Notes under the pieces: generated by a model
Databases searched by the model: none
What the model saw: the letters and a program-made list of their open reading frames with translations, nothing else
Told to the model about the DNA's origin: nothing
Shown here: positions 1-64,000 of the stretch, piece by piece
Position numbering within the stretch: the first letter of the stretch is position 1
Layout of the letters: every line of letters starts with the position of its first letter
Source: Eledone cirrhosa
Taxonomy: Eukaryota
Reading direction: 5' to 3'
Length of the DNA stretch: 64,000 nt
NCBI GenBank assembly: GCA_964016885.1
Contig: OZ024740.1
Location: forward strand, 67,332,001 to 67,396,000
Position numbers and translations under genes: made by a program

Positions 1-493
1 TAAGTGCTCAAACTGATTCATAAAATGAGGAAGTAAATTACCGCCAAAAAACAATACATGGGCATGACAATGAATTCTGAAAGGAATTCAGGCCACGTGC
101 TAAGAACTCAATTGGAAATTGAAAAAATATCTATGTGTGTACAGCATTTGATGACACAGATATTTTCTCGGGCAAAATAACAGAATGAGATATAAGGAAC
201 AATCAATATTCATATATAAAGAAATAAACAAAGAAATGCTAACCTCATACCGGGAATGTTTTCGAATCTGCTGCACCAAGAGTAAATAAATAAATACAAT
301 ATCGGAGAAAGCTTTTTAGCGATACTCCTATAATTCATCAGTGGGTGCCCCAATAATACTAATATTGATAATCTAACCAACATCAGTATTTAGCGATAAT
401 CATCATCCTCTGTGCCTGAGGTATCTGTCAGGTTGCCAGTCCAGCAGTTCTAAAGAAGTGCTCAAACTGATTCAAAAAATGAGGAAGTAAATT
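1..493. repeat. Direct repeat of ~40 bp (aagtgctcaaactgattca.aaaatgaggaagtaaatta) at 2-40 and ~457-493; probable ~455-bp tandem unit running off the window
   Basis: Near-identical sequence at both positions. Confidence 0.6.
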
Positions 494-494
494 A

Positions 495-660
495 TATATT
501 CTTATCGTTCTATTGAATGTTTTACTTTTCGTTTTATCTTCAGATGAAGGTCTAGTTTCTGAAACGATAAGAATCTTTTCTTACTATTTAGAGCGTTAAG
601 AAAATACATATTTTAATTGTACTGCAATGTTTGCTTGGGTGTTTCCTTTTACTGTTCGCA
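495..660 (+). mobile_element. Penelope-like pseudo-LTR fragment with a degenerate hammerhead (tctt CAGATGA...GAAA cga TA aga, ~537-572) and a fold-back 5' end
   Basis: Similar to 43262-43297(-), 44248-44345 and 57365-57460; attcttatcgtt (498-509) is the reverse complement of aacgataagaat (563-574). Confidence 0.55.
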
Positions 661-1235
661 TAAACACACATTTTTTTCTCCATAGAATATCAATGTCTTT
701 TACTATTCCCATAAACACACATATATATGAATATATTTTTGTTCATAGAATGTCTATGTCTGTGACAATGCATTGGGACTGGACTTTATTTGTCCCCACC
801 TACCATATCCAGAGAGTGAAATACTATTTATGTGTATGCACATTTTACAGAGCGCTCCCCTGAAGCAATTATCCTTTGTTGATGAGCACATTATTGCTTC
901 CCATTCCGTATATCTATTGACCAATCTACGACTAGCCCAACGTGCTAAGTGAATGTACTTCGCTGAACAGATAAAACCAAAGACCAAAACACGCCTATTG
1001 CTTTCATTTAGTTGACTTATAGAAAAGATTACTCACGCAGCCTTGTCTTAAGTTCTTCCAAAAGACATGAATCTGTAAATACTTTCCGAGTTTGATGCTT
1101 TGCTTAATCTCTCTCCCACTTAAATGTATTGGGCTTGAAATTTCAAGCATAGTCTCCGTTGATTGGTGTTTCATCTTTTCCCCATATTTCCCATATTCAG
1201 ATAGCGATTCCATCTGTGTATGTATACACGTTATA

Positions 1236-1560
<325 letters not shown>

Positions 1561-1596
1561 TTATATATATATATACAAACCGTTTATATATATATA

Positions 1597-1784
1597 AGAG
1601 AATAGTCAGGACCCCGACGGGTGAGCTCCGGCAGTTTCGACAGCTAGATCCGAATTCGGATCTAGCTGTCGAAATGGCCGGAGCTCAGCCGTCGGAGTCT
1701 TGACTCTTCTATTGCCCACTCTACTAGCCTAAGTATTGAGACCTCTCGTGCGTTATGGTCCACTTGGTTCCTTTCTACATTTTC

Positions 1785-1786
<2 letters not shown>
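1597..1786 (+). mobile_element. Second copy of the same family, starting with a ~110-bp near-perfect palindrome centred on gaattc (~1652-1657)
   Basis: ...tttcgacagctagatccgaattcggatctagctgtcgaaa... with flanking imperfect arms; shared 3' body. Confidence 0.65.
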
Positions 1787-1873
<87 letters not shown>

Positions 1874-2063
1874 TAAAAAAATAATGAATAAAACAATGAA
1901 ACAGTTCCTTATATTAAACAAAAAAAGTTCATTATTTAACGATCGTTTCTAGGACATATATGTGTTAGAATTGGCATAATTACATTGAGTTCTTCATACG
2001 GATTGGACACTACCGTAAACTCTTGGTAGATTTATCTACATATATATATATATATATATATAT

Positions 2064-2478
2064 GTAGGGGCTCCCAAAGGAGCACTGAGTGCAATGTCAA
2101 CTCTGGATGTCGGTGAGCATGTCCAGCCAACCTCAGTCTTCTCTGTGTCACTTTTGAGCTGACTTTTGGGATGCTCCCATACAGCTCTGCGTTTTTCATC
2201 CTCAGTGTATACTGATTAATGTTCAGAGCCATCCTCAGCATTCTCGTGTAGCACCCATCCACCATCTGAGTGAGTCTCTTGGTCAGTGTCCAAGTCTCAG
2301 ACCCATACAGCAGCACATACTCCACTACAGCAATGAAGAGGAAGACCAAGGTTAACATATGTTGATGCCCTAAGGACAGACACTGGTCTGTTGGAGATGC
2401 AGGATATGGCAGCGATAATGAGGGACAGAGACCGCTGGAGAGAACTCGTCCATGGATCTCGGGAATTTTACCCGCCTT

Positions 2479-2480
<2 letters not shown>
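2064..2480 (-). mobile_element. RTE-clade LINE fragment (region C-terminal to the RT)
   Basis: VLLYGSETWTLTK..DGCYTRMLRMALNI..RRLRLAGHAHRHPE..LLWEP; flanked by (TA)n. Confidence 0.85.
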
Positions 2481-2538
<58 letters not shown>

Positions 2539-2758
2539 ATACGCGCACTTGTCAATATGTCCGTGGAAATGCGTGTGTAAGGACAAGTATGGGTTTATAT
2601 GCTCTGATAACACACCTACGTATACGAACAAGTGCGCGTATGAGTGTTTGTACATGCTAAATGTTATACTCATTTTATCGATGTGTCTTTGTTAAAATGT
2701 TACATTCTGGACATAAACAAACTGTATGGACAAACACAATATCGCACACACACATGCG

Positions 2759-2997
<239 letters not shown>

Positions 2998-3000
<3 letters not shown>

Positions 3001-3235
3001 AATTGGTTCTACTTTTGGCACATGAGCAGCAATTACCCTAGTGCATTAATAGTGCTTTATTTTATAGACCCCGTAAGGATGAAAACTAAAGTTAACCTCA
3101 CCGGGATTTAAACTCATAGCCATCTACGTTCTGAGTTCAAATCACGCCGAGGCTAACTTCACCTTTCATCCTTACGGAGTCGATAAAATAAAGCACCAGT
3201 AAAGCACTGTGGAAATTACTGGCCTTGGGCCAAAA
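2998..3235. mobile_element. Two partial tRNA-derived SINE copies, head-to-head (2998-3120 minus, 3121-3235 plus)
   Basis: Family core ctgagttcaaatc..ccgaggttaactttgcctttcatccttacggggtcgataaaataaagtaccagt and its reverse complement. Confidence 0.85.
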
Positions 3236-4284
3236 AAGTATATAAAATATATGTATTTAATGATTTCTGTATAGTTACCGTCTACAAAAATTTACTCACT
3301 AAATTTAAATTGGTTAACTCGAGGCTATACAATATTTCACTTAAAGCGAAACCACGTTGATGCGAAGAGAACTTAATAGCCCAGCCATGTATGCGCCTAC
3401 ATATGCGCACACATGTACTAAAATGTTTAAATGAGGAAAAAAAAAATGAAAAAAAAAAATGAAATGAAAATATTGTTTAATCCTCAGCTACAGAGCCATT
3501 CCTAGCAATAGCTTATTAAAATCACAAAAACAAAACAAAAATGAAATCACAAATAATCTGCCCACGCTCCTTCACTTCTACCTACCATCTAACTTCAATT
3601 TCCAGAAAGAACAATAAAAGATGAATGAACGTGTGACTCTCTTCAATAAAAAATAATAAAAAAATGAAAAACAAAAATTAAAAAAAAAAGCCACTCAGCG
3701 CTAACGTCGCTCTTAACGCTTTGCTTGCTTTGCTTGTCCCCCTTGCAATTTGTTTTCATTGGATTGTTCTATTTCATGTGTATATATATTTGTTTTAATT
3801 TTTTATTTCGATTAAAAAATAAATACAATATTAATAAGAGTCTTTTTTAAGACGTTAGCGACATCAATTTTATTCATTAAATATTTCTTTTTTCAGCTCC
3901 ATTTTTTTTCTTTTGAAATGTAAAACATAAAAAAGTGATGGTTGGGGTCGGCTGTGGCAAAGTCGAAAACAGCAAAAATAATCAAACATATGTAAATTTT
4001 AAAACTAGCAAATACAGAGAAAAAGACAAAAGACTGATAGAATGAGGATGATGATGATGATGATGACGTTGATAGAGTGGTGGTTATGGTGGATTGGTGG
4101 TGTAGGGAGTTGAAATAATATTTATGATTTTCTTCTAGCATTACCATAAGCCAGATCTGTACAGAATCGTCAGAGCGTCGGACAGCCTGGCAGTAATTCT
4201 CCCGTGTTAATTCTTAGGTCAACATAGGCATTCATTTCTCTGGTATTGATAAAGTACAAATAAAATACTCGGGTCGATAGCCCC

Positions 4285-4680
4285 GCTCTCTCTCTCTCTC
4301 TCTGTCACTCACTCTCTCTCTCTTTCTGTCTCCCCCTCTCTCTCTCTCTCTTTCCCCCCCCCCACTCTCTCTCTATTTCTCTATTTCTCCCTCTCTCTAT
4401 CTTTCTTTTTCTCTCTCTATCTCTCTCTCTTACTTTCTTTCTCTCTCTCTTTTTCTCCCTTTCTCCCTCTCTCTTTTCTCTCTCTCTCTATATATATATA
4501 TGTTTCTCTCTTTCTCTCTCTCTCTTTATCACACACGTACACACAGTCTCTCATTCCTTCTTTCTTCCTTGTTTGTCTTTATCGTTCTCTCTCTCTCTCT
4601 CCCTCTCTCTGTCTTTTACATGCCCCCTTCCCTATCTCTCTCCCTCTTACTTCCTCTCACTTCCCCTTCTCTAGCTCTAC
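4285..4680. repeat. (CT)n-rich low-complexity tract
   Basis: Direct reading. Confidence 0.9.
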
Positions 4681-5059
4681 TTGAATTGCAACACCATGAG
4701 AGGGTCGTGAAAAAATACACACTGTAATTCCCCAACCCTTCTTCCAATAAATGGAGAAGGGGTGTGTTCAGACATAGTAATATATTTTTCATCTAGCATG
4801 CTTCGAAAACTTTAGTACGAAAATATACAGCTTGATGAGCTGTACAATAAGAAATATGAAAATGGGATTAATTCTACCTGGCGTTTGTTAATCTATGTAG
4901 CATTTAATAAGAATTACTTCTAACTTTAACACGAGGCCAGGAGTTTGTAGGGTGGAGTATGTCACTTAAATCAATTTCTGTATTTGACTAGTATTTTACT
5001 TTATCAAAGGGAAAATGACACGTGGCTTTTTTCCTAACGTTCTAATCAAGAGTTTTTCG

Positions 5060-5570
5060 AGCTACACAAATGTCGCTGAGGATCCACCGTAGACTCGTTC
5101 GGCCTCCACCCGCTGTCAGCTGCCTTCCATGCCATGCTGCTCTCAACGTGATCATAAAGCATGGCTTGGATGCTGCAGGCTTCCCCTCCCAGCTCCAGCC
5201 GATGGGGCTGCACCGAGGAGACGGAAAAAAGCAGATCGTCCCGTTCGACGGTGGTAAAACCCTCATGTGTGATGCCACATGCAACAACGCTTTCTTTATC
5301 GGCAACCTGGTGCTGTCTGCGACTAACCCACGCTCTACTGCACTTCAGAGCGAGGAGGGTAAACTCTCCAAAATATCGGTCGCTCTCCGACAGTTTTGCG
5401 GTCGAGCCCGTAGCAGTGGAGACTCCTGATGTCCTTGGCCCTAGGACCACCATCCTATTCATCACCATCGATATGGAACGGCTCTTTCAACGTGTCTCCA
5501 TCATCATCCGCCTGGGAAACCCCTTCTCTATTCTGTCCGCCAAGGCCGCGGAGCAGCCAACGTGTAGGCC
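5060..5570 (+). mobile_element. CRE-clade-like non-LTR retrotransposon 3' fragment (restriction-like endonuclease domain), frameshifted
   Basis: HAALNVIIKHGLDAAGFPSQLQPMGLHRGDGK..PFDGGKTLMCDATC; KYRSLSDSF..EPVAVET..VLGP..RLFQRVSIIIRLGNPFSIL matches the RLE pattern. Confidence 0.75.
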
Positions 5571-6536
5571 CTCATTTGCTTATAATAGTGAGAGATGGAG
5601 AGAGCGAGAGGGACGGAGGCAGTGACAATGGGAATTTGATTCTATTATGTTCAGTCCTTGTTAGGCGTCTTCCAGTTGTTTGAATAACATACAGACATTG
5701 CTGCAAACACTTCAAAGCCATTAGTGCATTGTAGAATAAAGGATTGATGGTTTCTAAACAGTTAAACTCTTTATTTTACAGACTTGCAGTTGTTTCAAGC
5801 TTATTAGTTGGCTGGAGAGTGGAGAATGAAAAATAAAAACAGTTAAATCATTGGTGCTCTCAACAATGTGTGGTCGATATGTTACATTAAGGTCGCCAAC
5901 TCAGCCACCGAGTATGAGTTACCAACAGTATGCAACCTCTTCTTCACTCCTACTTTGTTTTTAGGTATCTATATCGTATCAGGCAGATATAGCCTCTCGA
6001 CTTTTGCACTCACTACCCAGCAAAACATCAAATAGGTGACAGCTGGATAGAGAGAGAGAGTGGGGCAGCTGCACTTAGTACTTTGCTAAGTACTTTGTTT
6101 CATTCATTCCGGAAGGTCAAAATACAAAGTTGACCTCGGCCATATTTGAAATGAAAATGTAAATAAACATAACAAACAGTACAAGTTCAGTTTGTCTGAC
6201 GATCTGCCAATTCAACACTCTAGAATGGTAATTTATGTTAATAGACGCCAATTAATTTGAAATTAGAGGAAAGGAGATGAGAAAAGATACATCAAGATTT
6301 GGCTAGTGTATTCACTTTACAATGTTAACTAAAACTTGTCTTGTTTACAAATGCGTACCTACACGTATACTCGCATTATACACATATAAAAAGCAAATAT
6401 TCACAAGGCCCGCTACTTAAAAATAATGTCTTTAGGGAAACACAAATGCTAAACAGAAAATAGTTTAAATAAACGCAATTGATTTATTGTTGAACAGAAA
6501 TATACAATGATGAAAGTATTTTTAAAAAGGATTAGA

Positions 6537-7212
6537 ATAATTGTTTATACTTTTAGCACAAGGCCAGCAATTACCCAGTACATTACTGGTACTTTATTTT
6601 ATCGACCCCATAAGGATGAAAGGCAAAGTTAACTTCGACGGGATTTGAACACAGACCATAAAGGGACGTAACTATGCTAGAAAGCATGACGTCCAACCCT
6701 CTACCGATACTGCAAATTCACCGCCCTAAAAAGGATTAGAATAATGCAGATGAAAATGGAACAAAAATATAGGAAAGAATTAAATAATTGTTTCTACTTT
6801 AGGCACAAGGCCAGCAATTAACCAGTGCATTACTGGTACTTTATTTTATCGACCCCGTAAGGATGAAAGGCAAAGTCAACTTCGGCGGGATTTGAACTCA
6901 GATCGTAAAGGGACGTAACTATGCTAGAAAACATGGCGTCCGACCTTCTACGAATACTGCCAATCCACCGCCCTGGATGGAAATAATTAAATAATGGTTT
7001 ATTATATAGGCACAAGGCCAACAATTTTGGGGGAGGGGAAAGTCGATTAAATCGACGCCAGTGCGTGACTGGTACTTTATTTTATCAACCCCGTAAGGAT
7101 GAAAGGCAAAGTTAACCTCGGCGGGATTTGAACTCAGATCATAAAGGTCCGTAACTCCTTGCTGAAAAGCATGGCGTTCGACTCTCTACCAATACTGCCA
7201 ATCCACCGCCCT
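6537..7212 (-). mobile_element. Three tandem minus-strand SINE copies (~6537-6727, 6785-6973, 6990-7212)
   Basis: Repeated gcacaaggccagcaatta..actggtactttattttatcgacccc.taaggatgaaaggcaaagt..gggatttgaac..ccaccgccc. Confidence 0.9.
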
Positions 7213-7481
7213 AGGAAAGAATTAAATAATGAAAATGAAACAAACGGAGGAAGGGAGGGGTAGACTCTAAAATCCTGGCTAAGCGGTATATTTCGGCTGC
7301 GTCTTGTGGACAATGGAGTCAAGAACAGCCAGTGATACATGTTGCACTAGCAATTCTACTTCACATTGCCCCTTTCTCATTGCTCCCGATTTTGGAGTAA
7401 AATGGTTGTACGAGGAATGAGGATGCCGGGTGTCTAAACTCCAACAGGTATGAAAATAAAGCGGTAGAATCAATTCCAATC

Positions 7482-7810
7482 CAGCCGAAGTTAACTTTCC
7501 CTTTCATCCTTACGGGCTCGATAAAATAAAGCACCAGTAATGTACTGGGGTCGATTTAATCGATCACCCCCTACCCGAAAAAAATTACTGGCCTTGTGCT
7601 TATACTATAAATCATTATTAGAGGTGGATTGGCAGTATCGGTGGAGGGTCGGACGCCATGCTTTCCAGCATAGTTACGTCCCTTTACGATCTGAGTTCAA
7701 ATCCCGCCGAGGTTGACTTTGCCTTTCATCCTTATGAGGTCGACAAAATAAAGTACCGGTAATGCACTGGGTAATTGCTGGCCGTGTGCCTGAAGTAGAA
7801 ACAATTATTA
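7482..7810 (+). mobile_element. Two plus-strand SINE copies (partial 7482-7618; near full-length 7620-7810 with tRNA-like head, B-box gagttcaaatcc)
   Basis: Same family consensus. Confidence 0.9.
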
Positions 7811-8878
7811 GAATATATGGTATTCCTCTGTATTACAAGTGGTATTGCCCGGATTTGTGGGCGACACGAAAAGGATGGGACCGGAAAAAGTGTTGCAGCA
7901 TGTTAGATCTAGGATTAGTGATTTACAACTCACATCAGCGAATGAGAAATGGATTATTCCGTCAAGGCACTTATCGTCAGCACAATGAAGATCGGTAGGC
8001 TTCACTTTTGAGGGGAAACTGGCTTTTTAAACATGTAATAAACCACTTCCAATCAAATATCTACCAATGGAGTATCACGGAAAGAAAGGGTATCGAATGT
8101 GTATAAATGCTTAAAATACTGTGATCAAAGCTCTTGCCGCTGAATAACTTTCAATTTAACTTCTTTGTTAATAGGGAGTCTTCGCCAGCAGTCGGGTAGA
8201 TAGGCGTCACAAATAGATCGGTTAAAAACATGTGTACGGAAAAGGAAATATGCTCATAAAAAAAAAATGAATAATGGAAAAGATAATTGTCGGGAGTGTA
8301 GAAGTGATAATAACTCATAGCACTTGCTGCCCTAGTTAGATGTTGAGCACGAATTCCTGATTATCAATAAATAGAAATAAGGATCTATTCCACCTATTTA
8401 ATTTTATTCCATGAATTAAAAGAAGACGAAATAAATTCAATTTTCCTTGCAGTCGCCATTTATGTGCTTCTCGTATTTTGTAGTTACTGTTAAAAAGAAA
8501 ATGCTTTGTGTCTGATTGAAGGTTTGATATTTTATAACCTTTCCTTTTCTCTCGCAATTAATTGACCGCTATTTGAAGGGGTATGTTTCCATTGAAGTTG
8601 TTTTGCTGTCAAATTAAAAGACCACTACAAAGATTTGTAGTTCAAACGGAACGCTCTACTAAGCAATCCGATATGAACATTAACAAGAAAAAAGGAATAT
8701 TCAAACTATTTCGTGTCCCTTAAATGTTACAAGAAGCCATAGCAACAGCATCCCAAAAATGTGCCAACCAACAATAATACCAGTGATAGTGGCATAAAAA
8801 AGAAAAACAACTATACTACAACAAAACAAATCAAACACTGTGGAAAAACAACACACATCCTCGTTCTCCCTCTCTCTG

Positions 8879-8929
<51 letters not shown>

Positions 8930-9904
8930 AAAATAAAGAAGAAAAATCATCTATAAACATTTAGTTCAGAAATGTTTGACGAATTACTAATAGAGTGACA
9001 AAACCTAAGTAAAAACGTCCTTTGATCCTAAAGCGTTTGGTGAACACAATTTAAATTACTTTTTATCAAGATTTTAAGAAACAAAAAATATTAAATCTTT
9101 GAAATCTTTGAACGATTCAACTGAAATAGGAAATTAGATACACATTAATACCGAAATATCACGTTGGCTTCTATTGTTAAAAAAATGCCATTAAAACCGT
9201 GACCTATTTTCTAATATGTGCCTAGGCTAATCTCTTTTATTTTATTTTTGTTTGTCTTTTATTTAATACATTGATGTTTAACTTTAATCACGGGAATCAC
9301 GTTTGCTTAAAGCAATGTAAACTATTTTAAACTATATATTATTAAATGTTTTCTGAACAAAATATAATATCAATTTTATACATTGCATTTTTGTTTTCTT
9401 TTCATCATATCAGCGTCTTTTAAATGCACGAACTTATTAAGTCAGAAAAATTAATTGTTTCTGTTGTGAGTGAAAAATAATAATTAACCATTAAATCATA
9501 TTATCTTTTACACTCTGTGTTCAAATTCTTATTTCGTAATGATAAATCCTTCTCATGTTAATAAATTATAATACCAGCCTAATACTGTAGTTTGTTTAAT
9601 CAATATCACGCTCCCTTTTTCCAAAGTTGTGACGGTGTGCCTATGTTAGAAATAAACATTATTGTTGATGTTTAGTCCATAACCAGCAGAACTATAACAA
9701 AACATTTCTGAATACTTTTGAATGATTATGGGTTCGAATCAACATCCTTTTTAAATGATAAATTAAACACATATCCTCTCCGGATGGATATGAAGGTCTC
9801 TTTTTTATTTTGATATACTTTAATCTATAGCGTTTTACACACTCTGGGATGTCCCAAATAATTTCCAGTTGTTTTGATGAGCATATTTGGACAGTAGAAA
9901 CAGA

Positions 9905-10192
9905 GTTATCATATTTTGATGGGCTTATGAGTTCAATTCCAACCGAAGATAATTTTTTCGATAAAATAAAACACAAGTAATGTAATTTAATTGATTGTCT
10001 CCACCACGAAAATTGTTGGCTTTGTGCCTAAATCAGTAAGCATTATTTGATGCATAGTTACGGCCCTTTATGGTCTGAGTTCAAATCCCACCGAGGTTAA
10101 CTTTGCCTTTCATCCTTACGGGGTCGATAAAATAAAGTACCAGTAAGGCACTGGTTAATTGCTGGCCTTGTGCCAAAAGTAGAAACAATTAT
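9905..10192 (+). mobile_element. Two SINE copies (degenerate 9905-10045; 10052-10192)
   Basis: ctgagttcaaatcccaccgaggttaactttgcctttcatccttacggggtcgataaaataaagtaccagt. Confidence 0.85.
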
Positions 10193-11676
10193 GATAGGCT
10201 TAGATTCTGTGTCCTAGATAATAGATTTCTTGCATTATATATATGCTGAATCGAATGCATTTTTAACTGTTTCTTCCATACAGAGATTTCTTGCTCCAGC
10301 ACACGTGTTATCAACAACATGGACAAATAATAAAGGCAGATTATCAAAACCAATTAATCAACAAGGAAATCAATACTAAATAATCACCAAAATAGCAGAT
10401 GTCGCTAATATCTGTTGATTAATAGGTGCAATCCTAATTTTTATAGTCAAATGACCACAAGTGTTCGTTTTTATTGTATTCTGTTTAAATTTGATTGTTT
10501 TATCCTTTTTGTATTATAATAGGATTATTTTGCTTATTATCTCAGTCGGCATTTTAGGGCAGAACATTAGTGATGCGAAACAATATTTATTTATTACTGT
10601 TTAATTCGGTGGAAGAGGAGGTAAAGTACCGTGTCCCTAGCTCTTTAAAGGGCCTCGTCAGCAAATGGGAATGACAAATAAAAATAAACTCCGACAGAAG
10701 GTCCATCACAAATGCTTGCAAAAGTGTAGATTCTGCTCTACGCTGTCAGAAGTCAGGTTATCTTAACTATAATAAAGAAAGGATTTCGGACTGCATCCAG
10801 AATATAATTTTTTTTTATCCCGTTTGTAAAATAAGTTGAATTAATTTGAATAAATAATGAATTAAAATTATATAATTTATCTGCAAAATTTCGTAGCTTT
10901 TGATTAAATATATTTTATTGCTTATTTAAAGATTCACTTCTTTAACATTTTCAAATGTCAACACTTCCGGTTAACGATCGCTTAAATAAACATTCATATA
11001 TTTCCGTCACTAATTTTCTCCTAATGTAGTTTATATATAATATCGTCTTTTGTTTAATGTATCATGGATTACGTTACTGGTTACATAAGACAATGTAATC
11101 CAGTCTTCGTTCAATGTCTGTGTATATTGTCAATTAGGATGTTATTTGATGTATCATATCTACTTGCATATATACTTGCGTATAATATCAATATGCACAC
11201 TACACATGCGAGCAGAAAACCACTCGAAAGGTAGTTTTTCTGCTAGTGGTATTAAACTAGGGCTACCGCATAATTGATTTTAGAACATTACGAAAAGAAT
11301 AACAGTACAAATAGCACAATCCCGTCTTTTGTCGTAACATTTCCGCCAATTACTCACACTGAACACTTACTTTATTTTTGGGGGGCCCCTAATAGAATGA
11401 AGCGCAAATATGACTTCGGCAAGGCTTTCAACTCAGAATGCGGAGATCTGGAACATACGGCAAAATGTTTTGCCCAACGCTCTAACGACCCTGGCTATTG
11501 AATCTTAGTGAACGTATTCTGTTTTTTTACTGCCAACACTTCCATTCATCTCTCTCTCTCTTAAAGCGTGGACATATCCGAGACCCCCAGTAGACAACTG
11601 ATGAGGAAAACACCACCCCACCCCCGTTCTTGCTTTCTTATTCTCACTCCATTTTAAGCTATATATATATATATAG

Positions 11677-11710
<34 letters not shown>

Positions 11711-11734
11711 CTTTCACGCAAACATACACTCACA

Positions 11735-11832
<98 letters not shown>

Positions 11833-12106
11833 CATAAATTATGTCCTTAGAATTATTAGATAAAATATATACAATTTCCTCTCCCGATTAGCATAATTAA
11901 CGATACAAAAATTCAATTAGGCCAGGCTATAAGAAATATTAGATAATTAACCGAAAGCAGCCTCTTCGCGGTTGACCACAATAGAGTATTTACCCAACAT
12001 TTCAACAACATGTAGAAACTGACCAAATATACTGTCAACCATACACAGGTACATACATTAGGTATAAATTTAAAGATAGAAGAAACGTGTACATACCGTA
12101 ATTAAA

Positions 12107-12181
12107 TCCCTACCATGGTTTCGTTCGTATTTTGAGATATCCTATTAAGGATAAATCTAGAGTATCGAACTCATCAGGAGA
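12107..12181 (-). ncRNA. Type-I hammerhead ribozyme with a canonical core and long stem II
   Basis: Minus strand: tctc CTGATGA gttcg-(hairpin ..tatcct taat aggata..)-cgaac GAAA ccatgg TA ggga; lies in a ~390-bp insert between (TA)n tracts. Confidence 0.85.
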
Positions 12182-12220
12182 CAAACTCAATAGGACAGTT
12201 AATTTTCAAAAGCGATCCCG

Positions 12221-12284
<64 letters not shown>

Positions 12285-13051
12285 TCTAGTGATCTGTAAA
12301 TGCAACTCTGAATCACCCAATTCTTTAGAATTCTTGTCAAATCTTTTGAATTCGGTTAGCCAAACAAATGCTTTCATACCATCCCGCATTCTTTCTTGTG
12401 GGTCACGCTGGATTAATCTGTGATTTATATGTGTGTGTGGATGGTAAGAATCGATCTTCAAAAATATTACTCTCAGATCTTCTGATGTCATTTCGCCTAT
12501 GTAATAGTACAAACACGTATAAAGTGCATACATTTGTCGAGAAATTTCTCACCCTTGAATTATTGTGTAACTGCTCCTTATGAAAATTCTTAAATTTTAT
12601 ATTTATAGAGCTGACTTTAGTTTTAAATAGTGTGATTATCTCTAACAATTTGATTAACCTATAATTTTTCCAGAGAATATGATTAATAATTTTAAGCTTT
12701 AATCAATATTTTAATATATGTTTTAATATATATATCCGAGCTTATTTCCAAACTTTGAAGGAACTTACTGTTTTAAGTTACGTATATTTTATGGTCCGAT
12801 AAAATTATGTCCCAATATTAAGAAAACATTTCAGCTCACTAATGCACCCTGCATTATAATGCTGACCTTATATCAGTCAAGATAAAGCAATAATCAGCAA
12901 TCTTAACTAAATTAACAAAACAAACTGACTTACACATATGTTACCTGACTATCTGTCTCTTCCGCTACGTTCTCTCATCCCATGATAGCAGGGATCTTAA
13001 AAGATCATAAAATGTTCCTTTATTCGTTTACCACCTTTTATATATATATAT

Positions 13052-13084
<33 letters not shown>

Positions 13085-13110
13085 TAGATAATAAATGAAA
13101 GTGGAGGAGA

Positions 13111-13144
13111 TTTCAACGTTTCGGACAGAAGTCCTCCTTGGGAT
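13111..13144 (-). ncRNA. Degenerate minimal hammerhead
   Basis: CCAAGGA ggac-ttct-gtcc GAAA cgt TG; core mutated. Confidence 0.5.
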
Positions 13145-13806
13145 GTTATATCATTATAGTCGTTAATGTCAACATTTGCAGGGTCGATAAAATAAATTAC
13201 CTGTCAAGTATTGTAGTCGATTTAATTGATATCTCGTATACGTGTGTCTATAGTAAGCTTCCTATTCCATTTGATACATAACACTGTTTCAAAACGTGTT
13301 CCGAGTGGATATTACTTCGAAAGGGTTTCACACGGAAAATCAAAAGCATATATGCAACTTCTGTGTTATATATATGATACATTATATATGTAAATAATTA
13401 TGTGTGTGTGTGAGTGTGGGTGAGCGTGCGAGAGAAAGAGAGAGGGTGTGTATGTGTGTATGTGTGTATGTGCGGATAATACTGAATATGTTTTAAACTT
13501 AGATTGCATGATGATGTATGTGTGTGTTTGTTGGCGACCAGATGTCTGTCGAGTTGAAGTGCTTCAGAGGACAAAACCCCTAAATCTATAGAAACCAAAA
13601 AAGTGAAAACAGATGTTAAAGTTGTTAATTTTGAATGACATTTGCATCATAATCGCCCTGCAGTTAAAATTTCTAACAAGGATTGCTTCCCGCTGTGACA
13701 GTGAGTGTGAGAAGTACTCGCAAAGACATATGGTTAAATGCTTAATATATAGCAAATTGTTCGGGCTATTTAGAAATATCTTCTGAAGACAGAAATATAT
13801 AGCTCA

Positions 13807-13951
<145 letters not shown>

Positions 13952-14182
13952 CACATATACATATATATATAGAGAGAGAGAGAGAAAGAGAGAGAGCGAG
14001 AGAGATAAACATATATATATATATATATGCATGTATGTTATTCGTTTCTTCAAAATACCAACACATACATAATATTAGGTCATCATTGAGAGGTAAGAGA
14101 ATACGGAATATTTTCCTTACTTATAATCGCAGACACACATAATTTAAATGTTTGAGGATATACTTATCAAATGAAGTATAAT

Positions 14183-14327
14183 AAAGGCCCAGATATTATA
14201 CTTTCCCCTTCACGGGGCAAGTCTAAGGGCTTATATCCCTTACACAACAAGAAATATTTAACAACATCATTTTAACAGGCAAATAAAGCGACTTACTTTG
14301 AGCGACCAAAATACGTCCGCTTAGACC
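14183..14327 (-). mobile_element. 5' end (5' UTR) of a Tx1 family-B element; the remainder is missing
   Basis: About 6 mismatches over ~145 bp versus 27971-28116. Confidence 0.85.
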
Positions 14328-14594
14328 AATAATAATAATAATAATAATAATGTTTTCTTTATTAACCACAAGGGTTTACATAAAGTAGACATTAAGGACA
14401 GTACAGGACAATACAGGACGGTACAAATGGGCATTTCTGCGTGTAAAAAAAACAGAGGATGTAATAAAAGAAAAAAGAAAAATTCCACAATAGGGGGGAG
14501 ACCCGAGGGACATTTGTGGAGAAAGCCCATTAAAAGGCCACATTTGACCCTGTCCACCAAGGAAAGTGCCCTCTCCCAGTTGTCCACCTTTAAA

Positions 14595-17500
14595 TTACAG
14601 ACACATACTCAGAGTAGGCCCATTCACTCGGGCCATTCTTGCTTCTCTCACCATTCTTTGAACAAAATGCTGGGAAGAGAGCACTTCCCTCTCTACCCTG
14701 ATTTTCCTGTTCAAATGAAATTTGAATAAGTTAATCAGGGCATCACCGAAAAGGTATGTGCTCGTCTTCAGCCCTTTCAAACGTGTCCACCATACTATCT
14801 CTTTCGCCACAGCCACCAGACATATAAAAACTACCTGCCCTTCCCGTCTAAAGGAGGAGGGCGGGGCAATCCTCACGATGGACTCAGCTGATAGCTGGAT
14901 CCGTTCTACACGTGACAGCAGGTGTTCGACATAAACCCACAAGTCAGCAATGCTCGGACACTGGACGAGTGCGTGCAGGACGGTTTCGTCGCCCTGCGCG
15001 CATCTCGGACATGCCCGGCTGACGGCACCTCCATGCCGGTAGAGTTTATCCCGAACTGGCAAAGCTCTTCGGTAGCACTGCCAGGCCAGGGATTTCTGGA
15101 AGTTGGCCATAGGCCCCGGCCCGAAAGTCCTTCCGAAGATATTGGCTAGTTGATTTTCGTCGACGCCTAGAGTTTCTCCAAGTACGTCGTCGCTCTTCCC
15201 TTCCACTAATCCTCTATAGAACGCCAAGGTGGAGTTTCAACCGATCACATTGCCCGATTGGTCGAGGGCTGGGAGCGCCTGAAGACATTCCTGTCTCCAA
15301 GCGCTCCCTCTCGGGAGACGAGCTGGGCCAAGACGTGTCTAGCAAACGGCGACCACACCTGATCACCGTCGGGGAAGATGTGGAGATGTCGTAGCCTGAG
15401 CGCGTGTCTGCGCATCATCAGCCACGGCATGCCCAACCCTCCACGTAGCGTGTGTTGACAGCAGATGGACCGCCTAACCATCGGAGCGCGTCCCTTCCAC
15501 AAAAAGCGAAAGAGCAAACGCTCCACCGCAGTTAGGCGGGGCTTATGACAAGGTATGACGATCAGGCGGTAGTAGACGACGGACGCGATGTACGCGTTAG
15601 CCACCTCCGCTCGACCTTTCAGGGATAGCTTCCTCTCCGCCCATTTCTGGGTGAGAGAAGCCACCCTGCTCGTCACCTCGTCCCAGTTTTTGTCCGTCTG
15701 GAGGTCCACCGAGCCAGACCCCTAGCAATTTAACCGGTCCGTCCGTCCAGCGCCTGACGACGCTGTTGGACGGCATGGACCTGCCTCTCCAGGTGCCGAG
15801 CTGCAGCCCCACTAACTTTTCCTGGTTGATCATTGCTCCTGTCACCGCTTCGTATTCTCTTATTGTAGTGCCGATCGCCTCGATGTGTTTGGCGTTCGAC
15901 ACCACTACGGTGACATCGTCCGCATATGCTGACACGGATCTTCCGCATCCTTTTTCGCGCGGGGCCCCCCTCAACGTCTCCAATGTGTGATGTAATGGCT
16001 CGAGAGTCAATACGCACAAGAGGGACGAGAGGGGACATCCTTGGCGGACCGAGCGCATGATGTTGAACGGTTGCGTATGGTGACAGTTCACTCTCACCAC
16101 AGAGCAGATGTCGCTGTGCATGGCAGCGATCCAGCCTCTAAAGACGGGCTCAAAGCCAGCCACCCTCAGGACTGCCGCTAGGTAACGATGGTCGACCCTA
16201 TCCAAAGTTTCGACTGATCTAAACTGATCAAGGACCCACCCGTGACAGGTTCCCTAGATACCCTCTCTACGATGTATCGCATGAGGTGGAGGTTGTCGTG
16301 GATGGATCTGTCGGGAATGGCGCACGTCTGCGCCTCTCCCACCAGACCACCAACGACAAGCGCCAACCTCTTTGCTAGCACCTTGGCCAAAATCTTGAAA
16401 TCTGTGTTTTAGCAGAGTTATGGGCCTACAATTATCTATATTATCCCCCTTGTTCGGATCCTTTCTCAGCAGCGCCACAGCTCCTCGGCTCACAGAGCTG
16501 GGAATTATCCCGTTCTGTTGCCAGTTGCAGTAGACGTCCGCCAAGAGGCCTCCGAACAATTCTGGCATCTGTACGTAAGGTTCATAGTGCAGACCATAAA
16601 AACCAGGCGATTTACCCCTTGGGCAGCCAGTCATTTCCTCCCGTGCTTCAGCGGCTGTTATCGGCTTTTCGCAACACTCCGACTCAGTGGCCGAGAGACG
16701 CAGCAGTCCGTCGAGGTTAACACTAATGTCCATCCTTCGATCAGGCCCGCCGCTGCCCCCGAAGAGCTGTGGGAAGTGTCGCTGAAAAGCTTCACACATT
16801 TGCCCGGGATCGAGTAGCATGCGCCCGCCGTGGTACACCAAAGACCGGACCGTGGCTTTGTTGCCATGACGCGCCTCCGCAACTCGGGCCCATTGAACCG
16901 CTTTCGTCCCCTCGTGTCTGAGAGCACGCACCCTAGCTTTGATAAAGCAGCCTTCGTCTTTGCATTGATGAATTGGTCAAGGGCCAATTTCGCCGCAAGT
17001 ACGTCGGTCGCGATGTCTTTGCTAAGCGCCTCGTCTAATTTTCTAACTAATTCTCCCTCTGTTCTATTTTTCTCCATTGCTAAAGCCTTACTACACCTAA
17101 TGAAATCTATTCTAATTGCTCCTTTCAGAGCAAACCACCACTTGTTGTTGACGAAGGCCCCCGTCAATGCCCACTTAACTAGTTCGCTAATCCGGTCTAT
17201 GTAGGCCTTGCGCGCTGGTAAGGACGCGTTTAGCTTCCAGTAGCCGGGTCCTCGTCTATGAAGCCTATCTAACTCAAGCACACAGATAACGAATTTCTAG
17301 TCCGTGTAGCTGACTATCTTGAATTGTGGACAGCCTATGCTAGACCTATCTATTTCGCTACAAAATACTCTATCTAGATATGATCTGGATGACCCTATGC
17401 GATTTGTCGAAGTCCACATTGGCACATTCGAGATATCCAATCGGTACCTGTCAGACAGTTCAAAACGTCTGAGCAGGTTGGTGGGGCTTTTGCACCCTCC

Positions 17501-17974
17501 TCCCCTATCCGCTGATCCCACAAAGTCCCAGCGTGCATCTAAGATCCCGTTCCAGTGGAAACATGAAAGAGCGGGACGTTCCAAGAAAGGTCTCCAGCCG
17601 CCGGAAGAAATCAGACCGCCCAGCTGCTTTCGGGGCATAGACAGCCACTAGCCTGAAAGCTTGCCCGGCTCCGCTGGTCACGTCCAGTACCACGAACTTA
17701 CCTTCTGGGTCCAGGAAGATGGCCCGTATGGCGAGATCCAAACCTCTCCGAAAAAGCACAGCAACTCCTCCCCCCGATTCCGGACGGCTGGGAGATGCGT
17801 ACACGTCGTAGCCGCCGAAGATCGGTTCTAAGGCCCGCGCTTCGGAGATTCTGGTCTCGCTGATGGCCACTACATCTATGTTTAGTGACCTGAGGTCGTT
17901 GAGCAGGTGAGCCCTGCTTCCATGACGACCCCCAAGCCACGCGCATTTATGCTGCCTATTCTGAGTGAGGTCAT
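14595..17974 (-). pseudogene. Tx1 ORF2 (APE endonuclease, reverse transcriptase, C-terminal CCHC), frameshifted
   Basis: MTSLRIGSINARGL..AISETR; GPGYWKLN; GKSPG; RPITLL; SVRQGCPLS; SAYADD; LSLKGRAEVAN; CPRC..ETVLHALVQC. Confidence 0.93.
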
Positions 17975-18008
17975 GTTGAAATGGTGTGGAAAAGATGGTT
18001 AAAACAAC

Positions 18009-19877
18009 TTACCTTACTTCTCGTAGAGGAAGGATGGTTTTTCCATCCTTTTCACTGCCTGTGGCCTCCTCCGGAAGGATGTCCTTATAAATCCTCCTGA
18101 AGAGTGTTTGTCGGAATTCTCCGATGTCCTTGGGGAATTTTTATTTTAGTGTCGTATACGTTTTCTGTGTGATGCGAGTGATTTGTATGTGTGGAGGCAG
18201 TGTGAACTTTTGGGTTGTTGTGTAGTCTTTTTCTGTGAAGCTGGTGTTGTGTTGGATGTAGTGTAATAATTGGTTGTGGTTCAAATTTAATGCTGTGTAG
18301 TGTGTATCGTTTTGGTTGTTTTGTTTTGTTTGCGTTTGTTGTGGTTTGTTTCTGTTTCGCTTTTTGGTGACTTTTGTGGTGTAGGTGATGGTGGTGTTGT
18401 GGTTAATGATGGTGATGGTGTTGGTGTTTGTGGTGATGGGGTTGGTGATGCTGGTGTGGATGGTGGCATATCTGTCCTAACTTTTTTGTTTGATAGTTTA
18501 TTTGTTTCCCTCTGTATTTTGTTTTTTTGAGGGGAAGGAAGAGAATTTTTCTAATTGGTTTCTTTTATCTTTTTTCCTGATACCGTTTCCCACTCCTCGT
18601 CTTCACAATCTCTCTCCAGTTGTGATAGGCCGGGGAGTGGAAAATCCTCCACAGGCGTTGGTTTCGGTTGTGGCGTGGTGGATGGTGTAGGTGCTGGTGC
18701 TAGTTCTGGCGCGTCGGGTAGTGGTGGTGTAGGTTTTGCTACTGTTGCTGGGGATGTTGCTGTTACAGTTGCTTCTGTTGTTGCTGCTACAGTTGTTGCT
18801 GCCATCTCTGCTGCTGGTGGTGTTGATGGTTGAGTCACTCGGTGGGTAAGAGAGGTGGCCTCAACCTTTTAGCCTGAGGGCAGAAAGCCCTTAGGTGGGT
18901 TCCTTCACCACAAACGACACACCTAAGCCTTCTGCCCTCAACGATTACGGTGAGGTGGCTGCCGTCAGTGAGGTCTATTACCTCTGGGATCTCCTCAATG
19001 CTTGGTTGCTCCGCTTGGATCAGGAGCTCCATCCCAGATCCGGACCAGTTCTCCTGCTTTTCTTTCGCTATTTCGATTATCTTGGTGTTGGCTTCGATGC
19101 CGGCGAGGACGGCAGCTATTAGCCAGGGAAGTGGGTCACCCTGAACTTTACGAGTCTCTGGCCACAATAGCTTGGGACGAGTGTGAAGTCGTCACTTCTT
19201 AATGGGGCCATGGAGTGTTCTCTAGCCTTCTGTGGTGTTTCAAAGAACACGTCCACGGTTCCATATTTCTGCCCACGTCTGATGTGGGTTTTTTTTTGCC
19301 CACACATGTCCCAAAGTTTTTTGGATTTGGGACTCGGATGCCCGTTCCACTCAGCGCGATGTTATGTTAATTGTTCGATAAGACACGGTGCATAGGCACC
19401 GATGCTCCATTTTATTAGGTGGTGAGCCTGACCCTGTACCCATCTTTCTTTACCATTTTTTTGGCTTCGTCTAATTCCTCCTGAGTTACCTGAAATGCTT
19501 CGCACTGTTTTGCTACTCTGGCAAAACTCAGGGTGGTTTTCTTAATTTCATCGTTATTTTTGTTATTGTTAATTTTAGTTTCAGTTGTGGTGGTGGTGGC
19601 GTCAGTGGTGTTCGGTATGGAAGAGTTCATTTTGGTTGAATTCATTTCGATATCACGAGTTAATTTATTTTTTTCTTTTGTTTCTGTTGTTGCTGTGGTG
19701 GTGGTGGGGTGGCGGCTTTTACACCTGCAGTCATTGGTAATGAATGTCTGCCTGAGACAAATTTTTAATATTGCTAGTGCTTATATTTTTAGTGTTGGCA
19801 AACGTAGTAATATCTACAATGGTGTTGTCGGTGTGAAGTGTTAGTTTGTGAGGAAGGTGTGACTGTGAGTCATCCAT
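18009..19877 (-). pseudogene. Tx1 ORF1 (gag-like, zinc knuckle, Thr/Pro-rich), frameshifted
   Basis: RRLRCVVCGEGTHLRAFCP (CX2CX4HX4C); YGTVDVFFETPQKAREHS; stop TAA at 18009-18011. Confidence 0.8.
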
Positions 19878-20182
19878 GATTTTTTCAAATACATTTTTGT
19901 TTGATAATTATAAAAGTTTAAATTTTGGGCTCAAGGCCCCTATCTTTTTGAGTGTCCTTTTCAGAAAACAATGTATGTGCATTTATATACAGTTAACAAT
20001 AAAAAATTTCCATAAATGGTAATTTTAAACAACTGGAAACAACAAACCTTTGCAGAGCTCACTATGATACGATTTACTACGTAGGTCGCCAATAATAATA
20101 ATAATAATGATTTCATTTATTGGCCACAAGGGCTGACATATAGGGGACAATACAAAAGACTAGGACAGTCGGGTTTTACAGA

Positions 20183-20186
<4 letters not shown>

Positions 20187-20228
<42 letters not shown>

Positions 20229-22140
20229 CCATTTTACGTCCGTTCTTCCACGTTGGTATGGGTTAGACGGGTTGTCCTGTTGTGGGCAGTGTCTGGCCGG
20301 CTGACCATGCCTTGCTCATACAGGAACTGATTTGGCTTGATTTCTACAGCTGGATGCCCTTCCTAACACCAACCTCATTTACAGTGAGTGCTGGGTGACT
20401 TTTCGTGGCGCCTACACGTCCACTTTACAGTGTGGGCTGGGTGCTTTTTTGCCGTAGCACATCCACGACCACTTTGCAGTGGGGGGTGTGGGCGCATATT
20501 GTCTATATGCTTCAGCTTGTACCCATGGGAGGTCGGGTACTCTATATTACTGCGTGACGCCAGAGGTAACGGTCCTGTGTCATTGCCTTTGAGAGGTGTA
20601 ATTGGGTAAGGTCGGCTTTTATCACCTCATCCCAGGTCATCTTGGGTCTCCCCACTCCACGGTTTCCATCGACTTCTAGTGCTCTGCACCTTTTTATGCA
20701 GCTGTCATCCTTCATACGCATCACATGTCCATACCAGCGCAACCGCCTCTCCTGCACACAGCATTTGATTCCTCTTATGCTCAGTCTCTCTCTCAATTCA
20801 TTTATGCTTTGTCGTTCACGTATATTACTGTTACACATCCATCGGAGCATGCAGGCTTCGTTTCTCTCTAATCCATGTAAGTCTTCTACCTTCAGCGCCC
20901 AGGTCTCACTACCATGCAACATTGCTGTTAGGATAGACGCATCATACAGTCTGCCTTTCATTCTGAGGGAGAAGCCTTTTGCAGCTAGCACTGGTAGTAA
21001 ACTTCTTCCATCCCGTTCTTACCCTAGTTATTGTAATTTCTGAACACCCACCTCCGCTGCTAATTCGGTCACCTAGGTAGCAGAAGCTGTCTACTGTTTC
21101 TACAGAGCCCTCCCAGAGATCGGTGGTATTTGTTTCCTGTGGCTGTTTGCTGCTTGCTGTCCCAGCACAACTGCTGCATGTGAAGCCTACATTCTTAATT
21201 AAGCTTCCTGAGATCCCGCTACATCTCTTGTGTACCCATTGTTTGCATTTGGGGCAGAAAATGGAGTTCCTACCTACACCTTTCCTACATACTGATTAAG
21301 GCCATTTCCCTGAGGGGATCTGGGTTCTGTTTTCTCGTCTACTTACAAGGACCTTAGTCTTTGTATGTTGACTTTGAGACCCTTTCTTTCTAGTCCCTGC
21401 TTCCAAGTTTGGAATTTCTTCTCTAGTTCTACCATAGATTCAGCTATAACTGCGAGGTCATCAGCATACAGGAGTTCCCATGGGCATCCGGTCTTAAACT
21501 CCTCCGTTATTGCCTGCAGGACTATGATGAACAGGAGGGGGCTTGGAACAGAGCCCTGGTGTACCCTAACCTGTACGCTAAATTCCTCACTATACTCATT
21601 GCTAATCCTAACTTTGCTGACTGCTCCCCTATACATGGCTTGTACCGCTTTCACAAGCCATTCATCTACTCCTAGTTTTCTAAGAGCCCACCAGATTACT
21701 GCACGTGGAACTCTGTCAAAGGCGTTCTGAAGGTCGACAAATGCCAAGTAGAGTGGCTTACTTTTAGCTAGGTACTTTTCCTGTAACTGCCTCATAAGGA
21801 AGAGGGCATCAGTGATGCCTCTTCCTGGTACAAATCCAAATTGCATCTCGTCTATTTTCACCCGGTCCCTAATCAAATGTGCTATAACTCTTTCTGTTAC
21901 TTTCATGACCTGGTCCATCAACTTAATAGCTCTATATTTTCCTCAATCTAGTGCATCACCTTTACCTTTGTAGCAGTTGACAATGATGCTACTGCACCAA
22001 TCTTTTGGTATGACACCTTCTAGTATTACCTGGTTAACAATACGTCTGGTTATAGTGTGACCTACAGACCCAGATGCCCTCAGCATCTCGGCAGCTATAC
22101 CCGATGGACCGGTTGCCTTCCCCATCTTCATATCTTTCAG
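20187..22140 (-). mobile_element. 5'-truncated RTE/RTE-X-like LINE with a (GAT)n tail, nested in the Tx1-B 3' UTR
   Basis: GKATGPSG..IVNCYKGKGDAL; QFGFVPGRG..AFVDL..AFDRV; VHQGS.SPLLF; LYADD; Cys-rich insert CSVCRKGVGRNSIFCPKCKQWVHKRC; LHGSETW..RRLRWYGHV; (CAT)n on plus strand at 20187-20232. Confidence 0.92.
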
Positions 22141-22321
22141 TAAACAATATGAATAACAATAACAAAGTAACAATAAATTAACAATAAAATTACAAGAAAA
22201 AATTCCCCAATAGGGGGGGATGACCACCTAGGGTTCGCTCAGGTACCCCACCATTCCTCAACGACCCGACGCTTCGAGAGCACCCTGGAAGGGAACCCCT
22301 CTCCTCTTCAAATTTACCTAC

Positions 22322-25300
22322 CTACAGCCGCATGACCAGAGTAGACCCACTCACACGGGCCATTCTCGCCACATTCACCCACCTTTCAGCAAATGTACCC
22401 GGGGGGGGGGGGGGGGGGGGGGGGCAGCACTACTCTCTCCACCCTCACATTCCTTTCCAAGTGAAACTTGAAAAAGTTGATGAGGGATTGGCCGAAGAGA
22501 AAAGTGTCTGTCTTCAGTCCTTTCAACCTCGTCCACCACACAACCTCTTTGGCTACTACACGCGACAACAGTTGTTCAACAGTAATGCACGGACACTGGA
22601 TGTGTGCGTGCAGAACGGTTTTGTCGCCCTGTGAGCATCTTGGGCAGGTCCGTCTGACAGCACTTCCGTGACTGTAGGGTTTATCTCGAACCGGCAGTGT
22701 CCCCCGGTAGCACTGCCAAGCGAGGGATTTTTGGAAATTATCCATCGTCCCCGGCTCGAAGGTCCTCCGGTACAGACTGGTTAGTTCGACTTCGTTGACT
22801 CCCAGAGCCTCTCCGAGTGCGTCGTCGCACTTGCCCACCACTAATCCTCTATAGAACTCGAGAGTGGAAGTTCCACTAACCGCATTGCACGCCGGGTAGA
22901 GGGCAGTGAGTGCCTGGCAACATTCCAGATGCCAATCACCCAGTTTCGGTTTCTTCTTGACCCAGGACTGCAACTCACAAAAAGAAACGAGCTGCGGAAA
23001 GGCCCGTCTGACAAACGGAGACCACACCTGTTCACCGTATGGGCAGAATATCTGGAGATGCCACAGCCACAGCGCGTTCCTGCGCATCATTAGCCACGGC
23101 ATGCCCAGCCCTCCACGTAGAGGGTGCTGGCAGCAGATGGACCGCCTAACCAGCTGAACCTGACCCCTCCACAAGAATTTGAAGAGAAGCCGCTCCAAGA
23201 TGGCAGCCACGAATGGGGGCAAGGGACGACAGTCAGACGGTAGTAGATAATGGACGCGATGTACGCGTTCGCCACCTGCGCCCGACCATTCAGTGATAGC
23301 TTCATCCCAGCCCACGTCTGGGTGAGACTGACTACCCTGCCCGTAACCTCGTCCCAACTCTTATCCACCTGAAGGTCTGGCCCGAACCAAATCCCTAGCA
23401 ACTTTACTGGTCCATCCGTCCAGCGCCTAACGACGCTGTTCGACGGCATGGACTTGCCTCTTCAGGTTCCGAGTTGCAAGCCCACTAACTATTCCAGGTT
23501 AAGTTTTTCTCCCGTCAACCTTTCATATTCCTCCAATAAGTTGCCGACCACCTTGATTTCTGAGTGTCCGACAACATCACGGTGATTTCGTCCGCATAAG
23601 CCGACACAGCCTTTCCCCGTTCCGGTTCGAGCGGGATGCCCTGCAACAGCTCCAGCTTCCGCAGTAAAGGCTCGAGAGTCAATACGTACAGAAGGGAGGA
23701 GAGAGGGCACCCTTGACGGACCGATCGGGAGACTTGAAACGGTTCCGAGAGGTGGCCATTAATTTTGACCATCGAGCAGGTGCCGCTGTGCATTGCAGCG
23801 ATCCAGCTTCTGAAGACGGGGCCGAAGCCAACCGCCTTGAGGAAATCTAGTCGGTACCTGTCAGACAGTTGGAACTGGCTGTTCAGGTTCATGAGGCCTT
23901 TGCACCCCTCGCTCCTATCGGATACTCCCACACAGTCCCAGCGTGCGTCTAAGATGCCGTTCCAGTCCCCCGCTAACAGTAAAGGGCGAGACGTACCCAG
24001 AAAGGCTTCCAGGCGTCTAAAGAAGTCCGGCCATCCTGCCCCAGTAGGAACATAGACGGCCCTCAGTCTAAAGGCACCACCTTCATTATTGTTCACGTCC
24101 ATGACCGCCTACTTCCCGTCCGGGTCCCGGAAGATCGACCTTACCTCGAGATCCAGGCCTTTCGAATGCTTTCGATTGATCTAAATTGATCAGAGCCCCA
24201 CCGAAGCCAGGTTTACACCCTACTCTCTCTATGATGTATCGCATTAGGTGGAGGTTGTCGTGTATGGACCTGGTTGGGATTGCGCAAGTTTGTGCCTCCC
24301 CAACCAAATCCCCGACGACAAGCGCCAACCTCTTCGCTAACACCCTAACCAAAATCTTAAACTCTGTGTTGAGCAGAGTTATGGGCCTGAAATTGTCTAA
24401 TGTGTCCCTCTTATTCTCGTCTTTCCTTATCAGCGTCACTACGCCCCGGCTCACAGAACTGGGAATACTCCCGTGTTGCTGCCAGTTGCAGTGGAGGGCT
24501 TCGAGGTGATTGGAGAACAAGTCTGACATATTTACGTAAAGCTCGTAGGGCAGACCATCCAAACCAGGTGACTTGCGCCTCATGCAGCCGACAAGGGCAT
24601 CCTGAATCTCGGCTGAAGTAATTGGCCTTTCGCAGCACCCAGCGTCAGCCGTCGAGAGTTGTGGCAAGCCATCGAGGTACAGACTGAAGTCCGCCACCAT
24701 CTCTGACCCGTCACTTCCCCGAACAACCGAGCAAAATGTTGGCGAAAGGCCTCACACATCCTCTTGGAATCTCTCAGCTCGTGCCCGTCTCGGTCCGTCA
24801 AAGACCGAATCGCGGTTTTATTTCCACGCTGCGCCTCTGCCACGCTGGCCTATCGAACAGCTTGAGTTCCTTCGTTTCTCATAGCACGCGCCTTAGCTCT
24901 GACAATGCAACCTTCGTGTTTCGCATTGAAAAAATGGTCTAATGCCATTCTCGCCGCTAGCACATCAGTTGCAATGCCACTACCAATAGCCTCGTCTAAC
25001 TTATCTACCAACTCCCCCTCCTTTCTATTTTTCTCTAATGCTACTTTGCTAAAATCTATCGACATTACTCTAATCTCTCTTTTGAGAGCCCCCCCCCCCC
25101 ACCACCACCATCTATTGTTGACGACTCCCCCTGTCAACTTTTTCTTAACTAAATTGTTGACCTGGTCCCTGTAAGCCTTACGTGCCGGAAATGAGATGTT
25201 TAGCTTCCAGTAACCCGATCCTAACCTACGCGTCTTATCTAGGTTGACCATACAGATCACAAACTTGTAATCTGAATGGGCGACCGTTTCAAAACGTGGA

Positions 25301-25961
25301 CAGCTTACACTATTTCTGTCTATTTTCCTAATGAATATCCTGTCTATATACCATCAAGATGACCCTATGCGGTTAGACCTGGTCCACACTGGCGCATTAT
25401 GGAAATCTAGTCGGTGCCTGTCAGACAGTTGAAAATGGCTGATCAGGTTCATGAGGCTTTTGCAGCCCCCCCCCCCCCCCCCCCGCTCCTATCGGTTACG
25501 CCCGCACAGTCCCAGCGTGCCTCTAAGATGCCGTTCCAGTCCCCAGCTAACAGTAAAGGGCGAGACGTACACAGAAAGGCTTCCAGGCGTCTAAAGAAGT
25601 CTGGCCGTCCTGTCCCAGTAGGAGCATAGACGGCCACCAGTCTAAAGGCACCACCGTCATTATTGTTCACGTCCAGGACCACCAACCTCCCGTCCGGGTC
25701 CCGGATGATCGACCTTACCTCGAGATCCAGACCTTTCCTAAACAGCACTGCCACCCCGCCTTCCATTCCCGGCCAGCTAACAGATGCAAAGATCTGATAG
25801 TCGTCGAAAATGGGGGCTAGTGTGCGCGTGTCGGAAATCCTGGTCTCGCTGACTGCAATTACATACATTTCTAGAGACCTGAGGTCGTTGAGCAGGTGAC
25901 CCTGTTTCCAGGACGATCCCAGGGTTCGAACACTTAAACATCCTACTCTTAATACGGCCAT
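22322..25961 (-). pseudogene. Tx1-B ORF2 (APE-RT-zinc finger), frameshifted and internally rearranged
   Basis: MAVLRVGCLSVRTL..AVSETR..VYAP..AGDWN; GSGYWKLN; KSPGLDG; NFRPITLLN; DQSKAF; VRQGCPLS; SAYAD; CPRC..HAHIQC. Confidence 0.92.
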
Positions 25962-25992
25962 GTTGGCAGGTTAAACAGAGAGAGAGGAAGGT

Positions 25993-27910
25993 TTACTTAC
26001 CTAACGGGCTCGTGTGAAGGTCGATTTGTTCGACCTCCATAGCTAGTGCGATTTCTGTTGCGAACCCCTTTAAAAGTCTTGCAGTGGGTTTTACGTTCGG
26101 GGCTCCCACGTCCCGAGGAAAGCTGTCTCGTATTTTTTTGAATAAGTCGAGCGACATTCGCACCAGAACCAAATCTTCCGGCAAGCGAAATGTGCTCGAT
26201 TTAAAAATTTCTCCCTCTTTTTGTATATTTTCACTTCGTGCTACGAGGGCCATCAGCTCGTTGTTGCCCCTCCTGACGAGCACGAAGTTTTGTATGTTTT
26301 GTTGGTGTGATTTTATTTGTTGCGTGGCTTTGGTGGTGATGGCTTTGGTGGTGTTGTTTCGGTTCTATCTGTGTTTGTTGTGACTGCGGTGTCTGTGGTT
26401 TCAGATGTTTGTGTGTATATTTGTTCTTGCGTCTGTTTCGGTTGTTTGCGTTTGTGCGATTCTGGTGATGGCGATGGTGGTGTTGATGTTGGTGTTATTG
26501 GAGTGATGTTTGCGTGGGTGGTGTCTGCGTCTTTTTGGGGGGGTGCTTTTGTGCTTTGTTGAGTTTTTTTTTTTGTTGTGTTTCCTTTTATGTATTTTGG
26601 GGGATTTGGGATTTCCCTCATTTACACTACTGGTAGATGAGGGGTCTGTGTCTGTATGTATGTTTATGGTTTTATTGGTGTGTGTATTTAGGGGGGAGGG
26701 GGAATTTGACAGCTTTCCTCGTTTCTGCGCTGGGTGGTCAATGTTGGTGGTGGTCTTTCTATTGGTGTTGTTGTTGGTGGTTTTGCCGGGGCTGGTGTTG
26801 ATTGTGGTCTTGGCCCCGGCGTCGACCCCTTGCCTCTTTCAGCAGAAGGCTCGCAAATGGGTTTTTTCTCACAAACAAAACACTGCGGCCTTTTGCTTTC
26901 GGTCATAATGTGAATGACCGTCCCATTCTGAAGGTGGATGTGGTCCGGAATTGTCTTCACATTCTCGGGCCTGATCTGGAGAAGGATCTCGAGGTCAACC
27001 CCGGACCAGTCCTCTCTGGCCGTACTGGTCACTTCTATAGGGACTGTATCCGTCCCCTCCACAATCACACATCCCAGAAGCCACCACATGTCAAGTCCTG
27101 GTGGGATTCTTGGAATGCGGAGACGGGACGTTCTTTTTCCCATGTGGGAGGGGAAACATTATGACCTTGCTGGTTTTGCAAGGAGTCATAGCGTGTTTCA
27201 TAGCGAGGGCTTCTGACTTGAACAACACTGAAATGGTGCCGTACTGTCTGCCCCTCTCTATGTACTGGGTGTCTTCTCTGATGCACCTCAGCGCGACTTA
27301 GACATCTTCTTGTGGGATTAAAGCTGCCCTTTTGGTTTGTGCTGAGATGCATCTATAATGCACCGTTTTGCGCTCCACTGCTCAATAGCTTCTACCGGGA
27401 CAGTTAAGTTGGTCCAAGTTTGCTCTTGCTTGATGAGCTTCCATGCCTGGGCCAACTTTTCATCTTTGTTTGAGAGGTCCATGTTGAAGCATGGCCTCTT
27501 TTTTGCTGCTGCCGCAGCGAATGTATTCTTCTTGTTTTGTTGTCGTTGTTCTTGTTGGTGTTGTTGTTAGCACTGTCGCTGTTATCATTGTTGTCTTTGT
27601 TGCCACCGTGGTTCTAGGTGCAGTTGGTATTGTTGCTGTTTGTGTTGTCGCTATTTGTTTTCATGTTAGTGGTGTTGATATTGTTGTTGTATTTGTTATT
27701 TTTTTTTTAATCTGTATTTCGTTGTCGCTTTTAATGTTATTTTTTTTCAAAATTAGAATTCTCATTGGTATCATTGGTGTCTTTGTTTACGTTGTTTGTG
27801 GTGGTGTTTGTGTTATCAATGTGTGTTAATTTCGCAGTAGCGCTGCTCTCAACTTCCACGTCGTTGTCGCGTGACAGCAGACATATCGCTGGAGGGCGTG
27901 TCTCAGCCAT
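25993..27910 (-). pseudogene. Tx1-B ORF1, frameshifted
   Basis: MAETRPP start; KRPQCFVCEK..HLRAFC knuckle; EDWSGVDLEILLQ resembles family-A ENWSGSGMELLIQ. Confidence 0.75.
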
Positions 27911-28116
27911 GTTTTTTTTTTTCTTCGTAAATTTTTCAACATGTAAAAAAAAGTTCAAATATTGGGGCCAAAAGGCACAAATATTATACTTTCCCCTTCA
28001 CGGGGCAAAGTCTAAGGGCTTATATCACTTACACAACAAGAAATATTTAACAACATAATTTTAACAGGCAAATAAAGCGACTTACTGTGAGCGAGCAAAA
28101 TACGTCCGCTTAGACC

Positions 28117-28155
<39 letters not shown>

Positions 28156-28156
<1 letters not shown>

Positions 28157-31100
28157 CTTACTTTATTAACCACAAGGGTTTACATAAAGTAGACATCAAG
28201 GACAGTACAGGACAATACAGGACGGTACAAATGGGCATTTCTGTGTTTAAAAAACAAAAACAGAGGATGTAACAAAAAAATAACAATGAAAAATTTCCCA
28301 ATAGGGGGGAGACTTCGGAGGGACATTCGTGGAGAAAGCCCATTAAAAGGCCACAGTTACCATGACCACCAGGGCAAGTGCCCTGTCCCAGTTGTCCACC
28401 TTTAATTTACAGACACATACTCAGAGTAGACCCATTCACTCGGGCCATTCTTGCTTCTCTCACCCATCTTTCAACAAAATGCTGGGAAAAGAGACCTTCC
28501 CTCTCTACCCTGATTTTCCTTTTCAAATGAAATTTGAAAAAGTCAATCAGGGCATCACCGAAGAGGTAAGTGCTCGTCTTCAGCCCTTTCAAACGTGTCC
28601 ATCATACTGTGTCTTTGGCCATGGCCACCAGACAGATAAAAACTACCTGCCTTCCCGGCTAAAGGAAGAGGGCGGGGCAATCCTCACGATGGACTCAGCT
28701 GATAGCTGAATCCGTACTACACGCGACAGCAGGTGTTCGACATAAACCCACATGTCAGCAATTCTCGGACACTGGACGAGTGCGTGCAGGACGGTTTCGT
28801 CACCCTGCGCGCATCTCGGACATGCCCGGCTGACGGCAAATCCATGCCTGTAGAGTATATCCCGCACTGGCAATGCTCCTCGGTAACACTGCCAGGACAG
28901 GGATATCTGGAAGTTGTCCATAGGCCACGGCCCGAAAGTTCTTCCGAAGATATTGGCTAGTTGATTTTCGTCGAAGCCTAGAGTTTCCCCAAGTACGTCA
29001 TCGCTCTTCCCCTCCACTAATCCTCTATAGAACGCTGATGTGGAGTTTCCACCGTTCACATTGCCCAATTGGTCGAGGGCTGTGAGCGCCTGAAGACATT
29101 CCAGTCTCCAAGCGCTCTCTCTCGGTCTTTGCTTGACCCAGGACTGCAGCTCCGTCAAGGAAACGAGCTGGGGAAAGACGCGTCTAGCAAGCGGTGACTA
29201 CAACTGATCACCGTCGAGGAAGAGGTGGATATGTCGTAGCATGAGCGCGTGTCTGCGCATCATCAGCCACGGCATGCCCAACCCTCCACGTAGCGGGTGT
29301 TGACAACAGATGGACCGCCTGACCATCGGAACGCGTCCCTTACACAAAAAGCGAAAGAGCAAACCCTCCAGCGCAGTCAGGCGGGGCTTATGCAAGGTAC
29401 GACTGTCAGGCGGTAGTAGATGACGGACGCGATATACGCGTTAGCCACCTCCGCTCGATCTTTCAGGGTATAGCTTTCTCTTGGCCCATTTCTGGGTGAG
29501 AGAAGCCACCCTGCTCGTCACCTCGTCCCGGTTTTTTTCCGTCTGGAGATCCGCACCGGACGAGACCCAGAGCAATTTAACCGGTCCGTCCGTCCAGCGC
29601 CCGACGACGCTATTGGACGGCATGGACCTGCCTCTCCAGGTGCCGAGCTGCAGGCCCACTGACTTTTCCTGGTTGATCATTGCTCTTGTCACCGCTTCGT
29701 ATTCTCTTAGTGTGGTGCCGATCGCCTCGATGTGTTTGGCGTTCGACACCACTACGGTGACATCGTCCCCATATGCTGAAACGGATCTTCCGCATCCTAG
29801 TTCGCGCGGGACCCCCTCGACGTCTCCAGTCTGTGCAGTAATGGCTCGAGAGGCAATACGTACAAGAGGGACGAGAGGGGACATCCTTGGCGGACCGAGC
29901 GCATGATGTTGAACAGGTCCGAAAGGTGACCGTTCATTGTCACCACAGAGCAGATGTCGCTGTGCATGGCAGCGATCCAGCGTCTGAAGAAGAGCCCAAA
30001 GCCAGCCGCCCTCAGGACTGCCGCTACTAATGATGGTCGACCCGATCGAAAGCTTTTGACTGATCTAAATTGATCAAGGACCCACCCGTGCCAGGTTCCC
30101 TAGCTACCCTCTCTACGATGTATCGCATGAGGTGAAGGTTGTCGTGGATGGATCTGTCGGGAATGGCGCATGTCTGCGCCTCTCCCACCAGACCACCAAC
30201 GACAAGCGCCAAACTCTTTGCTACACCTTGGCCAAAATCTTGAACTCTGTGTTTAGCAGAGTTATGGGCCTGAAATCATCTGTTATCCCCCTTGTTCGGA
30301 TCCTTTCTCAGCAGCGCCACCGCTCCTCGGCTATAGGAGCTGGGAATTCTCCCGTTCAGTTGCCAGTTGCAGTAGACGTCCGCCAAGAGGCCTCTGAAGA
30401 AGTCTGTCATCTGTACGCAAAATTCATAGGGCAAACCATCCAAACAAGGCGATTTACCCCTTGTGCAGCTAGTCTTTTCCTCCCGTACTTCAGCGGCTGT
30501 TATCGGCTTTTCGCAACACTACGCCTCAGTGGCCGAGAGACGCGGCAGTCTGTCAAGGTAGACACTAAAGTCCATCGCTCAATCCGACCCGCCGCTGTTC
30601 CCGAACAACTGAGCGAAGTGTCGCTGAAAAGCTTCACACATTTTCCCGGTATCGAGTAGCATGCGCTCGTCGTGGTCCACCAAAGACCGGATCGTGGCTT
30701 TGTTGCCACGACGCTACTCCGCCACTCGGGCCCATTGAATGGCTTTGGTCCCCTCGTGTCTGAGAGCACGCACCCTAGCTCCGACAACGCAGCCTTCGTG
30801 CTTTGCTTTGAAGAATTGGTCAAGGGCCAATTTCGCCGCAAGTACGTTGGTCGCGATGCCTTTGATAAGCGCCTCGTCTAATTTTCTAATTCCCCCTTTG
30901 ATCTATTTTTCTCTATAGCTAAAGCCTTACTAAATCTAAAGAACTCTATTCTAATCGCTCTTTTCAGAGCAAACCACCACTTGTTGTTGACGATGGCCCC
31001 GTCAACGCTCGCTTAACTAGTTCGCTAATCCGGTCTCTGTAGGACTTGTGCGCTGGTAAGGACGCGTTTAGCTTCCAGTAGCCGGGTCCTCGTCTATGAA

Positions 31101-33283
31101 GCCTATCTAATTCAAGCACACAGATCACGAATTTGTGGTCCGTGTAGCTGACTATCTTGAATTGGGGACAGCCTATGCTAGACCTATCTATTTCCCTACA
31201 AAATACTCTATCTAGATATGATCTGGATGACCCTATACGATTTGTCCAAGTTCACATTGGCACATTCGGGAAATTCAATCGGTACCTGTCAGACAGTTCA
31301 AAACGCCTGAGCAGGTTGGTGAGGCTCTTGCACCCTCCTCCCCTATCCGCTGATCCCACACACTCCCAGCGTGCATCTAAGATCCCGTTCCAGTGGCCCA
31401 CAAACATGAAAGAGCGGGACGTTCCAAGAAAGGTCTCCAGACGCCGGAAGAAATCAGATCGCCCTGCTGCTTTCGGCGTATAGAGGGCCACAAGCCTGAA
31501 AGCTTGCCCGTCTCCGCTGGTCACGTCCAGCACCACCAACTTACCTTCTGGGTCCAGGAAGATGGCCCGTATGTTGAGATCCAAACCTCTCCGAAAAAGC
31601 ACAGCAACTCCTCCCCGATCCCGGACGGCTGGGAGATGCGTACACATCGTAGCCGCCGAAGATCGGTGCGAAGGCCCGTGCTTCGGAGATTCTGGTCTCG
31701 CTGATGGCCACTACATCTATGTTTAGTGACCTGAGGTCGTTGAGCAGGTCGCCCTGCTTCCATGACGACCCCCAAGCCACGCGCATTTATGCTGCCTATT
31801 CTGAGTGAGGTCATGTTGAAAAGGAGTGGAAAAGATGGGAAAGACCACTTACCTTAGTTCTCGTAGAGGAAGGATGGTTTTTCCATCCTTTTCACTGCTC
31901 GTGGCCTCCTTTGGAAGGATGTCCATATATATCCTCTTGGAGTGTGCTTGTTGGAAGTCTCCGATGTCCTTGGGGAATTTTTGTTTTAGTGTCGTGTACG
32001 TTTTCTGTGTGACGCGAATGATTTGTATGTGTGGAGCTGGCGTGAATTTTTGGGGTGTTGTGTAGTCTTATTCTGTGATGCTGGTGTTGTATTGGATGTA
32101 GTGTTATAAGTGGTTGTTGTTCAAATTTAATGCTGTGTAGTGTGTATTGTTTTGGTTGTTTTGTTTTGTTTGCGTCTGTTGTGGGTTTGTTTCTGTTGCG
32201 CTTTTTGGTGACTTTAGTGGTGTTGGTGATGGTAGTGTTGGGGTTAATGTTAGTGATGGTGTTGGTGTTTGTGGTGATGGGGTTGGTGATGCTGGTGTGG
32301 ATGGTGGCATAGCTGTCCTAACTTTTTTGTTTGATAGTTTATTTGTTTCCCTCTGTATTTTGATTTTGGAGGAGGAAGGAAGAGAATTTTTTATTTTAGG
32401 GTTTCTTTTTATTTTTTTTATTTTTTCCTGATACAGTTTTCCACTCCTCGTCTTCACAATCTGTCTCTACTTGTGATAGGTCGGGGAGTAGAAAATCCTC
32501 CACAGGCGTTGGTCTTGGTTGTGGCGTGGTGGATGGTGGAGGCGCTGGTGCCAGTTCTGGCGCGTTGGGTGGTGGTGGTGTTGGTTTTGCTACTGTTGCT
32601 GGGGTTGTTGCTGCTACAGTTGCTTCTTTTGTTGCTGCTACAGTTGTTGCTGCCATTTCTGCTGCTTGTGGTGTTGATGGTTGAGTCACTGGGGTGTGTA
32701 AGAGAGGTAGCCTCACCTACGACACACCCAGGCCTTCTACACTCAAACATTACGGTGAGGTGGCTGCCGTCAGTGAGGTCTATCACCTCTGGAATTTACT
32801 CAATGTTTCTTTTGGTCCGCTTGGATCAGGAGCTCCATCCCAGATCCGGACCAGTTCTCCTGCTTTTCTTTTGTTATTTCAATTATGTTAGTGTCGGCCT
32901 CAATGTCGGCGAGGACGGCAGCCATTTGCCAGGGAATTTTAATGGCAGGCGGAACCTGGGTCACCCTGAACCTTACCAGCCTCTTACTACAATAGCTTGG
33001 GAGGAGTGTGAACTCGTCACTTTTTAATAGAGCCATGGAGTGCTCTCTTGCTTCCTGTGGGGTTCCAAACGACAAGTCCACGATTCCATATTTTTGCCCA
33101 CGTTTGATGTGGGTTTTTGAGCCCACACATGTCACAATGCTTTTTGTATCTGGGACTCGGATGCCCGTTCCACTCGGCGCGTTTTAATGTTTATCGTGCG
33201 ATATGATACGGTGCATAGGCGCCGATTCTCCATGGTATTAGATCGGAGGTGAGGCTGACCCTGTAACCATATTTTTTTAACAT
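28156..33283 (-). mobile_element. Tx1 family A copy 2 (ORF2 28407-31814; ORF1 from 31849), 5' part lost at ~33283
   Basis: Collinear with 14352-19450, roughly 90% identical by eye. Confidence 0.93.
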
Positions 33284-35107
33284 CAGTCCTAACTGAATGT
33301 ACATACGATCACCTGATAACAAATGATCTATTTCCCAATGAGCAGAAAGGGTGTAAACGAGGCTCATATGGCTGTAAAGATCAGCTTTTGGTTAACAAAA
33401 TGATACTGGAAGATTGTCATAATAGACACACAAATCTATCGATTGCTTGGATAGATTATAAAAAAGCATTCGATAGTTTGCCACACAGTTGGATTGAAAA
33501 ATGTTTAGAGATTTTTAAAATATCTCCCGTTGTCAGGATGTTCCTGTCATTCAGTATGAGGACATGAAAAACGACACTCCTTTTGAATAGTGAAAACAAA
33601 TCACTGGAAGCTGTAGAAGTTAATATTAATCGTGGAATTTTTCAGGGTGACTCTTTATCACCGCTTTTATTCTGCATCGCACTTATACCATTAAGTAAAA
33701 TGCTCAATGAAACAAAAACATAGATATAAAGTCTATGACAAAACCATTAATCACCTGTTCTACATGGATGACCTGAAACTATTTGCAAAAAATGATGAAC
33801 AATTGCAAGGGCTATTATCCACTGTGGAGCAGTTCAGTGATGACATTAAAATGGAGTTTGGACTAGATAAATGCGCCAATGCAACGTTCACGTGAGGAAA
33901 AATATCTCCCTAGGAGAGAAGGAGGACGTGGGTTAATCCAGTTCGATATTGCATTGAAAACTGCAACAATTGGATTATCTACATATCTAAGGGAATCACT
34001 TGATTGGATGATCAAACTCGTTTTGAAACACGAACGCATCAAAAGATCATACTCCATTACAAAAGATGCACAAAGATATAGTAATGGACTACACATTTCA
34101 GAAATTCCATTTACTGCTGAAATGAAAAACACATAATAAGCAAAGCAGGTAAAAGTAATTGCAAAGAAAGAACTGCTACAGAATCTGGCTAAGAAATGGC
34201 AAGAAAAGCCTCTGTATGGAACATTTCCAGAAAGAGCTAACAATTCTGATGTTGACAAAACTTTAACCTATCAGTGGTTGGCATCCTCTGGACTGAAATC
34301 GGAGACTGAATGACTAATTACATCAGCACAAGATCAGTGTCAGCCAATAAAAAATTAGCAAGCCAACATAATAAAAAATGGATGCAAACCATTATGCCGT
34401 GTATGTAAAAAACAACCAGAGACCATTGATGTGCAGTCCTATAGCTCCCACCGAATACCTAAACAGGCACAACAGAGCTGAACAATATATACATTGGATA
34501 ATGTGTAAGCATTTTGACCTGCCCCATCACAATAATTGGTAGGAGCATCAACCACCTCCCGTACTTGAAAAAGATCACATCTCAATCTTGTGGAACTTTA
34601 GCATCCATACAGACCGAAAAATATATGCAAATAGACTGATATAATACTGAAGGACTTTAAAAAGAGGGTATGCCTGCTAATTGATATGTCCGTTCCAATA
34701 GACAAGAATGTATCTATAAAAACATTTGAAAAATTGAGCCAGTATTAGGACCTGGTGATAGAAATTGGACAAATGTGGAGGTTGAGAACTAAAACAATAC
34801 CCGTGGTTGTAGGCGCTCTAGGAATGATACCTAAGGGGTATTTACTTATCGCAAATCCCAGGAAACCCGTGTATAGAAGAAGTACAAAAGATAGTACTAA
34901 TGGAAACTACTATATACTAAGGAATATTCTGTCAATATAAGTACATCACAAGTCTAAACACCTAAAGATGCATGTGTGTGTATGTATGTCCTTTCTTTAA
35001 CATGGCGGACATTCTTGTCTCTTGAGGTCACAGGTTGTGACTTGGTGATAACTCGTATGAACATAAAGCAAGATAAATGCAACTCTAATAATAATAATAA
35101 TAATAAT
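33280..35107 (+). mobile_element. R4/Dong-clade RLE non-LTR retrotransposon, 5'-truncated, internally deleted near 33890, with a (TAA)n tail
   Basis: NEQKGCKRGSYGCKDQL..AWIDYKKAFDS; RGIFQGDSLSPLLF; HLFYMDDLKL; YLPRREGGRGL; SETE..ISAQDQ; CRVC..ETID; RHN; ILWNFSIHTDR..NR.DI; IPVVVGALG; (TAA)n 35086-35107. Confidence 0.9.
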
Positions 35108-35378
35108 GGCAGTGAAGATAATTGTTTCATTTATTGGCCACCAGAGTCCATTCAGCATATAAAATTAAGTGCAAAATTGTTTACAGGATAGTAGATTTGT
35201 ACAAATACAGCTATATTAAAATGATGTTTGTGCAAGGCCGTTATACCTCGTATATACAGACATGAAATTGTGACAGATATATACATCGAATAAATGCACA
35301 CACATAGGTATGTATGCGTGAATATATATGTATGCAAACAAAGACACATATGTATATACATATTCATTTATATATATA

Positions 35379-35600
<222 letters not shown>

Positions 35601-35607
35601 CACACAG

Positions 35608-35675
<68 letters not shown>

Positions 35676-35789
35676 CGTTTCTGAATTTGTTTAGCAATAT
35701 TCTTTATCTGAAAACGTGAGTTGAAACCGATATTGTTATACTTTGGGAGGGTCATGTTGCCAATAAGAAACACACGCACCAGTTGCTTT

Positions 35790-37140
35790 CACTTCAATTT
35801 AGTATAATAAATTTATAAATTTAGGAATTTATAAATTTCCGGTTGGTTGGTTCCACAACCAGATGATTGTTTATATATTGTCAAAGTTCTTTCGTCACAC
35901 ATTTTGTGACCTCTTCAGTGACTGGGTATTATTTTCTTTGTTTGTGTGCCTCTCCTTTGTTCTGTCCTACGCCACCTTGTTTTTGTGTGTGTTGTGTGCT
36001 TAGTTTGCGCATGTGTTACATCCGGGTGTCTGTGTGCGTTTATATTTGTTTATTTACATGTTACTGGTTGGTTGTTTGTTCTAAGTGCGTGTGTATTTTC
36101 ATTTTGTCCTTAATTGTAAGTTGTGATGTTGCTGTTCCATTCATGTTTTCTATGTAATTTTGGTTGGAGTTCATTTATGTTTATTGCCTCTGTGATTTGT
36201 CTAAACATTGCGTCTTTTCTGTGTGCAGATTCTATTTTTATTTCTATGTTCTCTAATTTACCGTTATGTTCTATTTTAGCATGTTGGTAGAGTACAGATG
36301 ATTCTTTACTATCTTCGAAGTGTTCATTTATCCGTTCCCCTATACTACGAGCTGTCTCACCTATGTACACTATATTCTTATCTCTACATTGTCCTTCAGT
36401 ACATCTTATGCTATATACTATATTTCTATTTTTACAGTTAATATGGGGGCTTAATTTACAGATTATACATTTCTTATTTATACAGTGTCTTTATTGAGGT
36501 AGCTGGTCTTTCTACTATCTTAATATTGAGTTTGTGTTTATCTTGGGCCCTTCTAAATTTGTAAGCTAATTCACCTCTAGGGGTTGTATCGATGAACATT
36601 ACACTCTGGTATTTATTGCTATCATACCATGAGTTTATTCTATTAACCTTATTCCTAGTTCTTTCTATTCAAATTCAAAAATTTGCTCCTAGACAAGGGG
36701 CAGGTCCCATTTGTGTCATTATTTACCATTTTTTCCCATTTGGTTCTGGCTCCTCTATATACTCTGATTTTATCTCTCTGATTGTAACCAGAGAACTGCA
36801 TACGGTGGATGAAGTGTTGTACCATCACGTATTCTGCCACACACACTTAGACATCCATGTCCACACCCTTTTAAAGGGATACAACCCTTTATCCACCTAA
36901 CCTTCACTCTTTGACATCAGAAATAGAATGGAATTTCTATACTATTTCCTGTCAGCATGACTTGGCAAGATAATTAGAACACTGGATTAACCCCTTTACT
37001 TCCCCCCTAAGAAGAGATATTATCTCGAAAATTAAGGATATTCAAATAAATTTAAGGTAAAAGACATTTTGTCAGCAATATCTTTTGCATTTGTATTTAT
37101 ATTCTATATCTATACCTGCATTGTTCTGGCCTTCTAACTC
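35790..37140 (-). mobile_element. Penelope-like element 3' fragment (region C-terminal to the RT, GIY-YIG endonuclease, 3' UTR)
   Basis: FIHRMQFSGY; CIICKLSPHINCKNRNIVYSIRCTEGQC..VYIGETARSIGERINEH..RQITEAININELQPKL. Confidence 0.85.
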
Positions 37141-37171
37141 CCAACGTTTATATATATATATATATATATAA

Positions 37172-39360
37172 TGGAAAATTTGAACAGGAACAAAACAGAG
37201 ATGCAGTACAACGAATGTTTATTAATTTCACGCTCTTGAGAGTGGGGTGGTGGTGGGGAATGACGTTTCGGGCATAAGCCCTTCTTTAGGTGAAAAGTGT
37301 GTGGAAAGAGAGTTCAAAGGGTGGGTAGGGGAGTGGTGGAGAGACATATAGCGAAAAGGGGGTGGGAGGAAACGGTGCGAATGAAATTAAAAATAAAAAC
37401 ATGATCAAAATAAAATTAAAATGGGGTAAAACAGGTGGTGGAAGGGTGTGGGGCGTGTAGGGGTGGTGGCAGGTGGAGTGGGGAGAGGGAGACGGGGTGT
37501 CCGAGCGGGGAGGGCTGAAGGTGGTGTGTGTGTGTAGGTGTACGTGTGTGTGTGTGTATGTGAAAGCAAGGGTTGGGGGAAGAACGGGGTTGCATGTTCA
37601 GGAAGAGTTGTGTGTGGGGTGGGGTGTAGGTCGGAGTGTGTGTGCGTGTGTGGATAGAGGGATCGGGGAGGAATCCGGAGGCTGAATGTGTAAATATGTT
37701 GTGGAATGCACGTGTGTGTGGTGTTTAAGCGTGTTGTGGGTGTAGGTGGCGAGTGGGAAAAAAAATGTTGGGGGTGTGTGTGTGGGTGAGTCGTAAAGGT
37801 GATTCCGTAAGAAGATGTGGTGGAAAGGCTGGTAAGATCCTAGGATGGTAGTTGATTCCGCAGTCAAGGTCCACATACGAGTAATCCGTGGAGAGATTGG
37901 TCGGAAGAGGGGAGATGTGGGGTGCGCGCGCAACAGGAAGTGGTCAAGGCAGTAGGAGTGGTGTGTGTCTGTGTATGCTGGGAGGTGGTCATAGGGCATA
38001 GCAGCAGTAGGGTGGAAGGATAAAGGGGCGAGGATGGGTAGGTGTGAAAGTTGGAGTAAGGAGGGGGTGTGTGTGTATTAGTAGAGGTGTTAGTGGGATG
38101 AGTGAGTGTTAGAGAAAGGGTGTGGGTGGAGCGGGGAGAGAAGGGTGTGGGGGTCGATGGAGGGAGTGTGGTGTACTGGTGTGTGTGTAGTTTGAGGAAG
38201 GGGGTGTTAGTCGGTGTTAGTATACGGGAGGTGGAGAAAGGGTTGAATGCGGGTGTGAGTGGGGGTTAGTGGTGGTAGGGTGTGTAGAGTTGGTGGTGTA
38301 AGACGGTGTGTGTGTACGTGTGCGTGGGGTTGGGGGGTCTTAGTGATGTTAGTTGCGTGTAGGGTGGGTGGTGTAAGTTGGTGCGTGTGTTCGTGTGCTT
38401 GGGGTCAGGGGGTGTTAGTGATGTTAGTTGCGGGGCGGTGGGGTGGATGTGTGGGGGTGAGGGTTAGTGGTGGTGGTAGGGTGTGTGTTTAGTGTGAGGG
38501 CGTGTATATATGTGCCGGTGTGTGTGTGCGTGTGATAAGGAGGAGGAGGAGAAGGGAGGGATGTTAGTGTGTTAGTTGGGGAAGGGTGGTCGGATGAGGG
38601 GGGGGTTAGTATTGTTAGTTGTGGGGTGGGCGGTGAAAAGGAGGGGTGTGTTAGTGGGGGTTACGTGTAGGGGGAGGGGGGCGGTCGAAAGCTAAAGGAA
38701 TAAGGGTGGGGAGTTCAGGCCGGGGGGAGTGTGGGTCTGTAAGATGAAGATGGTTCTTTGTTCAACTCTGAGGAGATTGGTTGGTGTTCCGTGGCATTGG
38801 TGTAGGCCACAGACTGTGAGATGGCGTGCGGAATGTCCAGGGGCACCAAAGTGGCGGGCGATGGGGGAACTACCACCGAGACGAATATCCCCGAGGTGCT
38901 CGGTGAATCTGTCCGCCAGGCGACGTCCGGTCTGTCCGACGTAAGTCGCGCTGCACCTCGTGCAGCGAAGTCCGTAGACTAGGTTGGAGGAGGTGCAGCG
39001 GAAGGCATGCCGGACAGAGAGAGAGTGGCCGTTGGGACCCTGGAAGGTGGTGGTGTTGGTGATGTGGGGACAGGTGTTGCAGCGGGGCCTAGAACAGTGA
39101 AAGGAATCGGGGGGGGGAGTTGTGGACGAGGAGGGTGCGGAGATTGCGTACGCGTTTGAAGGAGGAGAGTGGTGGGGTTGGGAAGATGTGGAAGGTGCAG
39201 GGGTCGGACTGGAGGCGTCGGAAGAGGCGGCGGATGGTGCGGTGGAGGGGTGGTAGGTGATGGGGAATGGGAGACGATGGGTGGGTGTGCGGTGGCGTGG
39301 GGTGTGGGTGGTGGAGCGGTGGACAGCACGGGCGTGGGTGAGAGCGGTGTGGACGAGAGA
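37172..39360 (-). mobile_element. Neptune-type Penelope-like element 3' fragment with a GIY-YIG remnant (~38710-39200) and a C-rich pseudo-LTR
   Basis: Frame not in the ORF track: PLSSFKRVRNLRDLLVH..HCSRPRCNTCPHI..VRHAFRCTSSNLVYGLRCTRCSATYVGQTGRRLADRFTEHLGDIR..EQRTIFILQTHTPPGLN; flanked by (TA)n. Confidence 0.88.
37258..37292 (-). ncRNA. Minimal hammerhead in the PLE pseudo-LTR, G5 mutated to A
   Basis: CTAAAGA a gggc-ttat-gccc GAAA cg TC. Confidence 0.65.
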
Positions 39361-40292
39361 GGGGGATATATATATATATGAATATAGGGAGAAAAAAAGG
39401 CGATTATTAGGAAGAAAAATATATTTGTTTACTTTGATTTTTTTTTTTTCTGGGTTAGAAAATGTTTAAAACAAAATATTTTTTAAAACTTGATCTATTT
39501 TCTCTTCGTTTACTTACTGTGCCATTGTCCTGTGTTGCCCCTTCTATCGGTATGTTTACTTCTTTCTTCCTAGTTTCTTCTTTTTTTTTCGATTTTTCTC
39601 TGTTTTTTCTTTCTGTTTCTCTCTTCCCTATCGCTTCTTTCTCCTCATAGCATTTTGATAGATAAAAGTATATGGGCGCGATACGGATAGATGTATTGTT
39701 TATAATGCGCCGAAATATCCGTCACCGGTAGTAAACAGTAGACGAAGGGAAACTGTCCATCGCTTGTTTGTGTCGTCTTACCTTCTAACACTCGTTATCA
39801 GTAACCACATAACCTCACCTTCCTCAATCCATATATATATATATGTGTGTGTGTGTTTGTGATTGTAAACACCTGCTCATTTTGCAGACTTCACCATCCT
39901 TCAACAGAGCATGTTAATATAGTCACTTAATGAAAACCCTTTGTTTGATTAGAATGAAAGAAACCTTGACAATTAGGATTACCTGCTTTTGTATCATTCC
40001 GTATCACTATGTACTTTTCTCTAAATATAGTTTTTTCAAAGATTCCCCATTCTTTAAATCCATCAGCCAATGACCTCCACCTATCCCAATCACCACCTTT
40101 CTTTACCACAAGAAACATTTTTTTAAATCACCATATCACATTGACAGTTGGCTTTCCTAATGATTTCATTCGAATGAAACAGTTATAGTACTGTAAAAGG
40201 CATTTCTATTTTTAAAATGTATACTCTGATATGCATTGAGTACCTTACTTACTGTGGTTCCTCCTGATTGAACCTGGGATACACACACACAC

Positions 40293-40352
<60 letters not shown>

Positions 40353-40867
40353 CAAATAGAAGCAACCCAACAGCATAAGGGGAGAAACAGTCGCTTCAGT
40401 TGGATTAGAACACCCCAAGTCTACAACTGCCTTTCGCTCTTCGTACTGGAAACAGGTACATAAAAAGGCAGCCTGGGAGTGTTTTGTGGGTCACCCCCAT
40501 GGGCATATAACCCTAGATGTTTATAAACCGCCAGTGTGGCCATTAACAAACCGGGTGATCTTGGTGCTGATCAGTATTTTACATCTTATGAACATATTAC
40601 CAGCATCGCTTCCTCTCGGTTATATACTAAATGTGTTATGTAATCATTATTCATTCGGTCCCTTGTAAAGCAGGTACTTTAGTTGGCAAAACCTTCTCCG
40701 TTTGTGGCAAGTGATTCTTGTTTTGCGCTGATTTTATCATCTTCTTCACAAGTCGATGAGGTAGAATAATTAAGAAGGGGTTACTTCGAAGACGTGGATC
40801 CTGACTCCCTGTCCTTCATTAACTTCCTGTTCGGCCTTTTGTTCCTCTTCTTGTGGGACTATATACG

Positions 40868-41050
40868 GTGGTCTATCGGTAGAGGGCTGGACGCCATCCT
40901 TTGACGCATAGAGTTTTGGCCCTTGCCATTCTGAGTTCAAATCACGCCGAGGTTAACTTTGCCTTTCATCCTTACGGGGTCTATAAAATAAAGTACCAGT
41001 AATGCACTATGTAATTGCTGGCCTTGTGCCAAATGTTGTAACAATTATTT
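40868..41050 (+). mobile_element. tRNA-derived SINE copy
   Basis: Family consensus. Confidence 0.88.
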
Positions 41051-41148
41051 AAACTTTAACTATATACTCTACGAAATGTCTTATTAATTCTTGTTTATAC
41101 AAAATTAATAATACATTTCGTAGAGTATATAGTTAAAACTTAAATAAT
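41044..41148. repeat. Inverted repeat with ~46-bp arms and a short spacer
   Basis: tttaactatatactctacgaaatgt ... acatttcgtagagtatatagttaaa. Confidence 0.9.
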
Positions 41149-41712
41149 GTTAAATAATATTAAATAGACCACCAAATAATTAATCAAACATTCATTAATA
41201 TATAGATACATTATAAAATCAGCATCAAAGTACATATATTTAAAATTAGAATCTAAGTGAATAAAATATAGTATAAAAATATTAAAAAATAGACTAACAA
41301 TTCATACATGATTCACTAGAAATCAAGCGACCATTCTGGTAACTTGATACCCTAGCCAGTTCCCAAACAACCACACCAATTGGAATAGCCATCTCCCACA
41401 CATATAAGAACTGCTACTTGAGAATTTCGGACATATGCTTACTGGTTGGCGAAGGGAATAACATATATGACCGGTAACATCTCGTTTGGATTTTTGTCTG
41501 AAGAGAACACGCAGGGTAGTTGTGATACAACTGTCTTACGTCTTTGGAACACGTATAACAAAATAAATAGGGATGTATAAATGAAACCGTTTTTAATGTT
41601 TATTATTATAACAAAGCTCCGGATGAACAAAAATCGGGGAGTGCTTTACATCTGTTAATAAAAATTCGGCGGATTTTCAAAAACCAACTTTCTTCAATTG
41701 AATATTTATATA

Positions 41713-42318
41713 TATTATCCCCTCTGATTGTTTCATGTGTTTATTTTAAATATATATATATATGTCAATCAATTTCTAGTTGATATAAAATGCACGGATC
41801 TATTCACTGGAATCTTTGAGCTTATTCTATGGTGGATATGGCGCATATCTCGGACATGGCCCTTAATTTAATTTAATTTTGGATATATACACGGCCCCTT
41901 AATTGTAGAGCTAACTCAGTTGAAAGGACGCGGCTGCTATTTCTAGCTGTCGATAATCCTATTCACGCCACTGCGATGACGCTAGCACGATGTGTGTAGT
42001 TTTAGAAATACAACACGTGTGACAGGTCATTCGCAGATTTGCATTGGATGTGTAAACACAGATAGTTAAATCTTCTCCCTTGCTGAAGATTCGAATTTGA
42101 CTACTGTGAATTTACGGATTAATGGTGAAATATATTTCTTTAATGATATATATACAAGGAAGATTAATCATTTTTAAAAGGTAATATTTGAAATTCTAGT
42201 TAAACTTTCATTAGTTAGCTACCTAGCTGTGTGTGCTTACACATTTTACAAATTATCCCCTGTGATTGTTTCATGTGTTTATTTTAAATATATATATATA
42301 TGTCAATCAATTTCTAGT

Positions 42319-42325
<7 letters not shown>
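41713..42325. repeat. ~72-bp direct repeat at ~540-bp spacing
   Basis: attatcccct.tgattgtttcatgtgtttattttaaatatatatatatatgtcaatcaatttctagttgatata occurs twice. Confidence 0.85.
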
Positions 42326-42352
<27 letters not shown>

Positions 42353-42447
42353 TAGAATTATAAGCTTTCACCGTATTTTTGACTAAATACATTTTTAGCC
42401 TGATTGCCGGGTTTACAACTCTCAGATAAATTGAAAAAGATGAGTAT

Positions 42448-42518
42448 TGATGTACATGGGAGTCGAACCCACATATTTAGTTATGCAGACCACTGTGCTA
42501 CCATTACACCAACACATC
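42448..42518 (-). pseudogene. tRNA-like sequence (GCA anticodon, Cys-like) embedded in a repeat; probably a pseudo-tRNA or SINE-type head
   Basis: gatgtgt tg gtgtaatggtagcac a gtggt ctGCAta actaa atat gtggg ttcgact cccat gtacatc a; A and B boxes present, stems imperfect. Confidence 0.55.
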
Positions 42519-42574
42519 ACCCATCTCCTTCCATTCAAATTAGAAGCTACGTTCTTAGCAAGTAAATGACAAAT

Positions 42575-42610
42575 AAGCTGAGGATCCGCTGAGGTGAAAC
42601 AATTGTTCTC
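42575..42610 (+). ncRNA. Minimal hammerhead with a canonical core
   Basis: aag CTGAGGA tcc-gctga-ggt GAAA caattg TT ctc; weak stems I and II. Confidence 0.65.
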
Positions 42611-42682
42611 GGTATGATGAACTAACTGTTGTGTAACCACTTCTACCTAACTCGTCCCATGAATTGAGTGGTCTACCACTAT

Positions 42683-42824
<142 letters not shown>

Positions 42825-42894
42825 AAAAAGAGATGAAATCGAAAATGCAACTGGAGTCTTATTTTTTTTTTAAATATATATATTTATTTGGTTC

Positions 42895-42930
42895 CTTTAC
42901 CGGTTTCGCAGTTCTTCTGCTTTTCAAAAG
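42895..42930 (-). ncRNA. Minimal hammerhead, U3-A8 core variant
   Basis: ctt TTGAAAA gcag-aagaa-ctgc GAAA ccgg TA aag. Confidence 0.72.
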
Positions 42931-42980
42931 TAGAGTTGAGATGGAGGGTCTGTGATTTTTCTCAACATGTGAGAAAAACC

Positions 42981-43024
<44 letters not shown>

Positions 43025-43162
43025 CAGCAAAGAAAATTTTAAAGATACGAAATATTTCCTGATGGAAGTTCAGGTGTACTCCGGGTTGGTATTCAGTTTC
43101 GAGGTAGAAATCCAATCAGAAAATCCAACGAATTTTGAGAGGCCCACGTAAGCGTTAATATA

Positions 43163-44472
<1,310 letters not shown>

Positions 44473-45451
44473 CTGTGATTGTTGCATGTGTGTCAATAGG
44501 GCCTACTCACCAAAGTGTTATTTTGCAACAACAAGAAATTGAATAAGGTTCAGTAAGAGTCTAGAAACACTTCTCACCCCTCACACATCAAAAACATCCG
44601 TAGAAATTAGAGAACATTGCGGTCGTTAACTAAGTGATGTGCTTCAATTCATGGAACGTCTCCCACAAAATATATATTTATGAAACCCAATTCATTCATT
44701 TATATTCTTTTTTCATCACACATGTACATAACTACCATAAATATCGATAAAGTCTTGACTTAAGCTTTGTAAATGGAATTCGATATATAATTGGTAAATA
44801 CATTTTTAGTTTTCTTACGCATAAAACTAAGAATGTATTGCATGATTAGGAAATATTGTTTACAGTGGCCTTCAGGTGCAAGCAATTTGTACGATTAGAC
44901 ATTTCTAATCATTGTATTATGTTTTATTGTTCCATTTCAGTTTGTCCTAGGCATTAGGATCTAAATAAGAGATTCATCCGAAACGATTCTATTTGCTCAT
45001 CATATGACAAGATACGAGCAATATTTCAAGTCAATCAGCTGGATTATTTCTTGACGATGTCTAGCCGGGAGGTTGTTTTATGAGCAGCCACTGGCGTCAA
45101 GCGAAGCGATACATTTTAAGGACAGCATGTATAGAGGGAGCGTTGGACGTCCAACAAGCCAAGCATCAGTCTGTCACGACACTGGATGTGGTGATCACTT
45201 GAGTGACACAAAGCGCACACGAGTGTCCCTAATTATCTGCTAAGTCCTGGAGAAAATACACACCACCATCAAGAAAATAATTATTGTGGTATATGAATCT
45301 AGTGGAGTGTACAGAGAAAGATGATGAATACAGTCTTCCTCTTGCTTTCAATTGATGACTGGAACTCCTGTGCATGATTAAAATTAGTAATTTACATTAC
45401 TTCTCTTCTAAAAAAACAAAGATTTAATGTGTCTGCATGCAGCTATGTGGT

Positions 45452-45560
<109 letters not shown>

Positions 45561-46464
45561 GTGTGTGCGTGCGTGTGTGTGTGTGTGTGTGTGTGCGCGT
45601 GTGTGTGTGTACACATATATAACCACATACATGAGACACGTTAACTCGTTTTACCCGACTCGACAACATGACAATAAATGATTTTGTCAATTCCGAAAAG
45701 AAAATAATGTAGGTTCCTTGGGATTTGAACTCAGTGTAATAGAACGAAAATAAACATCGCATAACACCATTGCAATGTTTTATTTCAATCCCTTTCATCT
45801 ACTATATATATAAATATACTACCTCTTCCGCGTCAGCTAAAAAGAGGTTATATGAACCATAGAACGACTTTGGGACAATATGATTTGACTTGAGTAAATA
45901 TTGCATAGGTAAATTATAAACATTGAAAAAAAGGAAAAAAATGATTATGAGTCTCATGAAGGAGTTTAAACTTGAACTACATGTAAATGAAGCTGAAATC
46001 GATATTTTAACTAAAATGATGGCAAGAAATATTGTACATGTTTCACATTTACAATCTGCTTTCGCAGAAAGTAAATAAGATAATGAAGAAAATATTAGAT
46101 AACGTTTCTTCCTGCTAGAAATAGCAGAAACATTTTTCTCATTTCTACGTTTATTTTAAAAGAAGGAAACGCTAGGACATATTGAATCATTTAGAGCTAC
46201 GGATGTGTACACATAGATTACCCTGCGTTGTGGCAACTGGAACACTTTAGATCATATGATAGCCCTGCCAGAGCTGATATGTAATTAAATAACAAAAATA
46301 TCTTCTAATAAGGAGAACAATAATCATACACAATGAATATTTAGTTCCTAGTTCTTAAATACTGGACAATAAGCGAGCAAAACACCATTATCTCACCAAT
46401 ATGAGAAAAAGGCTTTCATAAAAGCATGCATTCGAATTAGAGAATCAAATGTTTATATGTATAT

Positions 46465-46615
46465 ATGGAAAAAGATGAGTATTGACGTACATGTACGTCA
46501 ATACTCATCTTTTTCCATTTAATTGAGGGTTCTAAACCCCCTTATCAGACTAAAATTCCTTTAGTCGAAAAATACGGTGACAGCTATTCTATTTTCTAAT
46601 TTCAAACCTAATCAA
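46465..46615. repeat. Perfect ~54-bp palindrome (46465-46518) heading an inverted partial copy of the 42348-42457 repeat
   Basis: atggaaaaagatgagtattgacgtacatgtacgtcaatactcatctttttccat. Confidence 0.85.
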
Positions 46616-46637
46616 TGTTTCAAAACATACTTACTTG

Positions 46638-46700
<63 letters not shown>

Positions 46701-46855
46701 CATATATAAATAGGATTTAGCTTCAAGCATAGCTGTATACAGATATGTATAGAAATTTCGTATTTCTAAAGAAACATGATATTTAGGAAGCCATAGATAT
46801 GCAAACACCGGGGCTAACGCCCTCTGGTGGTGTCCAGCGGAAGCAAGGGGGACAA

Positions 46856-46897
46856 CCATCTATGCATTTCAGACTTGACTGGTCTTCATCAGTACGG
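46856..46897 (-). ncRNA. Minimal type-I hammerhead with a canonical core
   Basis: ccgta CTGATGA agac-cagtcaa-gtct GAAA tgca TA gatgg. Confidence 0.8.
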
Positions 46898-47362
46898 TCC
46901 CTCCCACACTTAACATGTAAGTGCGACCATTGGTTTCGGGGATCAATATGGCCAGCGCTATAGTGTAGACGGGGGCGATGGAATCATTTCTGAAGTGGGT
47001 GGGGGCAGGGGTCAAAGTTAGACAATTTAGTTGTAATCATTTGTGTAGGTGTTTGCACTCTAACATGGTCAGAAAACATCGACATGCGATAAACATAAAT
47101 TGTAGCGCATACAATTGCTATGTACATACATTTTAGCGCATATCCAAATGGATGTGTGTTTTGGTAGTTTTGGGAGGAAATAGAATTATTGGAGGGGGGC
47201 ATGCTCCAGTTCAACCGCCACTGTATATATATATATAATTAGAAAAATATTATGCTCTGTGCCTTTTCCTATATCGACCATCTTCTCATTTAGTAAGAAA
47301 CTGGTATTATACCCAATTTATTCATCTCCTATATGTAGACACACACACACACATCTATCTAT

Positions 47363-47406
<44 letters not shown>

Positions 47407-47414
47407 ATATATAT

Positions 47415-48279
47415 TGGGGGTTGGTCCGCAGCAAGTGCGACGACGCGCTCGGAGAAACTCTAGGCGTAGAGGAGGACGAACTGGCCAGTCTGTTCGGTAG
47501 GACTTTCCGCCCGGGACCAATGGACAACTTCCAAAAGTCCCTGGCCTGGCAGTGCTACCGAGGAGCTCTACCAGTTCGAGACAAGCTCTACAGACACGGG
47601 CGCCCGGGCAGGGACCTTTCGAAAAAGATCAGTCCGAGGTACGTGAGCGACGAGGAAACCGTTGCGCACGCATTTGTACACTGCTGGGCGTTACCGACCT
47701 GTGGGGCTATGTAGAACGACTATTGTCGCGGGTGGGACCAATCCAGTTGACCTCTGAGTCCATTGTCATGATCAAACCGCTATCCTTCTTCAAAAACGAG
47801 GGAGAGGCGGTTTTCCTATGTGTTATGGCTATGGTGAAAGAGGTTATATGGTAGACAAGGTTAAAAGGGCTGAGGTCAGTCACCTTCCTCTCCGGCGAGC
47901 AACTGATTCGTTTTTTCAAATATCATTTTGGAAGAAGAATCAGGATGGAGAGAGAGGTGCTGTACCCCAGCAAATTTTATAAAAGGTGGGTGAATGTGGC
48001 AAAGATGGCCCGAGTGGTTGGGCCTTCTCTCTATACAAGTCTGTAGGTTGAGGAAAAAGAGGAAGAGAGGAAGGGAGTACTCACTCTTGGTGCTCATGGA
48101 GATGAGGGTTGAACATTTTTTCGGGGTGTGTACAACCCCTGTGTAACGCCTCACCCCTATTGGGGATTTCAATTGTTATTTGTTATTTTATTAATAGTTT
48201 TATTTTCATATACCGGCATGTAAACTCCCCATTTGTATTTGTCCCCTTCTTTTGTGCCCTTGTGGCTAATAAAGAAATG
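47415..48279 (+). mobile_element. 5'-truncated Tx1-clade LINE (third family) with a 19-bp TSD in (TATC)n/(TA)n
   Basis: GLVRSKCDDALGETLG..MDNFQKSLAWQCYRGALPVRDKLYRHG; 3' end cccttgtggctAATAAAgaaatg; tatctatctatatatatat at 47396-47414 and 48280-48298. Confidence 0.9.
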
Positions 48280-48779
48280 TATCTATCTATATATATATAC
48301 ATTTATTATGGCTATTGGTGAGCTTTGTTATTCTAAAGTTTCACCTGCACATTCACAGGGTCACCAGTCTTATCTGGTGAGTACGCAGGTGAAACTCCAG
48401 AGTAATAAGGTTTAACCATAATGAATGAATATTTAAACTCTACTTCGGTATTGAGTTTTCATTCTTACGTCCGTCAATAATTCACGTACTCTCAATCTTG
48501 AATAATCATCTGCACCAACGGCTTAATGATTTGTCAGATTTTTCTACCCACCCAAGTTTTTATTTGATATCCACACCACAACTGCTTATTAAACTGTAGT
48601 AATCTATCTCCAGCGAATTTACTTTTTGTAAGTGATTCATATTGATATAGCAGCTTGAAAATGTAATAATGATTTTATTTTACAAAAAAAACACATTGTA
48701 TTTGACAAAAGAAGAACATTACAAGAAATGTAATGTTACAGCAAACTTTCCCAGACTCTAATACACGCAGTATGCGCAA

Positions 48780-49660
48780 CTCTCTAACAACCCCCTCTCC
48801 ATATCAAGTAACACCAAACACACTCACTCTCTTTATCTAATACACGAACTTCTCTTTCAAACCCCTTCTCTATATCAATTTACACCAAACTCTCCATGTC
48901 TCTATATGTACTACACGGTACTCTCTTCCATTAACCTTCTTTATATCAATTAGTACCAAACTCTCCCCCTCCCTCCATCTACTACTGGAAACTCTATACC
49001 AATCAATACTCCTCTCAATATAAATAAACATGAATCTCTCCCCTCTCATATCTAATGTACAATACACTCTCCCAAACCCCTTCACTGTATCATTTACCAT
49101 AAAAATATCCCCCTCTCTATATCAACCATACACCACTTTCTCTCATCCCCTCTCACTCTATCTATCACTACCAGACTCTCCCCCTCTCCACTCTATTCAT
49201 TATCATCAACCCTCCCCCTCTCTATATCAACCATACAACATACTCTCTATATCAATTAACACCAAACTCTCCCCTCTCTATATCTAATATACAGTACTCT
49301 TTTACATTACACCTCTCTGAATCAATTAGCACGAATCTCTCTCCCTCTCTACATCTACTACAGGGAACTCTCTTCGAATACCCCTCTCTATATCAATAAA
49401 CACAATCTCTCCCACTCTCTATAACAATAAGCAACAATCTCTCCCCCTCTTTATATCAATAAACAACAATCACTCCCCATCTCTATATCTAGTATACAAG
49501 ACACTCTCCCAAACCCCCCTCACTACATCAATTACCACAAAACTATCCTCCTCTCTATAACTACCATACAACACTCTCTCTCTCATTCCCTCTTTATCCT
49601 TCGCTACGAAACTCTCCCTCTCTCTATATCTATATCTACCACTCCCATCTCTCACTACAT
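48780..49660. repeat. Degenerate ~27-30-bp minisatellite (ctctcccctctctatatcaatta.cacc.aa-like)
   Basis: Recurrent ctctcccc-tctctatatcaa motifs. Confidence 0.75.
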
Positions 49661-49959
49661 AACATGTACATAAATTGTAGCCCGTATACATATACATAGA
49701 TGTATTGGTAGTTTGATGAGTTATATAAAATTATTGGGTGTGGGGCATAGCTTCCCTGGCTACCCGTATTTCACAGCCCTTGGTGGAGGAGGCTTTTCAA
49801 GAATGGCCCCTCCTCGAGCAGTCGGACAAAAATAATTTTGTCATGTTAAATATATGAAACATTATTTATACTAAAGAAGCTCTTTGCAATAGATTGAGTG
49901 TTATATTCCTTGACTTTTTATCTACGGATATCCTAAACATCACACACATACATATATGT

Positions 49960-50091
<132 letters not shown>

Positions 50092-50095
50092 ATAT

Positions 50096-51223
50096 ACAAA
50101 TGAATATATGATAGGGATAAATACTCATACAAGTATACATGTGTTTGCATTGCAAATTACCAAGTTAGCTAGATTGATAAATATAAATTAAAATAATACG
50201 GTTTGCCTGTCTCGATTTAAAATAATAAATCAATAAAAACAAACCTATATTGGCAATAGCCGTGATACCCGGACAATTTTTTAATTTTAAATTTGTTTCG
50301 CAACAATTAAGTGAAAGTTCCTATTCCTGTGCTCTTCTGCAGGTATCCAGAAATTGCTAAGTTTCCCTTCAAAATACTTAAGAAGACTGAGAGAAATGTG
50401 TTGTTGAACGCACATGTGTCACAGCGCCTAGCTTGTTTCATACTCGTGCCGCTAAAAATAGCAGCCGGTTTTATGGGACTAAAAATTAGCTCACGTATGG
50501 AACCGAGAATATTATGCATAGAGTTATAAACTCAAATAGTCTTTTACAATTAAATAGCTCAAAGAAAGGAATATTTCTGAGCCGTGTAATACAAATGAAT
50601 ATATGAGAGGAATAAACACTGATACAAGTAAACATGTGTTTGCATTGCAAATGACCAAGTTAGCTAGATTGAAAAATACTAATTAAAATAATACGGTTTG
50701 CCTGTCTCGATTTAAAATAATAAATCAATAAAAACAAACCTATATTGGTAATAGCCGTGATACCTGGACAACTTTTTAATTTTAAATTTTAAATTTGTTT
50801 CGCAACAATTAAGTGAAAGTTCCTATTCCTGTGCTCTTCTGCAGGTATCCAGAAATTGCTAAGTTTCACTTCAAAATACTTAAGAAGACTGAGAGAAATG
50901 TGTTGTTGAACGCACATGTGTCACAGCGCCTAGCTTGTCTCATACTCGTGCCGCTAAAAATAGCAGCCGGTTTTATGGGACTAAAAATTAGCTCACTTAT
51001 GGAGCCGAGAATATTATGTATAGAGTTATAAACTGAAATAGTCTTTTACTATTAAATAGCTCAAATAAAGGAATTCTAGCTAACTTAGTCATTTGCAATG
51101 AAAACACATGTATACTTGTATCAGTATTTATCCCTATCATATATTCATTTGTATTACACGGCTCAGAAATATTCCTTTCTTTGAGCTATTTAATTGTAAA
51201 AGACTATTTGAGTTTATAACTCT
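50096..51223. repeat. Two ~500-bp tandem units (50096-50590, 50591-51075) followed by an inverted ~150-bp junction copy (51076-51223), embedded in (TA)n
   Basis: Near-identical ORFs at 50311 and 50813; 51076-51223 is the reverse complement of ~50520-50668. Confidence 0.92.
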
Positions 51224-51229
51224 ATATAT

Positions 51230-51278
<49 letters not shown>

Positions 51279-51562
51279 GATTATATGTGATGTATATTGT
51301 ATGGTATATATTATATGTATTATGTGTTATGTATGATGTCGACGCGATGGTCCAGGTTAGTCAAATGTTTCCAGAGTTCAGTCTTTTTCGTGGCTATGGT
51401 CACTGTGCCCTTCATTCTGCCACTGTCTTCATTTTGCAAAGCTGCCTAAACGTAATGTTATAACTCAATGGTTATATACCCTATTGAGTGCTTAGAAGCA
51501 CACCGTGATTGCATTCGTTAGCTTTCCTGCAACCAGAGCTTCGGTGATGCTGTACTAAATTT

Positions 51563-51624
<62 letters not shown>

Positions 51625-52493
51625 CATACATATATATATATTTACGCACACATATATATATATATATATATATATAAACATGTATCTATCTATAAATCTC
51701 TCTCTCTCGCTTTCTATGTGTGTGTAGGTGGGTGTATTCATATGTAAGTATACAGTGTAAGTAGTGAAATGGATGATGTTCATATCTCCCTAGTCACCAA
51801 GGGATTTGTGTTGCCTTTGGTAAATACAGTTTGACAATCTCTGATTGGGCGAAATATTATCTGAAGCCACAATGATTTGTAAAGTTTATCTCTCGCCTGA
51901 AGTCTTGAAATAAAGAAATCTGGTGAGAAAATGTGAAAATAAATTGTTAAGGATGAAATGTGAGAGATAAATATGATGACGAGGTTAATGTATTTATTGT
52001 TTATTTTTGCTTTAATCTGCATTTTAACGTTTACCATTTCGTTTTAGAACCGGAGAGTGATAATGTGATCATCATAATATGCGAGTGAGATTGTTGATGT
52101 CACTATGAATATCTAATGTAGATTTCGTATGACTAATGATACGTAAAAAAAGAAGACGTTGATGCAGAGTGCATTCATATGATTAAGTCCATCCGTGTGT
52201 CCATGTGTTTTTGAGTGCTTGTGTGCGTGCGTACGTGCGTGTGTGTGTGTGTGTATGTGTGTGCTTGTAAGAATCCGGGAAATAAAGTCACATTTACTGT
52301 AAATTCTCTACAAAAGACGTAATTTATTTTCAAAAGTGGAAAGGCATATATAAATGGAAAGTGAGAAGCCACCGAAAACACATTTTATTATAACGTGTGG
52401 CATTTCATGTGAATTATTTTACTGTAATATTATTTCCTTTCACTATATATGTGTATATATATTTGTGTGTGTGTGTGTGTGTGAGTGTGTATA

Positions 52494-53199
52494 TCACTCG
52501 CTTTACGCGATTCACTTGTCCCAATAGCTTTTTTTAGTTATTGTTCGCACCAACCTGAGGTATATGATTTGTAATGCGATGAAATACCAATGATGGTTGG
52601 CAAATCACTGACGAGGGACTAATTTTATCATATGTAACCCTTGTGCAACCACGCAGTATTTCTCTTTCTTCTCATGTTTTTTTTACATATTTACCTCGGC
52701 TGCGTTTGTCTGTTTCTCTCTTACTGCTCCCCCGTTCTCTCTGTTTCTCTCACCTTCTTTCGCCCCCTCTGTCAGTTACACTTTCTCTCGACTGACCTCT
52801 TCCTCGCACTTCCACTCATTCACTCTCTGTTTCTCCCCTTCTCACTTCCTCCCGTTTGGCTAGTAGTGGGGTCCTTTCTTGCTCACATCTCACTCACGTC
52901 GGACGGTCTGTATTTTGATCGCTCATGAAATCCACCCAGCTTATGCTGACCGGATAACCATGTTGCTTGATTTTTTCCTATCTTCGGTTTGCTTTTATCC
53001 TTCTATGTTGTTTACTTGTCTCACTCGCTTTACGCGATTCACTTGCCCAATAGCTTTTTATAGTTATTGCTCGCACCAACCTGAGGTATATGATTTTTAA
53101 TGCGATGAAATACCAATGATGGTTGGCAAATCACTGACGAGGGACTAATTTTATCATATGTAACCCATGTGCAACCACGGAGTATTCCTCTTTCTTCTC

Positions 53200-53205
<6 letters not shown>
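52494..53205. repeat. ~185-bp direct repeat at ~527-bp spacing (pseudo-LTR-like arrangement)
   Basis: tcactcgctttacgcgattcacttg...cactgacgagggactaattttatcatatgtaaccc..ctcatgtttt occurs twice. Confidence 0.88.
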
Positions 53206-53292
<87 letters not shown>

Positions 53293-53361
53293 ATATATAT
53301 ATATATATATGGCGGGGGATTTGTATGCGTGTGTTTGTGTATGTATATATATATGATAGCA

Positions 53362-54182
53362 ATAATAGTTTCTGATTTAGGCACAAGGTTCACAATTTTG
53401 GGGTGAAGGGAAAGTCGATTACATCAACTCTAGTTTGTTACTGGTCCTTTAGTTTATCGCCCCGTAAGGATGAAAGACAAAGCTAACCATGATTTGAACT
53501 GAGAATGTAAAAAGCCGTAACTATAGCCGCAATGCCTAATATCCGACGCCTTAACGACACTACCAATACAAATCGTGATCAATCAACGAATACATTGTGC
53601 TTGATTTCTGTGGTAAGTTGCAATTTGAATCGCTTCTCTACCTTTTGTTCACACACAATGACAAGACATATCCAACATCTAAATGGTCAGTAGTATAATA
53701 GCTGTTATCTTTAAATATCTGCCTAATTATTTGTCAAGACTACAACACTTTTTGTATTGATAGTTTGTTAATGTAAATATAATGTCTGTCTTCAAATGAG
53801 GGAATCTATAATATCTAACGATCTATCGATCTATCTAAATATATGTTTATTTATCTGGAATGTCTAAAATTGTTCGAAATGTTTTAGGAGTTCTACTTCA
53901 AGCTTGCTTCTCATCATGTGAACAACTACAAAGGGAGTTTCGGAATTGTAAATGCGAAGATAGTCTGAGTCGGATGAAGTTCATTTTCTTCCATTCTCTG
54001 TATTCTGAAAGCTAGTCATTGTACGCCCTTTATGATCTGAGTTCAAATCCCGCCGAGGTTAACTTTTCCTTTCACCCTTTCGGGGTCGGTAAAATAAAGT
54101 ACCAGTCACGCACTGGAGCCGATTTAATCGACTTCCGCCTCGCCGAAATTGCTGGCCTTGTGCCTATATAAGGAACCATTAT
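53362..54182. mobile_element. Two SINE copies (53362-53570 minus; 54020-54182 plus)
   Basis: Family consensus. Confidence 0.85.
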
Positions 54183-54857
54183 TTGTTCTCACACACACAC
54201 ACACATGCACACACATAGGCATACACAGACACACAGACACACACTCACATACACACACACACCAACACATTCGCATATATACTTATACAGAGATACGAGT
54301 GAGAGATGTGTATATATATATATGTGTGTGTGTATGTGTAAGTTTGTGTGAGGGAGAGACAAAAATAAAGAAACTAAGCAAATATACATGATAGTATATA
54401 TGAGTTCAACTATATAAGTTCAAAATTCTTACGAAACAATTCAACTTAATATGAGACACGAAAAGGCAAGGAGGGGGCATTCTATGGAAGCTGATAGGCA
54501 GATCTTCAATCTGACTATGATATTAGTATAAATGAAATACCAATAGTAATTCTGCACGAATGATGGATGTGAAAGAAGACACCGAAAATGGGGTTGTCTG
54601 GATTATTTATATTAAAGATATCTGAAGGCTGGTATCATATAACTATATTGGTAGCATGTGTGAAACGAGTGATGTTGGGTGATATACAATTGATGGATTA
54701 GTATAATGCATATATAAACACATCTGTGTGCGCACATATTGAGAACTAAAGGGTTGGTGGAGGACGTCTAGTTAGTTAGCTTGATTTTCAAGCTTGGCAG
54801 AATGGTGCATATGTAGGTTGATATTTGAGTGGTATAGAGTTAAGTATTTAAATAGAG

Positions 54858-54858
54858 T

Positions 54859-54930
<72 letters not shown>
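54858..54930. repeat. (GTA)n microsatellite
   Basis: Direct reading. Confidence 0.97.
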
Positions 54931-55142
54931 TATATATACAGAGACAGTGAGAGAGAATTATTGATATTATGATGACTCTTTATTGCCTAGTTTTAATAAG
55001 CCTGTGACGTCGTTGAAACTTCGAGGTAAACATTTAACTTTAATAGCTAATACGATATTGGCTCTGTATATGGTATAATATGAATCCTTAATTCAGTGTA
55101 TCTTTAATCTTTAATGTGTTATCACGAAAGACCATAAAACAA

Positions 55143-55906
<764 letters not shown>

Positions 55907-56490
55907 TGAGGGGAGACATAGACTAACAAACAGAATGTTGTAATAATAATATTATTAATAATAATGGGGTTAACACACGCGCGCGCGCACATATACACAC
56001 ACAACGAGTCAGATCGTTTGATAGAGTAAGTGACATATGTGATGTCCCTGTGTATTTTATTATATCAACAGTTTCTATTCAACAGTGTTCCCTACATCAA
56101 ATTCCAGTAGTTTTCTCTCATTGGATATTATTAAAATATTTACGCAATGAAGAGGAGAGAGAAGGGACAGGAGGTACTGCGACAAACTAACAGTGGCATT
56201 TGTGTTTTTGCTATACTAATGCCAATAACCAAAATTCCTATCTCTTTAAGCTTACACTGACCTTCAACCTAGCACGTATTGCTTAACTGTGTTGGGAGTG
56301 CTATGTGGTCTGTGTGTGTGTTGTAAATTATATGTGTATTTGTAAGTACGTATGCGCATGTGTAGGTGTGTTGTGTGGTGTTGCTTTAAAGAAATCAAAA
56401 TAATCATATGTTTTCACCTAAGTGCAAAAACGTTTGTTGTGTACATGTGTCTAGTTTGAGATCTTGTTATATATATATATATAAATATAC

Positions 56491-56575
<85 letters not shown>

Positions 56576-56880
56576 TGTGAGTGTGCGTGTGAGTGTGAGT
56601 TTGGATTGGCTTATGTGTGTTTGTCTGTGTGTAATTGTGTTTGTGTGAGTGCGTATGTTTGAAAGAGATAGAAAGACTGTAAGTTGTGTGAGAGAATGAA
56701 GAGAACTGGTGTCACGTTTTATATTCTTATACACGGATAGCAAAACATTAAGCACACACAAATGGGCATAAGTAAATACTCTAGACACACGCGCACACAC
56801 ACACACACACACACGCACACACACACGCACACGCACACACACACACACACACACACTTATATGTATAATATATATATATA

Positions 56881-56911
<31 letters not shown>

Positions 56912-57289
56912 ATAGCCATATAAATACATTTATACATACATTCAAAGAGATACACACACATACACTCACACACACCTTCCCACACCCATATATGTGTATG
57001 TATGTGTATATACGTGTGAATGTGCGTAGCTATGTATACATTTAACTGTAATACATTATACATTGCACATATTCAGAGTTAAAAATGTGTACTTAGCTTG
57101 TTTTGTAAATGTCAATGTATATCTAACTATGCGCCTATGTGCTTGCGTGAGTGAGTTTTTGAATGTGAAGGTGCGCGCGTGTGTGTGTGTGAGTGTGTGT
57201 GTATGTATGTGTACGTACGTGTTTGTATACTATTTAAAACAGTAACGAATAAATCTCCAAAATGGCTGACTGAACAAACGTGCTTTTAC

Positions 57290-57472
57290 TCGAATTTTCC
57301 TTTTCCTTTTCTATCCTCTGCCTACACTCAATATTTTGTTTAAATCTTTCATTTCTTATTCTATTTTAAGATGAAAGACTAGTATTCGAAACGTTAGGAA
57401 TATTTTCCTACTATATCAAGCGTTAAACTAATATATTTTTGTATCATTCTGTGTTGTTTCAGTTTATCTTTT
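57290..57472 (+). mobile_element. PLE pseudo-LTR fragment with a decayed hammerhead (family of 43262/44250)
   Basis: aagatgaaagactagtattcGAAAcgtTAggaatattttcctactatatcaagcgttaaactaatata. Confidence 0.6.
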
Positions 57473-57503
57473 GGCATATATATATATATATAATTATATG
57501 TGT

Positions 57504-57750
<247 letters not shown>

Positions 57751-57766
57751 TGCGTGTACGTATTAT

Positions 57767-57803
<37 letters not shown>

Positions 57804-58178
57804 AATACATTAGAAATTGTAAAACATGTTTATCTTGAAGTATGTACACTAAGACAAAATAAGATAAAAGTTTATATGCTTTACTGTGTGATAAACATTG
57901 GTTAGAGATACTCATTTTCGTGTTGTGCGAAGTTGTCGGATTTGTATTAATTACCAGTATCACTAACATAGCGTGGTTCATAACAAGTGTGTATATGAAG
58001 GCATCCTCATACATATAAGTCCCGTGGTATATTTGCAAAGACTATTGATATCAGCAGTACTAAAAAGTGTGAATGATCCCACAAAAGCCATTACCACATT
58101 AAACAAGTCACTGTGTGGGTTGTCTAAGAGATTTATTTACTCCAGCTTTTAACAAGATCATCCTCAAAAGCACGCATT

Positions 58179-58247
<69 letters not shown>

Positions 58248-58399
58248 CTATATATATAAGGCTGTGCTATTCATGGTGATCTTTATATATAGATATGAGT
58301 GCGCGCGCGCGCGTGTGTGTGCGAGAGCGTGTGTGATTGAGTGTGTGTGGGTGTGTTTGTTATGCGTTTTAATATATATTTTTTCCAAAAGTCCACTAG

Positions 58400-60250
58400 C
58401 GCTAGGGTAACAGAGACGGGGACAGTTAGAGGATACTATTGTTTGTGTTTATTTGAGGCCTCAGCAGATGATGGCCGTTTAGCACCAATCCTATGGGCAA
58501 CTGAGCTGCTCTTTTCCTCTGCTGGATGACAAATCATATCTGCTTAGACAATGCACTGCTTTCCCTTATTGGGAGGGAACGAGAAAAGGAGCCCTAAAAA
58601 TTACATAAAGACTTGTCATCTTACTGCAGCTGACCGGTTATCCACTATGCAGTAGTAACACACATAAAGGCATAGATAAAAAAAAATCTCATTAAAGTTT
58701 GGTTTTGAAATGTCCAAAGCCGTCAGGATAGCGTAAACTCACGAGAAGAGAAAACTGTTCCTGTTCAAAGACATGGTAGCATTAAGTGGTCTGAAAAAGA
58801 AGAAGATGCAATACACACGCAAGATTTTTCTATTAGAAATAAGTTAGGAAATATATTGACCTTTTTATAATATGTGGTGAGTGAGCATTGAAATTTAAAC
58901 TTGTTGGCGAAATTAGCTTAATCCTAATCAAACTCCAAGATTCAGAGATTCACAACTTTTAATAGAAATTATCTCTTATTGTCAGAACCATAGGTTATCA
59001 TGATAGACACCCGGTAGTTTGGGACACCAATGCCAGAATTTGGTCAGATCATAAGTCCTGGAGAAATGTTTTTGACTGTCATGGATTTGGAAATATGAAG
59101 AGAAATGTATTTTGCTTTCTCTATTTTTACAATGAACATGACCTCCTTATCCCCATCACTATGTTTCAACAACCTATCCCAATGAAAACCTCTTACATAC
59201 ATCCTTGTGCAAAAGAATGGCATTTGATTGACTTCATTTTGACGAAAAATGTGTCATCGCAACATTCGTCTTCTTTCAAAGCACATGTTGATTATCTAAT
59301 CATTCAGTGAAAATAATTTTATGTCTCTTGTTTGCAGATAAGTGGTTCTAGTAGTTAATTCATTCCAAGATGCACAAGTGGTTGTAAGCCGGTTTTCATC
59401 GGTGACAAAAACATTTGGTCTAACGAAAAGTGAGAAAACGTCATAAACCTTATACCAGCAAAGCCCACAAAGAACAGGCATGTCACTACCTAGGTCCAAA
59501 TACATTGCACCATCATGTCAAATTCTAATGGAATATAAACCTCAAAATTATATGAAGTTCTTCCCAAACATAGGAAATAAAATCAATTCCATCGCTTCTT
59601 TAGACGATGAAATAGTACATAGCATCGCCAAGGTTAGTGACGCCTTTAGAAAGCGATGGGAATGGTATAGAATGAGAGAGTGTAGAGTTTGAAAACCAAA
59701 TCTGTGTTTAACATTGCTGTATAAGCGATGTCTCAAAAATATCAGTGGTTTCACTTGGAAAGACTAAGTGTTCAATGAACAGTTGTTTCACAAATGTGAT
59801 CACAAAGCTTAGAGGCCTTAGTGATGTTTCAATAAAGATGGGCTGGCCATGTTGCTAGGATAAATGAAGAAAGACTGCCGAAAATTCTCACGTATGGTTA
59901 ACTTCAAGCGGACGTGCGAAACTTATGAATAACTCTTCTTAGATACAATGATAAATTGAATAATAATATCAAGCCTACTGGAATACAACCATCAGAATTT
60001 GGAAACCGTGATAGTAAAACTATATAAATGGACTTAGGCGTCGTATCGACCCAACGATTGAGTACCAAGTTGATCTAATGCAAAGTGAAAAGAAAACAGT
60101 TTCTGTTCAACGATTTGTGTGTGGAGCGTGTGGTCTGGTCTGCAAAAATAGGACAAGTTTAATGACTCACAGGAGACATAGTCACTAAAATGTTGAATAA
60201 GTGCAAAGGAAACAGTTTAGCCCTCACTCTTCGAACACGATGAAAGATTT
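58400..60250 (+). mobile_element. Heavily decayed, internally deleted RTE/BovB-like LINE (duplicated at ~61035-62885)
   Basis: ITMFQQP..KTSYIHPCAKEWHLIDFIL (EN end); LDDEIVHSIAKVSDAFRK; RWAGHVARINEERLPKILTYG. Confidence 0.75.
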
Positions 60251-60295
<45 letters not shown>

Positions 60296-60324
60296 AAAAG
60301 GAGGTCAAGTATGTTATAAATAGC

Positions 60325-60371
60325 TGCTCCGAAGAATCCAAACCTCGGTTTGGAGGAAACAATTGTAAGCA
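60325..60371 (+). ncRNA. Hammerhead motif, U4 mutated to C
   Basis: tgct CCGAAGA a tccaaac-ctcg-gtttgga g GAAA caattg TA agca. Confidence 0.7.
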
Positions 60372-60406
60372 AATAAATGACTTAAACTGAGCTTTGATTA
60401 CTGTAA

Positions 60407-60444
<38 letters not shown>

Positions 60445-60819
60445 AATACATTAGAAATTGTAAAACATGTTTATCTTGAAGTATGTACACTAAGACAAAA
60501 TAAGATAAAAGTTTATATGCTTTACTGTGTGATAAACATTGGTTAGAGATACTCATTTTCGTGTTGTGCGAAGTTGTCGGATTTGTATTAATTACCAGTA
60601 TCACTAACATAGCGTGGTTCATAACAAGTGTGTATATGAAGGCATCCTCATACATATAAGTCCCGTGGTATATTTGCAAAGACTATTGATATCAGCAGTA
60701 CTAAAAAGTGTGAATGATCCCACAAAAGCCATTACCACATTAAACAAGTCACTGTGTGGGTTGTCTAAGAGATTTATTTACTCCAGCTTTTAACAAGATC
60801 ATCCTCAAAAGCACGCATT

Positions 60820-60882
<63 letters not shown>

Positions 60883-62885
60883 CTATATATATAAGGCTGT
60901 GCTATTCATGGTGATCTTTATATATAGATATGAGTGCGCGCGCGCGCGTGTGTGTGCGAGAGCGTGTGTGATTGAGTGTGTGTGGGTGTGTTTGTTATGC
61001 GTTTTAATATATATTTTTTCCAAAAGTCCACTAGCGCTAGGGTAACAGAGACGGGGACAGTTAGAGGATACTATTGTTTGTGTTTATTTGAGGCCTCAGC
61101 AGATGATGGCCGTTTAGCACCAATCCTATGGGCAACTGAGCTGCTCTTTTCCTCTGCTGGATGACAAATCATATCTGCTTAGACAATGCACTGCTTTCCC
61201 TTATTGGGAGGGAACGAGAAAAGGAGCCCTAAAAATTACATAAAGACTTGTCATCTTACTGCAGCTGACCGGTTATCCACTATGCAGTAGTAACACACAT
61301 AAAGGCATAGATAAAAAAAAATCTCATTAAAGTTTGGTTTTGAAATGTCCAAAGCCGTCAGGATAGCGTAAACTCACGAGAAGAGAAAACTGTTCCTGTT
61401 CAAAGACATGGTAGCATTAAGTGGTCTGAAAAAGAAGAAGATGCAATACACACGCAAGATTTTTCTATTAGAAATAAGTTAGGAAATATATTGACCTTTT
61501 TATAATATGTGGTGAGTGAGCATTGAAATTTAAACTTGTTGGCGAAATTAGCTTAATCCTAATCAAACTCCAAGATTCAGAGATTCACAACTTTTAATAG
61601 AAATTATCTCTTATTGTCAGAACCATAGGTTATCATGATAGACACCCGGTAGTTTGGGACACCAATGCCAGAATTTGGTCAGATCATAAGTCCTGGAGAA
61701 ATGTTTTTGACTGTCATGGATTTGGAAATATGAAGAGAAATGTATTTTGCTTTCTCTATTTTTACAATGAACATGACCTCCTTATCCCCATCACTATGTT
61801 TCAACAACCTATCCCAATGAAAACCTCTTACATACATCCTTGTGCAAAAGAATGGCATTTGATTGACTTCATTTTGACGAAAAATGTGTCATCGCAACAT
61901 TCGTCTTCTTTCAAAGCACATGTTGATTATCTAATCATTCAGTGAAAATAATTTTATGTCTCTTGTTTGCAGATAAGTGGTTCTAGTAGTTAATTCATTC
62001 CAAGATGCACAAGTGGTTGTAAGCCGGTTTTCATCGGTGACAAAAACATTTGGTCTAACGAAAAGTGAGAAAACGTCATAAACCTTATACCAGCAAAGCC
62101 CACAAAGAACAGGCATGTCACTACCTAGGTCCAAATACATTGCACCATCATGTCAAATTCTAATGGAATATAAACCTCAAAATTATATGAAGTTCTTCCC
62201 AAACATAGGAAATAAAATCAATTCCATCGCTTCTTTAGACGATGAAATAGTACATAGCATCGCCAAGGTTAGTGACGCCTTTAGAAAGCGATGGGAATGG
62301 TATAGAATGAGAGAGTGTAGAGTTTGAAAACCAAATCTGTGTTTAACATTGCTGTATAAGCGATGTCTCAAAAATATCAGTGGTTTCACTTGGAAAGACT
62401 AAGTGTTCAATGAACAGTTGTTTCACAAATGTGATCACAAAGCTTAGAGGCCTTAGTGATGTTTCAATAAAGATGGGCTGGCCATGTTGCTAGGATAAAT
62501 GAAGAAAGACTGCCGAAAATTCTCACGTATGGTTAACTTCAAGCGGACGTGCGAAACTTATGAATAACTCTTCTTAGATACAATGATAAATTGAATAATA
62601 ATATCAAGCCTACTGGAATACAACCATCAGAATTTGGAAACCGTGATAGTAAAACTATATAAATGGACTTAGGCGTCGTATCGACCCAACGATTGAGTAC
62701 CAAGTTGATCTAATGCAAAGTGAAAAGAAAACAGTTTCTGTTCAACGATTTGTGTGTGGAGCGTGTGGTCTGGTCTGCAAAAATAGGACAAGTTTAATGA
62801 CTCACAGGAGACATAGTCACTAAAATGTTGAATAAGTGCAAAGGAAACAGTTTAGCCCTCACTCTTCGAACACGATGAAAGATTT

Positions 62886-62930
<45 letters not shown>

Positions 62931-62959
62931 AAAAGGAGGTCAAGTATGTTATAAATAGC

Positions 62960-63006
62960 TGCTCCGAAGAATCCAAACCTCGGTTTGGAGGAAACAATTG
63001 TAAGCA
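62960..63006 (+). ncRNA. Identical hammerhead motif in the second duplication unit
   Basis: Same sequence as 60325-60371. Confidence 0.7.
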
Positions 63007-63041
63007 AATAAATGACTTAAACTGAGCTTTGATTACTGTAA

Positions 63042-63111
<70 letters not shown>

Positions 63112-63145
63112 GGTGGGTGTTTGTGCGTGTGTGCGTGTGTGTGTA

Positions 63146-63336
63146 TAATTGTTTCTACTTTTGGCACAAGCTAGCAATTACCCAGTGCATTACTGGTACT
63201 TTATTTTATCGACCCCGTAAGGATGAAAGGCAAATTAAACCTCGACGGGATTTGAACACAGTCCGTAAATGGACGTAACTATGTTGCAAAGCATAGTGTC
63301 CGCCGATCCTCTACCGATACTGCCAATTCACCGCCC
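63146..63336 (-). mobile_element. Full-length SINE copy; another begins at ~63947 and runs off the window
   Basis: Family consensus. Confidence 0.9.
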
Positions 63337-63917
63337 TTATATATGTATGTATAATGCATAACGAATATATGCATAACGAGAATAAGCATAAGAATGACAA
63401 ATTCGAGATGAGGTTCAAAGTAAGAAATACTCACGTTGTGAAACATTTGTTCATGCAGTGTATGTTTATGTTATAAGCGTGTGATTCACTAAACCGTCCG
63501 TGTTGTTTGGGATTTTATATGTTATAGTAAGTTAAGGAGGGGCCATAGCATATAGTGTTAATATGTTCATGCAGTCGCAGAAGCTGATATAGGTCTACAT
63601 ATACATACATACTGACATATATACACACAAACACACACACACACACACACATAAATGCATCCATCCATACATAAACACACACTCATATATGTATATATAT
63701 ATATATGTGTCACCCATGCATACATTCACACACATATATGCATTTGTTTATAAACAATTATATCAGTACGCCTAGAGTACAGTAAAACATACGAACGAAG
63801 CCCCCATTTCCCCACGCATGCACATATATTTATACATATGTAATGTGTATATCTATACCCCCCTCTCTCTCTCTATATATATATATATATACATATCCAT
63901 ATGTGTGTACGTGCTTG

Positions 63918-63951
<34 letters not shown>

Positions 63952-64000
63952 GTTTCTTCTTTTGGCACAAGGCCAGCAATTATCCAGTACATTACTGGAA

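Follow-up and report, generated by a model that had tools for sequence, protein, structure and literature searches.

The window analysed here is a 64-kb stretch of the Eledone cirrhosa genome (contig OZ024740.1, positions 67,332,001 to 67,396,000). Its minus strand carries an array of two LINE families, A and B, whose order was read from the sequence as A2-(ATT)13-B-(ATT)6-A1-(ATT)8-B' (Table 1). The array had been described earlier from the letters alone and is real, except that B' amounts to only 145 bp; its body was found nowhere within the window. The tails (CCTTGTGG..AATAAA..) and the heads (GGTCTAAGC for B, twice, and GGCGACCTA for A1) match that description, and the heads were taken as true 5' termini, since the same first base recurs in 29 further copies of A and 29 of B. 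Stops and frameshifts interrupt every copy in the array. The joint between B' and its flank was spanned without difference by one contig from a public run, which may be the source sample. A look for expression brought up no RNA data set. An Rfam search of positions 13500-36000 returned no match at gathering score, and RNA genes (snRNA, tRNA, 5S) were rejected as heads or targets on this ground.

Table 1. Features of the array and adjoining elements, in window positions
Feature	Coordinates	Strand	Basis or detail
B', a 145-bp head of family B; next come TTATTAT and flank	14183..14327	-	95% to B reference 1-148
(ATT)8 tract, A1 tail / B' head	14328..14351	-	sequence
A1, full-length decayed L1-group LINE	14352..20090	-	ORF1; ORF2 with APE, RT, zf-RVT; 3' CTTGT hairpin
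A1 endonuclease-region private variant, common to A2 only	17560..17585	-	2 exact genome-wide matches vs 4,638 by degenerate pattern
(ATT)6 tract, B tail / A1 head	20091..20108	-	sequence
B, final 80 bp: 3' hairpin and AATAAA	20109..20188	-	comparison with B reference
5'-truncated LINE (presumed RTE-like), (GAT)n tail, within B 3' UTR	20189..22138	-	RVT_1 E 3.7e-28
B, full-length decayed L1-group LINE	22139..28116	-	ORF2 ~70% identical to A
Extra endonuclease-coding fragment in B ORF2, ~25 bp replaced	23833..24163	-	330 bp
(ATT)13 tract, A2 tail / B head	28117..28155	-	sequence
A2, 5'-deleted A copy, no ATT at 5' joint	28156..33283	-	sequence comparison
A2 endonuclease-region private variant, common to A1 only	31403..31428	-	exact genome-wide matching
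5'-truncated single-ORF LINE without APE (presumed R4/Dong-like), back to back with A2	33284..35085	+	
(TAA)7 tail of the presumed R4/Dong-like element	35086..35106	+	same microsatellite, other strand

Including its insert, B spans 28116-20109. The 1.95-kb insert in its 3' UTR, which from its motifs we take to be RTE-like, was delimited by comparing the junction with intact B copies. The extra endonuclease fragment in ORF2 is 88% identical to B's own 25393-25737 and 93% identical to positions 2437-2768 of the B reference. A2 is without the first ~640 bp of A, and its own first ~570 bp (about 32710-33283) are derived from a sister subfamily.

In both families ORF2 encodes an N-terminal APE endonuclease (PF03372) followed by a reverse transcriptase (RT, PF00078), as found in pieces from the window and in intact natural copies. 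The best PDB match of ORF2 was human L1 ORF2p (E 1e-45), with R2 at 4e-21 and no other clades among the matches; A and B are L1-group LINEs. Elements of the Tx1 clade have an ORF1 with a CCHC knuckle and an ORF2 with a C-terminal zinc finger. The knuckle CxxCxxxxHxxxxC was read in the ORF1 of A (in a natural copy) and of B, and zf-RVT (PF13966) was found in the C-terminal part of ORF2, features that are not exclusive to Tx1. The sole element-named match among the 120 matches listed was a 'Transposon TX1 uncharacterized 149 kDa protein' from Stylophora (31% over 710 aa), a name that may be an automatic transfer. The anatomy is Tx1-like, and A and B likely belong to the Tx1 clade. Dong/R4 elements are distinguished by a single ORF with a C-terminal restriction-like endonuclease and no APE, whereas both ORF1 and APE are present in A and B. 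At least five related families, with ~5,000 or more copies in the genome, build mixed same-strand arrays.

The original inference of (ATT)n-specific insertion was supported genome-wide. Among best-hit full-length copies, a sample biased towards little-diverged copies, every head followed ATT under a loose rule (A 29/29, B 29/29) and most did so under a strict rule (28/29 and 26/29), with the ATT|GG phase kept in 28/29 heads of each family. Among pattern-picked B-type heads, drawn from C1 only, 39 of 40 stood directly after (ATT)n. Taken together, ATT in a single orientation precedes 97 of the 98 heads sampled outside this locus. At random positions (ATT)3 lay just upstream in 0.06% of draws under the strict rule and 0.85% under the loose one; exact matches to (ATT)3 plus the A head numbered 2,149 genome-wide as a raw count. 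The observed proportions (58/58 and 39/40) lie far above the >20% of flanks in one repeat type by which microsatellite specificity is recognized in PMC4494074.

Simple 5'-truncated A copies begin after ATT at 11 of 13 distinct loci, and since such copies cannot have brought a 5' ATT with them, this counts for targeting. The same host repeat was found empty with (ATT)6 at locus L241 and filled by a truncated A copy at L177, the two being paralogues rather than alleles. Tract length and upstream hosts differ widely among copies. Target-site duplications are mostly hidden in pure ATT, the only candidates being at L169 and at L106, where 12-14 bp are duplicated at a short ATTAT-like site. Upstream ATT is absent from the other 2/13 truncated A copies, from the simple truncated B copies (0/3 with ATT) and from A2, all of which count against the explanation preferred below.

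Same-orientation stacking also held across the genome: of 99 neighbour pairs, 25 lay within 13 kb against ~2 expected, and 24 of the 25 were on the same strand. The four arrays examined mix five head types, and further tandem copies occur within arrays at L007, L150, L236 and C1:37.2 Mb. Junctions of all types (A-A, A-B, B-A, B-B) were seen, so A/B alternation is not a rule. Nor was the suggested special targeting of each other's tails shown. Pattern-picked heads followed a LINE tail in 21/40 cases, whereas 4 of about 60 random tracts did so (p 5e-7). Set against 3/14 long tracts, the same heads gave p=0.06, and all heads pooled (33/98) gave p=0.54. The frequency with which LINE tails host heads is roughly what their proportion among long ATT tracts would allow, and because the upstream element may have come later, tail-specific targeting was not accepted.

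For the block itself, the variants shared by its members were the more informative evidence. The endonuclease-region variant common to A1 and A2 is otherwise absent from the 4,638 copies located by degenerate pattern, and B and B' have a common 2-bp deletion (3 matches, the third in a sister family, versus 403 normal). Over A 1489-5509, A1 and A2 share 13 private states against 3.7 expected, although four of the 13 are clustered in 9 bp and may reflect a single event. Because both pairs have common private variants, the A-ATT-B-head unit appears to have been copied locally. It is likely that one A-B pair was duplicated here long ago, rather than that four separate jumps took place. Overall identity and trees were set aside as tests of duplication: A1 is 92.6-94.2% identical to all 15 unlinked copies and only 91.4% to A2, and the trees lack resolution, joining A1 and A2 for ORF2 at only 45% support and separating them for ORF1. 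Tandem duplication of an A-B unit, originally offered as the alternative, is the better local reading by private variants and is opposed by overall identity and by the unresolved trees.

The copies sit in (ATT)n in fixed orientation, probably through targeting, and the block probably arose as an early local DNA-level copy of A-(ATT)n-B. The APE endonuclease would nick the (AAT)n strand, where the 3' hairpin and (AUU)n end of the RNA would pair and prime reverse transcription. ATT would remain on both sides, so that the target would be regenerated every time and elements arriving later, possibly from any ATT-targeting family, could stack head to tail. Here the flanking ATT tracts may have undergone unequal exchange, or a single long gene conversion may have taken place, so that soon after insertion a segment reaching at least from A position 1489 to B position 65 was copied. 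Most of B' and the head of A2 would have been lost afterwards through deletions. Two or three such later deletions are required by local copying, which weighs against it.

The main reading first proposed for the locus, four independent insertions each into the tail of the preceding element, agrees with the occurrence of all join types elsewhere, with an overall A1/A2 similarity no greater than that of unlinked copies and with the origin of the 5' part of A2 in another subfamily. It is largely refuted by the private A1/A2 variant, the B/B' deletion and the excess of shared states, and we regard it as highly improbable. A single 3' transduction, in which read-through RNA from the then intact A2 extended through the ATT into the initial 145 bases of B and went back into the tail of B as A1-B', would account for the common variants and the short B' together. 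In its favour, the TTATTAT after B' resembles a target remnant, and only ~5% of the A1/A2 changes are common (13 of 192 and 216), so that the family was likely still active at the time of copying. With roughly 200,000 tracts in the genome (about 60 per 0.79 Mb), reinsertion into the neighbouring one would need local hopping, which is not known for LINEs. Among the 40 pattern-picked heads no other ends at 145 followed by ATT, and head-only fragments are produced by other routes (L308, L313), making transduction unlikely.

Two further explanations concern the ATT itself. If the RNA of the elements carried (ATT)n at both ends and was inserted at short AT-rich sites, the nearly invariant ATT|GG phase would follow, and the truncated B copies, the L106 duplication and a SINE with the same tail that lies mostly at single ATTAT sites would fit. 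The ATT upstream of most truncated A copies, the empty and filled host pair and the wide variation in tract length and upstream hosts speak against such cargo, which we judge very unlikely. Ordinary LINEs without targeting, multiplied by tandem duplication or passively retained in microsatellites, would agree with the local duplication signal, but hardly with 97/98 heads following ATT in one orientation; passive retention predicts neither fixed strand nor phase, and this explanation is scarcely credible.

The abundant SINE has the same 3' hairpin (CTTGT) as A and B, with 3-4 bp of stem and about 25 nt in common, and its duplications start with ATTAT. R4/Dong elements have one ORF, about 1,200 aa long and lacking APE, with an R2-like RT, and a TAA tail. 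The opposite-strand LINE beside A2, which from its motifs is presumably R4/Dong-like, has homologues that carry RVT_1 but none of the APE families; its best PDB match was R2, and a PDB search with one piece of it gave no match. It ends in a TAA tail and uses the same tracts as A and B in the opposite orientation, sharing tracts with A-type elements elsewhere too. A possible but tentative wider picture is that the (ATT)n-targeting Tx1-type LINEs form a single radiation in which 5'/ORF1 parts can be exchanged on common ORF2 modules. These LINEs would drive the CORE-type SINE by way of the common CTTGT hairpin and would have their microsatellite in common with an unrelated, oppositely oriented LINE with a restriction-like endonuclease. 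The self-renewing ATT landing pads would grow into arrays of several elements and then duplicate by tract exchange.

Microsatellite-targeting Tx1 families are already known, namely Kibi (TC)n, Koshi (TTC)n and crocodilian (TTCC)n/(TTTC)n elements (PMC4494074, PMC3812793). They resemble A and B as APE-encoding L1-group LINEs found specifically in a microsatellite; A and B differ in their (ATT)n target, octopod host, number of families and copies, and mixed arrays. Dong elements target TAA microsatellites (PMC3812793) and Dong-R4 elements are abundant in octopus (PMC13282606, PMC8967140). The microsatellite is the same, but A and B have ORF1 and an N-terminal APE, are closest to L1 ORF2p and have ATT rather than TAA on the sense strand. 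Tx1-Mar, a target-preferring Tx1 LINE, is accompanied by SINEU with a weaker form of the preference and forms tandem copies by sequential insertion (PMC4494074). A, B and the SINE would parallel this pair in all three respects, unlike it in having a microsatellite target and a SINE link through a common 3' hairpin and ATTAT-starting duplications. A 3' stem-loop is shared by stringent-type LINE/SINE pairs (PMC3747384). In A and B, too, a small hairpin at the 3' end shows compensatory changes in its stem and precedes a short tandem repeat, but just the short stem and about 25 nt are common here and the role of the hairpin is putative. An (ATT)n target for Tx1-type LINEs was not found in the published papers searched (Repbase and Dfam lay outside the search).

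Since local copying can produce neat alternation, the joins of a given array should not be counted as independent insertions. According to PMC3812793, how microsatellites come to be targeted is not well understood. The present results supply an insertion rule for a large octopod LINE group, whose L1-Tx1 elements are counted in octopus papers that, in their accessible parts, describe no target, and a candidate LINE partner for the highly abundant SINE. They also offer a natural case in which to test how one microsatellite came to be used in opposite orientations by an APE and by a restriction-like endonuclease.

The array of the original prediction proved to be real: on the minus strand the window reads A2-(ATT)n-B-(ATT)n-A1-(ATT)n-B' (G000:C1:67332001-67396000, where C1 is contig OZ024740.1 of the 3.0-Gb assembly), A1 and A2 being copies of one LINE family and B and B' of another. 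Every A or B copy in the window is broken, and A2 is missing ~640 bp and has no upstream ATT.

Features of the window, with the array and its neighbours
Feature	Position	Strand	Remark
A2	33283-28156	-	then (ATT)13
B	28116-20109	-	then (ATT)6
RTE-like LINE within B	20189-22138		
Extra endonuclease fragment within B	23833-24163		
A1	20090-14352	-	then (ATT)8
B'	14327-14183	-	145-bp head only
Opposite-strand truncated LINE abutting A2	33284-35085		(TAA)7 at its end
Scrap resembling a B-type tail, ~23 bp	35124-35146	-	immediately ahead of an (ATT)7 tract; not long enough to assign
SINE copy	6542-7803		
SINE copy	10046-10187		
SINE copy	40874-41043		
SINE copy	63150-63335		
Penelope-like piece	37200-39465		
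Penelope-like piece	36100-36500	-	
Weak GIY-YIG match	38695-39465		E 0.008, below cut-off
~70% relative of A and B	47431-48030	+	after (ATCT)n at 47353-47414
Direct repeat, ~2.6-kb period	~59900-63150		identical flanks at 59959 and 62594

Judged from their predicted proteins, A and B are L1-group, Tx1-like LINEs, because ORF2 contains APE, RT and zf-RVT domains and ORF1 a CCHC knuckle, the best match of ORF2 among solved structures is human L1 ORF2p (E 1e-45; R2 at 4e-21), and, among 120 matches listed, a single homologue bears the name of an element, the coral 'Transposon TX1 149 kDa protein' (31%). The two families share ~70% identity in ORF2 and 32% in ORF1. Among named relatives, B ORF2 is nearest to a sequence from Argonauta hians (65% identity), which makes an octopod host likely. 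Exact patterns from A-type ORF2 had at least 4,638 (26-base, ~3.4 kb from the 3' end) and at least 4,964 (32-base, ~0.95 kb) genome-wide matches, both lower bounds that include sister families. The counts are alike, which suggests that 5' truncation is unusually rare for a LINE, although the two patterns are of unequal length and cover different ranges of families. Module swapping was also observed (loci L234, L205, L255-L265 and L268-L282): family D joins an A-type ORF2 (95%) to its own head and ORF1, a sister-subfamily ORF1 lies behind A-like as well as B-like heads, and B/A chimeras at L154 and L166 have a joint without ATT.

The proposed link of these LINEs to (ATT)n held genome-wide. Among the best 30 of 40 scored loci per head, with the window's own removed, at least three ATT in the 18 upstream bases (loose rule) were found for 29/29 A and 29/29 B heads, and a perfect (ATT)3 within 3 bases (strict rule) for 28/29 and 26/29; the ATT|GG join was present in 28/29 of each. 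To reduce best-hit bias, a further 40 loci were drawn from the first 100 exact matches to the B-type head listed for C1, four already-listed places being skipped, and 39/40 passed the loose and 38/40 the strict rule, against a background of 0.85% and 0.06% in 79 random 10-kb stretches. (ATT)3 plus the A-type head had 2,149 genome matches. Upstream of the tract the host varied between LINE tails, SINE tails, opposite-strand LINEs and plain repeats.

Whether this tract is target or cargo was assessed from 58 tail-anchored loci, of which 35 extended past the retrieved sequence, 5 had a complex structure and 18 were simply truncated, the repeats L019 and L025 then being dropped. Simple truncated copies began after ATT in 11/13 A and 0/3 B cases, and a single host repeat occurs both in an empty form with (ATT)6 (L241) and with a truncated A copy at that same point (L177). 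These comparisons favour the tract as target rather than cargo, with a stronger case in A than in B. LINEs insert by target-primed reverse transcription; here the APE would nick the (AAT)n strand, and the (AUU)n end of the RNA would pair and prime at the nick, fixing orientation. ATT would remain on both sides, and the target would thus be renewed. An A-type ORF2 copy in L205 has ATT followed by (CTT)n at its end, so a related trinucleotide may be acceptable in the tail or in the target.

Arrays are common. Among 100 listed endonuclease-pattern matches on C1, 25/99 neighbour pairs lay within 13 kb against ~2 expected, 24 on the same strand, and four fetched arrays mixed five head types, A to E (e.g. 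D-D-C-D and D-A-C-D). Alternation of A and B as a rule was not borne out, since A-A (L133, L136, L140), A-B (L131, L135, L138), B-A (L151, L167) and B-B (L303, L308, L320) joins all occur; alternation itself is ordinary. Nor was targeting of each other's tails upheld: a LINE tail was the host for 12/58 best-locus and 21/40 pattern-picked heads against 4/~60 random tracts of at least 4 units and 3/14 of at least 18 bases, an excess over long tracts that was not significant. Further tandem copies were found in L007, L150, L236 and an array at C1:37.2 Mb; they include a triple 158-bp tail fragment (L007/L019), an 8.9-kb period repeat (L150) and a B-like 5.8-kb tandem repeat, 99.5% identical, that is recent or an assembly artefact (L236).

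The A-B-A-B' order in the window likely reflects local copying of one A-ATT-B pair, as its sequence variants indicate and as the original prediction had allowed in its alternative of a duplicated ~13.8-kb A-B unit. Overall identity pointed the other way (15 unlinked copies are 92.6-94.2% identical to A1, against 91.4% for A2), and trees left the A1/A2 relation unresolved. Counting from A position 1300, 13 states common to A1 and A2 were found in 0/15 other copies, against 3.7 expected; these span 1489-5509, four within 9 bases. For one such variant the genome has exactly two matches, both at this locus, compared with 4,638 when the pattern is made degenerate. A 2-base deletion common to B and B' has 3 matches, of which the third falls in a sister family, compared with 403 matches of the undeleted form. 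Only ~5% of changes are common to both copies, and the copy is therefore of almost the same age as the insertions. Over its first ~570 bases, A2 follows a sister subfamily. Copying probably occurred at the DNA level, either through one long conversion or through an unequal exchange in which ATT tracts paired and deletions came later; reinsertion of a read-through RNA next door is possible but would require local hopping. (ATT)n targeting and local copying both appear to be at work.

Other elements are linked to the same motif. The abundant SINE, also found in random loci and which we take to be CORE-type, has the CTTGT 3' hairpin and ATT end in common with A, B and C. In a collection for which the CTTGT loop was the search term, the hairpin was kept in 63 A-type, 40 B-type, 11 C-type and 137 SINE tails, whose stems differ yet pair. 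In a 12-sequence alignment 3/4 pairs change on both sides, and the covariation score was reached by 0/500 shuffles, a control that related sequences can exceed without structure. A permissive search without chance control gave flanking duplications in 37/64 random SINE copies; 33/37 start ATTAT-like, and the SINE preference is therefore for the same motif, but weaker. The A/B-type LINEs are likely the SINE's partner.

The opposite-strand LINE lacks an APE, has R2 as its nearest solved structure and is presumably R4/Dong-like, from its motifs. Such LINEs (window 33284-35106; arrays L268-L282) are found in the same tracts but face the other way, often bounded by ATT on either side. What we take to be U2 snRNA-like sequence (L008:545-700) begins immediately after an A tail plus (ATT)18; it may be a U2-headed element or a retrocopy on the same target. 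More distant relatives of A and B (~70%), also present in L173, L205 and L240, adjoin (TATC)n or (TC)n, a hint that this genome may carry several such families that differ in the microsatellite they target.

Known Tx1 families use (TC)n, (TTC)n, (TTCC)n and (TTTC)n in the available text of PMC4494074, whose figure 3 names further targets, whereas A and B are tied to (ATT)n; tandem SINEU copies also appear there. Excerpts elsewhere list Dong as TAA-targeting (PMC3812793), Tx1 and R1 as the APE clades with target specificity (PMC4640811) and octopus OR2 as a CORE SINE (PMC4758252), with general background in PMC3747384 and PMC11203168. Octopus L1-Tx1 and Dong-R4 are counted in PMC13282606 and PMC8967140, the available portions of which describe no insertion targets for them. 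The literature searched yielded no Tx1 or L1 family specific for (ATT)n; Kojima and Fujiwara 2004, Repbase or Dfam may hold one. What makes these families worth follow-up is the ATT rule seen across the genome, together with their likely SINE partner and a target common with an unrelated LINE.
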